Program-made: the position numbers and the translations under genes
Shown here: positions 1 through 64,000 of the stretch, piece by piece
Layout of the letters: the number at the start of each line of letters is the position of its first letter
Position numbering within the stretch: the stretch's first letter is position 1
IMG/VR virus record: IMGVR_UViG_2627853701_000009
Source: a virus
Lineage: Duplodnaviria; Heunggongvirae; Uroviricota; Caudoviricetes
Length of the DNA stretch: 64,000 bases
Direction: 5' to 3' (one strand)
The notes under the pieces: model-generated
Seen by the model: only the letters and a program-made list of their open reading frames with translations
Databases searched by the model: none
What the model was told of the DNA's origin: nothing

Positions 1-663
1 GCCTTGCCAGATGTTGTCTCAGATTCAGATTATGTCGCTCAATGCGCTGAGTGTAACGCTTGCTGATAACGTGCAGCTTTCCCTTCAGGCGTGATTCATA
101 CAGCGGCCAGCCATCCGTCATCCATACCACGACCTCAAAGGCCGACAGCAGGCTCAGAAGACGCTCCAGTGTGGCCAGAGTGCGTTCACCGAGGACGTGC
201 GCCACAACCGTCCTCCGTATCCTGTCATACGCGTAAAACAGCCAGCGCTGACGTGATTTAGCACCGACGTAGCCCCACTGTTCGTCCATTTCAGCGCAGA
301 CAATCACATCACTGCCCGGTTGTATGCGCGAGGTTACCGACTGCGGCCTGAGTTTTTTAAGTGACGTAAAACCGTGTTGAGGCCAACGCCCATAATGCGT
401 GCACTGGCGCGACATCCGACGCCATTCATGGCCATATCAATGATTTTCTGGTGCTTACCGGGCTGAGAGGCGGTGTAAGTGAACTGTAGTTGCCATGTTT
501 TACGGCAAGGAGAGCAGAGATAGCGCTGATGTCCGGCAGTGCTTTTGCCGTTACGCACCACGCCTTCAGTAGCGGAGCAGGAAGGACATCTGATGGAAAT
601 GGAAGCCACGCAAGCACCTTAAAATCACCATCATACACTAAATCAGTAAGTTGGCAGCATTAC
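1..663 (-). mobile_element. IS1 insertion sequence, partial (right end cut by window start); left terminus at about 663
   Basis: 91-aa ORF matches IS1 InsA; rc of 1-130 matches IS1 insB 3' region; rc of 641-663 is the IS1 terminal inverted repeat (GGTAATGCTGCCAACTTACTGAT). Confidence 0.85.
334..609 (-). CDS. insA: IS1 transposase subunit InsA
   Basis: [32 protein letters not shown]... near-identical to IS1 InsA from memory. Confidence 0.9.
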
Positions 664-833
664 CGAGATTGTTTTGTCGGAACTGATACGCTGGCGCTAA
701 TAGGTAGTAGGGTTCTTATGCAAAACATACAACCTCTTTCTTAATTTTCGAACCTGTTTAGGATTCTGTGTAAATTCAAAATAAACCTGTCTGAACATTC
801 CTAACAAACATCCACCGGACATGACAACAAAAA

Positions 834-855
834 CCGGAGCCGGACTCCGGTTTTT
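834..855. terminator. Bidirectional rho-independent terminator-like hairpin (CCGGAG-CCGGA-CTCCGG flanked by A and T runs) at tail-fibre end junction a
   Basis: Perfect 6-bp stem with A5 upstream and T5 downstream; same element at 16836-16856 and 20908-20928. Confidence 0.6.
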
Positions 856-868
856 GTGAAGCTGTCGG

Positions 869-1138
869 CTATTTCATTCCGCCAATATTTTCCCACGTCC
901 CGTCAGCACGCAGTATTTGCAGCGGTCTTACCACGCACTGTATCTGCTTTTTATCCGCATCCAGTATCACCACCTGCGTGATTACCCTGTCCTGCTCCGG
1001 GATAATACCATTCTCATCGGACTCCAGAATGTCTGCCGGTCCCAGTCGCAGCTGTGCTGTAAGTAACTCCCCGTTTTCACGGTCATCATGCTTTCCGCAA
1101 CCGCACAGACGCTGCATAAGTTTTTTTAGTATATTCAT
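869..1138 (-). CDS. Small protein (89 aa) directly downstream of tail fibre gene; function unknown
   Basis: ATG at 1138 two bases after fibre stop; conserved in copy B (20943-21212); C-terminal remnant reused at 16871-16942. Confidence 0.5.
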   Translation of the reverse strand: MNILKKLMQRLCGCGKHDDRENGELLTAQLRLGPADILESDENGIIPEQDRVITQVVILDADKKQIQCVVRPLQILRADGTWENIGGMK

Positions 1139-1139
1139 G

Positions 1140-2459
1140 TCATTCTCCTGTTCTGCCTGTATCACTGCCCACTTCATCCAGCCCCTTAACATCCTGCCAC
1201 GGCCCGTCACCAAACCTGACCTGCAAATGCTGAAAAAAACCCTGAACCCGTGTGGCATCTTTGGGGTCAAGAAAGGTCAGTCCGGTGATGAGTGCGCCAT
1301 CTGTATCCGGGAACCAGCCATGGCTGTTTGTCTCAATAATGCTCGCCGGCCCCAGACGAAAACGGATTTGTGTCTCCCCCGGGTCGCCCTTCGGTCCCTG
1401 AGGTCCGGTTGCCCCCACCGGGCCAGCCGCACCTGTTTCTCCTTTCGGTCCCTGTGGGCCTGCCGGGCCTGCCGCACCGGTATCTCCCTTTGGACCCTGT
1501 GGACCTGCATTTCCCGTCAGACCGGTCTCTCCCCGCTCTCCCCTGTCACCTTTCGGCCCCTGCGGGCCTGCCGGACCAGCATCACCTGCCGGTCCCCGTT
1601 CACCGGTTGCCCCGACAGGGCCGGTGTCACCGCGCTCTCCCTTATCACCCTTCGGCCCCTGAGGACCCGCGGGCCCCTGTTCCCCCTTTGGCCCGGGAGG
1701 TCCCACCACGGTGGGGATTCGGTTTACGGCCTCTTCCGCCGCTATCCTGCTTTGTTCCGCTGACTGTGCGCTTTCTGCTGACTCCCGGGCTTTTTCTGTT
1801 GCGGTCGTTGCATCCCTGGCTGCATTACCGGCTGCACTTTCTGCCGTCTTTCTTGACAATTCAGCTTCTGCTGCACTTTGTGATGACTCACTGGCTTTTT
1901 GAGCGGCCGCAGAAGCCGAGGACGAGGACGCATCCTCTGACTGCTTTGCAGCGGCTGCACTTTCTGCCGCCTGCCGGGCTGACTCCGATGCATCCCCTGC
2001 TGAAGTGTCAGCATTTGCAGCGCTCTCTTCTGCCTGACTGGCTGATATGCCGGCATTCCTCGCTGACGTCTCCGCCTCTCCGGCATTCTTCTTCGCCTCC
2101 TCAGCGTGACGCGCCACCTCTTCCACCATCAGTTCAAAACGACGCAGTGCCTCCGGCCGGACGTCATCCTCCGACATGGCACCGAGAAAATCATTCAGCG
2201 TCCCCGGTTGAGAATCTTCATACACGGTGATGGTCCCGGCATGTGACGGCGGGAATCCCTCCACCAACAGAATGACGCTGTACTGACCGTACTCAACGTC
2301 CATGCTGTAACGACCGGCTTCATCCGGATTTTCAGAGGCCACCGTGTTCACCACCACCGTGCTGCTGGTCCGTCTGGCTTTCAGTTGAATGGTGCAGTTC
2401 TCTACCGGTTTTCCTGTGCCGTCTTTCAGTACACCTGAAATCTTTACTGCCATATTCAC
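1140..2459 (-). CDS. Side tail fibre protein with collagen-like Gly-X-Y repeats
   Basis: Long run of GPxGxxG triplets ([28 protein letters not shown]...), Ala/Ser/Glu-rich coiled N-region; position after lom. Confidence 0.8.
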   Translation of the reverse strand: MNMAVKISGVLKDGTGKPVENCTIQLKARRTSSTVVVNTVASENPDEAGRYSMDVEYGQYSVILLVEGFPPSHAGTITVYEDSQPGTLNDFLGAMSEDDVRPEALRRFELMVEEVARHAEEAKKNAGEAETSARNAGISASQAEESAANADTSAGDASESARQAAESAAAAKQSEDASSSSASAAAQKASESSQSAAEAELSRKTAESAAGNAARDATTATEKARESAESAQSAEQSRIAAEEAVNRIPTVVGPPGPKGEQGPAGPQGPKGDKGERGDTGPVGATGERGPAGDAGPAGPQGPKGDRGERGETGLTGNAGPQGPKGDTGAAGPAGPQGPKGETGAAGPVGATGPQGPKGDPGETQIRFRLGPASIIETNSHGWFPDTDGALITGLTFLDPKDATRVQGFFQHLQVRFGDGPWQDVKGLDEVGSDTGRTGE

Positions 2460-2464
2460 CCCAC

Positions 2465-2490
2465 AAAAAAGCCCGCCTGAACCGGCGGGC
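2465..2490 (-). terminator. Rho-independent terminator downstream of lom
   Basis: Minus-strand hairpin GCCCGCC-GGTTCA-GGCGGGC followed by T6. Confidence 0.6.
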
Positions 2491-2517
2491 TGTCATAACA
2501 CTGTGTTACCTGGCTAA

Positions 2518-3117
2518 TCAGAACTTATAACCGACACCCACGATGAAACCGTCAGTGCGCCAGTCGCCACTGCCGGAGCCTTCATAAGCAATATCAATGG
2601 CCACGGATTCGGTCGGGTTAAACTGCACGCCAGCTCCCCACGCCAGAGACGTGTTGCTGTGGCGACCGTCATCACTTCCGGTCAGCACATCATGCGTTTT
2701 CCCCTTGTTGTCGGTCACCTGCAGATAATCACCGGAGAAAGTCGACACACGGCTGTAAGCCACACCCGCCATCGCATACGCGCTGAACCATTCATTCACG
2801 CGCACAGACGGCCCCGCCATATCGCTGAACCAGCGGTTACGCACGGAATCTTCATGCCAGCGGGTATCGCTGTAACGGGTCAGCTGGCGATTCTTGTCTC
2901 CTGCATAGCTGAATGACGTCACCATTCCCAGTGTGTCCGTAAACTCATAACGGTATTTCACGTTAATCCCGTTCAGTTCATCGCTGCCAGGAACGTTCGT
3001 CGAGACATGAAGATACCCCGCGCTCAGCGTTGACTGATGTTCAGACGCCCATGCAGGCGCACCGGATACGGCCAGACAAATGGCTGCGGACAAAATGGCG
3101 GCATAAAGTTTACGCAT
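2518..3117 (-). CDS. lom: Lom outer membrane protein (Ail/Lom family)
   Basis: 199 aa, signal peptide, near-identical to lambda Lom from memory. Confidence 0.9.
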   Translation of the reverse strand: MRKLYAAILSAAICLAVSGAPAWASEHQSTLSAGYLHVSTNVPGSDELNGINVKYRYEFTDTLGMVTSFSYAGDKNRQLTRYSDTRWHEDSVRNRWFSDMAGPSVRVNEWFSAYAMAGVAYSRVSTFSGDYLQVTDNKGKTHDVLTGSDDGRHSNTSLAWGAGVQFNPTESVAIDIAYEGSGSGDWRTDGFIVGVGYKF

Positions 3118-3141
3118 AATTACCTCTCGCTTTTCTGCAAT

Positions 3142-3165
3142 AAAAAAGGCGCCATTTCTGGCGCC
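3142..3165 (-). terminator. Rho-independent terminator between J and lom
   Basis: Minus-strand hairpin GGCGCC-AGAAAT-GGCGCC followed by T6. Confidence 0.6.
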
Positions 3166-3184
3166 CGTATATGGGTTATAAAAT

Positions 3185-6100
3185 TCAGCTGATACTGATG
3201 CCTGCGGTGGCTTTCTTCATCACCACAACCAGCAAATCGCTGATACTTGCTGTGGGATACCAGTTATTCACCAGCCATGCTGACACCGAAAACTCCAGCG
3301 TCATGTGACCGTGACCGGCAGGCATATCAATAACGCCACTGTAAATCAGCGTATTATCCAGCGCGGTACGGTTATAAATTTCAGCACCGTTTTTCCGCAC
3401 TATCAGACGGCATGAGGAGTAAATATCAGTATGCTCTCTCTCATGCTTAGCGCCGCTGAATGCCACCGCCGGAATAACAATCTGCCGGTCAAACGGCTGA
3501 TCGTCATAAACCCTGACGGTAATGGTCCCTGATGGCCACCGCTCCGGTGCCCGGGAGTCCCGCGGAAAAGCCTTACCCACTGTTTTGACTATATCGCCTT
3601 CAATCTGGTTGGCTGACAGTTTCCCCTTAATCTGACAGTTCTCATTAATCGTGACGTTGTTGAGCGTCCCCGCGTTCGCATTCACACTGCCACTGATATC
3701 CGCATTTTTAGCTGTCAGCTTTCCGTCCGGTGTCAGGGAAAATGCCGGCGGATTGCCGCCGGAGGTAATGGTGGGAGCCGTCAGGCGTTTCAGGAACACG
3801 TCGTTCATGAATATCTGATCGCCCTGACCAACAAACATCGGCTTTGTGTTGCCATTCGCAGGATTAATCATCGCAATCCTGTCTGCCGCCAGCAGCACCT
3901 GACTCTGCATTCCTGCTGGCGTATTCTCAATACCGGCACCGATACCCGCAATATAAAGGCGTCCGTCCTTCATCTGTTGCAGCTTCACAGCCCACATGCT
4001 GTTCAGATTATTATTTGTATCAACCTGAACCTTCTGTATCTGCTGGATCGCTGCACTCTGGTCTTCCAGTTTCTTATTGACGGTCTGCGTGATTTCATTA
4101 CTGACATCCGTGATGGACGTTCTGATTTCCGCCAGGTCAGGCGCAAGCTGACCGTTATCAATCTGAGTCCACAACTCCTGAGCCAGATGGGTTTTCCCTA
4201 TCTCTCCTTTGAAAAAATCCAGATAGCCGGATGCATCATCACTCGGCTGGCCAACAGCCTCCACAAATGCCGATTTGCCAACGGTGTTCACACTGCGGAT
4301 ATAAAAGTAATAATCATGGCCCGGTTTGATATTGATACTGGCGGCTATCCAGTACAGCCCCGTGCCAAGGTAGCGGGCTGTGGTTTCAACCTGCCTGATA
4401 TCGGTAATCCGCGTTTCCGAAAACCAGAACTCAAACTGTACCGTCGGGTCATACACCGCAAGACGCGGGACCGCTGTTATCTGAAAATAGCCCGGTGTCA
4501 GCTCAATCTGTGACGGCGCTGCCGGTGCGGCAATCCGGAACGATACCGACGCCGGATCGCCCTGCTGCCCCCACGCATTTACCGCCCGGACTGTCAGCCT
4601 GTAGTTCCCCGGCGCCAGTTGCGTGAAGCGGTATGTGGTTTCCGTCGTCCGGGCCGTGCTGACCAGCCGCTCACTGCCGTCATCCGCGGCCACGGTCAGG
4701 CGAAGCATAAAGCTCACGCCCTTCACCACCTTCGGCGTGTCCCATTTCGCCTGCGCCAGATACTGACCGTCAGCTGCGCTCACCTCCACCGTCAGGTGCT
4801 GCACTGCCGGAGGGATGACGCTGTTCAGGGTGCCTGACTGCGGCTCAAAGCTGGCCCCGTTATCCACGATGGCTTCCTTTTCCGGTACGTGCTGCACCGC
4901 CGTGATGGCAAAGGTGCCGTCCGTGTTTTCCCGGATGGAGACACAGCGGAACAGGCGACGACGCAGTGACGGCAGGGAGAGTCCCCATACACCGTATGTC
5001 TCCACACCATCAGGCAGGGTGCTGACCTGTATCCGGTCCGGCGCGGGGTGTGCAGTGATGGCCACGCTCACCGGCTTACCGCTGCCGTTAATCAGGTTCA
5101 CCGTGGCGGCACCGGTCTCCGGCAGGGTCACCTCACGGTCCAGTGTCAGGGTGCGGCTGGCGGCATCGATGGACAGGATACGTCCGCCGGTCATGGTCCC
5201 GGCATAGTCGTTATCACAGATTTCAATAATGTCACCGGGTGTGTGACGCAGCCCCTGTGACCCGAGCGTGAAATCCACCGTCTGCGTTTCCAGCAGTCCG
5301 GTCTTTATCACCCACAGCCCGGCACGGTGGGCCTGACCGCGACTGGTACAGCCGAACGCATCCATCTTCAGCAGGTTGCGCCCGTAGCGCAGTATGGCTT
5401 CCGGGTCTTCCACCAGTTCCGTGGAGGTCTGCCAGCCGTTCTGCGGGTCGGTGTAATTCACCTCCACCGCCGTGTGGCGGTCCTTCAGGGCGCTGAAGCT
5501 GTAGCGAAACCCCACGCCGTTATCATCCACCACCACATCACTGTTGGTGTACGGCCACACCACATCCGACGGGCTGTCCTGAACGAACGTCAGCGTCTGG
5601 CCGTTCCATACCGGCATACAGCGCATCGCCGAGCAGAAATCACTGAGAACGTCCCACGCCTTACGCTGTTGTGACAGGTACGCATTGAAAGTCATCCGCG
5701 GCTCTGTGCCCCCGAAACCATCCGGGACCGTCTGGTCGCAGTACTGTCCGATGGCATACAGCGCCCACTTGTCAACATCCGCCGCCACCAGACGTTTTCC
5801 CATGCCGTAGCGCGGGTGAGTCAGCATGTCCCACAGGCACCAGGCCGGGTTGTTGCTGTATGCCGGTTTCAGGCTGCCGTCCCAGATGCCGCTGTACGTG
5901 CGTTTTTCCGGGTCATAGTTTGACGGTACCTGGATGATGCGACCGCGGATATGGTAGTTCACCGTCATCTGCTGACCGCCAAACTGCTCCGCATCCACCT
6001 GCAGCCCCACAATCGCCGTGTTCGGGTAGCACTGTTTCACATCGATGATTTCGGTGTATGACGACCAGAGCGTCTTATTCTGCAGCTGGTCCGAGGTGCT

Positions 6101-6661
6101 GTCCGCTGTCTCCCGGACCATCCGGATGTTAAAGGGCCGCTCAGGCAGATTATCCAGAATCACCGACGCCAGAAACTGCGAGGTGGTCTTGCCGTTAATG
6201 GTGACATCCTTTTCCGTCACCCAGTTACCGTTACGCTGCAACTGAATCAGCAGTCGGACAGAAGAGGGATTACGGTCGCCCTTTGAGGTGGTCTCCAACA
6301 GTGACTGCACCCCGAAGGTGACCCGCAGGCGGTCAATGTTCGCGGACGTAATGGTGCGCGTCACCGGCTTTGCTTTCGTCACTTCCACGCCCAGTGCGGT
6401 TTCCGCCCCGGAGGACTCAAAGCCTTCAGGTGGTGTCTGCTCCTGCTCCCCGGCGCGCCAGACCGCTGTCACACCATGTATCACAGGATTACCGTCCGTG
6501 TCCGTCAGCGGGGTTTTGTTCACCAGGATACTCTGCAGCCCCTTCACCGGACCTTCAATCGGCCCTTCACCAATGGCGTCAATCACGCTCATCATCTGCG
6601 TGGACTTAAGATTGTCCTTTGCCTCTACCGGCGTGTGCCCCTTGCCGCCCCCTTTACCCAC
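3185..6661 (-). CDS. J: Tail tip host-specificity protein J (central tail fibre), 1158 aa from GTG
   Basis: Collinear with lambda J over full length; GTG start inferred because the upstream in-frame ATG extension is not conserved in copy B. Confidence 0.9.
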
Positions 6662-6735
6662 TCTGTCCCCCTCTCCTGTCTGATGTCTGAATCTGTTTAT
6701 GCCAGAAAACAACAGGCACCCCGGAGGTGCCTGTG

Positions 6736-6855
6736 TCATGACGGAATAAAATTTCTGAAACTCTTCACATTTCCGGCAATTGCCTGTAGCCGCAATAATG
6801 ACGCTGCATTACTTTTTTGATGCCTGAAAAATAACTCCATAACGTTAATCTTCAT
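6736..6855 (-). CDS. Candidate 39-codon ORF inside the inserted I-J intergenic region ([16 protein letters not shown]...)
   Basis: ATG with GGAG about 8 nt upstream; identical in copy B; flanked by two hairpins; no homolog recalled. Confidence 0.25.
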
Positions 6856-6900
6856 CGTTCTCTCCCGCAGCTCCGCTAACTCTGCGGGATTTTTTTATTT

Positions 6901-7578
6901 TCATCCCCGCCCGATAACCACCACTTTCCCGTCTCCGCCCTCATCACGGGTACTGATGTCCTGGGAGATTCGCCGGGAGCCAACCAGCATTTCACCGTAA
7001 GGCACCGGCATCGGGTTCCCCTGGGCAATCATGTTATCCAGCGAGGAAAAGTACGTGTTCTGTCTGCCGTTATCCGTTGCGCGGTAATCCGGTGTTTTTG
7101 CCTTCGGGGCCAGCATCTGGGCCACACCGCCCAGAATCATGCTGGCTCCAAGTGAAAACAGCATCGTGGTGGCAGAAAAACCACCGGCTGCCAGGGCTGA
7201 ACCCCATAACGCCATTGATGCCCCGGCAGTGAAGAAAGAGCCCACGATGGCTGCCGCCCCCAGCACAATCTGCAGTCCACCCTTTCCGGCCCCGGCCAGT
7301 CGCGGCACAATGTGGATGACCGTTCCCTCACCCAGCTGTTCGTGAAGACGGGCGTACACCGCCTCCGGTGCCGTGTCTTCACCGCGAATACGTATCTGGT
7401 ACCAGCCTTCGTTCATCTGACGGCGGAATCCCGGCATCTGCAGCGACAGGGCACGGATGGCTTCCGCTGCCGTGTTCACGTACAGGCTGAGGCGGCGGCC
7501 AAATCGTTGCAAATCCCCGTGAAGGCAGATGCGTGCCAGTGGCGGTGACGCCAGACAGAATGCGTTCGTCGTTGCCAT
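6901..7578 (-). CDS. I: Tail tip assembly protein I
   Basis: MATTNAFCLASPPLARICLHGDLQRFGRR... matches lambda I. Confidence 0.9.
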   Translation of the reverse strand: MATTNAFCLASPPLARICLHGDLQRFGRRLSLYVNTAAEAIRALSLQMPGFRRQMNEGWYQIRIRGEDTAPEAVYARLHEQLGEGTVIHIVPRLAGAGKGGLQIVLGAAAIVGSFFTAGASMALWGSALAAGGFSATTMLFSLGASMILGGVAQMLAPKAKTPDYRATDNGRQNTYFSSLDNMIAQGNPMPVPYGEMLVGSRRISQDISTRDEGGDGKVVVIGRG

Positions 7579-8219
7579 TTTTCCGAATACCTCTCCCGTT
7601 TACTCAGTTGTTCAGGCAGATGGTGAAGCAGTTCACCGTTGCCGCAGTATATGGCGGCATGATTGGCCACCGATGCGCCAAAGCAGCACAGCAGGATATC
7701 GCCCGCCTGTGCAGAGGACAGGGGCACCCGGTAAAAACCAGTCGCCGCCATATTGTCCAGGTAAAGGTTCTGACCGTTGCGCCACCAGTCATCCTCACGC
7801 ACAAAATCCGGCAGCGTTATCCCCGCCAGATGGTATGCATCCCGGAACAGGGTGTAACAGTCCGTCACCCCGTGCTCAAAACGACGCCCGGTCAGGTGCG
7901 GCACACAGCGGAATTTGTGAATTTCCCCCCGGCAGACCAGCCACCAGGGCAGGGCACTCTTTATCTGCAGCCGCCGGTCGGCCTCGCTCAGCCAGGGCAG
8001 ACCACCAGGGTGGCTGTGAACCAGCGCCACAATCTCCCCCTGCATCTCTGCCTGCAGCCAGTCTTCCGGCGCAATACGAAAATACGCCTCCGGCTCTGCG
8101 GAGATATTCACGCAGGGCTGGTACCGTTCGCCCTCCGGGGTGCCTATCACGAAGCCGCACGACTCCGCAGGCGCACACCGCCGGGCATGCACCAGAATCG
8201 CTGATTCAGTCTGTGTCAT
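7476..8219 (-). CDS. K: Tail tip assembly protein K (NlpC/P60 and JAB/MPN motifs), intact copy
   Basis: MTQTESAIL..., HSHPGG motif, DCYTLFRDAY Cys motif; position between L and I. Confidence 0.85.
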   Translation of the reverse strand: MTQTESAILVHARRCAPAESCGFVIGTPEGERYQPCVNISAEPEAYFRIAPEDWLQAEMQGEIVALVHSHPGGLPWLSEADRRLQIKSALPWWLVCRGEIHKFRCVPHLTGRRFEHGVTDCYTLFRDAYHLAGITLPDFVREDDWWRNGQNLYLDNMAATGFYRVPLSSAQAGDILLCCFGASVANHAAIYCGNGELLHHLPEQLSKRERYSEKWQRRTHSVWRHRHWHASAFTGICNDLAAASACT

Positions 8220-8229
8220 AAAACAGGAT

Positions 8230-8928
8230 TTACTGCGAAAGTTTATTGATGGAAAGGAAACCGCCAAAATTAGCCACCATGCCGCGCATCTCACACCCGC
8301 GCATGCACTTGCTGCATCTGTCCTTACGGATATCCGTGGTGGGGTTGTCGAACTCATCCGCCACCGCAGGACCGTTATACCCGCATTCATCTCCCCGGTA
8401 ATCCCACATACAGGTGTTCGCCAGCATGATGCGACCGGGAAACAGCGCACCGTCCGTCTCCGTCGGTGTTGCCAGCACAAACGAGGCTGTCATGGCCGTC
8501 AGCTCTGACATCTGCTCCACCACCCACCGGTCAGTCAGCTCCTGCTCCGGGTCGGCCTCCGGATTGCCTGCCACAAAGTTCACCGCATCCAGAAAACGGG
8601 CATACACCCGGCGGCGGACCACCGTGGCACCCACCAGGCTCTGCAAATCCTCCGCCATCCCGGTGACAAGACCGAACAGATTGGACACCGTCAGCGACGG
8701 GCGGGCACTGCTGCCCTTTCCGTTCATCTCAAAGCCACTGCCCTCAATCGGGTACGCCTGATATTGCCGCCCCTGCCAGGTCACCGGCTCCCCTTTTTCA
8801 TTCAGCTCATTGCAGAAAAAATACCGCTCACCGCCCTGCGCCGTCAGGTCGATTTCCCAGAGTACCACCCGCGGTGACTGCTCTGATTTAACCGACTCGT
8901 TCAGACTTTCTTCGTGAATATCCTGCAT
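8230..8928 (-). CDS. L: Tail tip protein L
   Basis: 232 aa, matches lambda L including C-terminal Cys cluster. Confidence 0.9.
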   Translation of the reverse strand: MQDIHEESLNESVKSEQSPRVVLWEIDLTAQGGERYFFCNELNEKGEPVTWQGRQYQAYPIEGSGFEMNGKGSSARPSLTVSNLFGLVTGMAEDLQSLVGATVVRRRVYARFLDAVNFVAGNPEADPEQELTDRWVVEQMSELTAMTASFVLATPTETDGALFPGRIMLANTCMWDYRGDECGYNGPAVADEFDNPTTDIRKDRCSKCMRGCEMRGMVANFGGFLSINKLSQ

Positions 8929-9257
8929 CAGTTCACCACCTGCTTAAACTCCGCGCTGAACTCAACGCGCAACATCCCGACCCGCGCAGACCACCCGGCA
9001 CAGGTCACCTTTATCTGCCGGTATGCATAGGGTGGCTTCCACAAAAATGCCTTCCAGCCTCCGTGCTCTGCCAGGAATGCCTCCAGATGTCGGGCCTCCT
9101 CCCGGGTCACGGAAAGCGTCACACGGTATGTTTTCAGGTCAGCATTCAGCCCTGCCGCCATACGCTGTGAGTACCCGTCACCAAAACGCACTTCACGCAC
9201 CGATGGCTGCGAGTTCACCTCCATATCCGGCTTCACTTTCCAGCGAAAGGTTTTCAT
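8928..9257 (-). CDS. M: Tail tip protein M
   Basis: 109 aa, matches lambda M. Confidence 0.9.
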   Translation of the reverse strand: MKTFRWKVKPDMEVNSQPSVREVRFGDGYSQRMAAGLNADLKTYRVTLSVTREEARHLEAFLAEHGGWKAFLWKPPYAYRQIKVTCAGWSARVGMLRVEFSAEFKQVVN

Positions 9258-28789: not shown

Positions 28790-31440
28790 CGCCTGCCTCC
28801 GGAAAAGACGCCGCCATCACGCATCTGCGCCTGAATCTCATCCTGCGCCCCCTTGCGGGCCATGTCATACACCGCCTTCATCAGCTGCGGCCCCGCCTGT
28901 CCGTTGGAGCCGTCGTTCTGAATCACCACGTGATTGTTCTGATTAAAATTAATGCCTTCCGTCCGCCGCATCTGCGCCGGACTTCCGGCACCACCCACAT
29001 AACCACCTTCCGCATAGCCGCGCATCAGACGGTAAAGATTCCCCACACCTATCCGGCTGGTTGCCTCTTTCGTGAAAACAAACTCCCCGCGGTGAACTAT
29101 CCCCGCAGGCTCATATTTGCCGCCCGTCCCCGTAAATCCTCCGGTCGCGAAATGGAAGTTCGCCGCCGCAGCCTGAATGGCCGTCCCCGAGGAAGCAGAT
29201 GCACCACCACCGAAAGCACCGCCAATGGCGCTGCCGATACGCCCGACAATGCCCACCATGGCCTGTTTAAGCAGGATTTCTGTCATCATGGACAGCACCG
29301 AACGGGTGAATCCCCGCCAGTCTGCCTCTGCACCGGTCAGCATCGCCGCCATATTCTGTGCAATACCGTCAAAGGTCTGCGTGGCAGCACTTTTAACCTG
29401 CGAAAAACTGTCCGTCGCACTTTCCGCCCACTCGCCCCAGCCGGACTTCAGCCCGGCCATCCAGCTTCCACGAAGCTGCTCCTCCGCAGACCTGGTGTTC
29501 TTCAGTGCCGATGTGGCCTTCGCCAGCGCAGCCGGATTATCACCGTACACGTCCCGAAGACGCTGCGCTTCAGACTCCCGCTGCGCCTGACGGTCAGTGA
29601 GACCGCGGGCTTTTGCGCTGATGGCGGCCTGCTTCGCGCTCTGCTGCTCTTCAAACCGCACCGCCTGCTGTGCCAGCTCATTCAGGCGTTTCTGGTATTC
29701 AACCTTGTCGCCCAGCTCAGCCAGCTGGCGTTTGTACTCCAGCGTCTCGTCTTTATGCGCCAGCAGGGATTTTTCCTGCTCAGATAACTGCCGTTTCGTG
29801 GCAGCCTCTTTCAGGACCGCATACTGATTTTCCGCTTTCCATAAATCACGGCGCTGCCGGCTGATTTTCTCATTCGCACCGCTGTGTTTTTCCAGCGTCC
29901 TGAGCTCAGCTTCAAGGGCAAGCAGAGCCTCTCTTGCCTGCTCCTCTTCCCTCTCCCCGGCAGAGCGCGTTTTCGGTGATGTATGCTTTTTACCTGTCAG
30001 CTCTTCAGCCAGACGGCTGACGGCTTCCTGCTGCCCCGGACCTTTGCTGACGCCTGTTGCACGCGAGCGGTTGATGTACCCCATTTCCCCCTGGCGTATA
30101 CGCGCATCCCGTTCCGCAATGGATTTTCTCAGCGCCAGTTCATCGCGTTTTGTTTTCTCAATAAATACGCGGTTCTCTTCTGCCAGTTCACCAAACAACG
30201 CACCAACGCCGGGCACATTCTTTGTCGTTTCCCAGGCTGACTGAATAAATTCAGCCAGCGCCAGATCCCCCTGCACAAGCAGCAGCTTCACCTGTTCAAC
30301 GGTTCCTGCCACCACGTCAGTGATCAGACTGAGTGCCCCCAGTGTATGATCACCTATCCATGCCCATGCGTCAGAAGTCCAGGTTTTAACATCGTCCCAG
30401 ATTTTTTCCACCGGCGTGGCCGCTTTATCAAGTTGCTCCAGACGTGCATTCATGACATCCGCAAACAGGGACATCGCCTCCGTCACCGCAGCCTGTTTAC
30501 CTTTCGTGCGCTCAAGCTCATCAATATGGCGTAACTGGGAAACGCTCAGGAAGTTATACTGCTGATTCAGGGAGGCCAGCGCCTTCACCGGATCTGCTGC
30601 AATCCCTTCAAAGGCTTTTTCCACCTTCCCGGCATCGTCCCCCACCGTCTGCAGCCATCTCTGAGAGGTTTCCCCCATGATCCGTAGCTGCCCGGCGGTA
30701 TATTTCCCGCTTTCTGCCAGACGGGCCAGATTTTCTGCCGCCTGTCTGATACCACCACCGGCTTCATCGCTGATCACCCCGGCCATTTTCCACAATTCTG
30801 CCGTTGTGGTGGCAGCAGCCCCTCCGGTCAGGGTCAGTGAACGCAATAAGGCCCGGTCAGCCTGCTCTGCCTGCCAGGCGGCGGCAGCAAGCGCGGCCAG
30901 TACGGCAACCCCGCCACCTGCCGCCACACGGGCCACCGACATAAATCGTCCCAGCTCACCGGCATTCCGGGCATTTTCAGCCAGTGCATTTGCCGTATCT
31001 GACAGCGACTCCTCTGATGATTCAGAGGCATCCCTGATCCCGAGAAGTTCCTCCTTCAGCAGGGTAAGCAGGCTGAGCGGTCCACCGAATGAATCGCTGA
31101 TCTGCCCCCCCTGCTGCAGCATGATAAGGAAGGGATTCTGACCACCGGCAAGCTGAGTGACAATATCCGTGAACTGTGCGGGCAGTGTGCGCATGGCAGC
31201 CTTATACTGTCCGACTGATATCCCGGCTTTTTGTGCAGCCAGCGCCTGTCGGCTCAGACTCTGCTCAGCAGCATCAGCCTGTTTTCTGAAAGACTGACTG
31301 ACTTTCCCGGACATCAAATCAGCAAGCGCACTGGTTTCACCCAGCTCTTTTTTTACCCGCGCTGCCTCTTCAGAAAAACGGGCAGAATCCAGTGTCAGCA
31401 CGGCTGTCAGATCGGCAAAATTACCTGCCATCGTGGTCAC
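28786..31440 (-). CDS. H: Tape measure protein H (copy B)
   Basis: 884 aa, near-identical to copy A. Confidence 0.9.
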   Translation of the reverse strand: MTTMAGNFADLTAVLTLDSARFSEEAARVKKELGETSALADLMSGKVSQSFRKQADAAEQSLSRQALAAQKAGISVGQYKAAMRTLPAQFTDIVTQLAGGQNPFLIMLQQGGQISDSFGGPLSLLTLLKEELLGIRDASESSEESLSDTANALAENARNAGELGRFMSVARVAAGGGVAVLAALAAAAWQAEQADRALLRSLTLTGGAAATTTAELWKMAGVISDEAGGGIRQAAENLARLAESGKYTAGQLRIMGETSQRWLQTVGDDAGKVEKAFEGIAADPVKALASLNQQYNFLSVSQLRHIDELERTKGKQAAVTEAMSLFADVMNARLEQLDKAATPVEKIWDDVKTWTSDAWAWIGDHTLGALSLITDVVAGTVEQVKLLLVQGDLALAEFIQSAWETTKNVPGVGALFGELAEENRVFIEKTKRDELALRKSIAERDARIRQGEMGYINRSRATGVSKGPGQQEAVSRLAEELTGKKHTSPKTRSAGEREEEQAREALLALEAELRTLEKHSGANEKISRQRRDLWKAENQYAVLKEAATKRQLSEQEKSLLAHKDETLEYKRQLAELGDKVEYQKRLNELAQQAVRFEEQQSAKQAAISAKARGLTDRQAQRESEAQRLRDVYGDNPAALAKATSALKNTRSAEEQLRGSWMAGLKSGWGEWAESATDSFSQVKSAATQTFDGIAQNMAAMLTGAEADWRGFTRSVLSMMTEILLKQAMVGIVGRIGSAIGGAFGGGASASSGTAIQAAAANFHFATGGFTGTGGKYEPAGIVHRGEFVFTKEATSRIGVGNLYRLMRGYAEGGYVGGAGSPAQMRRTEGINFNQNNHVVIQNDGSNGQAGPQLMKAVYDMARKGAQDEIQAQMRDGGVFSGGRR

Positions 31441-31474
31441 CTCCTGAAATGTCCTCTGATACCATCAATAACTG

Positions 31475-31835
31475 TCACAACCTCCTTCCCTCCTCCCCGA
31501 AACGGACTCCACCGGCGAGGCCCGCCGCCTTCTGCATCAGTACATCATTTTCGTCCGGCGTCTCCGCCTGTCCTTCCTCTGCCTCCGGAGCGAACAGGCT
31601 GAAATCCGCCGGATGCATATCCGGATCGCAAAAAAACAGGCTGAGTACGGCGTACATCAGCCCGGAAAAATGCATATCCAGCTGGGTATCCTGAAAATAA
31701 TGCGTGCAGTAAAAACGTCGCCAGTCGGCATATTCGGTGGATGTCATCCCGGCAAGCATGGCGCGCCAGTCGGCTCTCTCCATCTCACGCGCCAGTTTCA
31801 GGACAAAGTTCAGCTCGCCTTCGAATGCTTTTTTG
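31475..31835 (-). CDS. T: T portion of G-T via -1 frameshift (copy B); slippery site rc of 31828-31834
   Basis: Same A_AAA_AAG heptamer and overlapping frame as copy A. Confidence 0.75.
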
Positions 31836-32232
31836 ATGTTACCGGCTCAGTCGCTTCTGTTTTCCCGGTTGGTTCAGGATCGGCATCGTGCCGGTTATCC
31901 AGCATACCTGAAAGATAAAGCACCCGGTTCGTTGCCTGATTCAGTGCATCAGCAGGCCATCCCAGCATCACTTCACGGCGGATCTGCTGCATCTCTGTCT
32001 CCGGAGAGGCCAGAGTGCCTTTGAGGGAATGGGAATGCCATAGCGACATCGCCACAAGCAGGGATGCCGTTTCCAGATATCGCTGGTTAATGTGCACGAC
32101 ATCATGCTTCGTTGTCTCCTGTTGTTCTGCGTCTGAAACAAACTTTATATAATCAAACCGCTGCAGCGCAGACAATTCGGAAAGCGTGACGGACACACCG
32201 TTATATTCAAATTGTTCTGTTTTCAGAAACAT
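31810..32232 (-). CDS. G: Tail assembly chaperone G (copy B)
   Basis: 140 aa. Confidence 0.85.
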   Translation of the reverse strand: MFLKTEQFEYNGVSVTLSELSALQRFDYIKFVSDAEQQETTKHDVVHINQRYLETASLLVAMSLWHSHSLKGTLASPETEMQQIRREVMLGWPADALNQATNRVLYLSGMLDNRHDADPEPTGKTEATEPVTSKKHSKAS

Positions 32233-32245
32233 GTATTACCTCCGT

Positions 32246-32998
32246 TTACCCTGCAGCGCCCGCTTCAGTAACGGTGACTTCAGCCACTGCGGCGAACTGA
32301 CCATTTCCGCTCACCACAGGGATCTGCACCTTACCTGTCGCCACGCCGTTTACCGTAATTGTCATATCTTTCACACTAATGGTGGCTTTCGACGGATCGG
32401 CGGAAACCGCTCTGAACGTCTTGTCGGTTGCACTTTCCGGCTCAAAAGAAACCGTCAGGGTGGTTGTTTTCCCTTTTGCCACCGTACCGGATGTCGGTGT
32501 CACCTTAATTGCAGTGGCCGGCGTAATTTCGCTGCGTTCTTCCGCCACGGAAGGTTTGCCCACGTTAGTGACTTTCACCGTGCGGGTGATCACTTCTTTC
32601 GCCGTCACGGCCTTACCGATACTGCTGACCCAGCCACGGAACACATCCACCGTGCCATTTGGGAAACGGATTTTATAGGCCCGCACATCCCCGCTTTCAA
32701 ACCAGCCTATAAGCCCTTTCTGACCTTCTTCTCCCGGTTTCCAGGCCAGCGTAAAACTGGTATCTCCTGCAGACTTCTGCCCCTGCCCGGTCGCGGTCCA
32801 GTCCGCGTCTTCATCATCCAGGTAGTTATCATCGTAGGGTTCTGCCGTCATCTCGCCCGGCGTCAGATCCTTCACCTTAGCCAGTCGCTGCCAGTCATCG
32901 TCTGACAACGGGTTTGCATAAGCATCACCCTTGCCGTTGTAAACCCACAGAGTGGTACCGGCACCTTTTACCGGCTCAAGGGGATTTGGTGTTGCCAT
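32246..32998 (-). CDS. V: Major tail protein V (copy B)
   Basis: 250 aa identical to copy A. Confidence 0.9.
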
Positions 32999-33005
32999 AT
33001 CGTCC

Positions 33006-33401
33006 TCACATCTCGTATGTAATGGAATAAGTCAGATCCGCAGAACTCCATAACGCCATATCGTCATCACGACGATACTCATAGCCCTGCGTAACCATCG
33101 TCGTAATCAGGTCTGCCAGTGCCGGGATCGCAGTCACCGCCGGATAAATCCGGCTTTCCATCCACTGATCAAGCTCCGAATCCGGTACCTGTGCCGGTAA
33201 AAACACCTCAATATGCAGTGTGGCCCGCCAGGTATCTGCATCCAGCTCTTCACCGGTATACTCTGCATCCGTCAGATAAACCGCGACGGCCGGAAAATCC
33301 TCTTCGTCAAAAACAACGGGGCGACCATCAAACAGCGTCGCCCCGTGTTCATGCAGCTCCAGTGCATCCAGCACTGCCGCACGGATATCAGTATGTTTCA
33401 T
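33006..33401 (-). CDS. U: Tail terminator U (lambda-like allele)
   Basis: 131 aa, [28 protein letters not shown]..., close to lambda U. Confidence 0.9.
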
Positions 33402-33931
33402 CGTTTTATCGCAATCCTAAGTTGTTGTTTCAGCGCGTATGCCAGTTCTCCGGGCAGACGTTCACGCCGGATACGGTCAATATTCTCATCAAACGCCTGT
33501 TTCAGTGGGGCCGCCATCGGGATTTTCACCACATCAATGGGGTAACGGTTTTTCCCGGCCACACGCTGCATGACATGCCAGCGACCATTTTTTAATCGCT
33601 GGATAAATGCCCGCTGATACCGATGCTGACCAGCTTTAAGTATGCTGTCCGGACGACGGCCCAGCATCCTGATCCCCAGCTTAATCACAGGGAGATCACC
33701 GCGTTTAACGATAATTCTGGCATTCGGATTTCTGACCGTGGCCCGTTTCAGTCTGGACCGTTCCTTTACCAGTTTCCGGCGTACCTTTGTCTCCCGGGCA
33801 ACCTGTGATGAAGACTGATTAATCGCCGTTGTGGCCACGCGGTTAATGGCCATTGCTGAAGCCGCCGGAATGGCGTTTTTACGAACCCGGCTCAGATTTT
33901 CAATCGCCTGATCAAGCCCTTTTATCGCCAT
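33398..33931 (-). CDS. Z: Tail completion protein Z
   Basis: 177 aa, MAIKGLDQAIENLSRVRKNAIPAASAMAINRVA..., lambda Z-like. Confidence 0.85.
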   Translation of the reverse strand: MAIKGLDQAIENLSRVRKNAIPAASAMAINRVATTAINQSSSQVARETKVRRKLVKERSRLKRATVRNPNARIIVKRGDLPVIKLGIRMLGRRPDSILKAGQHRYQRAFIQRLKNGRWHVMQRVAGKNRYPIDVVKIPMAAPLKQAFDENIDRIRRERLPGELAYALKQQLRIAIKR

Positions 33932-33945
33932 AATTCACCCTGCGT

Positions 33946-34299
33946 TTATCGTCGCCGGTTAACTGCCGGTGGTTGCCCACGGTTGAGCCAGAGATAACAA
34001 CTCCCTCCGTCATCCGGAGAAACACGGTCCACCCAGAACATCTCGCCGTTAATGGTCAGCGTGTCACCACGCCGCAGTTGCCGCACATCATCAGTCCGGA
34101 CAAACAGGGACGGGCTGGAGCCTTCAACGCGCACGCCCTGTCCGGCATAGCTGATATTTTCAGGGTCATCAAAAACACCACGTATTACTGCGCCGGACCG
34201 CTCACCGGATGTCATGGTGGCTGACGTTCCCATGTACCCGCGTATCGTTTCATCGGCGCGGGCAATGGCAGCATCGAACAGGTTATCGAAATCAGCCAC
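33946..34299 (-). CDS. FII: Head-tail joining protein FII
   Basis: 117 aa, MADFDNLFDAAIARADETIRGYMGTSA..., near-identical to lambda FII. Confidence 0.9.
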   Translation of the reverse strand: MADFDNLFDAAIARADETIRGYMGTSATMTSGERSGAVIRGVFDDPENISYAGQGVRVEGSSPSLFVRTDDVRQLRRGDTLTINGEMFWVDRVSPDDGGSCYLWLNRGQPPAVNRRR

Positions 34300-34310
34300 A
34301 GCGCCTCCCG

Positions 34311-34709
34311 TTATTGCATTCTGGCCAGGCCGCGCTCTGTCATTTCGGCTGCCACACCGGCAGAGACACGAAACGCCGTTCCCGGCAGCACAAATGCCAC
34401 AGGTTCATCCCGCGTGACGTGAAGTGCATCAGTATGCAGCTTCACCAGTGCCACGACCGTGACCAGTTCAGACGTATCCAGAATCACGGTATCCGGCTGC
34501 GCTGATCCCACCTCATTTTCATGTCCGGTCAGCACATTTTCCCGGCTGAGAGGGGTGTCCTGACCGGCAGTTTCATCCGTGTCATCAAGCTCCTCTTCCA
34601 GCTCTGCCACACGGAGCGCCAGTTCTTCTTTCGTCCCCGTCAGGCTGACATCACGGTTCAGTTGTTCACCCAGCGAGCGGAGACGGGCAATCAGTTCATC
34701 TTTCGTCAT
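34311..34709 (-). CDS. FI: DNA packaging protein FI
   Basis: MTKDELIARLRSLGEQLNRDVSLTGTKEEL..., lambda FI. Confidence 0.85.
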   Translation of the reverse strand: MTKDELIARLRSLGEQLNRDVSLTGTKEELALRVAELEEELDDTDETAGQDTPLSRENVLTGHENEVGSAQPDTVILDTSELVTVVALVKLHTDALHVTRDEPVAFVLPGTAFRVSAGVAAEMTERGLARMQ

Positions 34710-34750
34710 GGACTCCTCCACAGAAAAACAATGGCCCCGAAGGGCCATGA

Positions 34751-35776
34751 TTACGCCAGTTGTACGGACACGAACTCATCAGGGTCAGCCAGCAGCATCA
34801 GCGGTGCTGACTGAATCATGGTGAACTCACGCGCCGGATCGCCGGTGGTCACCCAGTTTTTCGGGTAACGGGCAGAGGCGTTAATGCCTTCGCGCTGTGC
34901 GTCCGCATCCTGAATGCAGCCATAGGTACGCAGACCGCGTGCCTGAGTGTTCCCCAGCACCATCGTGTTGTCCGGCAGGAAGTTCTTTTTGACGCCGTTT
35001 TCCACGTACTGTCCGGAATACACGACGATGGCCACATCGCCATACATTCCCTTATAAGACACCGCTTTGCCCAGGTCTTTTACCGCTGTCTCCAGTTCGG
35101 AATGAGAGCCGCGACGGGTATCCAGCTTCTCCCTGACGGCTTTGAAGGAACGGAACAGCGCCCAGCCTTTCGGGTCAAACACGATGATATTCACCACGCC
35201 GCTGGCGTTCAGCGCGTAGGCTTCGATATCGTCGGTCGGGTCATACGTGGACTTGTCACGCTTGCTCCACTCCGTGCCGCCGGACTGCGTGATGTTGTTC
35301 GCCGCACTGCGGCCCATATCCACCTCAACCGGATCGAAGGCTTCACCGGTCATGGTGTATTTGCCCTTGAGCACGGCAGAAACTGCCTGCATCTCTTCGA
35401 CCTGAGCAATGGCCAGCTCTTCGTCACGCATGTTCTGCATGATGATGCGACGGCGGCGGTAAGCCGGGTCCGCCAGATTCTGCGGATCTTCATCCGGCAG
35501 GCGACGCAGGGTCATCTGCGGATTCACTTCATGCTTCGGCTTGACATATCCCGGCGTAAATTCAGAGGTGGAGCCGCCACGGGAACGGATAACCTCACCA
35601 GAAACAATCGGCGAAACGTACAGCGCCATGTTTACCAGTCCCGGAATTTGTGAGAGATAGACTTTCTCCGTGGTGAAGGGATAGCTCTCACGGAAAAAGA
35701 GACGCAGAAACAGCGGATCAAACTTAAATTTCTGCTCATTTGCCGCCAGCAGTTGGGCGGTTGTGTACATCGACAT
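34751..35776 (-). CDS. E: Major capsid protein E
   Basis: 341 aa from MSMYTTAQLLAANEQKF..., lambda E. Confidence 0.9.
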   Translation of the reverse strand: MSMYTTAQLLAANEQKFKFDPLFLRLFFRESYPFTTEKVYLSQIPGLVNMALYVSPIVSGEVIRSRGGSTSEFTPGYVKPKHEVNPQMTLRRLPDEDPQNLADPAYRRRRIIMQNMRDEELAIAQVEEMQAVSAVLKGKYTMTGEAFDPVEVDMGRSAANNITQSGGTEWSKRDKSTYDPTDDIEAYALNASGVVNIIVFDPKGWALFRSFKAVREKLDTRRGSHSELETAVKDLGKAVSYKGMYGDVAIVVYSGQYVENGVKKNFLPDNTMVLGNTQARGLRTYGCIQDADAQREGINASARYPKNWVTTGDPAREFTMIQSAPLMLLADPDEFVSVQLA

Positions 35777-35831
35777 AAAAAAATCCCGTAAAAAAAGCCG
35801 CACAGGCGGCCTTTAGTGATGAAGGGTCAGG

Positions 35832-36164
35832 TTAAACGATGCTGATTGCCGTTCCGGCAAACGCGGTCCGTTTTTTCGTCTCGTCGCTGGCAGCCTCCGG
35901 CCAGAGCACATCCTCATAACGGAACGTGCCGGACTTGTAGAACGTCAGCGTGGTGCTGGTCTGGTCAGCAGCAACCGCAAGAATGCCAACGGCAGCACCG
36001 TCGGTGGTGCCATCCCACGCAACCAGCTTACGGCTGGAGGTGTCCAGCATCAGCGGGGTCATTGCAGGCGCTTTCGCACTCAATCCGCCGGGCGCGGTTG
36101 CGGTATGAGCCGGGTCACTGTTGCCCAGCGGCTGGTAATGGGTAAAGGTTTCTTTGCTCGTCAT
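35832..36164 (-). CDS. D: Capsid decoration protein D
   Basis: [31 protein letters not shown]..., lambda D. Confidence 0.9.
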
Positions 36165-36173
36165 AAACATCCC

Positions 36174-37473
36174 TTACACTGGTGTGTTCAGCAAATCGTT
36201 AACGGCATCAGATGCCGGGTTACCTGCAGCCAGCGGTGCCGGTGCCCCCTGCATCAGACGATCCAGCGCAGTATCACTGCGCGCCTGTGCACTCTGTGGT
36301 GCTGCGGCCAGAATGCGGCGGGCCGTTTCCACGGTCATACCGGGGGTTTCTGCCAGCACGCGGGCCTGTTCTTCGCGTCCGTGAGCCTCCTCACAGTTGA
36401 GGATCCCCATAATGCGGCTGTTTTCTGCCGCAACCGCAGCGGTGATCTGCGCGTTCACGTCCGGCTGCGCCGCGCTGGCGTTTTCGCCCTCCGTCGCTGG
36501 CACCACGCCAGTAACGTCAGCCTGCGAAGCAGTGGCTGAAACAGTTGTTGATTGAGTCTCTTTGGTCATTCGCCCTCCTGAGAGACGGGATTTACGTGCA
36601 TCCAGTGCATCACGCATAACGGTGATCGCATCGGTGCTGTTGACAAGTTCATCAGCCAGTCCGGCATCAATGGCCTCCTGACCGCTGTACACTGCAGCCT
36701 CGGTATCCAGCACAGCCTGCACGGACAGGCCGGTATATGCCGACACCTTCTGCGCAAACATCCGGCGGGTTGCATCCATCCGGGACTGCAGTGTTTCCCG
36801 GACATCACCCGGTAGATGGCTGTAGGGGTTGCCATCCACCTTATGGCTGCCGCTGTAAATCAGCGTGATTTCCACGCCCTGTTTCTCCAGGGCAGCACCG
36901 TAATTACTGTGAGCCATCATGACGCCGATGGAGCCTGTCCGGGCGGTCTGCGTGACCAGACGCCGGGAGGCGGCGCTGGCAAGCAGCTGACCTGCACTGC
37001 AGTTCATGTCGTTGGCCAGCGCCCATACCGGTTTTATGTCTCGCACACGGGCGATGATGTCAGCACAGTCAAATGCTCCCGCCACCATCCCGCCCGGTGT
37101 GTCCATATCGAGCAGAATGCCGTCCACCATCGGATCGCTGGCAGCCTGTTGCAGACGGGCGATAATGCCGTTGTAACCGGTCATTCCCGAATACGGCTGC
37201 AGCGCCCGCGTCCGGCTGACCAGCGTACCGGACACCGGCAGCACGGCGATGCCGTTCATGACCTGATAACTCCGGGCCTGTCGTGGTCCGTCATCATCAC
37301 CGGATAACGCCAGCGCCGCGGGTGCCTCTCCGGCAGTCAGGCTGTCGCCGGATACTGCATCCGTCAGGCGGCTGATCCCAAGCTGGCCTGCAAGCGCACA
37401 AAAGAAAACCCGCGCATAGGCGGGTTCAAGCATCAGCGGCTCATTAAAAGCCATGCTGGCAATATGCGGGAGA

Positions 37474-37493
<20 letters not shown>
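36174..37493 (-). CDS. C: Head maturation protease/scaffold C (GTG start; Nu3-like scaffold expected nested in-frame)
   Basis: VTAELRNLPHIASMAFNEPLMLEPAYARVFF..., lambda C; ClpP-like protease motifs. Confidence 0.85.
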
Positions 37494-41174
<3,681 letters not shown>

Positions 41175-41200
<26 letters not shown>

Positions 41201-41720
41201 TCAGCAACCCCGGTATCAGTTCATCCAGCGCGGCTGCTTTGTTCATGGCTTTGATAATATCCCGTTTCAGGAAATCAACATGTCGGTTTTCCAGTTCCGG
41301 AAAACGCCGCTGTACTGAGAGAGGGATCCCGTCAAGAATACTGGCAATTTCACCTGCGATCCGTGACAGCACGAAAGTACAGAATGCGGTTTCCACCACT
41401 TCTGCGGAGTCTCTGGCATTCTTCAGCTCCTGGGCGTCAGCCTGCGCACGCGTAAGTCGATGGCGTTCGTACTCAATAGTCCCAGGCTGGAGATCTGCCT
41501 CGCTGGCAGCCCTGTAATCCTCAACCTCTTTACGGAGTTTTTCATTTTCGATATCAGCTTCCCTCTGCGCATACCACTGAATTGCCGTGGCGGTATCAAA
41601 TACAGATTCAACGCCCTTACCACCTCCGGAGACGCAAGGGAGCCCCTGAGACTGCCAGCGTTCAATCGTTCGCGGATCCACGTTGAAAATTTCGGCAAGT
41701 TTCTTTTTATTAACCTTCAT
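41175..41720 (-). CDS. Nu1: Terminase small subunit Nu1
   Basis: 181 aa, [28 protein letters not shown]..., lambda Nu1. Confidence 0.9.
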
Positions 41721-41739
41721 GAAACAGTCTCACAACAAA

Positions 41740-41910
41740 TACAGGGTCCGACATGAAAGTGCCCGAAAATGACTTTTTCAGGCGTTTTCATGTCGGACCT
41801 TTACGGATTCGATATTAGAAAAAACAAATAGTTATGTTCGAGAAGTACCGACATGATTTTCCCCGGAAAATTTTCATAAATAGCGAAAACCCGCGAGGTC
41901 GCCGCCCCGT
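41740..41910 (-). promoter_or_regulatory. cos: cos site: cosN 12-nt cohesive end (rc of 41896-41907 is GGGCGGCGACCT) and cosB with inverted Nu1-binding R-like repeats
   Basis: rc of 41881-41910 reads GGGCGGCGACCTCGCGGGTTTTCGCTA as in lambda cosN; GGGTCCGACATGAAA / TTTCATGTCGGACC inverted pair at 41743-41805. Confidence 0.85.
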
Positions 41911-42106
41911 AACCGGTCGGATCGCCGGAAAGGACCCGCAAAATGATAATAATTATCATCTACATGTCACAACGTGCATCTACGCCATCAAACCACGTCA
42001 AATAATCAATTATGACGCAGGTATCGTATTAATTGATCTGCATCAAATTAACGTAAAAGCAACTTCAGATAATACAAATCAGCAACACTGAATATGGGGC
42101 AACATT

Positions 42107-42331
42107 ATGTCATCAAAGAACAGAACCCGCAGAACAACAACCCGCAACATCCGATTTCCAAACCAGATGATTGAACAAATTAACATCGCTCTTGATCTGA
42201 AAGGTTCAGGAAATTTTTCAGCGTGGGTTATTGAAGCCTGCAGAAGAAGATTAATTAATGAAAAATATTCTCAATTTGTACCCAACAAAGACAAACACGA
42301 CCAGAGAACCTGTTCAGACAGGTTTACTTAA
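42107..42331 (+). CDS. Small ribbon-helix-helix-like protein (YlcI/DUF3950-like)
   Basis: MSSKNRTRRTTTRNIRFPNQMIEQINIALDLKGSGNFSAWVIEACRRRL; resembles DLP12 YlcI from memory. Confidence 0.6.
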   Translation: MSSKNRTRRTTTRNIRFPNQMIEQINIALDLKGSGNFSAWVIEACRRRLINEKYSQFVPNKDKHDQRTCSDRFT

Positions 42332-42412
42332 ACGACTTATATATGACACAAAAAGCGACCACTAAAGTCGCTTTTTCTTATGGTAACAGGCAATAACGCT
42401 CTCAGATATTTT

Positions 42413-42727
42413 TTAGCATTTTTTTGACCGCGCGTTTCCGGACGTATTCTGTTCTCCTGTCCCTTTATATCGTCGGAATACCCGCCGCTCTTCAAATCCC
42501 ATTCCCAACTCAGAATGTAGTCTGTTGACCGCTTGTTTTATTTCGGTCAGGTTCACCGGTGAAACCGGAGTCCGGCGCGCCTTACGCAAACACTCTGCTC
42601 GTTTCTGTGCCGCCACTTTTCTTTTCTGGTCATCACTTAGCTGTACCATCACTTTTGCCCATCGTTCAGCTGCTCTCCGGTACAGTCCTTTTTTCTCCAG
42701 ACATTCTGCCAGGTGATCATGTAGCAT
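42413..42727 (-). CDS. pch: PerC-family transcriptional regulator (Pch-type activator of LEE expression)
   Basis: 104 aa, GLYRRAAERWAKVM core resembling PerC/Pch; AT-rich flanks. Confidence 0.75.
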   Translation of the reverse strand: MLHDHLAECLEKKGLYRRAAERWAKVMVQLSDDQKRKVAAQKRAECLRKARRTPVSPVNLTEIKQAVNRLHSELGMGFEERRVFRRYKGTGEQNTSGNARSKKC

Positions 42728-43190
42728 AAGTAACCTCCGTTTATCTACAGACTGCCATCCTGAATTTACCGTCCTTAATAAGACAACAATAAAAAACTAA
42801 TTATATAAAAACAATAAAAATAATATACAAAAAAACTAAACAACAAAGAAAAGCAAATCATATCTGGCATTTTAATTGAAAGAGCAATTACCGAACAAAA
42901 GACGCTGACTATATACTCAAAACCAAACAACAATTCTGCCAATCAGGTATCATGGCAACACACGGAATTACCATGTTTTTGCCTTCTCTGCCCATACAAT
43001 ACGGGCATATACTTCATACTCTATTGTAATATTTCTATCCATGTGCCCCACTCCATTTACCTGTAAATAATATTCAAAATATTTATCACAGAAATCGTTT
43101 TTGGCCATGAACTGAGCACACTATAAAGTCCGGAACTGACTCTTTGTTAAATTACCTTAACGTTACCAGTAACACCTTCATAACAAAACA

Positions 43191-43658
43191 TCACGGTATA
43201 CACTGGGTACGGATATATTCCTGTGCTCCTTCCAGTTGCTTCTGCATTGCCATCAGCCGTTCTCTGAGGATGAAATAATCCCGTTCAGCGGCTTCTGCCA
43301 GTCGGGGACCGGTTGCATTATCCACGCCGGAGGTGATGGGGGCTTTACGCAAGGAGCCTGGACAGTTGGCGTTGATGCGCAGGCGCTTACGACCAGCGGC
43401 AACATCAGCACGCAGAGTTTCATTTTCAGCTCTCGCATCGGCTAACTCCCTCGAGTATTTTGCATCGAGCGCAGCAACATCACGCTGGCGCACCTGCATG
43501 TCAGTAATGGTGGCATTCGCCTGTTCCAGCTCTCTGGCTTTTTTATCGCGCTGCGCTTTGTAGGTGAGCGCGTTGTCACGGTAATGGTTTGTTGCCAGCC
43601 ACAGCGCACCATAGCCAACCGCCAGGACAATAATCACCACACACAGAACACGGTTCAT
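43191..43658 (-). CDS. Rz: i-spanin Rz
   Basis: 155 aa, N-terminal [38 protein letters not shown]..., lambda Rz-like. Confidence 0.9.
43253..43438 (-). CDS. Rz1: o-spanin Rz1 lipoprotein embedded in Rz in alternate frame
   Basis: 61 aa, lipobox LVVSAC, proline-rich [25 protein letters not shown], lambda Rz1-like. Confidence 0.85.
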
Positions 43659-43811
43659 CTCTCTTTCACCCCACCAGTCCCGATAACGTCAGGACTCGCC
43701 AGGCGGTGGAAAAGAAAATGGCAACCAGCATGACTAAAAATGAAATGCCGACAAGTACACAGAGGCTCTTCACCAGCGTTATGAGTTTATCTGATATCAT
43801 TAGCCACCCCA

Positions 43812-44381
43812 TCAATCCGCCTTTGTTATTTTCCCTTTGCCTGTATCAGCCAGGACAAAATCAATCAGCATATTCGCTTCATTTACCAGCGTACGGATTT
43901 TTGATACATGCGCGGCTTTAACCTGTTTCCACTCATTCAGCCCGGTAGCAAACACACTGGCAATGTTTTTATCCCGTTTCATGTCAGCACAAGCCTGGTT
44001 GAGTTCTTCCATCACGCTCATTTTACGGGGATTAACGACAAAACCCTTCGTCCAGTACTCGTAAAGAACATCGTCGCACTCTTCCTGATACCGGATGACC
44101 TTATCGCGGATTTCGGGTTTTACTTTGTTGGGATTAATGGTTTGTAGCCAGCCGGCAAGTTTTCGAAGTGGCATGGACACCATATTGCGTTGTTTCCCAT
44201 CCTCAGCAACCATAACGATTTCCGTTATAGTTGACGCAAAACGCTGTCTTAACTTAGCCAACTGTGATTGCCAGGCCAGCCCCATCCCCGCAACGACAGG
44301 TTTCATGGGAACGTATGGTTCGCCATTATGGTTAACTACATAAAGAGAGTTGCCGTGAAACGGCACGGCCATCATATTCAT
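43812..44381 (-). CDS. Antirepressor-like protein (P22 AR N-terminal-type domain) inserted between R and Rz
   Basis: 189 aa, FHGNSLYVVNHNGEPYVPMKPVVAGMGLAWQSQ motif; location typical of 933W-like phages. Confidence 0.6.
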   Translation of the reverse strand: MNMMAVPFHGNSLYVVNHNGEPYVPMKPVVAGMGLAWQSQLAKLRQRFASTITEIVMVAEDGKQRNMVSMPLRKLAGWLQTINPNKVKPEIRDKVIRYQEECDDVLYEYWTKGFVVNPRKMSVMEELNQACADMKRDKNIASVFATGLNEWKQVKAAHVSKIRTLVNEANMLIDFVLADTGKGKITKAD

Positions 44382-44651
44382 CGGTTATTTCCTTTTAGTG
44401 ATGAACCTTGTCTCACAGGAATCCAGCCCACAGAAAGGCACCGACAGCCAAACCGGTATCCTCAAGGGTCATCCTGAAAGGTTCTGTGTTGTGAGATGCG
44501 CGTGAGATGCGCAGAAATGACAAAGGCATCATTACGGTGCCTGAGTGTTAAACAACTGTTTTGACTTTATTCACTTACATTTTGCCAATTTGCAGGATTT
44601 CGTGTTATCCGTCCATGTAAGCAAACCTCATTTTTCAGCAAAATATTCTGC

Positions 44652-45184
44652 TTATCTGTCGATTCCCCAGCACGCCAGCGCGCTCTCCTGGTCACGACGG
44701 GATACCTGACCGTAACAGTTATTTGAGCGAATACGGCAGTCCCTGCCACCGTCCTTAATCCACCAGCGAATCGCTTCGCAGGCACCTTTTCGATCTCCTG
44801 CATTAATCCGTCTGTAAAACGTCGACGGGAAACACTTACCGGGGCCAATGTTGTACGGACAGAATGACGCGATCCCCGCTTTCTGGGGTTCGGTCAGCGG
44901 CACTCTGATGTTTTTCTCCACCCATGCCAGCGCCTTATCACGCTCAATGGCGTTAACCCGGTCGCATTTTTCCTTCGACAGCTTCATGCCAGGAATAACA
45001 GGCTTACCATCCCCCGGGTGGCTCCACGGCAGATGGTCCAGATACCCGCACCATCACGGTATGCTGTGGTGTGGTTACCTTCCTTTTCATCCAGAAACTG
45101 GTCGAGGATTTCAGGCGCAGACGCCCCTGCACCAATCAGCGCCAGAACGGCAGCCGACAGGCCGTATCTGATTTTTGCGTTCAT
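44652..45184 (-). pseudogene. R: SAR-type endolysin R (T4-lysozyme family) with a 1-nt frameshift near codon 57
   Basis: Two adjacent ORFs (44984-45184 and 44652-44987) in different frames; N-terminal signal-anchor YGLSAAVLALIGAGASA; frame breaks after RGATR. Confidence 0.75.
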
Positions 45185-45234
45185 GGATATTTATCAGGGT
45201 TTATCGATTTCAAATCCCTGGATATGTTAAGTCT

Positions 45235-45582
45235 TCAGGCCAGCGGTGGAGTCTTCAGAGAACCCGTAATTATTCCCGGTAGTTTTCCTCTGTAGGTTAT
45301 CAACACATCCTGCGCCTCTAAAATTACGGGACGCTTTTCCGGTAACGGACCATCCCCTTCACATAACCCGGCAGCAACATCCATGAAAAACTGCTTCGCC
45401 TGCTTTTTCGCCTCAGCTTCGTAAAACTCCAGCGTGGCACCTTCAGTACGGTCAAGACTAATCGCCACATCTGGCAACAACAGTGACGGATACCCACCAA
45501 TTTCCGGTGCCACAGTAACAGTAATCTTATCCGGGTAATTATTTATCCCTTTAACAACCAGTTCGTATTTTTTCTTCATCAC
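45235..45582 (-). CDS. Hypothetical protein between holin and endolysin
   Basis: 115-aa ORF with tight spacing to S stop; no homolog recalled. Confidence 0.45.
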   Translation of the reverse strand: MMKKKYELVVKGINNYPDKITVTVAPEIGGYPSLLLPDVAISLDRTEGATLEFYEAEAKKQAKQFFMDVAAGLCEGDGPLPEKRPVILEAQDVLITYRGKLPGIITGSLKTPPLA

Positions 45583-45583
45583 T

Positions 45584-45799
45584 TTACTCTCCCCGCGCCG
45601 CCTTACGCCGGTCTTCTTTAATCTTGAAATACAGGTTCGTCAGATATGTCAGCAGCCCAAACAGCAGACTCCCCAGCACGCCTATCGCCACCCACTGGGA
45701 CGGAGAGACTTTGTCCAGCAGCTGCAGTAACCAGTATCCCGTCCCCACCGCTGACGTGGTGTATGACACACCCGTTGTGATTTTTTCCATCTGGTACAT
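45584..45799 (-). CDS. S: Phage 21-type pinholin S (dual-start motif MYQMEKI)
   Basis: [72 protein letters not shown]21-like. Confidence 0.85.
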
Positions 45800-45947
45800 A
45801 CCCCGTCTCCCGTTATCCGGAAGCTGACAACAATAAAAAAGCCACCAGTTAACTACTGATGGCTCTGATAACTCATGCAGCGTCTCAGACGACCCACTGA
45901 CACTACCGGTGAGTTTAACGATACCTTCCATTTGACTGGCTCACTTT

Positions 45948-46767
45948 TTATGATGATGCCGGTGCATTTATCTCCAGCACCAGACTTTCTATCTCAACGC
46001 CATACGCTGCATTTTTTGTAACATCCGTCAGCGTCAGCGCATTCAGTCCCAGTGTCAGACTGTCTTTTATAACCTGGAATGCCGGGCCAGCCACTCCATT
46101 CAGTTTCGGAGTAACCGTGGCACTGCCGGCGGTGAACACCAGCTCCAGCGTCTGCCAGTCGTTACCGTAATCGCCGAACTCCCCCAGCTTCGTGTTTCCG
46201 GCTTTCCTGTGATGCATCAGATTCACTCTGCCGTCAGTGGTCTGAGTGAAGTACGACATCAGGAACGGATTACCGGTACCCGTCATCGCCACACCATCAG
46301 GAACGGGAGCATCCGTATACAGATAAATCCCCAGCCCGAACTGATTGTTGGTCAGTGCGCCTGACAGGCGGAACTTACAGTTCAGTCTGCCGCCCTGTGT
46401 CAGCAGGGTAATTGCGTCATCCACCGGATGCGTCAGGGACCAGGTTTTATTGCTCTGCCTGGTGATCTTAAATACACCATCTGACAACTGAATTCCGCCA
46501 TCCTTAATGCTCCAGCCCTGCGCAGCAGCCTCTCCGGCTGCCGGCAGCAGGGAGATTGTGCGAACGGACGTATCTGCAGACGGACCCGATGGCGTGTTGC
46601 CGCCGGGCGAGGGTTTGATTTCCGGTGCCTTACCACTGATGAAGCTGAGGTGCGCCCGGCTGCGTTCAGAATAGCGGTTGCCAGCCCTCTTTCAGTTTGT
46701 GTGTCAGCTTTTCCGCAAGGTCTGACGGCGACGCCGCCCTGACAACATCATAATGTTTAAATGTCAT
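45948..46767 (-). pseudogene. Frameshifted remnant: DUF1737-like N-terminus (MTFKHYDVVRAASPSDLAEKL...EGWQP, nanS-p-like start) joined out of frame to a 179-aa C-terminal ORF
   Basis: 33-codon ORF from ATG at 46767 ends at 46666; second frame open from 46691 to 45948 with no ATG; sits where stx/nanS-p lie in Stx phages. Confidence 0.45.
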
Positions 46768-47290
46768 TATTCCTCCCCTTTCCGGGATTTTCCTCAACAG
46801 TTGCGGGCCACGGTCCGGCCACAAGGAGAATCAAAAGAGGAGAACCGCAGCCCGCAAAACGAAAAAGGCCGCGCAGTTGCGCAGCCTTATAAACCCTGGT
46901 TAAAATCCACACGATAAAAATGACAATGCAAGTATCTCATGCTGTTGCCCGAACCCACTCGGGCTTTTTTTTGCATGTAAAAAGGCTCCTGCGATGAGAA
47001 GCCTGGATATATGCCTAATCTCTGTATACAGCATGATGCCGGGTGCCTCCCGGTGAATTCTGCAATGACCAGACAGAATCCGCAACTTGCCTATACAATA
47101 CGCAACCAAACATCTGTCATTATGCCCCGCCGCTCAGGGGGATTCATCATGCAGGATTTTTTTAACAAACGCTCAGCATGTCAGGCAACAGTCAACTGCC
47201 TGAATTGTGAGGCATTTAACATTTCACTGTCCGGTGTCTTTCCTGTAATAAAAAGCCCGCAAAAGAGAGTCAGGGCAGATAAGTGTGGTG

Positions 47291-47367
47291 TGGTGCGTTG
47301 TACTGGATTCGAACCAGTGACCGATTGCTTAGAAGGCAATTGCTCTGTCCGGCTGAGCTAACAACGC
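47291..47367 (-). tRNA. tRNA-Arg (anticodon UCU)
   Basis: Hand-folded cloverleaf: acceptor GCGTTGT/ACAACGC, D-stem GCTC/GAGC, anticodon loop CTTCTAA, T-loop TTCGAAT, encoded CCA. Confidence 0.85.
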
Positions 47368-47380
47368 AGAATACCGATAA

Positions 47381-47446
47381 TGGACCGCCACCGGGGACTC
47401 CGAATCTCGCACAGGGTGACGTTCTTTCCTGATGAGCTAGTGGCGG
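47381..47446 (-). pseudogene. Degenerate tRNA-like sequence (acceptor and D-arm recognisable, anticodon and T arms not foldable by eye)
   Basis: CCGCCAC/GTGGCGG acceptor pairing with CCA and TAGCTC D-arm start, but about 12 nt shorter than a tRNA. Confidence 0.4.
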
Positions 47447-47447
47447 T

Positions 47448-47523
47448 TGGTGGCCCTTGCTGGATTTGAACCAGCGACCTGGCGATTATGAGTCGCTCGC
47501 TCTCACCGCTGAGCTAAAGGGCC
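47448..47523 (-). tRNA. tRNA with CAU anticodon, most similar to E. coli tRNA-Ile2 (ileX type); tRNA-Met not excluded
   Basis: GGCCCTT acceptor, anticodon loop CTCATAA, T-loop TTCAAAT, CCA; close to ileX from memory. Confidence 0.8.
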
Positions 47524-47563
47524 GATTGCTGAATAATAACGACGCATGATTAACTCCGCAATC

Positions 47564-48622
47564 TCATCCGTTACGAATGATTAAATCCTGTACTTCCCGC
47601 ACCGTCTGCTCAAAACGTTCAGTCTCCAGTTCAACGCCAGTTGCACGACGTCCCAGCGCCATCGCTGCTTTCACTGTCGACCCCGACCCCATGAAGAAAT
47701 CTGCAACCAGGTCTCCCGGACGACTGCTTGCGCTGATTATCTGCTGCAACATTTCTGCCGGTTTTTCGCACGGATGTTTCCCTGGATAGTACTGCACCGG
47801 TTTATACGTCCACACATCGGTGTACGGCACCTGCACCGTCACACCGAAATACCGCCGCAGATGCTTATATTCACTCTGCAGCTCCGCATACTGTCGGTTC
47901 AGAGAGGCATACGTATCCACCAGCTGGTGGTGGGGCTTTTCCAGTTCACCCCGCTGATGCTTCTCTTCTGCCACCCGGGCAAACAGTGCCTGTAATTTCA
48001 GATAATCGCTTTCGTTCGGCAGCTGCCACTGACCGGCACTGAACCAGTGCGACACCATGTTTTTCTTTCCTGTGGCATCTGCAATCTGTTTTGCCGTTAT
48101 CCCCAGGACAGCGCGCGCATCACGAAAGTAAGCAATCAGCGGGGCCATCACATGCTGTTTCAGTGTCCTACCCTTCGCCTCATACCCGGCATCTTTCGGA
48201 CGATACGGCCCCTGATAATGCTCTGCGAACAGAATGCGCTCTGTGGCGGGGAAATACGCCCGCAGGCTTTCCTTGTTGCACCCGTTCCAGCGTCCGGACG
48301 GCTTTGCCCAGATGATATGGTTCAGCACGTTAAACCGCTCACGCATCATGATTTCGGTGTCAGATGCCAGACGATGGCCACAGAACAGGTAAAGACTTCC
48401 GGCAGGTTTCAGCACCCGCCAGAACTGCGCAAGACACTGGTCCAGCCACTTCAGGTAATCTTCATCACCCGCCCACTGGTTATCCCAGCCCTCGGGTTTC
48501 ACTTTGAAGTACGGCGGGTCCGTGACTATCAGGTCAACAGAATTTTCGGGTAACGACCGCATAAATTCCAGGCAGTCGGCGTTGATTAACTCACAACTGG
48601 ATATTTTTACAGTATTAAGCAT
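47564..48622 (-). CDS. DNA methyltransferase (N6-adenine/N4-cytosine class, DPPY motif)
   Basis: 352 aa, LIVTDPPYF motif near N-terminus and C-terminal AdoMet-binding region FFMGSGST. Confidence 0.8.
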   Translation of the reverse strand: MLNTVKISSCELINADCLEFMRSLPENSVDLIVTDPPYFKVKPEGWDNQWAGDEDYLKWLDQCLAQFWRVLKPAGSLYLFCGHRLASDTEIMMRERFNVLNHIIWAKPSGRWNGCNKESLRAYFPATERILFAEHYQGPYRPKDAGYEAKGRTLKQHVMAPLIAYFRDARAVLGITAKQIADATGKKNMVSHWFSAGQWQLPNESDYLKLQALFARVAEEKHQRGELEKPHHQLVDTYASLNRQYAELQSEYKHLRRYFGVTVQVPYTDVWTYKPVQYYPGKHPCEKPAEMLQQIISASSRPGDLVADFFMGSGSTVKAAMALGRRATGVELETERFEQTVREVQDLIIRNG

Positions 48623-48772
48623 GGATCATTAAGCCTGTCTCTGATAGGCTCATTCTGCTTTTGCGCAAAGCAGTGGGCCTGAGGTTTGCTTGTGAACCCA
48701 ACGCATGAGCAGATGGCTGGTGGGTGCCCCTTACACCCACCAGCCGCCCATTTACCACAAATAAAAAAGCCT

Positions 48773-48970
48773 TCAGGACTGAAGGCGTCTGTAACAACCA
48801 AACTGATAGTCTGCCAGACCCGCCATAACCAGCTGGGTCAGTATTAACTGGCAGCGTTCGCGTGAAAGGTAAGTATTCTGCGCAATCTCCCCGACTGTCG
48901 CCGGGTCGGTAACGCTTAATTCATTAAACACCACTCTGGCGGTTTCTGTCATATCCTGCTGTTTCAGCAT
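48773..48970 (-). CDS. Small hypothetical protein (65 aa from MLKQQDMTETARV...)
   Basis: ORF downstream of candidate tR'; start chosen at first ATG after overlap. Confidence 0.4.
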   Translation of the reverse strand: MLKQQDMTETARVVFNELSVTDPATVGEIAQNTYLSRERCQLILTQLVMAGLADYQFGCYRRLQS

Positions 48971-49093
48971 GTCTTTTTCCCTTTTCCGGTTAACGTGACA
49001 CACCAATAACTCTTGTCGAAAAAGCCAGCAACCTGAAAGAACGGTATTAATAACCACCAGCGAATTTATTGCGCTGCTGTATATTACGGACAC

Positions 49094-49114
49094 AAAAAAA
49101 CCACCTTCCGGTGG
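49094..49114 (-). terminator. Candidate late-operon terminator tR' about 100 nt downstream of Q
   Basis: Minus-strand hairpin CCACC-GGAA-GGTGG followed by T7. Confidence 0.5.
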
Positions 49115-49211
49115 CTTCCTTGTGCGAAAAAACTTGCATTTCGCCTCGCGATACAGCTTTGCGAAGCTTACAGGAATTCAAGCTGTTTCTGCGTAAAAAA
49201 GCAAGCTTTTT

Positions 49212-49754
49212 TTATCGAAATGAATCGTGCATAGGTACATAAAGCATGTGTTCAGCCACGGCTAACCAACCTGCAATACGTTTCTCACATGTGCTGAAAC
49301 ACCATTCCGGGTGAGTACGATTTAAACATTCTGCCATTTTTCTCTTACTCATTCCCCGTCCTTCGTACCTTTGCCGGAGAATATTGATTAGCCCGGGATA
49401 TTCCCCAAGCACCTCACTGATAACGCGATCAATAATCAACGCCTCTGTGTCTGTACAATGTGACAACCAGCTCTTCTGCTTCCCTCTGGTCATATCCCGA
49501 AAAAATGCCTCAAGTTCCGGTTTTTCCAGCCCGGATTTCTTCATGCTGCGTAAAACCTCATTAACTGCTGTTTTCGTCAGCTTTTTCGAAACCAGTAACC
49601 GGTTAAACATATTTCCGGATTTACCCCCACCGATATACGACCACCGCCCCCACATCCGTAATTTCCCCTGGATCCAGACTGCTTCCAGCGTGTTCAGGCG
49701 TAAATGTTCGCCGCTTTTGCCTGTAATTTCCGGATATATCATATTTACGCTCAC
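49212..49754 (-). CDS. Q: Late-gene antiterminator Q-like protein
   Basis: 180 aa with Cys/His cluster, immediately downstream of rusA and upstream of the late region. Confidence 0.55.
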   Translation of the reverse strand: MSVNMIYPEITGKSGEHLRLNTLEAVWIQGKLRMWGRWSYIGGGKSGNMFNRLLVSKKLTKTAVNEVLRSMKKSGLEKPELEAFFRDMTRGKQKSWLSHCTDTEALIIDRVISEVLGEYPGLINILRQRYEGRGMSKRKMAECLNRTHPEWCFSTCEKRIAGWLAVAEHMLYVPMHDSFR

Positions 49755-50110
49755 TCACTCTCAATTTTGTAAATCTTCACACCCAGCCGTCCACCAGATA
49801 CTGGCTGACCACGTACAATATTGATTTCATCAAACTGCTCATCGTCCATTAACACTCCCGCATGCGTCAGCGCATCCAGCGGTGCTTTCAGAATATTGTC
49901 CAGGTCACGACGACGCTTATCCGGTGGCTCTGCAATAATTTTTATTGCCAGCCGTCCGGACAGGCTTAATTTCAGTCGCTGCTGGCGAACAATAAGCACC
50001 ACTGCCCGGCGATAACGCTCCCCGGCTTTTGATACAAAATATGTGCTGCCACGGCGTCGCCAGTAAGTGTTCACCGTCGGCGGGTAAGGTAAAACCAAAT
50101 CTATGAGCAT
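49751..50110 (-). CDS. rusA: Holliday junction resolvase RusA
   Basis: 119 aa, PPTVNTYW and DKRRRDLDNILKAPLDALTHAGVLMDDEQ motifs. Confidence 0.85.
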   Translation of the reverse strand: MLIDLVLPYPPTVNTYWRRRGSTYFVSKAGERYRRAVVLIVRQQRLKLSLSGRLAIKIIAEPPDKRRRDLDNILKAPLDALTHAGVLMDDEQFDEINIVRGQPVSGGRLGVKIYKIESE

Positions 50111-50122
50111 CAGTCACCTCTT

Positions 50123-51169
50123 TTACCCGAGCACGCCAGTCGCAAAGGCGTGATCAAGAAAACGAAAAATTAAATCAACCTGGGAACCATGCTTTTCTTC
50201 GAACGCCAGCGGATCCGCATGAAGCTCGTTGTGATGCTCCCGACACAGCGGTAGCGTGAAAATATCGTGGGATTTTGTTCCCATTCCGCCCTGACCATGA
50301 CCAATCAGATGATGAGGATCGTCCGCTGGCTTACCACAACACGCACACGGCTGTGTCTTTACCCAGCGTGTGTATTTCTCATTTACCCAGCGGCGACGTT
50401 TAGGTCGTTTCATGAAGGATTCCGGAGACTCCGGATCAACGGCAATGCTGACCACCGTCTTTTCCTGTGGTGGGTTTTGCTGGTGGGCGTGAGGCAGCGG
50501 CGCAAGATTTTTTGTGCGCTGCTTCAGTATGATGGTGGCGGTCTGCTCTCCCGGTACGATGTCGCTTTCACGGTACATTGAGCGGATTTTTTCCGCACGC
50601 AACCCCAGCGAACGACGTAATACCGCTTCCGGTAGCGCGTCCGCCACCTGATTGCGGACCGCCCACCAGGATAATTCAGCCAGAGATAATTCACGCTCCT
50701 GCGTACCGCTTATTGCGTGACCGATGACGTCAATCATCCATGCTGACAGGTTTTGATGAGCAAGTTGCTCGAGTGATTCGGATGTCTGGTCACGCAGCTG
50801 GTTGTCGCAGTGCCAGCACAACACCATTGCGCCGGTACCATAACGGTGAATAACGGTTTCACTGTGATGATAGTCACCATGAGGCCACTGGCAGGATTTG
50901 ACATGACGCAACAGCCAGTCAGACAGTGCACCAGCGCCACCAACAGCACGAATCACACGCTCATTGCTGAAAAACGGCAGTAATGATTTATCCTCCGCCA
51001 GCGGCTGGCGAACGGCAGGGACGATGCCGGACGGCAGACCGCGCATGCTTTTCGGCTCCGGCTCCACAAGCACTCGAGGGTTATGGAATACCTGCATGGA
51101 TTCACGGCCTGGTTTAAGGACCACCACCCCAAGTTCCGGTACCGGAACAGGTCGAAGTAATACCCGCAC
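50123..51169 (-). CDS. DUF968/YdfU-like prophage protein with C-terminal HNH-like Cys/His motif
   Basis: 348 aa; CACCGKPADDPHHLIGHGQGG...CREHHNELH; same size and position as Qin YdfU. Confidence 0.6.
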   Translation of the reverse strand: MRVLLRPVPVPELGVVVLKPGRESMQVFHNPRVLVEPEPKSMRGLPSGIVPAVRQPLAEDKSLLPFFSNERVIRAVGGAGALSDWLLRHVKSCQWPHGDYHHSETVIHRYGTGAMVLCWHCDNQLRDQTSESLEQLAHQNLSAWMIDVIGHAISGTQERELSLAELSWWAVRNQVADALPEAVLRRSLGLRAEKIRSMYRESDIVPGEQTATIILKQRTKNLAPLPHAHQQNPPQEKTVVSIAVDPESPESFMKRPKRRRWVNEKYTRWVKTQPCACCGKPADDPHHLIGHGQGGMGTKSHDIFTLPLCREHHNELHADPLAFEEKHGSQVDLIFRFLDHAFATGVLG

Positions 51170-51170
51170 G

Positions 51171-51449
51171 TTACCTCCAGATGCGTTGCTGGAATGTGCG
51201 GGACGGACGCGGTGGGCGCTCGGAGTACGGCAGCCTGACGTAGATTATCCAGTGACGATAATCGAGGCTGAGGGCTTTCCTAAACTCATACCCACGTCTG
51301 CGGTAGTTCTGAATCAGCCATTCGGCCTGTTCTTCAGTGCATGGGGCGTGCCGGAACCAGTCAGATTTGAATGCATGAGAACGCCGCCCGTGCCTGCTGG
51401 CAAAGACGGCTGAATTATCAGAATTGTGTAGTCTGGAATTTTGCGCCAT
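51171..51449 (-). CDS. Hypothetical protein (92 aa)
   Basis: ORF start abuts DUF968 gene; no homolog recalled. Confidence 0.4.
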   Translation of the reverse strand: MAQNSRLHNSDNSAVFASRHGRRSHAFKSDWFRHAPCTEEQAEWLIQNYRRRGYEFRKALSLDYRHWIIYVRLPYSERPPRPSRTFQQRIWR

Positions 51450-51518
51450 CGGCTTTCTCCGGTGGCACAGTGTTACTCAACAGGGGTTCAGCCCTGCGCT
51501 GAATTGTAGATGAATTCA

Positions 51519-51779
51519 CTAATCTTCAAAAGCAGAAAAACCAGCCTTAATCCCAGCTTCTTTCAGAGACGGCAACGATGTGACAAATTCATTTGCACGC
51601 AAAATAAAACCATCCGTCACAAGCCCATCCACAAAATGAATTAACGCAGCTCCACTCTTCCTTTGTTGAGACTGTAAACATTTAATACGGCAGTGGCTGA
51701 CAATAGCGCCCTTCTCAACGCGCACAGTATAGAGGCCATCTTCACTAAAAATTTCACGTAATTCTTCGATTCTCATCAA
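51519..51779 (-). CDS. Small hypothetical protein at the position of Qin rem
   Basis: 86 aa; position between hok and ydfU-like. Confidence 0.4.
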   Translation of the reverse strand: MMRIEELREIFSEDGLYTVRVEKGAIVSHCRIKCLQSQQRKSGAALIHFVDGLVTDGFILRANEFVTSLPSLKEAGIKAGFSAFED

Positions 51780-51996
51780 CAGAATCCTTCCAGATAAATA
51801 GCACTCCCCTGTTCGGGGTCCATCCCTCTTCTCCCTGCGCGCTACTTAAGTATTTTTGATTCTATTCCGGCGCCGTCCGGAACTTCAAACGCGTTGAAAA
51901 TAAAAACAAAAACCCGCCGAAGCGGGTTAAGTGCGGGTGCGTTGAGGATGCCTGACACATCAGAGGTGGCGAGGGATTTCTCCCCCGCCTGGTCTC

Positions 51997-52152
51997 TTAC
52001 TCCTCAGGTTCGTAAGCTGTGAAGACAGCGACCTCCGTCTGGCCGGTTCGGATTCGTACCTCGCAGAGGTCTTTCCTCGTTACCAGTGCCGTCACTATGA
52101 CGATTAAACAGATGACGATCAGGGCGATTAACATCGCCTTTTGCTGCTTCAT
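51997..52152 (-). CDS. hok: Hok-family type I toxin (51 aa); overlapping mok-like upstream frame extends to 52209
   Basis: MKQQKAMLIALIVICLIVIVTALVTRKDLCEVRIRTGQTEVAVFTAYEPEE, near-identical to HokD/RelF from memory; terminator hairpin about 51900-51931. Confidence 0.85.
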   Translation of the reverse strand: MKQQKAMLIALIVICLIVIVTALVTRKDLCEVRIRTGQTEVAVFTAYEPEE

Positions 52153-52487
52153 AGCCTGCTTCTCCTTGACCTTTCGGTCCGTAAGAGGCAATCTATATGT
52201 GACGAGCATATAGGGGCCTCACTTCGATTTATAGTCGGGTGGGGCTTTTATCTATCTGCCGTTGGTGTTCATGCCCGAGGCAGATAGCCTCAAGCACCCG
52301 CAGCAATCCTACTTAACTCTGCCGTTACAGCAAACCGTTTTCGCCCGATATGGGAATTCCCATATCGGAATGAATTCAGTTCACCTGGCGAGGCTTAGCG
52401 TACAATTTTTTCCGTTTTGTGAGCTGCCCCTACATGCCGCTGGCGCGGCATCCGGAAAAAGAATCCACGTCCTGAAGGACGAGGATG

Positions 52488-53246
52488 TCAAGTGCCTTTC
52501 CTGGTCCAGCCATATTTTTTGAATGCAGGCGCCGCTTCATCGGTTTGTAGCCATTCTGCAAATCGACGGGTTTCATCATTTGCATCCTGACGTACTGTAA
52601 TGTTCATATCACGCCATATCACGTAGTCTGGCGCTATTTCCACGACATCACCAATTTCTGGATTACTGGCTGCCCAGTCAGCCCAGGTTATCCAGACATC
52701 TGCTCCAGGCTGATTCTCAAGAGCCTTACGTGCAGTTCCGCTATTGGGCGCATATAAAATAATATTTTTTCGGATTGCGGCGACAGTTTCTATATTCCCT
52801 TTACGTCCGGCAATATCTTCCCAGACGCCAGTGCCTGATGTATTACTGGTACCACCACCATCATTAACAATTACGCCAATCCCAGGTCTGGTCAGGTCGT
52901 CAATACTCCGGATATTTTTAGGATTACCTTTCTTTACCAGTAAAATACTTTTTCGCAGATAAAGAGGCTGAATATCTTTTTCACTGAAGCTGTCTTTATG
53001 GTCCCGAATGATAGCCAGAGCAGATTGTTCTGATGCGCCAAACAAGATATCTGCATTTTTTTTGGCATCTTCATTCCATTTGTTCTGTGGGCCGTAATGA
53101 ACGTTCACTATAATACCTGTTTTTTCGGCATAAAGTTTGGCTGCATCAAGCAAGGCTGTATGCGGGCCACCAGGACCATACAGATTGATATCAGCATAAG
53201 CAGCAGAAGACAGGAATATTAAAAAACCTGCCATTATGTTCCTCAT
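52488..53246 (-). CDS. Periplasmic solute-binding protein, ModA-like (molybdate/tungstate/sulfate family), orphan
   Basis: Signal peptide MRNIMAGFLIFLSSAAYA; ADILFGASEQ and C-terminal AAPAFKKYGW resemble ModA; no permease or ATPase genes nearby. Confidence 0.6.
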   Translation of the reverse strand: MRNIMAGFLIFLSSAAYADINLYGPGGPHTALLDAAKLYAEKTGIIVNVHYGPQNKWNEDAKKNADILFGASEQSALAIIRDHKDSFSEKDIQPLYLRKSILLVKKGNPKNIRSIDDLTRPGIGVIVNDGGGTSNTSGTGVWEDIAGRKGNIETVAAIRKNIILYAPNSGTARKALENQPGADVWITWADWAASNPEIGDVVEIAPDYVIWRDMNITVRQDANDETRRFAEWLQTDEAAPAFKKYGWTRKGT

Positions 53247-53410
53247 AAAAAACTCCTTTTATTGGTTATCATGAAATAAAGTTATAAACACTACAAATAA
53301 TATATATTACATCCAGATAAACTTATCCGACTTTACCTCGTGCATAGCTTGTTATTTAAAGTCAACAAAATAAGGAAAATTATACGCATATTGAAGAGTA
53401 TAAACCTTAC

Positions 53411-53438
53411 ATGTTGATTACATTTTTGTAATCAACAT
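53411..53438. promoter_or_regulatory. Perfect 28-bp palindrome (11-bp arms, 6-bp AT spacer) upstream of the binding-protein gene
   Basis: ATGTTGATTAC-ATTTTT-GTAATCAACAT. Confidence 0.4.
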
Positions 53439-54105
53439 CCTGTTTGGAATAGCCAGCCTTTAATGGATAACTATTTCTGACAATGCAATGAGTATAATCA
53501 AGTCCATCTTCCACTGAGAATTAGAGGCGGCATGCTTTTTCCGGCTCTTGCCGGATATCCGTAATTGTCCATAATCTGCAGATTTATACCTTCTGCATGA
53601 CCTGTCAGCGAAAATTTGTCCGGTGTTTCTACGGGAATGACATCAAAAGTTACACGCACTCGCGTTACCGTGTAGACCTACTTTCCTGCACTTGCAAGAT
53701 CACAGTGGTGTAACCGTAACAGGAATTTATTCTCTGGACCGGCAGTAAATCCCTGAGTGGCGTGGTTCCCATATCAATTTCCCGCCAGGCAGCCTCCATT
53801 GCCAGCGTACAGGCTGGAGCCATGACCTGCCCTTTAAATCTGGCCCGACCATCCCACCGGACGTGTTCTTCTCCCCTGAACTTAGGTACAGTCATCTCCA
53901 GTGGCACAAAAGTGTCAGCGCCATAATTTTTGACCGTTATCGCGCTACGGATATTTTGTTGACTGGTGAAAATCACCCCGCAGAATCAGGCTTATTCCCT
54001 TAACCTGGGCTTTCATCCTGACCGCCGCCTCACTACGACCAATCAGACTGCCGATGCATTTTACCTTCATTGTTAGTATCATGATTTCAGGCCTGCACCA
54101 TCCGC

Positions 54106-54840
54106 TCATTGCCCGGACTTCCGACAAATCCCGGCAACCATATCCCGGTGCTTGTTCAGCTCCCGCAGCGCGGCGCAGACTCGCTCCCACTTCTGGACAT
54201 GATTCTTCGCCCTACGCAGTTCGCGATTTGCCATATGCAGCGATGGCAAAATCAAATCATCTTCTCGCGTTGCAGTAAACGATGGCAGCGACTGCACAAT
54301 GTCCGCCACAGTTTCTGTTTTAATATCTTCCTGTGTTGCATCTTTCTGTACCGGTAACGCAACACCGGCTGGCTGAGGAAAGGCTTTACCATCGGTTTCC
54401 GCTACCGATTCAACTTTCGGCTCTGCTGGTAAATTATCACCTGGTATGCAGTAACGAATTTTACCGTTCTGGTTTACGCGAATCAGACGACCTTTGCTGA
54501 TTGCCATTGCCAGCGTTGAAGCAACTTTGCGGGATGTTGTACCGAACAGCGTAGCCAGTTCATCCGCCGTTTGTGGTCCGCGTTGTTCAATCGTCGCGGT
54601 TAAATCGCACTCTGAGATTTTCGCTTCTGTTGCCGTGGTGGTTTCTTCTGGCGCTGGCTGTTCCTGCTGAACGTTGTTATCAGCCACACGCCAGGTGTAT
54701 ACGCTTTTATCAACGAAGCCAGCCTTTTTCAGTTCCCACAGCTCGTTCAGTACTTCTTCACGACTGATATCAAGTCGCGCAGCCAGCTATACCGACGTGG
54801 CTTTTCCCATCGCTTTCAGTGCGTCAAAAACAGTCTCCAT
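54106..54840 (-). pseudogene. Winged-helix prophage protein interrupted by in-frame TAG at codon 18
   Basis: Frame open from ATG at 54840 ([44 protein letters not shown]...) continuing into the 193-aa ORF. Confidence 0.5.
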
Positions 54841-54873
54841 AAATTTCCTCCCGGTAAAAAATCACTTCTCAAC

Positions 54874-55539
54874 TCAAACAAAACCAGCCGCTTTCCGGCG
54901 TTCATATTCCTGTTTCAGCAACTCAATTGGCGTTGGCCCCGACGGGCGTTTGGGGGCCGCCAGTTGTCGCCGGACTGGCGGAACGCTCAGGCCGTTACTA
55001 ACATGCTTTGCCCATTTCGTCAGTTGCCGTTCTGCAAGCCGTTTTAATTCCCCTTCGGTCATCTGGCGCTCAATCCCCTTTGAACGCATCTCGAGGCAAA
55101 TGTGATACAGCACAGGCTGAGACCACGGGTACTTATCACTTCCGTCGTATCGCCAGGACTCATTGCGCCAGCGGCGGTACTCCTCCATCACAGCATCCAC
55201 CGTCAGACCGAATGGATTGGCTCCGCTTTTCGAAATCAGTGCCACAAACTCAGCCAGGTCCGGAGGCCATGTTTCACCCGCCCGGCAGCGGTCCATGCAC
55301 TGGCGGCAGACCTGCCGGATTTGCTGCTCAGTCATCGCGCCAATCTGTGCAATCCAGAGCTTCGAAGGTGCGGCCCCGTTCTTCTGGATCCAGCGGTTCG
55401 AATAAACCACCCCCATGAGTTCCCACAGCTTCCAGGCCGTTTCCGTCGCTGATAAATCCGTTTTCACGTTCCCACTGCTCACGTGCTGCCCGAATTTCCT
55501 GAACTGCCCGTGATGCGGTGCCACCTGGTGCTGCTGCAT
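54874..55539 (-). CDS. P: Replication protein P-like (helicase loader); true start probably internal (about 55335)
   Basis: C-terminal two-thirds align with lambda P (YPWSQPVLYH...ELKRLAERQLTKW); 5' part overlaps O-like ORF. Confidence 0.65.
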   Translation of the reverse strand: MQQHQVAPHHGQFRKFGQHVSSGNVKTDLSATETAWKLWELMGVVYSNRWIQKNGAAPSKLWIAQIGAMTEQQIRQVCRQCMDRCRAGETWPPDLAEFVALISKSGANPFGLTVDAVMEEYRRWRNESWRYDGSDKYPWSQPVLYHICLEMRSKGIERQMTEGELKRLAERQLTKWAKHVSNGLSVPPVRRQLAAPKRPSGPTPIELLKQEYERRKAAGFV

Positions 55540-56368
55540 GGTTTACCCCTTTGCTGACTGGTTTAACCTGCGCCCTGACGTGATTTACGTGACGGGCGAA
55601 TTTCTGCTCCCACTGAATCTGCGTAAACACTTTCCCCTCCGCTGCCCAGTAGTCCCGGAAGGCGGCAAGTTCAGCAGGTGTAAATTCTGTCTCCGGCAAA
55701 GCCATCCCCCACAACGCAGCCCGTCGTCGAAAATCCCGTGACGGATACCAGCTATCGCTCATCGGGAATTTTCCGATGGGTTCGCTCAGGCCATACAGGA
55801 ATACAGGGGGGGCTGCCTGTAACGACAAAACTTCCTGCTCACTGGTCGGAGCACTCTCGCGTGCGTTATGTGTGGGGTTTAGATCTTTGGGTTCCTTTGG
55901 GTTCCGTGATCCGTTTTTGGGTGTCTTTGATGGAAAATTTGGGTGTCTTTGGTTATTTTCCATGCAGCTAAGAGTTCTGTTTTTGGGTCTGTTTTGTGCT
56001 GAAACATAACCATTTTCGGTACTGTTTTTATTAACAGCACCAATTTTACCCACCTTTAAAGACTCCCGTTTTTGGGTGTATTCAGGCTCGGCAACACTTT
56101 CTTCTACACCGATAAGTCGGTACACCACAATTTGCTTTGTTCTGCCTTTTCTCTCACCGGTATCAACAATTAACCCAATCTCCATCAGGTGTCGTAAGCT
56201 GTCCTGCACAGTCTTTTTGTTCAGTTCCGTTACTTCTGCCAGTGCAGATACAGACGGGTATGCACACAAATCGGCACCGCACATATCAGCAAGCCAGGTC
56301 AATACTGACTTACTGGATGAACTGCCGGTTTTCACCTTTTTAGCCCATCGTAGTGCATCGATACTCAT
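55328..56368 (-). CDS. Replication initiator (HTH N-domain, DnaT-like C-domain; O-like function)
   Basis: MSIDALRWAKKVKTGSSSSKSVLTWLADMCG... and C-terminal FTPAELAAFRDYWAAEGKVFTQIQWEQKF. Confidence 0.65.
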   Translation of the reverse strand: MSIDALRWAKKVKTGSSSSKSVLTWLADMCGADLCAYPSVSALAEVTELNKKTVQDSLRHLMEIGLIVDTGERKGRTKQIVVYRLIGVEESVAEPEYTQKRESLKVGKIGAVNKNSTENGYVSAQNRPKNRTLSCMENNQRHPNFPSKTPKNGSRNPKEPKDLNPTHNARESAPTSEQEVLSLQAAPPVFLYGLSEPIGKFPMSDSWYPSRDFRRRAALWGMALPETEFTPAELAAFRDYWAAEGKVFTQIQWEQKFARHVNHVRAQVKPVSKGVNHAAAPGGTASRAVQEIRAAREQWERENGFISDGNGLEAVGTHGGGLFEPLDPEERGRTFEALDCTDWRDD

Positions 56369-56891
56369 ACGCCCCCCTGGCAGACATTTGTTTATCTGCA
56401 AAGTAATATTGGTATTGCTGACGATACGCGTGCTTGAAAGCAATAGCTTTTTCTATAAGCTCGTCAGTCTCACGTTCCACAACAACTGGATCCGCAAAAA
56501 GCAGCCCGGACTCCACCACATCGCCATATTCTTTGTTTAACCCGGCGATCATGTACGTAATGCTTTTTCCGTCAGTAATTTCACAATACAATCTGAAATC
56601 GCTGATCCGGATAGCCTCCATAATTGCCGGAATCAGCGCCGTGAATTTGTCACGCTTATCTCTGGTGTCGATAGCTTTCCAGCGTTCGAATATCTTCACC
56701 CGGTTAACGCCCAGCGCCCGTTGATCAACCTCGCCATCATTAAACGTGACGCGTTGAACATCGATGTTCGGGCGTTCTTTCAGAGCCCAGAATGCTTCCG
56801 TGATTAATATCGTCGCCTGCTCCTGTGTCATTCCTGGTCGGCATACCCAGGTATCCAGAGCCTCACAAACCTGTTCAGTGGTGATTTTCAT
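56340..56891 (-). CDS. Hypothetical protein between cro-like gene and replication genes
   Basis: 183-aa ORF in the cII position but too long for CII. Confidence 0.4.
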   Translation of the reverse strand: MKITTEQVCEALDTWVCRPGMTQEQATILITEAFWALKERPNIDVQRVTFNDGEVDQRALGVNRVKIFERWKAIDTRDKRDKFTALIPAIMEAIRISDFRLYCEITDGKSITYMIAGLNKEYGDVVESGLLFADPVVVERETDELIEKAIAFKHAYRQQYQYYFADKQMSARGAYEYRCTTMG

Positions 56892-57102
56892 TGTTCAACC
56901 GCCCCGCCCGCTTTGCCTTACGATATTCGTCATAAACTTTGGGGTCGTACTGAAGTTCCCCGCCGGATGCCTCTTGCAGGCGCATCGCGCGACCTTCAGG
57001 AACCAGTTCCCCCCATGCAGCAACGCTTGCCAGCCTAACTCCTGCGACATTGGCAAGCTTTGTTTTGCTGCCAAAAAACGCTATAGCATCAATTTTCAAC
57101 AT
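56875..57102 (-). CDS. dicC: Cro-like repressor, DicC-type
   Basis: 75 aa, FFGSKTKLANVAGVRLASVAAW helix-turn-helix; divergent from dicA. Confidence 0.7.
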   Translation of the reverse strand: MLKIDAIAFFGSKTKLANVAGVRLASVAAWGELVPEGRAMRLQEASGGELQYDPKVYDEYRKAKRAGRLNNENHH

Positions 57103-57178
57103 ATCGAAACCCTTAGATTTTCCTAAGGAAACTAGATCGTAGAGAAACCTAAGTCAAGAAAAATTAGAATTACCTAAT
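57103..57178. promoter_or_regulatory. Divergent dicA/dicC promoter-operator region with palindrome CCTTAGATTTTCCTAAGG (57111-57128) and further CCTAAG half-site
   Basis: Inverted repeat and repeated CTTAGG/CCTAAG hexamers between divergent repressor genes. Confidence 0.5.
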
Positions 57179-57586
57179 ATGAAAAACGAAACCTTCGGTG
57201 CTCGCCTCTTATACAGGCGAAAAAAATTAAAACTGTCTCAGGCCGCATTAGGTAAGCTGGTCAAAGTGGCTCACGTAACAATTTCTCAATGGGAAAGAGA
57301 TGAAACACAGCCAGCGGGGAAGAGATTATTCGCACTGAGCCAGGCGCTTCAGTGCTCGCCGACTTGGCTTCTTTTTGGAGATGAAGATAAGCAACCAGGC
57401 GAACCGATCCCAGATAATCAGCCAGTCAATCTGACAGAAGATCAAAAAGAGTTGCTTCAACTGTTCGACGCACTGCCTGAGTCAGAGCAAAAGGCTCTGT
57501 TGTCAGAGATGCGTGCTCGAGTTGAGAATTTCAACAAACTTTTTGAAGAACTACTCAAAGCTCGCAAAAGAAGCGCAAATAAATAA
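57179..57586 (+). CDS. dicA: Prophage repressor, DicA-type (XRE helix-turn-helix, no LexA-like cleavage domain)
   Basis: 135 aa, LSQAALGKLVKVAHVTISQWERDETQP...MRARVENFNKLFEELLKARKRS; DicA-like. Confidence 0.75.
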   Translation: MKNETFGARLLYRRKKLKLSQAALGKLVKVAHVTISQWERDETQPAGKRLFALSQALQCSPTWLLFGDEDKQPGEPIPDNQPVNLTEDQKELLQLFDALPESEQKALLSEMRARVENFNKLFEELLKARKRSANK

Positions 57587-57654
57587 CCCCCCTTTTTTTC
57601 GCAACTCTCTGTAATAAAAAGCACAAACTTTCAAATACTTGTGTTTTTTACATC

Positions 57655-57715
57655 AAGAAGCTTAGGTTTTTCTACACAAAAAGCTTGACCATAACTCTTA
57701 GGCTATTCTAAATTC
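57655..57715. promoter_or_regulatory. Candidate left operator/promoter with two CTTAGG half-sites downstream of dicA
   Basis: CTTAGG at 57661-57666 and 57698-57703 preceding the dicF/dicB operon. Confidence 0.4.
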
Positions 57716-57927
57716 TACTCATCAAGACACCGCACGGTGTTCTCAGCAAACAGTTCCGCTACCCGGCGTTAAGGGGAAGCAGAGGATTTCTCAGTGGGCG
57801 AGTCAAACATCAGAATGGAAGGCGTCCAGGGATCAGCAAAGAAACAGCGATGGCGCTTTATATTGATATCAGCGCCATTGCCGGACAGGTAAGAGTTATC
57901 AGAGCGGTAACTAAGCGGTATGCGCCT

Positions 57928-58134
57928 TTACTTCAGAAAGTCTCTGGTGAGTGCACCGAAGATATTGTCAACGATTTCGTCATCGAACTGCGAGGACTCA
58001 TCTTCAGTTACAAGGTGACCACAATTTTTGCAGATGGCTCCCGCGAAACTGTCAGAGCCCTGCGGCTTAAAGGATGTGTCAAAGACTTTGCCACCACATT
58101 CTGGGCAAGAAAACTTGATTGTATTCATAACCAA
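57928..58134 (-). CDS. Zinc-ribbon small protein (CPECGG...CKNCGH); competes with overlapping plus-strand ORF 57850-58149
   Basis: Cys-x2-Cys...Cys-x2-Cys motif; strand assignment unresolved. Confidence 0.35.
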   Translation of the reverse strand: MVMNTIKFSCPECGGKVFDTSFKPQGSDSFAGAICKNCGHLVTEDESSQFDDEIVDNIFGALTRDFLK

Positions 58135-58220
58135 TTTCCTCTCGAGTAACAGACCCCTCAGAGGATACCACCTCGCCTGACGTGGTTAAAAGCAGGCAAC
58201 GCTAACCACAAGGAGCCGAC

Positions 58221-58439
58221 ATGCAGAAACGAGAACCCGTCATCATCGCGCCAGACTATACCGATGATGAACTTTATGAGTGGATGCACCAGAAAATTAA
58301 GGCGGTGCAGGACCTGAAATGGGCCAATGAAGCCAGGGCTAAGCAGGCTGAAAATCTGTCCGCTCTGGAGCAGGATATCACCAATCTGGAAAAAGCAGCG
58401 GCATTAAGCATTGCCAGAATGATTACATACCCACGTTAA
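58221..58439 (+). CDS. Small early-left operon protein (72 aa, YdfC-sized)
   Basis: ORF in operon orientation. Confidence 0.45.
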   Translation: MQKREPVIIAPDYTDDELYEWMHQKIKAVQDLKWANEARAKQAENLSALEQDITNLEKAAALSIARMITYPR

Positions 58440-58461
58440 TAGCTAACCAACGAGGCTAATA

Positions 58462-58869
58462 ATGGAATTTAAAGATTTACCAACGCCATTACAGGAAATG
58501 GCATCGAATATAGTTCGTTCACAACTGGCTACTCTTGACCTTAGTACCGCAGAAAAAGAAACCATCGATAATATGGTTCGTAATGTGCGCAATGCTTTTT
58601 CTGGGCTATATGGTTCTGATAATCAAAAGCAGGAAAGCGATGTTAATAAACGGGTAATTTCTGTTTGCGTGAATGGCCATGTTCTTTCATCAATCAAAAC
58701 AGAAACGGCGACAGTCTTCGATTGCCTTTGCATTGTACAGAGCCTTGTTGATGCCCTGTTTCGTTCAGTGAATTTAGAAAATGATGCAAATCTGCGAGGG
58801 CGCATAATAGCACATCCATATGCACATACTTTAGGCTCTGTGGATATCAAAGATCCCACAAATCTTTAA
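58462..58869 (+). CDS. Hypothetical early-left operon protein (135 aa)
   Basis: ORF with RBS-like AGGCT...ATG; no homolog recalled. Confidence 0.45.
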   Translation: MEFKDLPTPLQEMASNIVRSQLATLDLSTAEKETIDNMVRNVRNAFSGLYGSDNQKQESDVNKRVISVCVNGHVLSSIKTETATVFDCLCIVQSLVDALFRSVNLENDANLRGRIIAHPYAHTLGSVDIKDPTNL

Positions 58870-59413
58870 TGAAATAGTTAACGCGAATTGTACTTGCTCT
58901 TTCGGTTGCTTTCAGAATACGCGTTGAAACTGCTGGCGGTAATTTGGTATTCCATTTATTAAAATCATGCCCGGGAAAGTACTCTTCGAAAATACTTTTA
59001 ACTGCAGACTCGCCTATTGAAATGCTGCTTACCATGCGATTTTGATAAAGGCATTTAGCAATAAGAGTTGATTTTAACATTCACCCTCCTGAGGGTTGGT
59101 AATTAAGGAGTTCTCCACGGGTGAAGTGGAGTGCGTGCGCCGGACACGGGTGAACATCCGGCACTGACAGTTTACTGAAAGGATATTTCTCTGAAAAGTC
59201 AGAGCATAACGCGAAAGCGCACGGCGAGGTTGCTGGTTCATAGATAGCCTGTCGTTAAATTTTCGTCGACCGTGCGCTTCCGGTTGTGGCACTCCGCGAA
59301 ATGGCGCAGCGGTAAGTATGGCGGGGTTATTCCTTCCCCGTTGAGGACACCGGGTTGTCAGGTTGACCATACGCTTAAGTGACAACCCCGCTGCAACGCC
59401 CTCTGTTATCAAT

Positions 59414-59466
59414 TTTCTGGTGACGTTTGGCGGCATCTGTTTGCCCATGAACTGATGTCCGCCCTT
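59414..59466 (+). ncRNA. dicF: DicF small regulatory RNA (ftsZ-targeting), with intrinsic terminator
   Basis: 5' segment TTTCTGGTGACGTTTGGCGG identical to E. coli DicF from memory; terminal hairpin GGCGGCATC...GATGTCCGCC followed by TTTTT; directly upstream of dicB. Confidence 0.8.
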
Positions 59467-59638
59467 TTTAAAGTGAATTTTGTGATGCAGTGAATGCGGC
59501 TAAGCGCACGCGGAACAGTTAAAGCTAAAAACAGTGTTATGGGTGGATTCTCTGTATCCGGCGTTAATTGTTAACTGGTTAACGTCACCTGGAGGCACCA
59601 GGCACCGCATCACAAAATTCATTGTTGAGGACGCGATA

Positions 59639-59827
59639 ATGGAAACGTTATTACCAAACGTTAATACGTCTGAAGGTTGTTTTGAAATTGGTGTCACTAT
59701 CAGTAACCCTGTATTTACTGAAGATGCCATTAACAAGAGAAAACACGAACGGGAGTTATTAAATAAAATATGCATTCTTTCAATGCTGGCCCGTTTACGT
59801 CCGATACAAAAAGGATGCTGGCAATGA
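59639..59827 (+). CDS. dicB: Cell division inhibitor DicB
   Basis: 62 aa, METLLPNVNTSEGCFEIGVTISNPVFTEDAINKRKHERELLNKICILSMLARL..., near-identical to K-12 DicB from memory. Confidence 0.85.
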   Translation: METLLPNVNTSEGCFEIGVTISNPVFTEDAINKRKHERELLNKICILSMLARLRPIQKGCWQ

Positions 59828-60015
59828 ATACAGCATTTGCACTTGTTCTGACAGTTTTTCTTGTTTCCGGAGAGCCAGTTGATATTGCAGTCAGTGTTCA
59901 CAGGACAATGCAGGAGTGTGTGACTGCAGCAACCGAACAGAAAATTCCCGGTAACTGTTACCCCGTCGATAAAGTTATTCACCAGGATAATAACGAAATC
60001 CCGGCAGGTCTTTAA
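59824..60015 (+). CDS. ydfD: YdfD-like small membrane protein (Qin lysis-associated)
   Basis: 63 aa, MNTAFALVLTVFLVSGEPVDIAVSVHRTMQECVTAATEQKIPGNCYPVDK; ATGA overlap with dicB stop. Confidence 0.7.
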   Translation: MNTAFALVLTVFLVSGEPVDIAVSVHRTMQECVTAATEQKIPGNCYPVDKVIHQDNNEIPAGL

Positions 60016-60107
60016 AACAGTTCCGTAATAAACATCCGATTTCATTCTTATATGCCAGCAATGGCAGGGATTTGTTCACCCTTAAATCTGTAATGAGGTA
60101 AAACAAA

Positions 60108-62579
60108 ATGAGTAAAGTCTTTATTTGCGCCGCCATTCCGGACGAACAGGCAATAAAGGAAGAAGGTGCTGTCGCTGTAGCCACTGCCATTGAAGCCGGT
60201 GATGAACGTCGCGCCCGCGCAAAATTTCACTGGCAATTCCTGGAGCATTATCCGGCTGCTCAGGACTGCGCTTATAAATTTCTTGTTTGCGAGGATAAAC
60301 CCGGTATACCCCGCCCTGCCCTCGATTCCTGGGATGCTGAATATATGCAGGAAAACCGCTGGGATGAGGGGGCTGCTTCCTTTGTCCCGGTTGAGACTGA
60401 ATCCGATCCGATGAACGTCGCTTTTGACAAGCTGGCCCCTGAAGTACAGAACGCTGTCATGGTTAAGTTCGACACATGTGAAAACATCACCGTTGATATG
60501 GTGATTAGCGCGCAGGAATTGTTGCAGGAAGACATGGCAACATTCGACGGACATATCGTTGAAGCGTTGATGAAAATGCCAGAAGTTAACGCCATGTATC
60601 CGGAGCTTAAGCTGCATGCCATCGGGTGGGTTAAGCATAAATGTAAGCCTGGTGCCAAATGGCCCGAAATTCAGGCAGAAATGCGCATCTGGAAAAAACG
60701 TCGCGAAGGTGAACGCAAGGAAACCGGAAAATACACGTCTGTTGTTGATCTCGCCCGCGCCAGAGTCCACCGACAGCACACTGAAAACTCAGCAGAAAAA
60801 ATCCCCCCTGTCACTGCAGTCATTCGTCGCGAATATAAGCAGACATGGAAAACACTGGATGACGAACTGGCCTACGCTCTCTGGCCTGGTGATGTGGATG
60901 CCGGAAACATTGACGGCAGCATCCATCGCTGGGCAAAAAATGAAGTTATCGACAACGACCGCGAAGACTGGAAGCGTATCTCGGCATCAATGCGCAAACA
61001 GCCTGATGCCCTTCGCTACGACCGCCAGACTATTTTTGGCCTTGTCCGTGAACGTCCGATCGACATTCACAAAGACCCTGTGGCACTGAACAAATACATT
61101 ACTGAATACCTGACTACAAAGGGCGTGTTTGAAGATGAAGGAACAAATCAGAGCGCAACTGACACTCTCTCGTCGCCAGTACCAGAAACTGATGCAGTGG
61201 AAACGGCAATTCCGGACAACGAAAAAACCGAATGCAAAGTGGAAGTCGAACCATCTGTAGAGCGTGAGGGGCCGTTCTACTTCCTCTTCACCGACAAGGA
61301 TGGCGAAAAATACGGTCGCGCAAACAAACTTTCTGGTCTGGATAAGGCGCTGGCTGCCGGGGCTACTGAAATCACAAAAGAAGAATATTTTGCCCGAAAA
61401 AATGGCACATACACAGGCTTACCGCAAAATGCAAATACCGCACAAAATTCTGAACAACCAGAACCGGTAAAAGTTACCGCTGACGAAGTAAAGAAAATTA
61501 TGCAGGCAGCCAATATCAGCCAGCCTGACGCCAATCAGTTGCTCGCCGCATCACGTGGTGAATTTGTTGCAGGGATTAGCGACCCGAATGATCCGAAATG
61601 GGTGAAGGGGATTGAAACCCGCGATTCTGTGAACCAGAACCAGCAAGAAACGGAACAGAACGACCAGAAAGCGGAACAAAACAGCCCAAATACGCAACAA
61701 AACGAGCCAGAAACGAAACAACCTGAGCCAGTAGCGCAACAGGAACCGGAAAAAGTCTGCACCGCCTGCGGTCAGACCGGCGGCGGCAACTGCCCTGATT
61801 GTGGCGCGGTGATGGGCGACGCAACATACCAGGAAACATTCGATGAAGAGTATCAGGTTGAAGTTCAGGAAGATGATCCGGAGGAAATGGAAGGCGCTGA
61901 ACATCCACACAAGGAGAACACTGACGGCAATCAGCATCACGATAGCGATAATGAAACTGGCGAGACGGCAGATCACTCAATTAAGGTGAACGGTCATCAA
62001 GAAATCACATCCACCAGCAGGACGTGTGACCATCTAATGATCGACCTTGAAACCATGGGAAAAAATCCTGATGCCCCGATCATCTCAATAGGTGCAATAT
62101 TTTTCGATCCGCAAACCGGAGATATGGGACCGGAATTTAGTAAGACTATCGATCTGGAAACTGCTGGCGGGGTCATTGATCGGGACACCATTAAATGGTG
62201 GCTTAAGCAATCACGCGAAGCGCAATCTGCCATTATGACCGATGAAATCCCGTTAGATGATGCACTATTACAATTGCGGGAATTTATCGACGAAAACTCC
62301 GGTGAATTTTTTGTTCAGGTCTGGGGAAATGGAGCCAACTTCGACAACACGATTTTGCGCCGTTCATACGAACGGCAGGGGATCCCCTGCCCGTGGCGTT
62401 ACTACAACGATCGCGATGTACGCACAATCGTTGAGCTGGGGAAAGCCATAGACTTCGATGCCAGAACGGCTATTCCATTCGAAGGTGAGCGCCATAATGC
62501 ACTTGATGACGCCCGTTACCAGGCAAAATACGTTTCAGTTATCTGGCAAAAACTGATCCCGAATCAGGCTGATTTTTAA
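60108..62579 (+). CDS. Large prophage protein (823 aa) with central zinc-ribbon and C-terminal DEDDh (DnaQ-like) 3'-5' exonuclease domain
   Basis: C-terminal motifs MIDLETMG, GNGANFDNTIL and ERHNALDDARYQ; CTACGQTGGGNCPDCG; acidic Gln-rich linker; occupies ydfE position. Confidence 0.7.
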   Translation: MSKVFICAAIPDEQAIKEEGAVAVATAIEAGDERRARAKFHWQFLEHYPAAQDCAYKFLVCEDKPGIPRPALDSWDAEYMQENRWDEGAASFVPVETESDPMNVAFDKLAPEVQNAVMVKFDTCENITVDMVISAQELLQEDMATFDGHIVEALMKMPEVNAMYPELKLHAIGWVKHKCKPGAKWPEIQAEMRIWKKRREGERKETGKYTSVVDLARARVHRQHTENSAEKIPPVTAVIRREYKQTWKTLDDELAYALWPGDVDAGNIDGSIHRWAKNEVIDNDREDWKRISASMRKQPDALRYDRQTIFGLVRERPIDIHKDPVALNKYITEYLTTKGVFEDEGTNQSATDTLSSPVPETDAVETAIPDNEKTECKVEVEPSVEREGPFYFLFTDKDGEKYGRANKLSGLDKALAAGATEITKEEYFARKNGTYTGLPQNANTAQNSEQPEPVKVTADEVKKIMQAANISQPDANQLLAASRGEFVAGISDPNDPKWVKGIETRDSVNQNQQETEQNDQKAEQNSPNTQQNEPETKQPEPVAQQEPEKVCTACGQTGGGNCPDCGAVMGDATYQETFDEEYQVEVQEDDPEEMEGAEHPHKENTDGNQHHDSDNETGETADHSIKVNGHQEITSTSRTCDHLMIDLETMGKNPDAPIISIGAIFFDPQTGDMGPEFSKTIDLETAGGVIDRDTIKWWLKQSREAQSAIMTDEIPLDDALLQLREFIDENSGEFFVQVWGNGANFDNTILRRSYERQGIPCPWRYYNDRDVRTIVELGKAIDFDARTAIPFEGERHNALDDARYQAKYVSVIWQKLIPNQADF

Positions 62580-62643
62580 TGTTCAACCCCGGTCGTTGCC
62601 CACCAGCTATAGTGGCGGCGACCATGATTAGCGAACGACGCTC

Positions 62644-62892
62644 ATGGCAAGACTTATTCTGCTCACTGAGTGGGCAAAAGAGGAATTCAGTGAACCGGTC
62701 CCAACTCCGAGTACGTTAAGTAAATACGCTAAAGCCGGAATGATATTTCCTCTCCCCAAAAAAGTTGGAAGACGCTGGCGAGTGGATCCGCAAGCTCGCT
62801 TTGTCGGAATGGTAAACAAGCCGGAGGTGATCGCCACAGATCACCCTGCTTTGAAGAGGATACTGGAAGATGGCGCGCCCGCGAAAATATAA
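62644..62892 (+). CDS. xis: Excisionase-like protein
   Basis: 82 aa, LLTEWAKEE...MIFPLPKKVGRRWRV resembles lambda Xis; overlaps int start. Confidence 0.65.
   Translation: MARLILLTEWAKEEFSEPVPTPSTLSKYAKAGMIFPLPKKVGRRWRVDPQARFVGMVNKPEVIATDHPALKRILEDGAPAKI

Positions 62893-64000: not shown

Follow-up and report, generated by a model that had tools for sequence, protein, structure and literature searches.

Two lambda-like tail modules on either side of one junction: a 64-kb sequence probably derived from tandem ompW prophages of the O157:H7 EC4115 type rather than from a tail-module duplication

Prophages integrated at ompW (PPompW), their effector locus and the presence of two PPompW in tandem in O157:H7 have been described by Nakamura et al. 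2021 (PMC8112680), and complementation among defective O157 prophages by Asadulghani et al. 2009 (PMC2669165). In EC4115, the annotated order is ompW, a first prophage running from int to fibre, the effector locus, an ompW remnant, a second prophage running again from int to fibre, another ompW remnant and yciE. Since ompW is present in three pieces and the two integrases are 99.7% identical, this organization points to two integrations at one att site. The junction between the tandem prophages was found in 87 of 5,426 complete E. coli genomes, and in these 87 both tail modules are placed inside two full prophages, with an ompW remnant and a second int between them. The two phages have the integrase, the excisionase and the tail modules in common but not the head genes and Z/U. 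Similarity at the nucleotide level to the first prophage (prophage B, below) covers only 12.3 of the 30.7 kb of the second EC4115 prophage body, and there is none in the head region.

The window analysed here is a stretch of 64,000 nucleotides of tailed-phage DNA. Its positions 14148-64000 are collinear, at 99.9-100% identity, with EC4115 1679045-1728901, i.e. the first lambdoid prophage at ompW, which is of the Sp9/CP-933P type and carries the effector genes nleA, nleH1-2 and nleF; we refer to it as prophage B. Besides its tail module, prophage B has, in 33398..64000, gpZ, a lambda-type head set (FII, FI, E, D, C, B, W), terminase, lysis genes and two tRNAs, early genes among which are paa, repressor and replication genes, and also exo, xis and int. 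With 99.7% identity to the integrase of the second ompW prophage, its integrase belongs to the PPompW type (>90% identity, near ompW); in EC4115, ompW lies 45 bp beyond int, and ompW itself and the att sites fall just outside the window. Positions 1-14153 match the tail of the second ompW prophage (EC4115 1766706-1780859) at 99.1% identity. Of the second prophage, which in EC4115 has an int of its own, the window holds only the U-to-fibre tail; both its body from int to Z and the internal ompW (att) remnant are absent. The initial annotation had pointed to EHEC O157 prophages for comparison, and both modules were indeed located in the tandem ompW prophages of EC4115. Hence the tandem arrangement is already known, and the locus is ordinary apart from one odd junction. 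The window thus shows the tandem PPompW structure altered either by a deletion or by a mis-join.

Self-BLAST of the window revealed three direct-repeat blocks, all with E = 0 (Table 1), which bears out the two tail gene sets in direct orientation that had been proposed initially. Overall, 802-13801 (copy A) matches 20876-33333 (copy B) at 94.7% identity over 12,361 aligned bases (~12.4 kb), and the homology is about 300 bp longer than the 795-13487 and 20875-33017 first given for this repeat. It ends in the 3' part of gene U on one side and 67 bp past the fibre C-terminal gene on the other. At ~95% identity, the copies are not the near-identical pair previously claimed, nor are they adjacent, as a 7-kb block of effector genes lies between them. 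All genes of both modules are carried by the minus strand. Both copies show the lambda-type siphovirus order Z-U-V-G(T)-H-M-L-K-I-J with matching families, and in both, Pfam hits above the curated cut-offs were obtained for Minor_tail_Z, Phage_tail_U, Phage_TTP_12, Phage_TAC_2, TMP_2 with Tape_meas_lam_C, Phage_min_tail, Phage_tail_L, Prok-JAB with NLPC_P60, Lambda_tail_I and GpJ domains.

Table 1. Coordinates of the features of the window
Feature	Position	Strand	Remark
Repeat block 1	802-2476 vs 20876-22545		94.6% identity
Repeat block 2	2528-5131 vs 22680-25280		89.2% identity
Repeat block 3	5751-13801 vs 25282-33333		96.6% identity
IS1 copy, cut by window edge	1..640	-	Collinear with EC4115 IS1 transposase; downstream of copy A fibre genes; inner end ~640 is an estimate
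Tail module copy A, extent homologous to copy B	802..13801	-	Self-BLAST, Pfam; every ORF intact
Copy A fibC	869-1138	-	
Copy A fibN	1140-2453	-	
Copy A lom	2518-3117	-	
Copy A J	3185-6661	-	1158 aa
Copy A I	6901-7479	-	
Copy A K	7476-8219	-	
Copy A L	8230-8928	-	
Copy A M	8928-9257	-	
Copy A H	9254-11899	-	
Copy A T-frame ORF	11943-12251	-	
Copy A G	12278-12700	-	
Copy A V	12714-13466	-	
Copy A U	13474-13872	-	
Copy A gpZ 3' fragment, truncated at junction	13885..14153	-	Pfam Minor_tail_Z, profile positions 118-190 only
Junction hexamer GGATCC, common to both parental sequences	14148..14153	.	
ISEc8 (IS66 family) truncated remnant, last 143 bp	14148..14290	+	Sakai ISEc8 repeat_region end = window 14290; EC4115 transposase CDS 3' end agrees
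Exchangeable effector locus of prophage B	14291..20875	.	99.9-100% identical to EC4115, EDL933, Sakai Sp9; annotated there
IS256-family remnant	14538-15172		
nleF	15219-15788	-	
nleH1-2	15854-16765	-	
Fibre-C remnant	16777-16942		Third fibre-end repeat in self-BLAST
Degraded integrase	~16937-17930	+	
nleA	18591-19916	+	
nleG-family gene, frameshifted	~20256-20830	-	
Tail module copy B, two lesions	20876..33333	-	Self-BLAST, Pfam
Copy B fibC	20943-21212	-	
Copy B fibN	21214-22518	-	Without one Gly-Glu-Arg collagen triplet
Copy B lom	22670-23269	-	
Copy B J	23337-26192	-	951 aa, 207 aa shorter than J of copy A
Copy B I	26433-27011	-	
Copy B K	27008-27751	-	TAG at 27692-27694
Copy B L	27762-28460	-	
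Copy B M	28460-28789	-	
Copy B H	28786-31431	-	
Copy B G	31810-32232	-	
Copy B V	32246-32998	-	
Copy B U	33006-33401	-	
Prophage B remainder	33398..64000	-	100.0% identical to EC4115 1679045-1703548, annotated there
Prophage B int	62870-64000	+	100% collinear with EC4115 int

Copy A is intact from U to J and truncated within Z at 14153, and its Pfam hits make up the full lambda tail set (U, V, G, TMP, M, L, K, I, J and fibre). The remaining gpZ fragment is 100% identical to the EC4115 gene RS09630 up to that point. Copy A is closer to the tail of the second EC4115 prophage (99.1%) than to copy B (94.7%). It is nevertheless unusually diverged, with 131 differences from its best match, which consist of substitutions with paralog-like alleles, and no genome exceeds 97.9% identity to its tape-measure segment. 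Exact-protein look-ups of its H and fibre gave no record, a weak indication given that the copy B fibre control was also negative; the copy B fibre protein used as this control differs from that of EC4115 at several bases. The assignment of copy A to a separate phage draws on the 99.1% identity and the 100% identical flanks in EC4115, not on the window alone.

The lesions initially ascribed to copy B were all recovered. The J gene has an in-frame loss of 621 bp, which reduces the protein from 1158 to 951 aa and removes exactly the Pfam Phage-tail_3 domain (PF13550; residues 330-498 of the copy A protein); a search for a direct repeat at the endpoints of this deletion found none of note. The amber in K lies at codon 20, TAG in copy B and TCG in copy A. 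RefSeq annotates this K as an internal-stop pseudogene and J as a 2856-bp gene. The fibre is indeed one collagen triplet short, and the Lom proteins are only 82.5% identical, in line with a distinct lom allele. Copy B shows 13 differences from EC4115 in 19,201 bases. On comparison with CP-933P of EDL933, the identity is 99.75% for window 14148-25280, and the distal part of copy B remains ~100% identical up to ~25434, upstream of which it falls to 82-96% or the sequences cannot be aligned. The copy B module is, on this comparison, evidently a hybrid, of the Sakai/EDL933 Sp9 type from the effector locus to the middle of J and of the copy A type upstream from the J N-terminus. With the K amber and a J that has lost its central hub domain, the prophage B tail is predicted to be crippled. 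By analogy with the defective O157 prophages (PMC2669165), copy B could be complemented in trans if another tail module supplied K and J in intact form.

The effector locus lies beyond the tail fibre, as in the tandem PPompW, and comprises nleA, nleH and nleF as well as an nleG pseudogene (15219-20830); the Sakai annotation assigns this block to prophage Sp9. The 21-bp attB-in-PP_1 (GTCATGCAGTTAAAGTGGCGG), which in tandem PPompW marks the end of the effector locus, was sought in the window allowing up to 2 mismatches and not found; in EC4115 and EDL933 it is located inside the part absent from the window. A scan of the spacer for promoters and terminators gave counts equal to the shuffled expectation.

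The identity between the two tails is mosaic, varying from 79 to 100%, and stretches as long as 1,016 bp match exactly within a 5% diverged background. This mosaic argues for module exchange and not for a recent segmental duplication. We estimate at about 90% the probability that the two tail sets are the late-operon modules of two distinct lambda-like prophages, inserted in the same orientation at ompW as in O157:H7 of the EC4115/TW14359 type. Copy B would then belong to the complete first prophage (Sp9/CP-933P type), running from int (62870-64000) to the fibre (20943) and on to the effector locus, and copy A would be the intact U-to-fibre tail of the second prophage. The int-to-Z body of the latter and the outer part of the effector locus of the first prophage would be lost in the window. 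The likeness of A and B would stem from the pool of tail modules that lambdoid phages share and recombine, not from copying at the ompW locus. The initial annotation had instead described a tandem 12-kb duplication of the tail module. If a segment of one prophage had truly been duplicated in tandem and one of the copies had then decayed, this would account for the direct orientation and the equal gene order, for the 100% amino acid identity of V and M, and for the ~3.2 kb between the 5' half of H and V that are almost identical in both copies. Such an origin is, however, contradicted by the synteny with EC4115 and the unrelated head DNA, by the mean divergence of 5.3% with patches of only 79-89% in lom and the J C-terminus, and by the greater proximity of copy A to the tail of another prophage. 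Moreover, just upstream of the shared block the amino acid identity drops to 60% for U and 54% for Z, each module has its own downstream cargo, and the 87 complete genomes place the modules in two separate prophages. A segmental duplication would be characterized by near-identity throughout, a novel duplication junction and the absence of independent element borders, a pattern that the two copies do not show, and we consider this explanation very improbable. The general point of the earlier proposal, that such repeats drive deletion, inversion and exchange, fits the mosaic identity and the hybrid copy B. Homologous recombination and gene conversion can, we infer, act on the pair of copies A and B.

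The junction itself, across which the window reads GGGATCCAGAAAGC, has to be considered separately. The 37,810 bp of EC4115 absent at this point contain ISEc8, espM1, nleG and the ompW remnant as well as the int-to-gpZ part of the second prophage, and correspond to a whole number (10) of BamHI fragments, GGATCC being present in both parents. Both flanks are 100% identical to EC4115 and overlap by 6 bp, making for a clean join. Since this junction is unique to the window sequence, so is the 20-kb spacing of the modules. A 3.5 kb query across it found no match in the 5,426 complete E. coli genomes or in 50,697 phage records, an exact 40-mer found none in GTDB genome contigs and metagenome contigs, and two ORF versions across the junction are not on record by exact-protein look-up. 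An IS-mediated deletion was rejected, as the breakpoint does not coincide with the end of ISEc8 but lies 143 bp within it, and nothing else of the element remains.

As regards the junction only, we give an even chance to a real, strain-specific deletion of 37.8 kb, resulting in a composite element with two tail modules. It could have occurred through illegitimate recombination on the 6-bp GGATCC, or through cutting and religation at two GGATCC sites, and would have taken out the hybrid att site together with the second prophage from int to Z and the outer part of the effector locus. The clean join is consistent with such an event, as are the finished quality of the remaining window, collinear with complete genomes, and the known variation of O157 effector loci through deletions (PMC8112680). 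On the other hand, neither the junction (0 of 5,426 complete genomes, nor the phage, genome and metagenome collections) nor the ORFs spanning it are on record, and a breakpoint hexamer that is a BamHI site in both parents is unlikely by chance. The exact position of both breakpoints on GGATCC, with ten whole BamHI fragments missing, would fit an artefact arising in vitro or in silico. For instance, a BamHI/Sau3AI clone could have been chimeric or have suffered an internal deletion, or the assembly could have been mis-joined; the true genome would then have the EC4115 arrangement with the modules ~58 kb apart. The uniqueness of the junction among the collections searched points the same way, and the unusual fine-scale mosaic of the adjacent copy A could be yielded by a mixed consensus of paralogous tails. 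We see this as a serious possibility but lean slightly against it, since no gaps, Ns or other quality signs mark the join, natural gene conversion explains the paralog-like substitutions of copy A equally well, and BamHI cloning plays no part in modern assemblies. It seems improbable that cutting and religation at GGATCC (restriction-type breakage), or 6-bp recombination, took place in vivo to give a composite ompW element of ~67 kb, with both tail modules on the same strand, in which K and J of copy A rescue the prophage B tail; in such an element, Q-antiterminated late transcription from the upstream prophage could extend into the downstream orphan module, where K and J are intact.

The feature is accordingly relabelled from a duplication to two prophages. 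In EHEC, the presence of several near-identical lambdoid tail modules leads both to assembly errors and to real deletions, inversions and exchange of host-range determinants and effector cargo, and the window is a textbook example of this assembly and rearrangement problem. The past exchange inside J of copy B and the long exact tracts between A and B illustrate, rather than extend, what was established previously (PMC8112680; PMC2669165). The suspicious junction at a BamHI site and the atypically mosaic copy A should be verified before this assembly is used for prophage typing.

Among known systems, the tail of bacteriophage lambda (Z-U-V-G-T-H-M-L-K-I-J-lom-stf) has the same order and the same Pfam families from Z to J, followed by Lom and then a side-fibre gene. 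Unlike lambda stf/tfa, the fibre here belongs to the collagen-repeat type known from prophages (phage_tail_N, Collagen, Phage_fiber_C) and is followed by a small second fibre-C gene; also unlike lambda, T3SS effector cargo is found downstream of the tail. The pool of defective O157 prophages (PMC2669165) similarly displays point and deletion lesions in morphogenesis genes alongside intact paralogous modules. Those prophages are known to be complemented and to recombine, the present comparison being one of genes only, and the K and J lesions of prophage B differ from the ones tabulated for Sakai Sp9, whose morphogenesis module is different. Sp9 of Sakai, equivalent to CP-933P of EDL933, shares the integration site of prophage B and matches it at 99.75-100% identity in the effector locus, in fibre and lom, and over the C-terminal two thirds of J, whereas its proximal tail (with a longer tape measure) and head module are of other types and its J is full length (3473-3477 bp). 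Neither Sakai nor EDL933 has a second prophage at ompW; this rules out the label Sp10 for the copy A prophage, as does the position of Sakai Sp10 at the site taken by Rac in K-12 (PMC2669165). The closest relatives are the tandem PPompW of EC4115, TW14359, TR01 and FRIK2069 (PMC8112680). Compared with these, the window is without the 37.8 kb between the modules, which hold the internal ompW remnant, the second int and attB-in-PP_1, but it has the same first prophage (99.9-100% identical), the same effector locus (nleA, nleH1-2, nleF) and integrase type, and a second tail module of the same type (99.1%) in the same orientation.

Self-comparison of the window resolves three collinear direct-repeat blocks, which bear out the two look-alike, directly oriented tail gene sets of the initial annotation: copy A on the left and copy B on the right. 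The minus strand carries every long ORF of both, and Pfam profiles recover in each the full lambda set Z, U, V, G, H, M, L, K, I, J, Lom and a collagen-type fibre. In a three-way alignment, the copies share 94.7% identity over 12,361 aligned bases, but this identity is strongly mosaic: values are 79-90% for lom and J's C-terminal half, 92-97% from I to mid-H and nearly 100% at ~10.3-13.3 kb, after which they fall within gene U to 82% and 69%. The longest exact common runs measure 1,016, 899 and 756 bp. At the protein level, V and M are 100% identical, followed by G, K and L (about 99%), H (98.1%), I (96.9%), the fibre (96.8%), J (93.6%), U (60%) and Z (54%).

The lesions initially ascribed to copy B are present. 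Its J lacks 621 bp in frame (951 aa vs 1158 aa in copy A), and the 207-aa gap is exactly the Phage-tail_3 domain (PF13550), the other five GpJ domains being kept. In K, codon 20 is an amber TAG where copy A has TCG; the fibre is one G-E-R collagen triplet shorter, and the lom allele is distinct (Lom proteins 82.5% identical). In E. coli O157:H7 EC4115, where the sequence is identical, RefSeq likewise lists J as a gene of 2856 bp and annotates the C40 peptidase as an internal-stop pseudogene.

Coordinates of the features in the window and their counterparts
Feature	Window	Counterpart	Identity or state
Copy A	802-13801		
Copy B	20876-33333		
Repeat block 1	802-2476	20876-22545	94.6%
Repeat block 2	2528-5131	22680-25280	89.2%
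Repeat block 3	5751-13801	25282-33333	96.6%
Unique to copy A	5132-5750		~620 bp
Second prophage tail	1-14153	EC4115 1766706-1780859	99.1%
Prophage B and effector locus	14148-64000	EC4115 (NC_011353.1) 1679045-1728901	collinear
Part of the same	20800-40000	EC4115	13 differences in 19.2 kb
Part of the same	39500-64000	EC4115	100.0%
CP-933P match	14148-25280	EDL933	99.75%
Identity switch in J	25280-25434		
Amber codon, copy B K	27692-27694		TAG
Tape-measure segment, copy A	9700-11500		
Junction hexamer	14148-14153		GGATCC
attB-in-PP_1 (21 bp)		L002 (EC4115) 15825-15845; L001 (EDL933) 12059-12079	absent from window
Partial fibre C-terminus	16777-16942	775-940 and 20876-21014	91-96%
Partial fibre end to degraded integrase	16777-17930		
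142-bp direct repeat	14396-14537	18074-18215	76.8%
tRNA stretch	46000-47523		
PerC-family gene and paa	42413-42727 and 52488-53246		

The label of tandem duplication, however, proved wrong. The EC4115 counterpart of the copy B region is a lambda-like prophage (prophage B), with 45 bp between its int and ompW. Beyond its fibre follow, in order, a frameshifted nleG, nleA, a degraded integrase, a fibre-C remnant, nleH1-2, nleF, an IS256 remnant and ISEc8, an effector block annotated as prophage Sp9 in Sakai and corresponding to CP-933P in EDL933. The counterpart of copy A lies elsewhere in EC4115 and is the tail of a second lambdoid prophage. Indeed, the EC4115 order runs from ompW through the first prophage (int to fibre) and its effector locus to a 126-bp ompW remnant, then to the second int-xis, early genes, terminase, portal and ClpP-capsid fusion head, and finally to Z-U-V...J-lom-fibre, IS1, a kinase gene, a second ompW remnant and yciE. 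Outside the tail, resemblance to the body of the second prophage is limited to 12.3 of the 30.7 kb of prophage B. Since the two integrases are 99.7% identical and no similarity was found between the head and terminase region of prophage B and the second prophage, the copies are tails of two different phages sharing one att site and a common type of tail module, not the products of a duplication. This module is part of a widely shared pool, since VT1-Sakai and several Stx2a phages have its Z-U-V-G segment at 99.5-99.9% identity.

Copy B itself is a recombinant tail. The effector locus, fibre, lom and distal J closely match CP-933P, and the first 155 bp past the J deletion are still 100% identical to it. 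Upstream of ~25434, identity to CP-933P is down to 96% and sinks further, to 83% and 58%, where J starts; beyond, in M, H and the following genes, no similarity between copy B and CP-933P was found. Throughout the region upstream of ~25434, copy B resembles copy A at 95-100%. This pattern places a crossover in J, within its N-terminal third, and is direct sequence evidence for the kind of exchange invoked by the initial annotation. Furthermore, since identity switches at this position and J is full-length in Sakai and EDL933 (3473-3477 bp), an Sp9-type prophage probably had its proximal tail and head exchanged for another module in the lineage of EC4115 and the window, and the 621-bp deletion, ~150 bp from the switch, would be a derived lesion.

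Of the two late tail operons of lambda type in the window, one is intact apart from Z and the other bears two inactivating lesions; they have long exact tracts in common, and J records a historical crossover. By analogy with lambda and O157 biology (PMC2669165, PMC8112680), each module would be transcribed from the late promoter of its own phage, copy B could be complemented in trans by intact K and J of other prophages, and the repeats may be substrates for RecA-type or phage recombinases. Copy A, in the window as given, would be without a late promoter of its own. Since the repeats are in direct orientation, deletion or gene conversion would be expected, not inversion.

The two matched segments lie 37,810 bp apart in EC4115. 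The stretch absent from the window holds most of ISEc8, espO1-2, nleG, espM1, IS630 and IS3 remnants, the attB-in-PP_1 21-mer and an ompW remnant, as well as the second prophage from int to mid-gpZ. The join leaves the last 143 bp of ISEc8 and only profile positions 118-190 of gpZ. Both flanking matches are 100% identical to EC4115 for >550 bp and overlap by GGATCC, a BamHI site found at both parental positions and at nine further places inside the missing stretch. The join may be a real microhomology deletion; its position on a BamHI site that both parents have is also compatible with a cloning or assembly artefact, or with an in vivo cut-and-religate event. A real deletion and an artefact seem roughly equally likely. 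The junction was not found in the complete E. coli genomes, phage records, and genome or metagenome contigs searched, and no gene products spanning it are on record. In EC4115 and EDL933, the effector locus has at its outer end the attB-in-PP_1 site described by Nakamura et al.; since it falls inside the missing stretch, this prophage-in-prophage integration site is lost from the window sequence.

Over 14.1 kb, copy A shows 131 differences from its best database match, and it is ~100-fold more diverged from it than the neighbouring 50 kb, nearly identical to the same genome. At 77 of the 127 within-repeat differences it has the copy B base, and its tape-measure segment has no match >97.9% among complete E. 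coli genomes. Any one of three causes would account for this divergence: gene conversion between paralogous tails, the arrival of a distinct phage, or a mixed consensus.

Several other features were observed. Within the effector locus, a third, partial tail-fibre C-terminus with downstream sequence abuts a degraded tyrosine integrase, just 36% identical to the ompW-type Int; they look like two ends of another integrated element, almost wholly deleted. The 142-bp direct repeat has one unit between the ISEc8 and IS256 remnants and the other upstream of nleA. Prophage B carries genes for a PerC-family regulator and Paa (AcfC-family adhesin), as annotated on the identical EC4115 sequence. Downstream of its DNA methyltransferase gene, beside truncated DUF1737 and DUF6645 genes, are tRNA-Arg(TCT) and a CAT-anticodon tRNA (Met per ARAGORN, Ile per RefSeq). 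This stretch contains no toxin gene and presumably corresponds to the stx position of Stx phages.

Unusual features are limited to the GGATCC junction of the window and the mosaic state of copy A. Among 5,426 complete E. coli genomes, 87 have the tandem junction of effector-locus end, ompW remnant and int, and tandem prophages integrated at ompW (PPompW) are known biology of O157:H7. Indeed, Nakamura et al. 2021 (PMC8112680) described O157:H7 with two tandem PPompW, PPompW prophages with an exchangeable effector locus (nleA, nleH, nleF, espM, nleG), and recombination between the ompW and ydfJ prophage clusters.

What the first reader, a model, noticed from the sequence alone, without database searches (positions are those of the whole stretch)
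6662..6900. Inserted I-J intergenic region with two hairpins and a 39-codon ORF, conserved in both copies
In lambda the I stop and J start are essentially adjacent; here about 240 bp intervene (also 26193-26432). It contains a hairpin with T-run right after the I stop on the plus strand, a second hairpin CAGGCACC-TCCGG-GGTGCCTG followed by a U-rich tract immediately before the J ribosome-binding site on the mRNA strand, and a small ORF whose stop overlaps an ATG. It may attenuate J expression or encode a small protein or antisense RNA.
Basis: seen in the sequence. Interest (0 to 1): 0.5.

Follow-up and report, generated by a model that had tools for sequence, protein, structure and literature searches.

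The report
Known prophage small RNA, PasB family
The 240-bp gap between tail genes I and J of these E. coli O157:H7 prophages carries a small regulatory RNA gene that has already been detected experimentally (EcOnc22-24 in strain Sakai, a relative of PasB in EPEC), read opposite to the tail genes, together with a hairpin terminator in front of J of the kind lambda also has; the 39-codon ORF is not conserved.

Summary
I (6901-7578, minus) and J (true start GTG 6661) are separated by 239 bp, and by 240 bp in the second copy (26193-26432).

The spacer is not an unknown insert. Copy 2 is 100% identical to the I-J spacers of Sakai prophages Sp11, Sp14 and Sp15, and copy 1 differs by one deleted base in the T2 loop. 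In those spacers Tree et al. 2014 mapped the Hfq-bound sRNAs EcOnc22/23/24: about 85 nt by northern, destabilised without Hfq. Their probe equals the window's minus strand, so the RNA is plus-strand, antisense to the tail operon, and ends at the hairpin plus T-run beside the I stop codon. It is a relative of the 83-nt EPEC sRNA PasB, which lies in the same slot.

Comparison across variants shows a conserved terminator, a conserved seed (GUUAAUCUUC), -10 elements and a CRP-like box. The ORF's start codon and frame are lost in most variants.

The second hairpin is a conserved sense-strand terminator. Lambda has an analogous one in its own 60-nt I-J gap, so that gap is not "essentially adjacent".

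Verdict: already known, low interest. Small additions are the PasB/EcOnc22-24 link, a CRP-like promoter box and the I-J slot as a moron hotspot.

The parts
6806..6896 (+). PasB-family sRNA gene (= EcOnc22/23/24 of Sakai), maximal extent. The 5' end is either about 6806 (upstream -10) or about 6821-6822 (the position matching the reported 5' end of EPEC PasB). The 3' end is the T-run.
   Evidence: Covariance model hit 6806-6896, 86.9 bits, E 5e-14. Alignment to the 83-nt PasB of E2348/69. The first 23 nt of the EcOnc22/23/24 northern probe match the minus strand at 6866-6844. Copy 2 is 100% identical to Sakai Sp11/14/15 and copy 1 differs by one base. The Hfq-CRAC peaks fall here after the roughly +128 coordinate correction.
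6862..6896 (+). T1: intrinsic terminator of the sRNA (stem CCCGCAG/CTGCGGG, T7 run 6890-6896). It ends 5 nt before the I stop codon on the other strand.
   Evidence: Terminator scan. Exact pattern match. Seven pairs are conserved in 24 variants, two of them with compensatory changes.
6844..6853 (+). Conserved stretch GUUAAUCUUC just 5' of the terminator, the likely seed. No pairing is predicted for it in the consensus of the variants, although in this variant's own predicted fold it is partly paired.
   Evidence: It is among the most conserved stretches of the RNA body across variants. For this variant's own fold. The Storz-lab preprint places the proposed PasB seed in this region. Other seed types occupy the same position in tandem modules.
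6810..6815 (+). Candidate -10 element TACTTT (TAnnnT), here called P(down). It predicts a start at about 6821-6822.
   Evidence: By my reading of the module listings, TAnnnT is kept in every module that is followed by an sRNA body. It lies 6 nt upstream of the reported 5' end of PasB in E2348/69.
6794..6799 (+). Candidate -10 element AATAAT, here called P(up). It predicts a start at about 6806.
   Evidence: xATAAT is conserved in nearly all variants and is TATAAT with TTCACA 16 nt upstream in E2348/69. It is lost in the second tandem module of L064/L075 and in the sodC class.
6754..6769 (+). CRP-like box TCTGA-N6-TCACA, at the upstream edge of the sRNA gene module.
   Evidence: One mismatch to TGTGA-N6-TCACA. 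The pentamers are invariant or nearly so and the spacer varies in 38 unique modules, at fixed spacing to the -10 elements. The box is retained with every tandem module. That CRP binds it is inferred.
6703..6734 (-). T2: sense-strand intrinsic-terminator-like hairpin (ACAGGCACC / GGTGCCTGT) with the U-tract UUGUUUUCU, about 40 nt upstream of the J ribosome-binding site.
   Evidence: Terminator scan. A 50-nt stretch around it folds at dG -22.6 kcal/mol, z -4.3. 97.7% of cells are paired in 13 variants and one pair shows C-G to U-A changes. Lambda-type phages have an analogous hairpin.
6736..6855 (-). 39-codon ORF ([10 protein letters not shown]...IPS). Judged non-coding: it is the complement of the sRNA and its promoter region.
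   Evidence: It is intact in only 3 of 9 variant groups and is truncated to 22 codons in E2348/69. No Pfam or PHROG hit. GRAVY 0.03 and no hydrophobic segment.
6661..6676 (-). J ribosome-binding site (GGAGAGGGGGA) and true J start codon GTG at 6661.
   Evidence: Translation matches the lambda J N-terminus.
26338..26428 (+). Second copy of the sRNA gene, in the second prophage tail module.
   Evidence: Covariance model hit, 86.9 bits. Identical sequence. Probe match at 26398-26376.
26193..26432 (.). Second copy of the whole I-J spacer (240 bp), including its T2 hairpin and the CRP-like box at 26286-26301.

Best explanation
The I-J spacer is a moron slot of the lambdoid tail operon. In these O157:H7 prophages it holds a stand-alone small-RNA gene oriented against the tail genes.

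- The RNA: about 76-91 nt on the window plus strand, ending at 6896. It is the sRNA published as EcOnc22/23/24 in strain Sakai, and it is a diverged relative of the EPEC sRNA PasB.
- Transcription: it starts from its own sigma-70 promoter in the middle of the spacer and stops at the hairpin plus T7 run that abuts the I stop codon.
- Action: it binds Hfq and depends on Hfq for stability (published). It most likely acts in trans by pairing its conserved stretch GUUAAUCUUC, just upstream of the terminator, with target mRNAs (inferred; no target has been validated).
- Promoter control: a conserved TGTGA-N6-TCAGA box at the upstream edge of the gene suggests CRP-dependent transcription (inferred).
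- Second hairpin (T2): it is not part of the sRNA. It is a sense-strand intrinsic terminator that stays just upstream of the J ribosome-binding site in most spacer classes (the 343-346-bp class has a different terminator and the sodC class has none), and lambda has an analogous one. In a lysogen it would stop any non-antiterminated transcription leaving the slot toward J. Q-modified polymerase would read through it during lytic growth (inferred).
- The 39-codon ORF is a chance reading frame across the complement of the sRNA gene.
For: Identity with a detected RNA:
- Window copy 2 is 100% identical to the Sakai Sp11, Sp14 and Sp15 spacers; copy 1 differs by one base.
- Tree et al. 2014 Table S2 lists plus-strand Hfq-CRAC peaks EcOnc22/23/24 in exactly these three prophages. 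EcOnc22 gave a northern band of about 85 nt that was destabilised in a delta-hfq strain.
- The peaks fall in the I-J spacer once the roughly +128 offset between NC_002695.1 and NC_002695.2 is applied. I checked that offset with the HnrS/mazF 15-mer.
- The first 23 nt of their northern probe equal the window minus strand at 6866-6844, so the RNA detected is plus-strand.

Relation to PasB:
- PasB is 83 nt, lies on the minus strand at NC_011601.1 1466343-1466261, between the tail assembly gene and gpJ, and is antisense to them.
- Its probe matches the T1 hairpin of variant spacers.
- The window RNA aligns with it end to end, and a covariance model of the family scores the window copies at 86.9 bits.
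- PasB RNA falls by log2 -6.8 and -2.4 in the delta-hfq strain.

Conservation across 38-45 unique spacers:
- T1 stem with compensatory changes, the seed block, the -10 elements and the CRP-like box at fixed spacing.
- PasB is higher in overnight LB culture than in DMEM, which fits CRP control but is not specific to it.

T2:
- It has terminator features and is conserved.
- Lambda-type phages keep an analogous hairpin, even downstream of a lipoprotein moron inserted in the sense direction.

ORF:
- Not conserved.
Against: - No expression data exist for this strain. Everything rests on sequence identity with Sakai.
- The 5' end is unresolved. The EPEC 5' end and the fully conserved TAnnnT favour a start near 6821. 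The CRAC peak start (about 6812 after correction) and the northern size of about 85 nt fit neither candidate start (about 75 or about 91 nt) closely.
- No target or phenotype has been published for PasB or EcOnc22-24, so trans-acting regulation is an inference from Hfq binding and from RIL-seq partner counts.
- A one-mismatch CRP core is not rare: 8 matches in the window against 2.1 expected. The box centre is at -60.5/-61.5 only for the downstream start and at about -44.5 for the upstream one.
- The sodC-class spacers have no terminator before J, so an insulator is not obligatory.
- T2 shows little covariation: control shuffles reach the observed score in 68 of 500 trials.
Confidence: 0.82

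Rival explanations
1. Cis-acting control of J. The second hairpin (T2) acts as a partial terminator or mRNA-structure element that lowers or gates expression of J relative to the upstream tail genes during lytic growth.
For: T2 is a strong terminator-like hairpin directly upstream of the J ribosome-binding site. It is conserved. Lambda-type phages keep an analogous hairpin at the same place, which suggests selection on the junction itself.
Against: By established lambda biology, late transcription from PR' is carried out by Q-modified, terminator-resistant polymerase, so little attenuation is expected. The sodC-class spacers lack any such hairpin. The hairpin does not pair with the J ribosome-binding site in the predicted folds. 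This idea also says nothing about the larger, sRNA-bearing part of the spacer.
Confidence: 0.2
2. The sRNA works mainly in cis as an antisense RNA. It would pair with the I-J junction of late mRNA from its own and sibling prophages and trigger cleavage or block J expression, for example to silence leaky tail-gene expression or to interfere with related induced phages.
For: The RNA is perfectly complementary to the sense transcript between I and J. Its seed complement GAAGATTAAC is present in the sense strand of most variant spacers. Genomes carry up to 9 copies.
Against: The RNA is Hfq-dependent and has 37 RIL-seq partners in EPEC, the pattern of a trans-acting sRNA. No chimeras with the flanking genes E2348C_1436 or E2348C_1437 were found in the truncated RIL-seq table that was available. 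The overlap does not reach the J ribosome-binding site, which lies about 130 nt away.
Confidence: 0.12
3. A second, sense-strand small RNA. Under this idea the conserved block from the CRP-like box to T2 (about 6790-6703, minus strand) is transcribed divergently from the sRNA promoter region and ends at T2.
For: The stretch TTTTATTC(C/A)GTCATGA between the box and T2 is more conserved than a promoter or a terminator alone would require. T2 with its U-tail and an upstream U-rich stretch resembles an Hfq-binding module.
Against: The promoter scan finds no sense-strand promoter. No Hfq chimeras from this region were found. Tree et al. list no minus-strand peak there, although their filter excluded sites within 100 nt of a gene on the same strand. 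In the longer spacer classes the homology breaks between the box and T2, so the two are separable modules.
Confidence: 0.08
4. The 39-codon ORF encodes a small protein. It could be a moron product, or the toxin of a type I toxin-antitoxin pair whose antitoxin is the antisense sRNA.
For: The ORF has an ATG with GGAG 6 nt upstream. The sRNA overlaps its 5' end in antisense, which is type I TA geometry. Related 39-41-codon frames survive in three variant groups.
Against: The start codon is ACG or ACA, or the frame is interrupted, in 6 of 9 variant groups, and the frame is truncated to 22 codons in E2348/69. Indels among variants are not multiples of three. The peptide is basic and not hydrophobic: GRAVY 0.03, best 15-residue window 0.74. 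No Pfam or PHROG family. No promoter was found for it. It is absent from the Sakai list of translated intergenic small ORFs at the expected coordinates; this is weak evidence, because the region is multi-copy.
Confidence: 0.04

Closest known systems
EcOnc22 / EcOnc23 / EcOnc24 (Tree et al. 2014, Mol Cell; PMC4104026)
   Same: This is the same sequence: the I-J spacers of Sakai Sp15, Sp14 and Sp11 are 100% identical to window copy 2. The strand is the same (antisense to the tail genes). The RNA is Hfq-bound, gives a northern band of about 85 nt and is destabilised without Hfq.
   Different: Nothing differs apart from the host strain. The paper gives only a peak, a probe and a size. It does not describe the location between I and J, the promoter, the seed or any function.
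PasB of EPEC E2348/69 (Pearl Mizrahi et al. 2021, Sci Adv, PMC8550237; Zhu, Shabalina and Storz 2026 preprint, 10.64898/2026.05.13.724894)
   Same: It occupies the same slot (between the tail assembly gene I and gpJ) in the same antisense orientation. It has the same terminator stem, the same position for the proposed seed, and the same promoter and box architecture. It is Hfq-dependent.
   Different: The window RNA is a diverged variant: the body is about 7 nt shorter, the seed is GUUAAUCUUC rather than AUUGAUCUUC, and the region where a -35 element would lie is different and a poorer match to consensus. Neither paper links PasB to EcOnc22-24. The preprint reports PasB in 24 phage genomes, whereas the whole spacer family is found in 147 phage records.
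Other EHEC prophage moron sRNAs: AgvB and AsxR (anti-sRNAs) and HnrS (EcOnc10-12)
   Same: They are short Hfq-binding sRNAs with their own promoter and terminator, inserted at moron sites of lambdoid prophages. They are multi-copy, and family members share a conserved 3' module with variable seeds.
   Different: They lie at different sites: downstream of PR'/stx for AgvB and AsxR, and between the lysis and terminase genes for HnrS. There is no sequence similarity. The HnrS locus gives no hit with the PasB-family model.
The I-J intercistronic hairpin of phage lambda
   Same: It is a sense-strand GC-rich hairpin followed by a T-run, a few tens of nucleotides upstream of the J start. It is conserved in 26 spacer variants of lambda-type phages.
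   Different: The stem sequence is unrelated (CCGCC/GGCGG against CAGGCACC/GGTGCCTG). The lambda spacer is only 59-60 nt and has no sRNA gene. I know of no assigned function for it (own knowledge).
Prophage sodC morons (Cu,Zn superoxide dismutase genes in lambdoid prophages)
   Same: They occupy the same I-J slot and are also antisense to the tail genes. In the 854-bp spacers sodC sits next to a remnant of the PasB module.
   Different: They are protein-coding cargo. The window has no sodC.

Membership tests
PasB / EcOnc22-24 sRNA family | Sequence and structure similarity to the published RNAs | tested here: met
   Copy 2 is 100% identical to the Sakai EcOnc22/23/24 loci and copy 1 differs by one base. 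End-to-end alignment with the 83-nt PasB. Covariance model score 86.9 bits, E 5e-14, for both window copies.
PasB / EcOnc22-24 sRNA family | Location between tail genes I and J, on the strand opposite to them | tested here: met
   Window layout. Sakai annotation. E2348/69 annotation and PasB coordinates.
PasB / EcOnc22-24 sRNA family | 3' stem-loop followed by poly-U (intrinsic terminator and Hfq-binding module) | tested here: met
   Terminator scan. Conserved 7-bp stem with two compensated pairs. T7 run at 6890-6896.
PasB / EcOnc22-24 sRNA family | Conserved seed just upstream of the terminator that is unpaired in the family consensus | tested here: met
   The GTTAATCTTC block is conserved and no pairing is predicted for it in the consensus fold. 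In this variant's own predicted fold it is partly paired. This position agrees with the preprint's proposal.
PasB / EcOnc22-24 sRNA family | Expressed, Hfq-bound RNA of about 80-85 nt | not testable with these tools
   This was shown by others for identical DNA in Sakai and for PasB in EPEC. There are no data for the strain of this window.
HnrS (EcOnc10-12) | 66-nt sRNA between the lysis and terminase genes, with a 15-nt complement to the 3' end of mazF | tested here: not met
   The EcOnc10 coordinates and the mazF-complementary 15-mer lie between the lysis and terminase genes of Sakai Sp12 (L001). The PasB-family model gives no hit in L001.
Type I toxin-antitoxin system | Conserved small toxin ORF | tested here: not met
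   The ORF is intact in only 3 of 9 variant groups; elsewhere the start codon is lost or the frame is broken.
Type I toxin-antitoxin system | Hydrophobic or membrane-spanning toxin peptide | tested here: not met
   GRAVY 0.03, best 15-residue window 0.74, net charge +5.
Type I toxin-antitoxin system | Antisense RNA overlapping the toxin mRNA | tested here: met
   The sRNA (6806/6821-6896, plus strand) overlaps the ORF start at 6855. This is geometry only.
Intrinsic (Rho-independent) terminator, for T2 | GC-rich stem-loop immediately followed by a U-tract on the transcribed strand | tested here: met
   10 pairs, 6 of them G-C, 3-nt loop, then TGTTTTCT. A 50-nt stretch around it folds at dG -22.6, z -4.3. 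97.7% of cells are paired across variants.
Intrinsic (Rho-independent) terminator, for T2 | Causes transcript 3' ends in vivo or in vitro | not testable with these tools
   The Term-seq tables for Sakai were not available.
CRP-dependent (class I) promoter | Match to TGTGA-N6-TCACA that is conserved across relatives | tested here: met
   9 of 10 core positions match. The pentamers are invariant or nearly so and the spacer varies in 38 modules. A single site of this quality is not rare by chance: 8 found against 2.1 expected.
CRP-dependent (class I) promoter | Site centred near -61.5 (or -41.5) relative to the transcription start | tested here: inconclusive
   The centre is at -60.5/-61.5 if transcription starts at the reported PasB 5' end, and at about -44.5 if it starts after the upstream xATAAT. 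The start site has not been mapped.
CRP-dependent (class I) promoter | CRP binding and cAMP-dependent expression | not testable with these tools
   The only support is circumstantial: PasB is higher in overnight LB culture than in DMEM.
Moron (Juhala et al. 2000) | Extra DNA between conserved late genes, with its own promoter and terminator, variable among relatives | tested here: met
   The slot varies from 59 to 929 bp and carries different cargo. The sRNA gene has its own -10 elements and terminator. Promoter activity is inferred.

The most novel reading that the evidence does not exclude
The PasB-family RNA may be more than a trans-acting sRNA. It could be a CRP-controlled antisense gate on the I-J junction of late mRNA. 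Up to nine co-resident prophages would share it, so that in a lysogen it limits expression of the host-specificity protein J from leaky or induced sibling prophages. Tandem arrays of up to four modules with exchangeable seeds would diversify its trans targets.
Probability: 0.1. Interest if true: 0.55.

Novelty: already known. Interest (0 to 1): 0.22.

Why it matters
There is little new here. The plus-strand RNA was detected in 2014 in DNA that is identical to window copy 2 and one base different from copy 1. A close relative was named PasB in 2021 and surveyed in 2026.

The useful by-products are at the level of curation:
- EcOnc22/23/24 and PasB are one family in one genomic slot. I did not find that link stated in the three papers I read on these RNAs.
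- The family is broader than BLAST surveys found. It includes at least three seed types and tandem arrays.
- A conserved CRP-like box gives a testable idea for its regulation.
- The gap between I and J is a recurrent moron slot bounded on the J side by a terminator-like hairpin. Annotators should expect an sRNA there and not call the 39-codon ORF or the upstream ATG of J.

Tried and rejected
- Rfam 15 scan of 6400-7200 at E up to 10 gave only chance hits. No PasB or EcOnc family is in Rfam.
- HnrS was suspected because of its copy number (up to 9) and its prophage location. It is rejected: it lies between the lysis and terminase genes and has no similarity.
- A type I toxin-antitoxin reading and a small-protein reading are both rejected on conservation and peptide properties.
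- The in-frame ATG at 6739, which extends J by 26 codons, is not conserved.
- A search of the EPEC RIL-seq tables for chimeras involving the flanking genes or a sense-strand RNA found none, but the table was truncated.
- The Sakai list of translated intergenic small ORFs has no entry at the expected coordinates. This is weak evidence because the region is multi-copy and the coordinate offset is uncertain.
- Term-seq and dRNA-seq supplements for Sakai are not held, so the 5' end and T2 usage could not be settled.
- The promoter scan with strict consensus rules found nothing in 6300-7300. The promoter elements I propose rest on conservation.
Full report
**1. What is in the sequence**

The tail genes lie on the minus strand. 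I is 6901-7578. J begins with GTG at 6661, and its product starts [22 protein letters not shown] as in lambda J. The longer ORF from the ATG at 6739 that the ORF list reports is an accident of this variant.

The spacer 6662-6900 is 239 bp. A second tail module, 19.5 kb away, has the same spacer at 26193-26432. It is 240 bp and has one extra base in a hairpin loop.

One is on the plus strand (stem within 6862-6889, T7 run 6890-6896). The other is on the minus strand (6734-6712, followed by TTGTTTTCT). Sequences containing them fold much better than shuffled controls, with z = -4.1 and -4.3. The 39-codon ORF 6855-6736 exists.

The window is E. coli O157:H7, matching EC4115/TW14359-like genomes at 99.8%.

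**2. The spacer is a published sRNA locus**

The spacer is 99.6-100% identical to phage VT1-Sakai and to the I-J spacers of Sakai prophages Sp11, Sp14 and Sp15. RefSeq annotates nothing there.

Tree et al. 2014 (PMC4104026, Table S2) list three homologous Hfq-CRAC peaks, EcOnc22 (Sp15), EcOnc23 (Sp14) and EcOnc24 (Sp11). All are on the plus strand. EcOnc22 gave a northern band of about 85 nt that was destabilised in a delta-hfq strain. Their coordinates refer to NC_002695.1. In NC_002695.2 the I-J spacers of these three prophages lie at 2902691-2902930, 2676622-2676861 and 2166672-2166911.

I estimated the offset between the two versions as about +128. This rests on the length difference and on the position of the 15-mer of HnrS (EcOnc10) that is complementary to mazF. 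With that offset the peaks correspond to window positions of about 6811-6872.

The published northern probe for EcOnc22/23/24 gives independent support. Its first 23 nt equal the window minus strand at 6866-6844 and 26398-26376. The RNA detected is therefore plus-strand, antisense to the tail operon, and must end at the plus-strand terminator beside the I stop codon.

HnrS (EcOnc10-12) was my first suspect because of its copy number. It lies elsewhere, between the lysis and terminase genes, and is unrelated.

**3. It belongs with PasB**

Pearl Mizrahi et al. 2021 (PMC8550237, Table S6) describe PasB in EPEC E2348/69. It is 83 nt and lies at NC_011601.1 1466343-1466261 on the minus strand, between E2348C_1436 and E2348C_1437. 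Those genes are the tail assembly protein I and gpJ. They are separated by 240 bp, and PasB starts 6 nt after the I stop on the opposite strand.

- The PasB probe matches the sense strand of the first hairpin in E2348/69 and in 15 IMG/VR loci.
- The window RNA aligns with PasB over its whole length.
- A covariance model built from 24 variants scores both window copies at 86.9 bits (E 5e-14). It finds nothing in lambda or at the HnrS locus.
- PasB RNA drops sharply in the delta-hfq strain, has 37 RIL-seq partners, and is higher in overnight LB culture than in DMEM.
- The 2026 Storz-lab preprint describes PasB as embedded in an operon of phage structural genes and proposes a seed just upstream of the terminator.

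Neither paper mentions EcOnc22-24: Table S6 carries no homologue note for PasB, and the preprint contains no occurrence of 'EcOnc'.

**4. Comparative anatomy**

I collected eighty IMG/VR loci with an EHEC-type J N-terminus. For 73 of them the spacer could be delimited; with the two window copies this gave 45 unique spacers. On the sRNA strand the conserved elements are as follows.

- The terminator stem CCCGCAG/CTGCGGG, which changes to CCCGTAAT/ATTACGGG with compensation in one lineage.
- The block GTTAATCTTC immediately 5' of the terminator, for which no pairing is predicted in the consensus fold. In this variant's own predicted fold it is partly paired.
- Two -10-like elements:
  - an xATAAT (window 6794-6799), which in E2348/69 is TATAAT with TTCACA 16 nt upstream;
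  - a TAnnnT (window 6810-6815). By my reading of the listings it is kept in every module that is followed by an sRNA body, and it sits 6 nt upstream of the reported PasB 5' end.
- A 22-bp box A(A/T)TTCTGA-N6-TCACATTT. Its pentamers are invariant or nearly so and its spacer varies in 38 unique modules. It lies at fixed distance from the -10 elements and marks the point where homology ends in the longer spacer classes.

The box matches the CRP core TGTGA-N6-TCACA at 9 of 10 positions. Its centre falls at -60.5/-61.5 relative to the PasB 5' end, which is lac-like class I geometry, or at about -44.5 relative to the upstream start. A single such match is not rare: 8 occur in the window against 2.1 expected. 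The case therefore rests on the conservation pattern, and I rate CRP control as plausible but unproven.

The true 5' end remains open. A start near 6821 gives about 75 nt and a start near 6806 gives about 91 nt, against a northern size of about 85 nt.

**5. The ORF**

On the sense strand the ORF runs across the complement of the sRNA body and its promoter. Its ATG lies inside the conserved seed block (ATGAAGATTAAC). In many variants that codon is ACG or ACA. Elsewhere the frame is broken by indels that are not multiples of three.

A 39-41-codon frame survives in 3 of 9 variant groups, and in E2348/69 it stops after 22 codons. The residual peptide similarity follows the nucleotide-conserved blocks. 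The peptide is basic and not hydrophobic, and it has no Pfam or PHROG family. It is not in the Sakai list of translated intergenic small ORFs at the expected coordinates, which is weak evidence. I conclude that it is not a gene. A type I toxin-antitoxin reading fails on its defining features.

**6. The second hairpin**

T2 with its U-tract is well conserved: 97.7% of cells are paired and one pair alternates between C-G and U-A. Covariation is too thin to be statistically telling.

T2 is not part of the sRNA module. In the 343-346-bp and 421-424-bp spacer classes the homology breaks right after the CRP-like box. In the 343-346-bp class a different hairpin terminator (CCCCGGTATC/GATACCGGGG followed by TTTCTCTTT) takes its place.

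Lambda itself has a 60-nt I-J gap, not an adjacency. That gap contains CCGCC-TGCG-GGCGG followed by TTTTGTCATTT. Among 80 lambda-type loci there are 26 spacer variants of 59-60 nt, and by inspection all of them keep that hairpin. A 477-bp class carries a lipoprotein gene inserted in the sense direction (phrog_914) and still ends with the hairpin just before J.

The simplest reading is that a sense-strand terminator is a standing feature of the J-proximal edge of this slot. It would stop non-antiterminated transcription from whatever is inserted there, and Q-modified polymerase would ignore it. This is inference. The sodC class has no such hairpin.

**7. The slot is a moron hotspot**

The I-J slot carries different cargo in different phages:

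- a single PasB-type module, in spacers of 237-263 bp;
- four tandem modules in L064 and L075 (910 and 929 bp), with three seed types: GUUAAUCUUC, GGUUAGUCAAC and GGUGACUAUUC;
- 854-bp spacers in which a Cu,Zn superoxide dismutase gene (Pfam Sod_Cu, E 3.9e-32) on the antisense strand replaces the sRNA promoter and T2, while the sRNA body and terminator remain.

The spacer family occurs in 147 of 50,697 phage records, mostly Stx-converting phages. It also occurs in 780 of 5426 complete E. coli genomes, with a median of 3 and a maximum of 9 copies.

**8. Verdict**

- Observation: confirmed, except for the lambda premise.
- Interpretation: partly right. The antisense RNA is real, the small protein is not supported, and attenuation of J is untested.
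- Novelty: the core of the finding is already known, and its function remains uncharacterised in the literature I could read.
- What I add: the identity link between two published names, a regulatory hypothesis (the CRP-like box), and a description of the slot.
- Interest: low.

Noticed in passing
L064 591-1355 and L075 578-1342 (IMG/VR loci; I-J spacers of 910 and 929 bp): There are four tandem PasB-like modules between I and J. Each has its own CRP-like box, -10 region and terminator, and together they carry three different seed sequences (GUUAAUCUUC, GGUUAGUCAAC, GGUGACUAUUC). This looks like a cassette array of sRNA genes.
   Followed up: partly
L005, L008, L029, L039, L052 (854-bp I-J spacers): A Cu,Zn superoxide dismutase gene (sodC; Pfam Sod_Cu, E 3.9e-32) sits antisense in the I-J slot. 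It replaces the sRNA promoter and the T2 hairpin, while the sRNA body and terminator remain downstream of sodC's own terminator.
   Followed up: partly
L214, L225, L227, L231 (lambda-type J; 477-bp I-J spacers): A 112-aa lipoprotein-like ORF on the sense strand (MNKTILFCTIIALTGCK...; phrog_914, unknown function) is inserted between I and the ancestral hairpin in front of J.
   Followed up: partly
L086 146-205 (phage lambda 15445-15504): Lambda's own I-J gap is 60 nt and contains the hairpin CCGCC-TGCG-GGCGG followed by TTTTGTCATTT. By inspection the hairpin is kept in all 26 spacer variants of 59-60 nt found among lambda-type phages. I know of no function assigned to it.
   Followed up: partly
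window 6739 versus 6661 (minus strand): The mechanical ORF for J starts at the ATG at 6739 (1184 aa). The lambda-like start is GTG 6661, preceded by GGAGAGGGGGA. The 26-codon extension runs through the T2 hairpin and is not conserved, so it is a trap for annotators.
   Followed up: yes
window 6712-6734 versus 26243-26266: Copy 1 lacks one base in the loop of the T2 hairpin (CCTCCGG against CCCTCCGG in copy 2 and in Sakai). This is the only difference between the two spacers.
   Followed up: yes
window 1-34000: Two tail modules about 96-97% identical lie 19.5-20.1 kb apart, so two lambdoid prophages or remnants are adjacent. The best-matching genomes annotate nleA, an integrase and tail fibre genes in this stretch.
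   Followed up: no
Sakai NC_002695.2 (L001-L004): Coordinates in Tree et al. 2014 (NC_002695.1) appear shifted by about +128 relative to NC_002695.2 across 2.17-2.90 Mb. Taken at face value in version 2, the EcOnc22-24 peaks would seem to lie on the T2 hairpin and not on the sRNA.
   Followed up: partly
L002 1-1191 and L004 1-1122 (Sakai Sp15 and Sp14): The J genes of Sp15 and Sp14 are annotated as truncated or split host-specificity proteins (ECs_2943/ECs_2944 and ECs_2720). These prophages probably cannot make a functional J, yet they keep the sRNA gene intact.
   Followed up: no
window 12828-12843 and 32360-32375: There are further one-mismatch CRP-core matches (TGTCATATCTTTCACA), duplicated in both tail modules.
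   Followed up: no

Follow-up and report, generated by a model that had tools for sequence, protein, structure and literature searches.

The 315-bp pchB gene at 42413-42727 (minus strand) of the 64,000-nucleotide stretch of DNA analysed here, which we call the window, is very probably, on the strength of its sequence, a functional copy carried as a low-GC moron in the slot between Rz and cos of a lambdoid prophage of E. coli O157:H7. The gene, its usual slot and the linkage of pch genes with effector-carrying prophages are already known (PMC3378721, PMC3299786), and its product is an experimentally characterised EHEC regulator. The main addition to this picture is the origin of the prophage, a mosaic of two Sakai prophage types, Sp9 and Sp11, that puts pchB on the prophage bearing nleA. 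The gene itself is described as follows.

42413-42727, minus strand: pchB-type gene encoding a group 1 (PchABC) PerC-family regulator; 104-aa ORF with its ATG at 42727, stop codon included

The interval coincides in the ORF list with exactly one open reading frame, with no surplus sequence on either side, and a tblastn search found no other PerC-like ORF within the 64-kb window. In an HMM search the product matches Pfam PF06069 (PerC) over profile positions 1-89 of 90 (148.8 bits, E 5.4e-44, against a gathering cut-off of 22.6 bits); NCBIfam has no model for the PerC family. To place the protein within the family, it was aligned with the products of the five named pch genes of O157:H7 Sakai and of perC from the EPEC plasmid pMAR7. 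It is 100% identical to Sakai PchB (ECs_2182, prophage Sp11) and 99% identical to PchA and PchC, from which it differs by one residue each (L6V and V58M, respectively), and its identity is 47% with pMAR7 PerC, 40% with PchE and 28% with PchD. It also has the 104-aa length and the 15-residue C-terminal tail, a tail otherwise present only in PchA, PchB and PchC. A homologue search with the single sequence returned only 16 close relatives, and a profile built from PerC and PchA-E was needed to reach the diversity of the family; across the resulting alignment of 60 sequences, the most distant of them at 23% identity, ten positions never vary (E11, R17, R18, A19, R22, W23, R36, R43, C46 and G75), and all ten are kept here. 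The predicted protein of 12 kDa is very basic (pI 10.3, with 25 K+R and 12 D+E), and six of its arginines are invariant or near-invariant. The sequence-only reading had named the gene a PerC-family regulator and a Pch-type activator of LEE expression, a reading that stood or fell with its alignment to PerC-family proteins. The match to PerC extends over the full length of the family profile, which upholds the family assignment, and the residue-for-residue agreement with PchB of O157:H7 Sakai supports, at the level of sequence, the more specific claim.

Among 5426 complete E. coli genomes, 675 carry the 315-bp gene, the median being three copies per genome and the maximum five, and in 686 of the 691 matching records the nucleotide identity is at least 99%. 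The serotypes that bear it include O157:H7, O145:H28, O103:H2 and O111:H8, and more distant PerC-family genes are found on plasmids of E. coli, E. albertii, Salmonella, Klebsiella and Pantoea. In hundreds of genomes RefSeq labels this same ORF "PerC family transcriptional regulator", and no inspected genome departs from that label.

On the minus strand, the order of elements around the gene is lysis cassette, pch, cos and terminase genes, and the features of this region are given below.

43191-43658, minus strand: Rz spanin/lysis protein, last gene of the lysis cassette (PF03245, E 1e-46)
43253-43438, minus strand: Rz1-like lipoprotein ORF embedded in Rz (ORF list, annotation)
42242-43212: variable cargo (moron) slot with the pch cassette, 971 bp, 38.8% GC (blastn against DLP12 and Sp8)
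42728-43190, minus strand: AT-rich non-coding stretch upstream of pch, 463 bp, 32.8% GC, with no gene annotated in RefSeq
42734-42738, minus strand: Shine-Dalgarno GGAGG, 6 nt upstream of the pch ATG, read from the sequence
42350-42376, both strands: bidirectional terminator-like hairpin flanked by A/T runs, with a stem of 10-11 bp in folds
42107-42331, plus strand: small protein of the YlcI/YnfO family (DUF3950; PF13132, E 1.8e-18; NF041551), convergent with pch
41863-41907, minus strand: lambda-type cos, an exact and unique 45-nt match (0 expected by chance)
41175-41720, minus strand: terminase small subunit Nu1 (PF07471, E 4.4e-91)
39275-41200, minus strand: terminase large subunit, gpA type (ORF and RefSeq annotation of the identical region)

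The boundaries of the slot follow from comparison with other lambdoid prophages. Homology to K-12 DLP12 and to Sakai Sp8, as found by blastn, is confined to 41000-42241 and 43213-43589, and by annotation the same slot holds ybcW-ybcV-bor in DLP12 and bor in Sp8; in many other E. coli prophages the space between Rz and cos is occupied by iss or bor. Because the content varies between otherwise homologous phages while the flanks are conserved, pch can be regarded as a classic moron in the bor slot. The bor/iss moron of lambda, DLP12 and Sp8 is likewise host-fitness cargo dispensable for phage growth, but bor encodes a serum-resistance lipoprotein of unrelated sequence and is transcribed against the late operon, whereas pch is co-oriented with it. 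The ylcI-like gene spans one edge of the slot, with its first 135 nt common to other lambdoid prophages and its 3' end, beyond the end of homology at 42241, specific to the slot. The hairpin falls between the convergent pch and ylcI-like genes, and it escaped a simple terminator scan, since its T run forms part of the stem.

The non-coding stretch upstream of pch is presumed to be its promoter and H-NS-silenced regulatory region. A scan of 42728-43190 for a sigma-70 consensus returned no site, so that the pch promoter is presumed rather than located. Two short minus-strand ORFs in this stretch, of 46 aa (42968-43108) and 55 aa (42775-42942), were considered and set aside as chance ORFs; neither is in RefSeq, and searches of Pfam and NCBIfam with the former gave nothing. 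With Rfam, the only matches in 41600-43400 at E <= 1 were to implausible eukaryotic families that scored far under threshold; the cassette contains no known RNA family.

The cos element lies immediately upstream of Nu1, and was located with a 45-nt query that we take to be the left end of phage lambda (GGGCGGCGACCTCGCGGG...). A distance of 505 bp separates its 12-nt cohesive end (41896-41907) from the pch stop codon. The interval 41721-43190 between Nu1 and Rz, at 39.5% GC, is poorer in GC than Nu1 (50.5%), Rz (54.5%) and the window as a whole (51.9%). The gene had been described from the letters alone as lying beside cos, in an AT-rich island between cos and the lysis genes, and on the same prophage that carries effector genes; the first two parts agree with these figures, and the third with the following genes, all of which belong to the prophage at approximately 14148-64000.

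18591-19916, plus strand: nleA, type III secretion system (T3SS) effector; 441-aa ORF in a region 99.93% identical to TW14359 and there annotated nleA
15854-16774, minus strand: nleH1-2, T3SS effector kinase (NCBIfam NF041316, NleH equivalog, E 4.8e-175; annotation)
15219-15788, minus strand: nleF, T3SS effector and caspase inhibitor (PF16809, E 2.7e-8; annotation)
20256-20786, minus strand: NleG-family remnant (PF06416, E 1.3e-45)

All four lie beyond the tail-fibre genes of the pchB prophage, where a decayed integrase is also found. The NleG remnant is a frameshifted pseudogene in the TW14359 annotation and the nleG2-1 pseudogene in Sakai.

In O157:H7 strains TW14359, EC4115 and TR01 there is a prophage collinear with 14148-64000, at 99.5%-100% identity depending on strain and stretch. 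As judged from sequence alignments, this prophage is a mosaic of an Sp9 backbone and an Sp11-type late module with pchB. The segment 43201-64000, which includes paa, is at least 99% identical to Sakai Sp9, a prophage integrated next to ompW, and 17594-25280, comprising the tail-fibre and nleA end, is 97.9% identical to the same prophage. A third segment, 25280-45793, is about 99% identical to Sakai Sp11 and runs from within J through the tail, head and terminase genes, cos, pchB and the lysis genes. Sp9 of Sakai has an HK97-type packaging and head module, and contains no PerC-like sequence and no pch. The lysis cassettes of Sp9 and Sp11 are about 99% identical (43201-46684), which makes this stretch a plausible crossover site, the other crossover lying in J at 25280. 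TW14359, EC4115 and TR01 show the same Sp9/Sp11 mosaic. In TW14359-type genomes there are three copies of the pch cassette in all; since the total is still three, the exchange that placed the Sp11-type late module in an Sp9-type nleA prophage relocated pchB and added no copy.

That recombination among O157 prophages alters the distribution of pch has been hypothesised before (PMC3378721). The number and location of pch copies vary with prophage content, and this variation is thought to influence virulence-gene expression between lineages. The window thus offers a clean example of pchB moved by recombination between resident lambdoid prophages, which is context for strain comparison and not a discovery, and it adds nothing new on the Pch protein itself.

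The closest known counterpart of the locus is that of PchB on Sakai Sp11, with which it shares the gene order Rz, pch, ylcI-like, cos, Nu1 and A, and 98.5% identity over the 2.5 kb around the gene. The two prophages differ elsewhere: Sp11 is found at ydfJ, with nleG5-2, nleG6-2 and nleG2-3 as cargo, whereas the prophage described here is of the Sp9 type in its early region, in paa, at its int end (next to ompW) and at its nleA/nleH1-2/nleF end. PchA (ECs_1091, Sp4) and PchC (ECs_2737, Sp14) also have 104 aa and are encoded in the same slot next to Rz, but the flanks are only about 93% identical. The position of pch directly downstream of Rz is that seen in the lambdoid prophages Sp11 and Sp14 of Sakai. 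In Sp4 (Sakai 1150000-1199000), one segment bearing both pchA and the lysis genes is inverted with respect to the terminase and head genes and is bracketed by IS629 and ISEc8, which makes this another rearrangement around a pch cassette.

Farther away in the family, PerC of EPEC (perABC, pMAR7) has its 47% identity over residues 2-88, with all invariant family residues in common, and both PerC and Pch activate LEE1 according to the literature; however, EPEC PerC is an 89-aa, plasmid-borne protein, encoded by the third gene of the perA-perB-perC operon, that does not have the 15-residue tail of group 1. PchD (SpLE1) and PchE (Sp7/CP-933C) of Sakai belong to the same Pfam family and are likewise encoded on horizontally acquired elements, but they have 89-90 aa and their contexts are an integrative island and the early region of a P4-like element.

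Pch is the main prophage-encoded switch that couples the LEE T3SS with dozens of scattered EHEC effector genes. According to PMC6265319, which refers to Iyoda & Watanabe 2004 and Porter 2005, experiments have shown the group 1 genes pchA, pchB and pchC to be needed for full expression of ler/LEE and espA and for adherence; PMC6265319 also gives group 1 pch as enhanced by SOS induction. Activation of LEE1 by Pch is observed only when H-NS, StpA and Hha silence the promoter, and Pch occupies AT-rich regions, mostly within regions bound by H-NS; at effector loci as well as the LEE, it lowers the occupancy of H-NS (PMC4764244). Extract containing Pch cuts the recovery of H-NS on LEE1 DNA and not on gadE DNA, the association of Pch with DNA in that study being based on ChIP and crude extracts, not on purified protein (PMC4764244). 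ChIP-chip is reported to have placed Pch near, or upstream of, the nleH genes, and nleA and the LEE are regulated together (PMC3299786). LEE1 activation is on record for PchB, which is identical to the product described here, and for the near-identical PchA (PMC6265319, PMC4764244). Carried over from these proteins, the mechanism proposed for this copy is one in which Pch would associate with AT-rich DNA, both at LEE1 (the ler promoter) and at numerous effector loci, and would there reduce the occupancy of H-NS and StpA, and possibly Hha, such that ler is de-silenced. Pch and Ler would then switch on the LEE T3SS, the LEE itself being outside the 64-kb window, together with the non-LEE effectors, including nleA, nleH1-2 and nleF on the same prophage. 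The term "activator" would thus be better read as an anti-silencer that counteracts H-NS.

Two routes of expression are likely for this copy of pchB. It would be transcribed from its own promoter in the 33% GC upstream region, or by read-through of the late operon after prophage induction. The second route is suggested by the orientation of pch, which is that of Rz and Nu1, and a terminator scan recognised no terminator between Rz and pch; with pch following Rz on the same strand in this manner, read-through upon induction would transcribe it, in agreement with the reported SOS enhancement. Near-identical genomes contain annotated pseudogenes that map to approximately 27000-32000 and 45950-46800 of the window (a C40 peptidase of the gpK type with an internal stop, a truncated tail assembly T, and truncated DUF6645 and DUF1737 genes), and the prophage is therefore probably defective. 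Owing to these pseudogenes, read-through after induction may not end in the production of phage, with pch still being transcribed.

How much this copy contributes, and in what manner, can be read differently. An intact pchB might contribute little if it were a third copy, redundant and silenced by H-NS, on a prophage already in partial decay, and if LEE control rested with the remaining two group 1 genes. The three cassette copies in genomes with the same arrangement speak for redundancy, and the low GC of the upstream region, typical of an H-NS target, the scan that found no consensus promoter upstream of pch, and the pseudogenes just described would all fit with a minor role. Yet the ORF and its flanks are conserved at 99% or more across hundreds of genomes, every match inspected is annotated as an intact PerC-family regulator, a strong GGAGG Shine-Dalgarno precedes the gene, and the effects of the group 1 copies are additive in the literature (PMC6265319, with PMC3378721 on copy number). 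We therefore regard a minor contribution as unlikely, though worth keeping in mind, and prefer to see in this gene a functional pchB. Far harder to maintain is that it is a PerC-family paralogue with a role outside the LEE (e.g. in curli, flagella or biofilm), as may be argued by analogy with PchD and PchE. For these two, little effect on the LEE has been reported, and pchE represses csgD and curli (PMC6265319), but the complete identity with PchB, as opposed to the much lower values for PchE and PchD, and the 104-aa form with its group 1 tail effectively refute such a role, which we consider exceedingly improbable.

A further question concerns the mode of action of the protein. The AlphaFold model of Pch is that of a basic four-helix protein with TPR-like hairpins and with no classical or known DNA-binding fold, in agreement with a published remark that Pch resembles no known DNA-binding protein. 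With such hairpins in place of a known DNA-binding fold, direct binding of DNA by Pch is not structurally obvious from the model, and since TPR-like scores are generic for helical hairpins, no function was assigned on their basis; a PDB sequence search with Pch gave no hit at E <= 1. The same model leaves room for a minority view, in which Pch does not itself bind DNA but, as a small adaptor of TPR-like build, reaches it through a partner, either RNA polymerase or a nucleoid protein (H-NS, StpA or Hha). Against this idea speak the strongly basic character of the protein, its six conserved arginines and the report that Pch occupies LEE1 equally in an hns stpA mutant (PMC4764244), and we consider it quite unlikely.

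The early region of the prophage contains a candidate for an additional layer of control.

59415-59464, plus strand: DicF-like sRNA copy in the early region of the pchB prophage (Rfam RF00039, full model length)

This match, at 43.5 bits (E 1.3e-7), is just under the gathering score of 48, and it lies between ydfC-like genes and dicB. When compared with what we take to be the K-12 DicF sequence, the 5' half is similar and the 3' half diverges. In pchA mRNA, an SD/anti-SD structure prevents translation until it is opened at low oxygen by the sRNA DicF (PMC7873438, PMC7769764), and by analogy it is possible that the DicF-like RNA acts as a post-transcriptional or translational activator of pch. 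In our folds of the pch leader with the coding sequence, the partner of GGAGG shifts with the length of the RNA, at about +25 to +29 or +96 to +100. The best pairing between this DicF-like RNA and pch mRNA (ViennaRNA duplexfold, sliding 30-nt windows) reaches -26.7 kcal/mol, which is not better than for shuffled pch mRNA (mean -25.9, sd 2.8 kcal/mol).

Were these elements to work in concert, recombination would have built a self-contained, transferable virulence circuit on one prophage, combining the anti-silencer PchB, a divergent DicF-like sRNA that could unlock translation of pch, and nleA, nleH1-2 and nleF under the control of Pch and Ler; pch would be wired to the late operon such that induction feeds activation of the LEE. 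A second element of this scenario is that PerC-family proteins would be TPR-like adaptors and not true DNA binders. Taken as a whole, this scenario is speculative and, in our estimation, decidedly improbable.

At about 14148 the pchB prophage adjoins a second, truncated lambdoid tail module. This module occupies 802-14148 (minus strand) and comprises tail fibre, Lom, and J to V, gpU (13474-13872) and gpZ, the last being cut at about 14148; it is 94-97% identical to the tail genes of Sakai Sp11 and abuts an IS256-fragment/ISEc8 end next to nleF. At the matching place, TW14359 has ISEc8, nleG, espM1, a fragment of ompW and another, complete prophage. The junction is spanned in none of the 5426 complete E. 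coli genomes, matches ending exactly at 14148; it reflects either a deletion at ISEc8 peculiar to this strain or a join introduced during assembly. For the first 25 kb of the window as a whole, the best-matching record covers 93%.

The early region carries further virulence cargo at about 52003-53252 (minus strand), in the form of a hokD/sok toxin-antitoxin locus (sok match at 52150-52299, 104 bits) and the adhesin gene paa (about 52494-53252). Two tRNA genes (47294-47367 and 47451-47523, minus strand) lie downstream of a DNA methyltransferase gene; in identical genomes these are tRNA-Arg and tRNA-Ile, and in Sakai argO (anticodon tct) and ileZ (anticodon cat). Two sRNA matches lie back to back in the space that separates these tRNA genes from the truncated late-region genes for DUF6645 and DUF1737: one to AgvB (anti-GcvB) at 46912-46971 (plus strand; score 56.6, gathering score 56), and a strong one to STnc100 at 46973-47181 (minus strand; 175 bits).

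Follow-up and report, generated by a model that had tools for sequence, protein, structure and literature searches.

The orphan AcfC-family gene paa/adfO of an EHEC prophage and a conserved inverted-repeat element in its upstream region

A gene for a secreted solute-binding protein that stands in a lambdoid prophage, with no transporter beside it and with an inverted repeat upstream, raises two questions: which protein is encoded, and what the repeat may be for. Both are considered here for a stretch of 64,000 nucleotides from a Caudoviricetes record (IMGVR_UViG_2627853701_000009), hereafter the window. The gene, at 52488-53246 on the minus strand, is already known as paa/adfO and is ordinary apart from the motif in its promoter region.

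The gene, its prophage and its module

The open reading frame runs on the minus strand from an ATG at 53246 to a stop at 52488 and encodes 252 amino acids. A sequence-only reading had seen a secreted solute-binding protein here, and this is borne out: the frame is real, it opens with a Sec signal, and residues 20-247 of 252 match Pfam SBP_bac_11 (E 5.5e-34, 118 bits against a cut-off of 25). The signal peptide, as read from the sequence, comprises residues 1-18 (MRNIMAGFLIFLSSAAYA, then DINLY; 53193-53246, minus strand), a hydrophobic N-terminus that closes in AYA and is followed by D. The predicted cleavage position is the same as in PEB3 of Campylobacter jejuni; in a phmmer search of the PDB, the crystallised mature PEB3 chains 3fj7 and 2hxw start at the residue aligned to Paa D19. 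A Shine-Dalgarno sequence, AGGAG (53253-53257, minus strand), lies 6 nt before the ATG, and the region around it, ATAAAAGGA (53262-53254), is unchanged in nine of nine diverged paa copies.

The same search returns as closest solved structures PEB3 (E 1.2e-81, residues 11-248) and AcfC of Vibrio cholerae (E 3.5e-81, residues 16-248). That degree of identity to solved structures settles the fold. The sequence features of the AcfC/PEB3/Paa family are all found in the protein, namely full-length similarity, a length of about 250 aa, a Sec signal, SBP_bac_11 across the mature part and the cleft loops.

The surrounding 2 kb (52200-54200) is present at a coverage of at least 80% in 572 of 5,426 complete genomes; it occurs in hundreds of EHEC genomes, and many from E. 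coli O157:H7, O26, O103 and O111 match it at 100% identity. In the identical DNA, RefSeq names the product "AcfC family adhesin Paa" (WP_001449026.1, gene paa). In the matching genomes paa has hokD, a fimbrial pseudogene and a DUF1627 gene as neighbours and lies within a lambdoid prophage integrated in ompW, and records of PPompW-family phages annotate the gene as Paa or adherence factor AdfO. It has been reported that adfO is z2053 of strain EDL933, in O-island 57, prophage CP-933O (PMC8565820, PMC9144400), and that in OI-57 it is always accompanied by ckf, z2054, a hok gene (PMC8565820). The stretch 14148-63996 of the window is 99.94% identical to O157:H7 TW14359. There is thus little doubt that the frame is paa/adfO, of the AcfC/PEB3 family, in the ompW-integrated prophage OI-57/Sp9/PPompW (CP-933O). 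Compared with Paa (porcine attaching-effacing associated protein)/AdfO of EHEC O157:H7 (z2053), it is the same gene with the same neighbours (hokD/ckf, fimbrial pseudogene, DUF1627), with no difference at the gene level. Since paa/adfO already serves as a routine OI-57 virulence marker in EHEC risk typing, finding it again adds nothing to the catalogue.

Two observations concern the prophage rather than the gene. Positions 1-14147 do not continue TW14359 and resemble the tail, J and Lom genes of a second lambdoid prophage at 90-98% identity; the aligning blocks within 802-13491 match TW14359 phage tail genes, also at 90-98%. The window therefore spans a junction or a strain-specific rearrangement of tandem prophage material. 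In strain PV15-279 (L001, 15467-16679), IS1203 is inserted in the O-like replication gene of the same prophage, at a point corresponding to window position ~55611; this gene is intact in the window and in TW14359 as a 371-aa frame at 55328-56443.

On its downstream side paa is followed by hokD (ckf, z2054) with its sok RNA (51997-52299, minus strand), identified by annotation and by Rfam RF01794 (103.9 bits, 52150-52299). This is a type I toxin-antitoxin module of the phage backbone. A true perfect palindrome of 24 bp, CCGATATGGGAATTCCCATATCGG, lies at 52345-52368, between the terminator region of paa and hok/sok; it starts right where similarity to 933W-type hok/sok ends (~52341), folds at -18.3 kcal/mol (z -3.6) and has no T-run. 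Just downstream of hokD, at 51907-51988 on the minus strand, the Hfq-binding prophage sRNA isrK gives an Rfam match that stays below the gathering threshold (24.9 bits, threshold 50, E 0.011).

Homology to the lambdoid phage backbone halts at ~52341 and resumes at ~53938. Plasmid-borne paralogues of paa, 86-89% identical in nucleotide sequence and often beside IS elements, are found on ETEC-type F plasmids and E. albertii plasmids, and they align only with the window from 52428 to ~53450. GC content is 0.29-0.38 across 53100-53500 against ~0.50-0.58 in the flanks. In these respects the locus has the marks of a phage moron: a non-phage gene between the hok/sok module and the replication-region genes, atypical composition, terminator hairpins and a putative promoter. 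The gene is a lysogenic-conversion gene of the lambdoid prophage in EHEC ompW. It occupies a self-contained segment of roughly 1 kb (~52428-53450), which brings along a promoter region and terminator hairpins.

Two hairpins follow the stop codon at 52434-52481 (minus strand), found by scan and folding: CGTCC-TTCA-GGACG with a T-run, then AUGCCGC-GCCA-GCGGCAU. Their region folds at -29.7 kcal/mol (z -3.2), contains a terminator-like site at 52481-52468 and is kept in the plasmid copies, and it is probably the terminator of the paa module. The downstream edge of the module varies, as the plasmid copies have about 100 nt more in common with one another than with the window. This boundary is not fixed, which argues against a site-specific cassette with fixed ends, and that candidate was rejected.

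Upstream, the sequence at 53500-54100 had been taken for gene debris, and rightly: RefSeq calls a frameshifted fimbrial pseudogene at 53407-53940, and DNA of ~86% identity to intact or near-intact genes of other E. coli is confined to window 53448-53912. Pfam finds nothing in the three frame fragments of the pseudogene, so the remnant is identified through DNA homology to the intact gene. The latter encodes 195 aa (Pfam Fimbrial PF00419, E 1.5e-6) and is the second gene of a Pap-like chaperone-usher operon, ordered as PapB-type regulator, major subunit, 195-aa fimbrial gene, usher and chaperone. The window copy, at 53449-53915 on the minus strand, is a remnant of the minor subunit in the PapH position, also weakly similar to papH DNA. 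Both of its ends are missing, with the last ~14 codons and the signal-peptide end gone in alignment to the intact homologue, and it carries internal deletions of 5 bp and 10 bp. The segment 53945-54109 is a small phage ORF.

Fimbrial loci are met beside other members of the family. In Aeromonas (L090, 6001-12762) an AcfC-family gene lies in an island with a fimbrial cluster (FaeA regulator, TcfC/CooC-type usher) and a DsbA gene, and in Vibrio acfC adjoins the tcp pilus genes. Together with the PapH-like remnant by paa and the E. coli loci L092 and L093, this suggests that AcfC-family genes are recurrently linked to pilus loci. In E. coli NCTC11129 (L092, 8088-10479), the phosphoglycerate-sensing regulators pgtA and pgtB adjoin the Pap-like operon with the intact fimbrial relative; this adjacency is noted on account of the presumed binding of 3-phosphoglycerate by PEB3 and is probably a coincidence.

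The conserved element upstream of paa

A perfect 28-bp palindrome had been described at 53411-53438. What stands there is a real inverted repeat, with perfect 12-nt arms ATGTTGATTACA and TGTAATCAACAT (53411-53422 and 53427-53438) around a TTTT spacer; it is not a perfect palindrome, because TTTT is not its own reverse complement. First-order Markov simulations give an expectation of 0.11 per 64 kb for perfect 12-nt inverted repeats whose loops are up to 10 nt long, and the repeat is more than chance would give. Two more perfect 12-nt inverted repeats with short loops are returned by the same scan, at 828-856 (beginning CAAAAACCGGAG) and 48715-48745 (beginning GGCTGGTGGGTG).

The repeat is part of the paa module, some 10 bp inside the upstream border, since the plasmid alignment reaches ~53450 and fimbrial homology begins at ~53449; the RefSeq pseudogene call merely runs through it. 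Nine upstream regions were aligned, the window and eight plasmid copies, which are 72-81% identical upstream of the gene and differ in what lies distally, with six or more unrelated contexts. Across the whole region CAAAAATGTAATCAA (53428-53414), the proximal half of the repeat, is the longest stretch without variation; it is followed by GTAAGGT (53410-53404) and then by TATAAT (53384-53379), both invariant in the nine copies. Conservation collapses distal to ~53440. The conserved part of the repeat is 53414-53431 (ATTACAAAAATGTAATCAA on the sense strand of paa). The distal arm (TGTTGAT) is kept just in the window and two or three plasmid copies and is lost in five of nine with no compensating changes; therefore hairpin formation is not what is conserved, and the palindromic symmetry itself may be incidental.

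The core, TTACAAAAATGTAAT, also occurs upstream of a Providencia homologue of 67% identity, about 115 nt from the gene, with the same AAAA spacer and orientation in a region that is otherwise unalignable. The core is found, too, in a Providencia-type IMG/VR contig, and an 86% variant (L141) keeps ACAAAAATGTAATCA-NNN-TGTAAGGTTT. In 1.02 Mb of retrieved loci, TTACA-N4-TGTAA occurs ten times: eight upstream of paa copies, one in Providencia and one at an unrelated place. The motif is absent upstream of the chromosomal homologues of E. albertii, Citrobacter and Edwardsiella, and the 22-nt core has no match at up to three mismatches upstream of the more distant homologues (L006-L085). No description of the motif, nor of the origin of the flanking pseudogene, was found in the literature searched, and the motif is apparently undescribed before.

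The invariant TATAAT (53379-53384, minus strand), 27 bp downstream of the conserved element, is a candidate -10 hexamer with no recognisable -35. On the minus strand, the interval from the repeat to the ATG contains no complete sigma-70 promoter by consensus scan. With TATAAT as the -10, the centre of the element would fall near -52, an arrangement that would suit an activator-dependent promoter. The element is probably a regulator-binding site, and most likely it binds a transcription factor controlling paa from ~27 bp upstream of TATAAT.

Several identities of the repeat were tried and rejected. Comparison with a ModE-type operator gives agreement at 8 of the 20 specified positions of the E. 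coli ModE consensus (PMC545781), which is background level; the best site in the whole upstream region reaches 12 of 20, a score attained 35 times in the window. An intrinsic terminator is not called by the scan, the stem being AT-rich with no T-run, and a constraint on hairpin structure is discarded given the uncompensated decay of the distal arm. The repeat is not the natural 3' end of the fimbrial gene either, as the intact homologue ends differently and homology begins only at ~53449. Sites for FNR, CRP, TyrR, Fur and EvgA and the ends of IS elements, compared by eye with their consensus sequences, appear to misfit in spacing or orientation.

The CpxR box has been described as a tandem GTAAA-N4-8-GTAAA (PMC3158067). 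A direct repeat, GTAA-N7-GTAA (53407-53421, minus strand), overlaps the proximal arm and is a weak candidate of the CpxR type by pattern match: GTAAT-N6-GTAAG agrees with the loose box at 8 of 10 positions, and GTAA-N7-GTAA is found twice in the window where 0.87 occurrences are expected, which by itself is not significant. Both GTAA are invariant in the nine copies, and the same spacing is found in Providencia and L141, the pattern being weak by itself. Upstream of other homologues the pattern is enriched (4 of 41), some of them from taxa that are not known to have CpxR.

It is tentatively proposed that 53404-53431 (ATTACAAAAATGTAATCAA-NNN-GTAAGGT) would be the operator of an enterobacterial regulator. 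The latter may be a CpxR-type response regulator of envelope stress or surface sensing, in view of GTAA-N7-GTAA, which would switch on an activator-dependent paa promoter (TATAAT, no -35), and the element would define the minimal unit required to accompany paa if it is to be of use on phages and plasmids in Escherichia and Providencia. Taken as a whole, the proposal may well prove wrong.

The repeat might instead have no regulatory role: it could be a scar or a hotspot of recombination at the junction where the mobile paa segment ends, or a stem-loop insulating paa from upstream phage transcription. It lies at most ~10 bp from where the similarity shared with all other contexts breaks off, it would fold on one strand at -14.3 kcal/mol (z -6.6), and the RefSeq pseudogene call spans it. 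However, an AT-rich stem with no T-run after it is not terminator-like, and the invariance of the proximal arm and spacer while the distal arm decays fits a sequence-specific site and not a hairpin. The core recurs, moreover, upstream of homologues of the Providencia type, in flanks that otherwise cannot be aligned, and the variable downstream end of the module bears no sign of a site-specific cassette. A role of this kind is conceivable and rather unlikely.

The orphan state and the function of Paa

No transporter partners had been noted for the gene in the window, and this is supported by the matching TW14359 annotation, which consists only of phage genes, T3SS effectors (nleA, nleH1-2, nleF) and IS elements, with no ABC genes. 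The homologues in three other genera, Campylobacter, Edwardsiella and Aeromonas, likewise have no permease or ATPase of their own adjoining. The Campylobacter gene lies between surE and the DUF817/cdt genes, that of Edwardsiella between traT and an Fe-ADH gene, and that of Aeromonas in an island adjoining a fimbrial usher cluster. The orphan state is a trait of the AcfC/PEB3/Paa family and not a peculiarity of this prophage.

PEB3 (PDB 2hxw, 3fir, 3fj7, 3fjg, 3fjm) is similar to Paa over nearly the full length (E ~1e-81), is of the same size, has identical SNTSGTGVWED and PNSG loops and is also an orphan with no ABC genes adjacent. It differs in that identity is ~53-55%, Lys135 of PEB3 corresponds to Thr133 of Paa, its N-glycosylation sequon DFNVS is not in Paa, and its gene is chromosomal whereas paa is phage-borne. 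AcfC (VC_0841, PDB 4jb7) shares the fold family, at ~47-55% identity with Paa (47% by the count of PMC5976639), and is a colonisation factor whose gene lies beside pilus genes on a mobile pathogenicity island. There it shares an operon with the chemoreceptor-like acfB and is controlled by ToxT, whereas paa is alone with its own promoter region.

In an alignment of 15 family members, from Escherichia to Helicobacter and Campylobacter, GPGGPH, S72/Q74/S75, S134-NTSGTG-140, W142-E-D, P167-N-S-G and W185/T187/W188/D190/W191 are invariant. These are the loops at helix N-termini which, in the ModA/Sbp fold class, bind oxyanions. The crystal complexes of PEB3 presumably hold citrate, 3-phosphoglycerate or PEP (PDB 2hxw, 3fj7, 3fjg, 3fjm). 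Lys135, the residue changed to Glu in PDB 3fir, corresponds to Thr133 in Paa and to Val in AcfC; therefore specificity may differ, and on sequence grounds Paa need not have the preference of PEB3 for phosphorylated C3 acids.

Paa is a Sec-exported protein of the solute-binding fold in Pfam SBP_bac_11, a family that also holds ModA- and sulfate-type binders. The proposed membership of the molybdate/tungstate/sulfate family therefore holds at the superfamily level, and the homology searches point to no unrelated family, as Pfam places the frame in SBP_bac_11 and the named family is AcfC. Membership in ModA or Sbp/CysP does not hold. The curated ModA, Sbp and CysP models give 12-23 bits against cut-offs of 62-470, over short stretches. 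TIGR01256 (modA) scores 18.3 bits against 62.5, below the family threshold and over residues 212-246 only, and NF007958 (PRK10677, ModA) 11.7 against 253, with the C-terminal 35 residues alone aligning. The sulfate/thiosulfate models TIGR00971 (21.5 against 155.5), NF008022 (22.6 against 288) and NF008106 (19.0 against 308 bits) align just ~45 residues around the SNTSG loop. ModA, Sbp and CysP thus have in common with Paa the Pfam family or clan and the two-lobe oxyanion-binding architecture, but Paa fails their curated cut-offs by a wide margin and has neither permease and ATPase partners nor a ModE operator.

Could Paa nevertheless be a true transport binder, delivering an oxyanion (sulfate, thiosulfate, molybdate or a phosphorylated C3 acid) to a remote chromosomal permease, with adherence secondary to nutrition? 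The SBP_bac_11 fold, the weak local similarity to Sbp and CysP near the SNTSGTG loop and the ligands assumed for the PEB3 crystals are in keeping with it, and E. coli Sbp, encoded apart from cysPUWA, is a precedent for a remote permease. Against it, none of the examined family members adjoins its own permease or ATPase, the ModA, Sbp and CysP scores are 3- to 15-fold under their cut-offs, paa travels alone on phages and plasmids amid virulence cargo, and no transport phenotype was found reported in the literature searched. Transport is, on balance, quite improbable. That Paa is a ModA-type molybdate/tungstate binder under ModE control, suggested by the Pfam family common to both and by short weak matches to modA models, is already refuted for family membership and operator match by the TIGR01256 score, by PEB3 and AcfC rather than ModA as closest structures and by the background-level ModE agreement of the repeat.

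With regard to function, an EHEC adfO mutant shows lower adherence to HeLa cells and fewer secreted proteins (PMC8565820), and in porcine EPEC a part in attaching-effacing adhesion has been ascribed to Paa, as cited in PMC5976639 and PMC8524897. AcfC resides in the periplasm, where it binds sulfated glycosaminoglycans and mucin; it influences chemotaxis, colonisation and intestinal distribution but did not mediate cell adhesion (PMC5976639). The paa gene of EDL933 is induced in bovine rumen and rectum contents (PMC8524897) and is not Fur-regulated (PMC4382993). Paa and PEB3 are called adhesins, and the mechanism of Paa, as adhesin or as periplasmic sensor/binder, is unsettled in the literature; AcfC looks like a periplasmic chemotaxis-linked binder rather than an adhesin.

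A mechanism can be outlined for Paa, in which adherence, periplasmic location and sulfate and mucin binding are drawn from the literature. The exported protein has a predicted mass of ~26 kDa and the two-lobed solute-binding fold common to AcfC and PEB3; its inter-domain cleft would be formed by the invariant loops GPGGPH, S-Q-S, SNTSGTG, PNSG and W-T-W-D-W, and the same cleft appears to hold small oxyanions in the solved relatives. Acting presumably without a dedicated ABC importer, Paa would bind an anionic host-derived ligand, probably sulfated or phosphorylated, in the periplasm or at the cell surface. Binding may then promote adherence and colonisation, directly through sulfated glycans and mucin or indirectly through effects on chemotaxis and secretion. 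These steps, from the ligand class to the promoter position and the regulator-binding role of the repeat, are much less certain than the identity of the gene.

For the family, what is added is that its members are consistently orphan, so that Paa is no stray ModA. The wreck of a Pap-like minor subunit upstream hints that paa was acquired from beside a chaperone-usher operon, and the conserved promoter motif could give a handle on the regulation of a poorly understood adherence factor.

What the first reader, a model, noticed from the sequence alone, without database searches (positions are those of the whole stretch)
59081..60015. DicF sRNA, dicB and ydfD module preceded by a long structured untranslated region
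The early-left operon carries the Qin-type division-inhibition cassette. The 330 nt upstream of DicF (59081-59413) has no convincing ORF on the operon strand but is dense in stem-loops (for example GCCGGACACGGGTGAACATCCGGC, AAGCGCACGG...CCGTGCGCTT, GGGTTGTCA...TGACAACCC), suggesting a processed precursor or additional RNA element.
Basis: partly seen in the sequence, partly recalled or inferred. Interest (0 to 1): 0.55.

Follow-up and report, generated by a model that had tools for sequence, protein, structure and literature searches.

The report
Conserved structured RNA preceding DicF sRNA
This stretch is the already known untranslated leader of the prophage small RNA DicF, but its last 115 bases form a conserved, intricately folded RNA domain, shared by lambda-like and P1-like phages and always placed just before a small-RNA terminator, whose function nobody has described.

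Summary
Window 59081-60015 is a Qin-type dicBF cassette. It contains a DicF allele (59414-69), dicB (59639-59827) and ydfD/DUF1482 (59824-60015). These are preceded by the non-coding ydfC-dicF spacer, which is about 96% identical to E. coli K-12 and which the literature calls a "long untranslated region". The spacer folds better than shuffles (z -3.5).

Only its 3' third carries comparative support. Positions 59283-59397 form a four-way junction plus a pseudoknot. The domain is not in Rfam 15. It is conserved at 75-99% in lambdoid phages with different repressors and in P1/P7, where it lies just after Pban and is annotated "dicF-like region". Compensatory changes occur in five of six helices.

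In 119 of 121 loci an intrinsic terminator follows within 52-98 nt. That terminator belongs to one of at least nine different sRNA alleles. The 5' two-thirds of the spacer is conserved but shows no covariation.

My best reading is a cis-acting 5' scaffold of a modular phage sRNA cassette that sets up RNase E processing; this is inferred, at about 0.4. The rivals are control of read-through at the sRNA terminator (put/EAR-like or switch-like), an autonomous RNA function, and passive insulation. The cassette is known and the domain is undescribed, so interest is moderate.

The parts
59081..59281 (+). 5' two-thirds of the ydfC-dicF untranslated spacer. It holds the hairpin 59139-59162 and the long-range helix 59205-59214/59270-59279. 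It is mosaic among prophages.
   Evidence: About 96% identical to the K-12 spacer. Other phages share only sub-blocks of it and replace its inner hairpins. RNAalifold on 43 variants gives 38 pairs with 0 compensatory changes and a covariation term of +0.16. No promoter-like site on either strand.
59283..59397 (+). Conserved ~115-nt RNA domain, a four-way junction with a pseudoknot. P1 59283-90/59390-97; P2 59294-98/59305-09; P3 59310-13/59349-52; P4 59322-26/59336-40 with a CU-rich loop; P5 59353-60/59380-87. The pseudoknot pairs 59316-21 (GUAUGG) with 59367-72 (CCAUAC, in the P5 loop).
   Evidence: Covariance model R1 scores 137.6 bits here and finds a single copy in the window. 94.5% of cells are paired, against 30-55% with slid partners. 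Ten pairs change on both sides, against 4.4 in shuffles. The MFE of the isolated domain gives the same topology. No Rfam family matches at E<=10.
59398..59413 (+). Single-stranded A/U-rich linker (GCCCUCUGUUAUCAAU). It ends where the 5' end of DicF is made.
   Evidence: Identical to K-12. RNase E dependence of the DicF 5' end comes from the literature and was not tested here.
59414..59469 (+). DicF allele: a seed identical to K-12, a variant terminator hairpin, and a U5 tail.
   Evidence: Rfam DicF 43.5 bits, E 4.8e-8, below the gathering score of 48. Aligned with K-12. Hairpin dG -16.5 kcal/mol.
59470..59622 (+). STnc100-like structured spacer between DicF and dicB. It is closed by a 16-bp duplex (59471-88 with 59603-20), the plausible RNase III site.
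   Evidence: Rfam STnc100 32.5 bits, E 3.8e-5, below the gathering score of 47. Duplex energy -23.2 kcal/mol. The 72-nt RNase III form of DicF comes from the literature.
59639..59827 (+). dicB (62 aa), a cell-division inhibitor.
   Evidence: Pfam PF05358, 1.7e-37, full length. RefSeq annotation of the identical O157 locus agrees.
59824..60015 (+). ydfD (63 aa, DUF1482).
   Evidence: Pfam PF07358, 3.7e-25.
58462..59080 (.). Insertion relative to K-12 between ydfC and the spacer: a 135-aa ORF (58462-58869, +) and a 77-aa ORF (58847-59080, -) with a strong Shine-Dalgarno sequence.
   Evidence: K-12 lacks this segment. The ORFs match PHROG families 1363 and 10348, both of unknown function. Other prophages carry different minus-strand ORFs at the same junction.

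Best explanation
Positions 59081-59413 are the non-coding ydfC-dicF spacer of the dicBF operon, that is, the 5' part of the DicF precursor transcript.

Its 3' third (59283-59397) is a distinct, mobile RNA domain. It is a four-way junction tied together by a pseudoknot between the strand after P3 and the P5 loop. I read it as the conserved 5' scaffold of a modular phage sRNA cassette: scaffold, then a short single-stranded linker or seed, then a GGCGG/CCGCC terminator with a U tail.

Proposed mechanism (inferred):
1. The scaffold folds as soon as it is transcribed.
2. It separates the sRNA module from whatever lies upstream.
3. It holds the A/U-rich linker single-stranded next to a rigid structure, so that RNase E cuts at a fixed place and releases the Hfq-type sRNA. 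Transcripts that read through the terminator go on to dicB and ydfD.

Shown here: the identity of the locus, the absence of coding potential, the conserved fold, the strand, and the invariable adjacency to a terminator. Taken from the literature: the RNase E, RNase III and termination ends of DicF. Inferred: that the scaffold is what directs the processing.
For: Identity:
- 96% identical to the K-12 spacer.
- Described in the literature as the long untranslated region containing dicF, with an RNase E-made 5' end.

A selected RNA domain:
- Similarity between lambdoid phages and P1/P7 is confined to this ~100 nt. The flanks are unrelated.
- Compensatory or wobble changes keep P1, P3, P4, P5 and the pseudoknot.
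- P1-type phages replace the closing helix by a different one, AGCUGUUA/UAAC(G)AGCU. A U-to-A change restores a pair in an E. albertii plasmid.
- G-U pairs fit only the + strand.
- Loop-length changes of 1, 2 and 4 nt exclude a reading frame.

Cassette design:
- 119 of 121 loci have an intrinsic terminator 52-98 nt after P5.
- There are at least nine different linker/hairpin alleles. The pPE4, F1055 and Ayreon alleles get no Rfam DicF match at E<=0.1, and neither does P1 at E<=10.
- The orientation always matches the repressor-controlled operon: DicA-type, cI-type, or C1/Op72 in P1.

Precedents, from the literature and my own knowledge:
- Stem-loops direct precise RNase E processing of MicL (cited).
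- The structured body of GlmZ recruits RapZ and RNase E.
- STnc100/PasD are prophage sRNAs with a shared scaffold and different seeds.
Against: - No experiment or data set examined here links the domain to RNase E cleavage.
- In the Ayreon and P1 alleles the linker between the domain and the terminator is only 8-20 nt and not clearly A/U-rich. A processed product there would have little seed.
- ST64B and D6 carry the same sRNA/terminator modules behind a different, STnc100-like structured element. The domain is therefore not indispensable for those sRNAs.
- Near-invariant loop sequences and a pseudoknot are more than a simple processing guide should need.
- Independent compensatory events are few, roughly 6-8, and most separate only two clades.
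- P2 has no covariation, and the window's own copy has a C-A mismatch in it.
- The thermodynamic z-score of the isolated domain is only -1.5.
Confidence: 0.4

Rival explanations
1. Cis-acting control of transcription at the sRNA terminator. The folded domain acts on the elongating RNA polymerase, as HK022 put or Bacillus EAR do, or it switches conformation in response to a factor or ligand. Either way it sets how much transcription stops at the sRNA terminator and how much reads through into dicB/ydfD. In P1 the read-through would reach the tRNA genes and ban.
For: - The domain always lies 52-98 nt before a strong intrinsic terminator that downstream genes must pass.
- In P1/P7 it starts about 25-35 nt after the Pban start and is followed at once by a terminator. 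This is the promoter-element-terminator layout of putL.
- No N-like antiterminator was recognised among the early-left ORFs of the window or of Ayreon.
- A four-way junction with a pseudoknot and invariant loops is typical of RNAs that bind a specific partner.
Against: - Model R1 finds nothing in the HK022 putL/putR regions.
- There is one copy per phage and no rightward-operon partner in the 64-kb window.
- Inspection by eye found no conserved alternative pairing between the domain and the terminator arms. The alternative helix seen in the window's MFE is not possible in the Ayreon type.
- DicF is known to be produced partly by termination at this very terminator.
Confidence: 0.22
2. An RNA with a function of its own. 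One possibility is a tRNA-like cloverleaf used as a processing or decoy signal. Another is a regulator that uses its CU-rich P4 loop, which resembles the anti-Shine-Dalgarno sequence, on purine-rich ribosome-binding sites. It would work either as a stable processed species or as the 5' domain of a ~190-nt sRNA.
For: - The domain has cloverleaf topology with no or short junction linkers.
- There is a faint match to the tRNA-like mascRNA model (E 9.2).
- The P4 stem covaries while its loop stays CU-rich in every lineage.
- GUUGAGGAC occurs exactly twice in the window, once in the domain (59340) and once at the dicB ribosome-binding site (59624).
- In P1 the start-to-terminator transcript would be about 190 nt.
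Against: - ARAGORN finds no tRNA, and Rfam gives no tRNA or C4 match at E<=10.
- Ayreon carries a genuine C4/isrK pair elsewhere, so this domain is a different thing.
- The stretch that resembles the dicB ribosome-binding site is replaced in other lineages that keep dicB.
- No complementary target for the P5 loop exists in the window.
Confidence: 0.15
3. No specific activity. In this reading the structure only protects a 560-nt untranslated stretch from Rho and nucleases. Alternatively, the segment persists as a conserved linker at which mosaic phages recombine.
For: - The whole spacer is unusually stable.
- Module boundaries coincide with the ends of the domain, at the joint CYRCAAC.
- Natural deletion variants lack the 5' strand of P1 (L021 and L069).
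- The 5' two-thirds shows no covariation.
Against: - Compensatory changes and strand-specific G-U pairs indicate selection on a particular fold rather than on generic stability or on the DNA.
- The loops are nearly invariant across clades whose flanks share nothing.
Confidence: 0.18
4. A protein-coding gene on the minus strand (124 aa in the window), as a few phage records annotate.
For: An open minus-strand frame exists in the window. Hypothetical proteins are called there in Evi, pPE4, F1055 and Ayreon.
Against: - No Pfam or PHROG match.
- The frame is interrupted in 10 of 34 variants, and loop indels are not multiples of three.
- PGAP calls nothing in E. coli genomes.
- The ORF overlaps DicF itself.
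Confidence: 0.02

Closest known systems
ydfC-dicF untranslated region of the dicBF operon, Qin prophage, E. coli K-12
   Same: It is the same sequence (about 96% identical), in the same position and orientation, with the same DicF seed, dicB and ydfD. RNase E, RNase III and termination processing are documented for it.
   Different: The window has a 620-bp insertion with two extra ORFs after ydfC. Its DicF allele has a different hairpin interior. It also has a G-to-A change in P2. The papers I could read do not describe the folded domain.
P1/P7 'dicF-like region' downstream of Pban (a misc_feature in NC_005856)
   Same: It holds the same ~115-nt domain at 76-81% identity. P3, P4, P5 and the pseudoknot are kept through compensatory changes, and a terminator follows.
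   Different: - The closing helix and the terminator are different, and the downstream genes are tRNAs, tciABC and ban.
- The Rfam DicF model does not match it. The resemblance is to the domain upstream of dicF, not to DicF itself.
HK022 putL/putR and Bacillus EAR (cis-acting antiterminator RNAs)
   Same: All are structured RNAs of 70-120 nt in an early or long operon, upstream of terminators, in phages lacking an N protein.
   Different: There is no sequence or model similarity. This domain is a four-way junction rather than two stem-loops. It occurs once per phage. No activity has been tested.
STnc100 / PasD family of prophage sRNAs (RF02076)
   Same: The design is the same: a large conserved structured 5' body, then a variable seed, then a terminator. 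An STnc100-like element takes this domain's place upstream of the same sRNA modules in ST64B and D6. One also follows DicF in the window.
   Different: The fold and the sequence are different.
P1 c4 / P4 CI / isrK processed antisense RNAs (RF01695, RF01394)
   Same: They are small structured RNAs cut out of the leader of a repressor-controlled phage operon.
   Different: There is no match to either model. Ayreon has true C4 and isrK elsewhere. No target repeats were found.
Structure-guided RNase E processing of MicL and GlmZ
   Same: A structured element sits next to a single-stranded RNase E site and defines an sRNA end.
   Different: The likeness is an analogy only. Nothing was tested here.

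Membership tests
DicF (Rfam RF00039) | Score at or above the family's gathering threshold (48 bits). | tested here: not met
   43.5 bits, E 4.8e-8 at 59415-59464. It was absent from the gathering-threshold scan.
DicF (Rfam RF00039) | The K-12 seed sequence and a GGCGG/CCGCC terminator with a U tail, located between ydfC and dicB. | tested here: met
   The first 20 nt and both hairpin arms are identical to K-12; only the interior of the hairpin differs. The context is ydfC ... dicB ydfD.
DicB (Pfam PF05358) | Full-length match above the curated cut-off. | tested here: met
   127.4 bits against a cut-off of 27, residues 1-62 of 62.
YdfD / DUF1482 (Pfam PF07358) | Match above the curated cut-off. 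| tested here: met
   88 bits against a cut-off of 25.
put-type antiterminator RNA (HK022) | Sequence or structure related to putL/putR (two stem-loops, about 70 nt). | tested here: not met
   Model R1 gives no hit at E<=10 in the HK022 loci that hold putL and putR. The fold here is a four-way junction.
put-type antiterminator RNA (HK022) | Two copies per phage, one in each early operon. | tested here: not met
   There is a single copy in the 64-kb window and in each phage locus searched.
put-type antiterminator RNA (HK022) | Lies between an early promoter and the first terminator, and suppresses termination in cis. | tested here: inconclusive
   The position fits. The activity cannot be tested with these tools.
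Transcriptional riboswitch | A conserved aptamer-like fold followed by a terminator, with a mutually exclusive antiterminator pairing. | tested here: inconclusive
   The fold and the adjacent terminator are present. Inspection of the alleles found no alternative pairing conserved across them. A ligand cannot be tested.
tRNA / tRNA-like element | Recognised by tRNA models. | tested here: not met
   ARAGORN finds none. Rfam gives no tRNA match at E<=10. Only the cloverleaf topology and a chance-level mascRNA hit (E 9.2) point that way.
C4 antisense RNA / isrK (RF01695, RF01394) | A match to the family model. | tested here: not met
   No match in the window region or on the P1 element. The genuine family members in Ayreon lie elsewhere.
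STnc100 (RF02076), for 59453-59658 only | Score at or above the gathering threshold (47 bits). | tested here: not met
   32.5 bits, E 3.8e-5, full model length. It is related but divergent.

The most novel reading that the evidence does not exclude
The 115-nt four-way-junction RNA may be a new class of phage cis-regulatory element. It would act on RNA polymerase, or sense a cellular factor, to gate read-through of the early sRNA terminator. On this reading it decides between making only the sRNA and switching on the division inhibitors DicB/YdfD, or in P1 the tRNA-ban operon. It would be an RNA-only alternative to N-type antitermination, shared by lambdoid and P1-type phages.
Probability: 0.2. 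Interest if true: 0.75.

Novelty: new variant of a known kind. Interest (0 to 1): 0.45.

Why it matters
DicF is one of the oldest known bacterial sRNAs. It contributes to control of cell division, metabolism and EHEC virulence, and about three quarters of complete E. coli genomes carry this spacer, with up to seven copies per genome.

Three consequences would follow if the conserved upstream domain governs how DicF-type sRNAs are made, or whether transcription continues into the toxic dicB/ydfD genes:
- It would explain how a whole family of phage sRNAs with different seeds is expressed from one common chassis.
- It would give a handle on a silent, toxic operon.
- It would add an RNA family that current databases lack.

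If the domain is only a passive scaffold, the finding is a well-characterised locus with a tidier annotation.

Tried and rejected
1. put-like antiterminator as a homologue. I read the HK022 putL/putR sequences and searched them with model R1. There was no similarity, and the window has no second copy. This is kept only as a functional analogy.
2. tRNA or tRNA pseudogene. ARAGORN and Rfam were negative.
3. C4/isrK-type processed antisense RNA. Rfam was negative, and a genuine C4/isrK pair lies elsewhere in Ayreon.
4. RfaH ops site. GGCGGUAAG resembles GGCGGTAG. I rejected this by reasoning: P7 has C at the critical T, and that position covaries as an RNA base pair in P3.
5. boxA/nut-like sequence in the conserved UGUCGUUAAAUUU of the 5' part. 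Only 6 of 13 positions match, judged by eye, so I dropped it.
6. Pseudoknot between the P4 loop and the following GAGGA stretch. It is possible in several lineages but not in P1 or L128. It was not consistent enough to claim.
7. Alternative closing helix GCGCAGCG/CGCUGC seen in the window's MFE. It is not possible in the Ayreon-type sequences.
8. Scan of genome contigs with a 15-base pattern. It was swamped by chance matches and only E. albertii was real.
9. Scan for variants with a changed pseudoknot position. All 120 rows were chance matches, so it was uninformative.
10. BLAST walks outward from the P1 and F1055 versions. They found no members beyond Escherichia, Salmonella, Shigella, Klebsiella plasmids and one phage labelled Actinobacillus.
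11. Several key papers were not held in the library: Faubladier 1990 and 1994, Lobocka 2004, Murashko 2017.
Full report
**What is there.** The window around the finding is the immunity and early-left region of a lambdoid prophage of the Qin/DicA type.
- A DicC-like gene lies at 56875-57102 (-) and a DicA-like gene at 57179-57586 (+).
- Then come a 99-aa ORF, ydfC (58221-58439), a 135-aa ORF (58462-58869) and a 77-aa ORF on the opposite strand (58847-59080).
- Then come 333 nt without a credible ORF, DicF, dicB and ydfD, and an 823-aa exonuclease gene.
- dicB (59639-59827) matches Pfam DicB at 1.7e-37. ydfD (59824-60015) matches DUF1482 at 3.7e-25.
- DicF is found by Rfam at 59415-59464 with 43.5 bits (E 4.8e-8). 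That is under the gathering score of 48, so the default scan missed it. The seed and both hairpin arms are identical to K-12 DicF; only the interior of the hairpin differs.
- Identical copies of the 333 nt occur in O157:H7 and O121 genomes. 4082 of 5426 complete E. coli genomes carry a match, with up to seven copies each. RefSeq annotates nothing under it.

- The three quoted stem-loops are present at 59139-59162, at 59205-14/59270-79 and at 59352-60/59380-88.
- The 333 nt fold 18 kcal/mol better than dinucleotide shuffles (z -3.47, 0 of 100 shuffles as stable).
- The reverse strand is nearly as stable (z -3.0), so energy alone does not give the strand.
- The operon strand has only 30-36 aa GTG/TTG ORFs.
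- The 124-aa minus-strand ORF has no Pfam or PHROG relative and is not conserved as a frame.

**It is a known region.**
- The stretch aligns with the ydfC-dicF spacer of K-12 at about 96% identity from 59095 onward.
- Relative to K-12, the window has an extra 620 bp with two ORFs between ydfC and the spacer.
- Balasubramanian et al. [quoted passage not shown] They state that the 5' end of DicF is made by RNase E. The 53-nt form ends at the Rho-independent terminator, and a 72-nt form is made by RNase III from the read-through transcript (PMC5069750).
- Ponath et al. 2022 treat DicF as the first sRNA recognised to derive from a 3' UTR (PMC9438474).
- None of the papers I could read describes a structure in the spacer.

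**The spacer is modular, and one module stands out.**
- Phage genomes match different sub-blocks of the 333 nt: positions 1-95, 1-208, 114-333 and 203-325.
- The block at about 203-325 recurs in lambdoid phages with unrelated repressors: Ayreon, 2H10, cdtI, Stx2c phages, Salmonella F1055 and pPE4.
- It also recurs at 76-81% identity in P1 and P7 and in about 500 P1-type plasmids.
- In P1 it starts about 30 nt after the -10 box of P1ban, which overlaps operator Op72. The record labels it "dicF-like region".
- The Rfam DicF model does not match P1. The resemblance is to this upstream block, not to DicF.

**Structure of the block (59283-59397).** I collected 69 distinct versions, mainly from IMG/VR. 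I aligned 30-34 representatives (A2-A4), built covariance model R1 and counted pairs.
- The model is a four-way junction. P1 is the closing helix of 8 bp. P2 has 5 bp. P3 and P4 form one arm with an internal loop, and P4 is capped by a CU-rich loop. P5 has 8-9 bp with a 19-nt loop.
- A 6-bp pseudoknot joins GUAUGG, between P3 and P4, to CCAUAC in the P5 loop.
- On alignment A4, 94.5% of cells are paired, against 30-55% when partners are slid by 1-3 columns. Ten pairs change on both sides, against 4.4 +/- 1.5 in column shuffles. No shuffle in 500 reaches the observed covariation score.

I derived the structure from these sequences, and they fall into a few lineages, so I recounted by hand.
- P1: C-G becomes U-A in the Ayreon/F1055 lineage, and two positions alternate between G-U and Watson-Crick pairs.
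- P3: U-A becomes C-G in P7, with one U-G intermediate.
- Pseudoknot: U-A becomes C-G in P1, with three U-G intermediates and never C-A.
- P4: the second pair is G-C, A-U, C-G or U-A in different lineages, and whole stems are replaced, for example CAGGUG/CACCUG.
- P5: U-A becomes C-G in all P1-type sequences.
- P2: it never covaries, and the window's own copy has a C-A mismatch in it.
- P1-type phages close the junction with a different helix, AGCUGUUA/UAAC(G)AGCU. An E. albertii plasmid repairs its one mismatch.

That amounts to roughly 6-8 independent events, which is good but not overwhelming evidence.
- The G-U pairs are valid only on the + strand, so the selected molecule is the sense RNA of the operon.
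- Loop-length differences of +1, +2, +4 and -2 nt rule out a reading frame.
- The MFE of the isolated window sequence has the same topology, but its z-score is only -1.5.
- No Rfam 15 family matches at E<=10, including tRNA, C4, isrK and the ribozymes. ARAGORN finds no tRNA.
- R1 finds one copy in the window and none in the HK022, ST64B or D6 loci.

**The rest of the spacer.** For 59081-59281 I aligned 43 variants (A5). None has a compensatory change, and the covariation term is +0.16. Changes are one-sided, some giving U-G and some giving mismatches. Inner hairpins are swapped wholesale between prophages. This part is conserved and stable, but comparative data neither support nor refute its fold.

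**What always accompanies the domain.**
- In 119 of 121 loci with enough sequence, a hairpin followed by at least five U lies 52-98 nt after P5. The two exceptions have a hairpin with a weaker U run, outside the finder's criteria.
- These downstream modules fall into at least nine alleles. They differ in linker or seed and in hairpin interior, but mostly keep GGCGG/CCGCC arms and a U-rich stretch just before the hairpin.
- The pPE4, F1055 and Ayreon alleles are not recognised as DicF by Rfam.
- The picture is a conserved scaffold joined, at a recurrent joint CYRCAAC, to interchangeable Hfq-type sRNA modules.
- ST64B and D6 carry the F1055-type and P1-type modules respectively behind a different structured element related to STnc100.
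- The window has such an STnc100-like element after DicF (59453-59658, 32.5 bits). A 16-bp duplex closes it (59471-88 with 59603-20, -23 kcal/mol). It sits at the right place for the RNase III cut that yields the 72-nt DicF.
- Zhu, Shabalina and Storz (bioRxiv 2026) describe the same logic for STnc100/PasD: a shared structure with different seeds.

**How it most likely works.** I commit to the following, at about 0.4.
- The domain is the cis-acting 5' scaffold of the cassette.
- It folds co-transcriptionally and isolates the sRNA from upstream RNA.
- It presents the 16-nt A/U-rich linker (59398-59413) for RNase E, which makes the DicF 5' end.
- Transcripts that pass the terminator continue to dicB and ydfD and are trimmed by RNase III.
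- The processing enzymes come from the literature. The role of the domain is inferred from its invariable adjacency, its orientation and its conservation, and from the MicL and GlmZ precedents.
- Weaknesses: the linkers are short and not A/U-rich in the Ayreon and P1 alleles. Another element replaces the domain in ST64B and D6. The invariant loops and the pseudoknot suggest a specific partner.

**Rivals.**
- Control of read-through at the sRNA terminator, put/EAR-like or switch-like (0.22). The promoter-element-terminator layout in P1 fits, and no N-like protein was recognised. Against it, there is no similarity to put, no second copy, and no conserved alternative pairing.
- An autonomous RNA (0.15). 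The evidence is the cloverleaf topology, the anti-Shine-Dalgarno-like CU-rich P4 loop, and the 9-mer GUUGAGGAC shared with the dicB ribosome-binding site. That 9-mer is lost in lineages that keep dicB.
- Passive insulation or a recombination linker (0.18).
- A minus-strand gene (0.02).

**Novelty and verdict.** The cassette and its untranslated leader are textbook material. The new element is the recognition of a discrete RNA domain supported by covariation. Lambdoid and P1-type phages share it, Rfam lacks it, and it is coupled to a family of sRNA alleles. I rate the finding a new variant of a known kind, a structured cis-element of an sRNA precursor, with interest 0.45. I put the chance that it is a new class of transcription- or processing-control RNA at about 0.2.

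Noticed in passing
window 58462-59080: Relative to K-12, two ORFs are inserted between ydfC and the spacer. One is 135 aa on the + strand. The other is 77 aa on the - strand, with a strong GGAGGG Shine-Dalgarno sequence abutting the spacer. Both belong to PHROG families of unknown function. Other prophages carry different minus-strand ORFs at exactly this junction, reusing the same Shine-Dalgarno sequence (CCCTCAGGAGGGTGAAATG on the minus strand). This looks like a moron insertion site whose promoter would lie inside the spacer.
   Followed up: partly
window 59453-59658: The spacer between DicF and dicB is a divergent STnc100-like element (32.5 bits, below the gathering score). A 16-bp duplex closes it (59471-88 with 59603-20). 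This is a plausible substrate for the RNase III cut that gives the 72-nt DicF.
   Followed up: partly
window 59340-59348 and 59624-59632: The 9-mer GTTGAGGAC occurs only twice in the 64-kb window. One copy is in the junction strand after P4 of the conserved domain. The other is at the dicB ribosome-binding site. About 0.5 occurrences are expected by chance in the whole window.
   Followed up: partly
window 59434-59458: This DicF allele, which recurs in other loci (e.g. L021), differs from K-12 in the interior of the terminator hairpin and is 2 nt shorter. The published ftsZ pairing uses the 3' part of DicF, so target range may differ between copies.
   Followed up: no
window 46912-47523 and 52150-52299: Other prophage RNAs lie in the window: a full STnc100 (46973-47181, -, 175 bits), AgvB (46912-46971, +), two tRNAs (47294-47367 and 47451-47523, -), and a sok antitoxin RNA (52150-52299, -).
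   Followed up: no
L008 (PP818812.1, 'Actinobacillus phage vB_Apl-pPE4') 2560-2740: The sRNA module after the domain is tandemly duplicated, from CCCCGCCACAAC through the terminator to AAAGTGAATTTTGTGAT, twice. The whole early region looks like an E. coli DicA-type phage, so the stated host is surprising.
   Followed up: no
L253 (ST64B) 2389-2600; L254 (D6) 2240-2530: The sRNA/terminator modules found after the domain in F1055 and P1 are here preceded by an STnc100-like element instead. The join is at the same CYRCAAC motif. This suggests that structured 5' modules are interchangeable.
   Followed up: partly
L010 (phage Ayreon) 40-228, minus strand: A genuine C4 antisense RNA (80.7 bits) and isrK (58.9 bits) lie under a CDS annotated 'immunity region'.
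   Followed up: no
window 59191-59196 versus 59284-59289: RNAalifold pairs CAUAAC upstream with GUUGUG, which is the 5' strand of the domain's closing helix. This would compete with P1 in Qin-type copies. Both partners are invariant, so the pairing cannot be judged.
   Followed up: no

Follow-up and report, generated by a model that had tools for sequence, protein, structure and literature searches.

The 823-aa protein encoded near the end of the 64,000-nt stretch of DNA analyzed here (the window) belongs to a known, annotated, and database-catalogued family, and its sequence identifies the C-terminal domain as a DEDDh exonuclease of the DexA family. On balance, we regard the protein as probably a lone 3'-5' DNA-end exonuclease carried on a recombination scaffold rather than a recombinase of the RecET type. 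The names "exodeoxyribonuclease VIII" and "3'-5' exoribonuclease" are both probably wrong for it. New in this analysis are (i) four confidently predicted scaffold modules under strong purifying selection, (ii) the reuse of the scaffold for three payloads, together with rules for the partner genes, and (iii) kinship to T4 DexA and to its E. coli homologue EcD (HREX), apparently without the residues proposed to recognize 5hmC in EcD.

The gene lies in a lambdoid prophage of E. coli O157:H7 next to ompW and closes a dicBF-type early-left operon there (for the operon and its regulation, see PMC10448788 and PMC11430063). The open reading frame is intact, has a good ribosome-binding site, and starts with ATG, and the protein is clearly real, since the dN/dS of the whole gene is 0.23 against a phage ortholog with 93.5% identity and since the match to PHROG 2082 spans the protein from end to end. 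The elements of the locus are as follows.

59415..59464, + strand: DicF-type sRNA variant in the operon of the 823-aa gene (43.5 bits, slightly below the Rfam gathering score of 48)
59639..59827, + strand: dicB, cell-division inhibitor, 5' in the operon
59824..60015, + strand: ydfD-like DUF1482 gene, immediately 5' of the 823-aa ORF
60095..60098, + strand: Shine-Dalgarno sequence GAGG, 9 nt 5' of the ATG
60108..62579, + strand: complete 823-aa ORF (PGAP "exonuclease," WP_000048551.1; PHROG 2082)
62644..62892, + strand: excisionase gene (xis), immediately 3', with no annealase gene between
62870..64000, + strand: integrase gene (int); ompW lies just past int in the matching genome

The initial annotation had placed the gene in an exo/bet-type slot, and the neighborhood bears this out: with dicB and the ydfD-like ORF 5' and with xis and int directly 3', it takes the slot of recE-recT in the Rac prophage as the last large early-left ORF before xis and int. 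Neither an annealase nor Gam was found among the small neighboring ORFs, all of which fall into PHROGs of unknown function except dicB, ydfC, the ydfD-like gene, and xis, and no annealase appears anywhere in the operon itself or among the annotated genes of the corresponding region of strain TR01.

The domain boundaries and conserved elements within the ORF are listed below.

60108..60407, + strand: module A1, aa 1 to 100, alpha/beta (pLDDT of ~95, dN/dS of 0.07)
60420..60722, + strand: module A2, aa 105 to 205, helical (dN/dS of 0.10)
60840..61127, + strand: module B, aa 245 to 340, helical, shared core (dN/dS of 0.09)
61269..61403, + strand: small beta-beta-alpha-beta-alpha module, aa 388 to 432 (pLDDT of ~95, dN/dS of 0.03)
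61518..61622, + strand: conserved motif LLAASRGEFVAGISDPNDPKWVKGI, aa 471 to 505, near-identical in RecE 453 to 485
61560..61974, + strand: DNA patch ~85% identical to Rac recE
61752..61817, + strand: Cys4 zinc ribbon, aa 549 to 570 (CxxC-x7-CxxC)
61818..62027, + strand: acidic flexible linker, aa 571 to 640 (dN/dS of ~0.9)
62028..62576, + strand: DEDDh domain, aa 641 to 823, DexA/Rv2179c-like family (predicted 3'-5' exonuclease)

The assignment of the C-terminal domain is carried by several concordant results. Pfam PF16473 (Rv2179c-like) matches aa 642 to 813 with an E value of 2.4e-67 and a score of 226.5 bits, where the cutoff is 27, covering profile positions 2 to 177 of 177. All five catalytic residues are present (D646, E648, D746, H796, and D801, with an Exo III motif of the form H-x4-D), align to D7, E9, D119, H186, and D191 of DexA, and are kept in 9 to 11 of 11 aligned sequences (the query with 10 relatives, of which two are close). 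In a search of the PDB, the domain profile matched only T4 DexA (E value of 5e-15); no RNase was retrieved, and no Rv2179c structure appeared even at E values up to 1. The DEDDh motifs that the initial annotation had called clear are thus upheld, as is its description of a protein combining a zinc ribbon, a low-complexity acidic linker, and a DnaQ-like exonuclease. It had set this reading against a PD-(D/E)XK fold of the RecE type, and the domain search found DEDDh and no such fold. The DEDDh family degrades in the 3'-5' direction, and by analogy with its relatives the 3' ends of DNA are the most likely target of the domain, with substrate and polarity both taken from the family.

The sole solved structure related by sequence is T4 DexA (PDB 8KEL and 8KEN; single-sequence E value of 1e-6), which shares ~23% identity with the DEDDh domain but is a stand-alone protein of 227 aa with extra loops and no scaffold. 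EcD belongs to the same DEDDh subfamily, with 38% identity over 180 residues, and both genes are early genes of temperate phages, EcD lying in a P2-like early operon; EcD, however, stands alone at 189 aa, whereas the 823-aa protein bears the N-terminal scaffold. The EcD sequence was recovered through a scan of viral contigs with a 17-nt forward primer, while a search of complete E. coli genomes with a 22-nt EcD primer gave no match. A closer stand-alone DEDDh exonuclease, of 189 aa and 58% identity, is encoded by Salmonella phage S.Typ Adana directly 5' of xis and int, so that stand-alone orthologs fill the same pre-xis slot without the N-terminal scaffold. In alignments, M644 of the 823-aa protein falls opposite Met1 both of EcD and of the stand-alone orthologs; an internal start at this codon, yielding a stand-alone exonuclease, was rejected because it has no usable Shine-Dalgarno sequence, the nearest AGGA being 14 nt off.

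EcD digests 5hmC-containing T4 DNA and shields E. coli from T4, and the same paper ties particular residues to the recognition of 5hmC (PMC12153337). W132, E145, and A78 of EcD correspond to Y766, K779 (in one alignment), and D718 of the 823-aa protein; W152 of DexA is not conserved, nor does D169 appear to be. Y766 occupies the position of DexA W152 and EcD W132, a site that is variable (Y, W, or V) among relatives with the DEDDh payload. The position of DexA D169 and EcD E145 lies in an unstable loop and is either K779 or a gap, depending on the alignment, and is acidic in neither case. D718 is retained at the position of DexA D90, the tetramer-forming Asp that is Ala78 in EcD and whose absence marks the EcD state.

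The N-terminal 500 residues had been described in the initial annotation as lacking a known function. This stands in functional terms, but the region is not without relatives: it is assigned to Pfam families YdfE_N and YdfE_C (PF27430 and PF27432), by proxy of precomputed matches on proteins with 90 to 96% identity, and aa 262 to 625 are homologous to the N-terminal region of RecE. Structure prediction, which had been proposed as a check, resolved four confident modules in aa 1 to 470 (AF2, mean pLDDT of 85). These modules are under strong purifying selection, with dN/dS values of 0.03 to 0.10 in contrast to 0.6 to 0.9 in the linkers. No informative solved analogue of the modules in aa 1 to 470, and no fold analogue pointing to a specific mechanism, was found. 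A1 and A2 together make up the YdfE-type head, one of two alternatives, of which the other is the RecE-type PF06630, and module B was present in 55 of 60 long representatives as well as in RecE (aa 293 to 390). Further along, aa 506 to 548 are rich in Q, E, and P, the ribbon is formed by C551, C554, C562, and C565, and aa 561 to 640 carry a net charge of about -19. Among the long representatives, the Cys4 ribbon occurs only in the E. coli lineage of the 823-aa protein and in E. coli RecE.

The comparison with RecE shows how much of the two proteins is shared and where they part. The sizes are similar (823 and 866 aa), and both proteins carry a long N-terminal region (for RecE, see PMC11611040). 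Residues 262 to 625 align to RecE 278 to 591, with ~75% identity over aa 470 to 625, which hold the ribbon and the acidic linker; the DNA patch listed above is likely a module-swap junction. The heads differ (YdfE-type against PF06630), as do the nucleases, which are DEDDh (3'-5') in the 823-aa protein and PD-(D/E)XK (5'-3') in RecE, and recT lies 3' of Rac recE but not 3' of the 823-aa gene. We therefore rejected identity with RecE (exodeoxyribonuclease VIII): the NCBIfam RecE model NF007259 scored 278.7 bits, far below its cutoff of 1269, with a good match only at aa 452 to 625; nothing in the protein matched RecE 595 to 866; and Pfam detected neither a PDDEXK family nor PF06630, the latter at E values up to 1. 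A two-component recombinase of the Red/RecET type was rejected as well, given the lack of an annealase in cis and a family polarity of 3'-5' rather than 5'-3'.

In phages of Enterobacterales, the scaffold is found fused to one of three main payloads. Domain mapping of the 60 long representatives assigned the DEDDh payload to 9, the RecE nuclease to 13, tail type 3 to 20, and tail type 4 to 7, and each payload was combined with both types of head. The predicted structure of tail type 3 matched human Rad52 (residues 1 to 212) in Foldseek with an E value of 1.1e-6 and a probability of 1.00. By sequence, Pfam Rad52 gave an E value of 0.004 (below the cutoff), hhalign a collinear alignment at 0.024, and a profile search of the PDB no match; these tests are insufficient by themselves, so the assignment of tail type 3 as a Rad52-fold annealase is made on the structural model, with which the Pfam and hhalign results are in agreement. 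The partner genes follow the payload: at the RecE-nuclease loci checked downstream, the PD-(D/E)XK payload is followed by recT; the Rad52-fold payload is followed by a Sipho_Gp157 (Gp157-like) gene; and the DEDDh payload, at the loci examined, is followed only by xis and/or int, with no adjacent annealase. The Rad52-fold fusions (PHROG 2489) have the YdfE_N/YdfE_C scaffold and the operon position of the 823-aa gene, but their payload is a predicted Rad52-fold annealase with a coiled coil and no nuclease, so that the "exonuclease" label of this PHROG actually designates an annealase fusion.

We picture a temperate-phage early protein in two halves, each with a function. At the C terminus, 183 residues with the DEDDh domain of the T4 DexA family would act as a Mg2+-dependent exonuclease of 3'-5' polarity; the N-terminal 640 residues are a scaffold made up of YdfE_N/YdfE_C, the beta-alpha module, the motif, the Cys4 ribbon, and the acidic tether. 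Lambdoid phages of Enterobacterales reuse this scaffold for a RecE 5'-3' nuclease, a Rad52-fold annealase, or a 3'-5' exonuclease, and it would presumably bring each payload to a common site, which could be a DNA end, an intermediate of recombination or replication, or a factor of the host. Transcription starts at dicBp, a pL-like promoter repressed by DicA, so that the protein is made on induction or infection. With no annealase in cis and a polarity opposite to that of RecE, the exonuclease probably shortens or degrades linear DNA from its 3' ends, be this a recombination intermediate or DNA of the host or of a competitor, and does not serve as a two-component recombinase of the Red/RecET type. 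A broader proposal, possible but doubtful in our view, is that the YdfE/RecE N-terminal region is a payload-independent delivery scaffold for DNA-end enzymes that performs a step of its own, such as end recognition, bridging, or recruitment of a host factor. If so, it would account for the superiority of full-length RecE over its nuclease domain in linear-linear recombination, and the DEDDh version would represent annealase-independent end processing of opposite polarity in most E. coli genomes.

Several other explanations have to be weighed against the lone DNA-end exonuclease. The protein could be a prophage nuclease like HREX/EcD, serving in defense or superinfection exclusion, that degrades the 5hmC DNA of incoming T-even phages, spares the host, and complements DicB. 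Its domain is 38% identical to an anti-T4 5hmC nuclease, EcD, and Table S3 of the EcD paper contains accessions in the same WP_0000485xx block as its own (PMC12153337); the dicBF operon is itself antiphage through DicB, which blocks DNA entry by other phages (PMC6832061), and the gene has been retained, often in defective prophages, in 88% of complete E. coli genomes. We nevertheless consider this unlikely, as the 5hmC-linked residues do not appear to be conserved, D718 is retained, no defense family in PADLOC-DB 2.0 (a 2023 library that predates HREX) matched the protein at E values up to 0.01, the locus is a repressor-controlled lytic operon and not constitutive, and this reading gives no account of the 640-residue scaffold, which RecE and the proteins of Rad52 type have as well. 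Rather unlikely, too, is a genuine recombination exonuclease working with an annealase in trans or with host RecA/RecFOR, for example, in removing nonhomologous 3' flaps, the scaffold serving for partner contacts. Such a role would fit a scaffold common to RecE and the Rad52-fold annealase, a gene in the recET or exo-bet slot, and the O157:H7 background, in which genomes rich in lambdoid prophages, with up to 10 copies of the gene, make trans partners available. DexA, moreover, is reported to act in T4 intron homing and the associated break repair (PMC12153337). Yet no DEDDh-payload locus examined has an adjacent annealase, whereas the RecE-nuclease loci checked downstream have one, and the polarity is opposite to that of all known SynExo exonucleases. 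This explanation overlaps the one we prefer, the sole difference being a positive role in recombination; the guess of a recombination nuclease in the initial annotation gains indirect support, because the scaffold of the relatives carries the RecE nuclease or the Rad52-fold annealase, but the 823-aa version lacks an annealase partner and has the wrong polarity for a Red/RecET system.

The same annotation had offered an anti-defense nuclease as the other option, and a host-takeover enzyme of this kind might salvage host DNA or destroy retron msDNA or a signaling oligonucleotide. We judge this very unlikely. Degradation of the host chromosome is not known from temperate lambdoid phages, and neither literature nor library searches matched the protein to a described anti-defense protein or yielded specific evidence for such a role. 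The gene is an early-lytic one of a temperate phage, and T4 DexA does scavenge host DNA (PMC12153337), but the anti-defense guess found no support: the nearest characterized relative, EcD, is reported as a defense nuclease and not an anti-defense one (PMC12153337), and its diagnostic residues appear to be absent here. Most improbable of all is a 3'-5' exoribonuclease that, for example, matures or turns over DicF, the transcript of dicBF, or RNAs of the host. In its favor, one might cite the naming of PF16473 after the M. tuberculosis RNase Rv2179c, the label "3'-5' exoribonuclease" given to many copies by PGAP, and cotranscription with the DicF sRNA, itself processed from the operon transcript. 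The PDB profile match is, however, to the DNA exonuclease DexA and not to Rv2179c, the closest characterized relatives, DexA and EcD, work on DNA (PMC12153337), and the partners of the scaffold are DNA recombination enzymes.

The wider interest lies in the N-terminal region of 560 to 600 residues in RecE, a question raised by direct cloning, in which the full-length protein boosts linear-linear recombination. Since full-length RecE outperforms its nuclease domain alone in this reaction (PMC11611040), the scaffold matters for the DNA-end reaction, and a homologous scaffold that carries three DNA-end payloads under defined partner rules makes the question experimentally approachable. Possible areas of relevance are prophage-mediated phage resistance, prophage recombination in enterohemorrhagic E. 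coli (EHEC), and accessory functions for recombineering. The DEDDh version, kin of the recently described anti-T4 EcD/HREX, is widespread and often multicopy: 4,799 of 5,426 complete E. coli genomes (~88%) have a match to the gene, with up to 10 copies per genome, often inside defective prophages. All relatives returned by one large homology search with the 823-aa protein were at least 86% identical. The ydfE gene of K-12, which the initial annotation had rightly called a fragment, corresponds to the first 767 nt of the gene and is a remnant truncated by IS2, and strain TR01 carries a frameshifted paralog in the neighboring tandem prophage, outside the window.

The 823-aa protein is encoded by an uninterrupted ORF of 823 codons at 60108-62579 of the window (+ strand), which begins with ATG, has a Shine-Dalgarno sequence (GAGG) 9 nt before the ATG and is 100% identical to the gene for WP_000048551.1, an 'exonuclease' of E. 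coli O157:H7 TR01. Positions 14148-64000 of the window are collinear with a lambdoid prophage integrated adjacent to ompW in that strain. The local gene order is as follows:

57179-57586, + strand: DicA-like repressor, first in the local order
Between the repressor and the DicF-type sRNA variant, + strand: small ORFs, including ydfC
59415-59464, + strand: DicF-type sRNA variant, 43.5 bits against an Rfam gathering score of 48
After the DicF variant, + strand: dicB, then a ydfD-like DUF1482 gene, the 823-aa gene, xis and int

The dicBF operon of Qin has the same layout, and the Qin 'ydfE' pseudogene of K-12, which the initial annotation had noted at this position, corresponds to the first 767 nt of the gene, truncated by IS2. 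In Rac, recE-recT occupies the slot that the 823-aa gene fills here. The promoter dicBp is the DicA-repressed equivalent of pL (PMC10448788), and RegulonDB (cited in PMC11430063) lists ydfE as part of the dicB transcript; judging from this operon, the gene would be expressed on induction. The DicF variant, whose loop is one base shorter than that of the Rfam model and whose terminator stem carries a bulge, scores just below the gathering threshold and is therefore missed by a default Rfam scan. Its terminator and the 5' region of dicB are overlapped by a full-length, sub-threshold match to the sRNA family STnc100 (59453-59658, +; 32.5 bits against a gathering score of 47; E 7.5e-5). There is also a pair of overlapping antisense ORFs: 57850-58149 (+), 99 aa, which is the PGAP call and matches phrog_21318 over its full length (E 2e-67), and 57928-58134 (-), 68 aa, with two CxxC pairs and a weaker match to phrog_4852 (E 1e-9).

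This is an intact, selected and very widespread phage early gene. Matches were found in 4,799 of the 5,426 complete E. coli genomes, and in 3,532 genomes a single place spans 80% or more of the gene; a genome has a median of 2 places and at most 10, a number reached in O157 genomes. Isolated phages, among them HannyBb, Tritos and mEp460, have it in the same arrangement, and the protein matches PHROG 2082 ('exonuclease', 823 positions) end to end. This ubiquity in E. coli is part of the value of the finding.

The initial annotation described a zinc ribbon, an acidic linker and a DnaQ-like exonuclease, and it was accurate. The Cys4 ribbon is formed by C551/C554/C562/C565 (CxxC-x7-CxxC); the linker runs from a Q/E/P-rich stretch into a strongly acidic one (net charge about -19 over residues 561-640); and the C-terminal DEDDh domain covers the full profile of PF16473 (Rv2179c-like, E 2.4e-67), and its catalytic residues D646, E648, D746, H796 and D801 are conserved in relatives and line up with D7/E9/D119/H186/D191 of T4 exonuclease DexA. 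The domain is thus a complete member of the DexA family. No new entity was discovered thereby, since the family is already catalogued in PGAP, PHROG and Pfam, where its domain composition is visible.

The N-terminal two-thirds, to which no function had been assigned, gave no match in our local copy of Pfam, while precomputed annotations of proteins 90-96% identical list PF27430 (YdfE_N) and PF27432 (YdfE_C). By BLASTP against Rac RecE, residues 262-625 align with RecE 278-591 (E 5e-61), whereas residues 1-260 have no counterpart. Within the aligned part, the stretch 470-625, with the ribbon and acidic linker, is near-identical. At the DNA level, nt 1453-1867 of the gene are about 85% identical to recE, so that a recombination junction here is plausible. 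Residues 1-470 were modelled with AlphaFold2 from a 40-sequence alignment (mean pLDDT 85); the model predicts four modules separated by disordered linkers:

Residues 1-100: alpha/beta
Residues 105-205: helical
Residues 245-340: helical
Residues 388-432: beta-beta-alpha-beta-alpha

The scaffold (the N-terminal 640 residues) is thus predicted to be folded and multi-module, and it is homologous to part of RecE. Comparison with the HannyBb ortholog (93.5% identical) independently supports this division, dN/dS being 0.03-0.10 in the folded modules, 0.14 in the DEDDh domain and 0.6-0.9 in the predicted linkers. Against the same ortholog, dS is 0.13-0.57 over the 5' two-thirds (60108-61751) but drops about ten-fold, to about 0.03, once the zinc ribbon is reached, and stays there as far as the stop codon (61752-62576), so the gene is mosaic; this pattern indicates that copies which are otherwise diverged have recently exchanged their 3' module.

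An exhaustive HMMER search with residues 1-505 over 1.84 billion representatives found only 221 clusters. Module mapping on the 60 representatives that are 480 residues or longer revealed two alternative heads, YdfE-type (A) or RecE-type (F, PF06630), followed in 55 of the 60 by a shared middle module (B) and then by one of several C-terminal payloads: DEDDh (9), RecE-type PD-(D/E)XK (13), a third tail type (20), a fourth (7) and other or none (11). Each payload is combined with both heads; the Cys4 ribbon is not general, being confined among the long representatives to E. coli RecE and the DEDDh lineage of E. coli. The third tail has Rad52-like motifs, with marginal matches to Pfam Rad52_Rad22 (E 0.004, below cutoff) and, by hhalign, to human RAD52 (E 0.024, collinear over residues 46-161), and none to the PDB by sequence. 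The only significant Foldseek match of its AlphaFold2 model (pLDDT 83) was human Rad52(1-212) (E 1.1e-6, probability 1.00), so that the same scaffold is, on this predicted fold, also joined to a single-strand annealing protein. The PHROG label 'exonuclease' on this fusion is probably a mis-annotation: the phrog_2489 and phrog_7838 proteins lack a nuclease domain and carry the Rad52-fold annealase and a long coiled coil on a YdfE scaffold. Such fusions occur in Pantoea, Raoultella, Rosenbergiella, E. whittamii and a metagenome (loci L006, L016, L019, L021, L023 and L024). The fourth payload (proteins P0125, P0210, P0218, P0227, P0242, P0251 and P0253) is a tail of about 200-290 aa that matches phrog_26058, of unknown function, has no Pfam match and resembles none of the other three.

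The neighboring gene follows the payload. Scanning one genome per species gave 14 scaffold loci, which belong without exception to Enterobacterales (Escherichia, Shigella, Pantoea, Serratia, Raoultella, Enterobacter, Citrobacter and Rosenbergiella). Downstream of the PD-(D/E)XK payload comes a RecT-family gene (PF03837, E 1e-35 to 3e-44), downstream of the Rad52-fold payload always a Sipho_Gp157 gene, and directly downstream of the DEDDh payload, with either head, xis and/or int. The conserved Rad52-Gp157 pair may merit study. Neither the small ORFs of the operon nor the corresponding region of TR01, as annotated by PGAP, includes an annealase or Gam; the DEDDh version is therefore not half of a two-component recombinase. 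The scaffold is therefore combinatorially reused with recombination enzymes, the DEDDh version lacking an annealase partner.

The nuclease domain has homologues in 1,618 phage records; one of them, a stand-alone 189-aa ortholog with 58% identity, immediately precedes xis and int in a Salmonella phage and indicates that the module is self-sufficient. An RNase activity, as the database name '3'-5' exoribonuclease' would have it, is most improbable: searched against solved structures, the domain profile reaches only T4 DexA (E 5e-15) and no Rv2179c RNase even at E up to 1, which favors DNA as the substrate. Membership of the family suggests a 3'-5' polarity on DNA, and thus a protein that pairs a RecE-like scaffold with a nuclease of presumably opposite polarity and has no annealase.

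A 2025 study (PMC12153337) showed that DexA can switch between unmodified DNA and 5hmC DNA, and that EcD, a homologue from E. coli, degrades 5hmC DNA alone and makes cells resistant to T4; its authors named this strategy HREX. We recovered EcD through its published cloning primers as a 189-aa protein (MIDTETLGNGPDAA...TTPFLNI) with Ala78 at the position of DexA D90, as published, and with W132 and E145. The domain studied here is 38% identical to EcD and 23% to DexA. It carries Y766, K779 (or a gap, the loop alignment being unstable) and D718 at the diagnostic positions, so the HREX signature appears to be absent by the published criteria and an HREX-like defence nuclease is unlikely. A positive role in recombination with partners supplied in trans is quite unlikely, and one in anti-defence or host takeover very much so. 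We lean towards a lone exonuclease in which the recombination scaffold would deliver 3'-5' activity to DNA ends during lytic growth. EcD itself lies in an IMG/VR contig (L045:5679-6248, -) within the early operon of a P2-like prophage, after integrase, HTH repressor, Cox-like and DUF4761 genes and before a Dam-type D12 methyltransferase; it is thus a temperate-phage early gene and not a chromosomal host gene. M644, which aligns with Met1 of EcD, was considered as an internal start and rejected, as it lacks a ribosome-binding site.

Undescribed in the literature searched are (i) the modular logic, in which two heads and one core module are combined with four or more payloads, including a Rad52-fold annealase, (ii) the partner-gene rule and (iii) the relation to, and distinction from, EcD. 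Reuse of the scaffold makes the old question of RecE N-terminal function testable.

Outside the window, TR01 carries a second ompW-type prophage in tandem, with a frameshifted copy of the gene (NZ_CP033605.1 1739236-1741679, in the matching region L004) and duplicate xis and int; positions 61815-64000 of the window match it at 98%. Positions 1-14147 are not collinear with TR01 and are 90-98% identical to tail-region genes of the same prophage type in rearranged order, which suggests a different neighboring or mosaic prophage in the source strain. In the TR01 annotation, the region collinear with about 14148-53541 carries virulence cargo, namely the paa adhesin, within the ompW prophage, and genes for the type III effectors nleA, nleH1-2, nleF, nleG-family and espM1, in an adjoining part where a separate, degraded integrase and several IS elements are found; it also has two tRNA genes.
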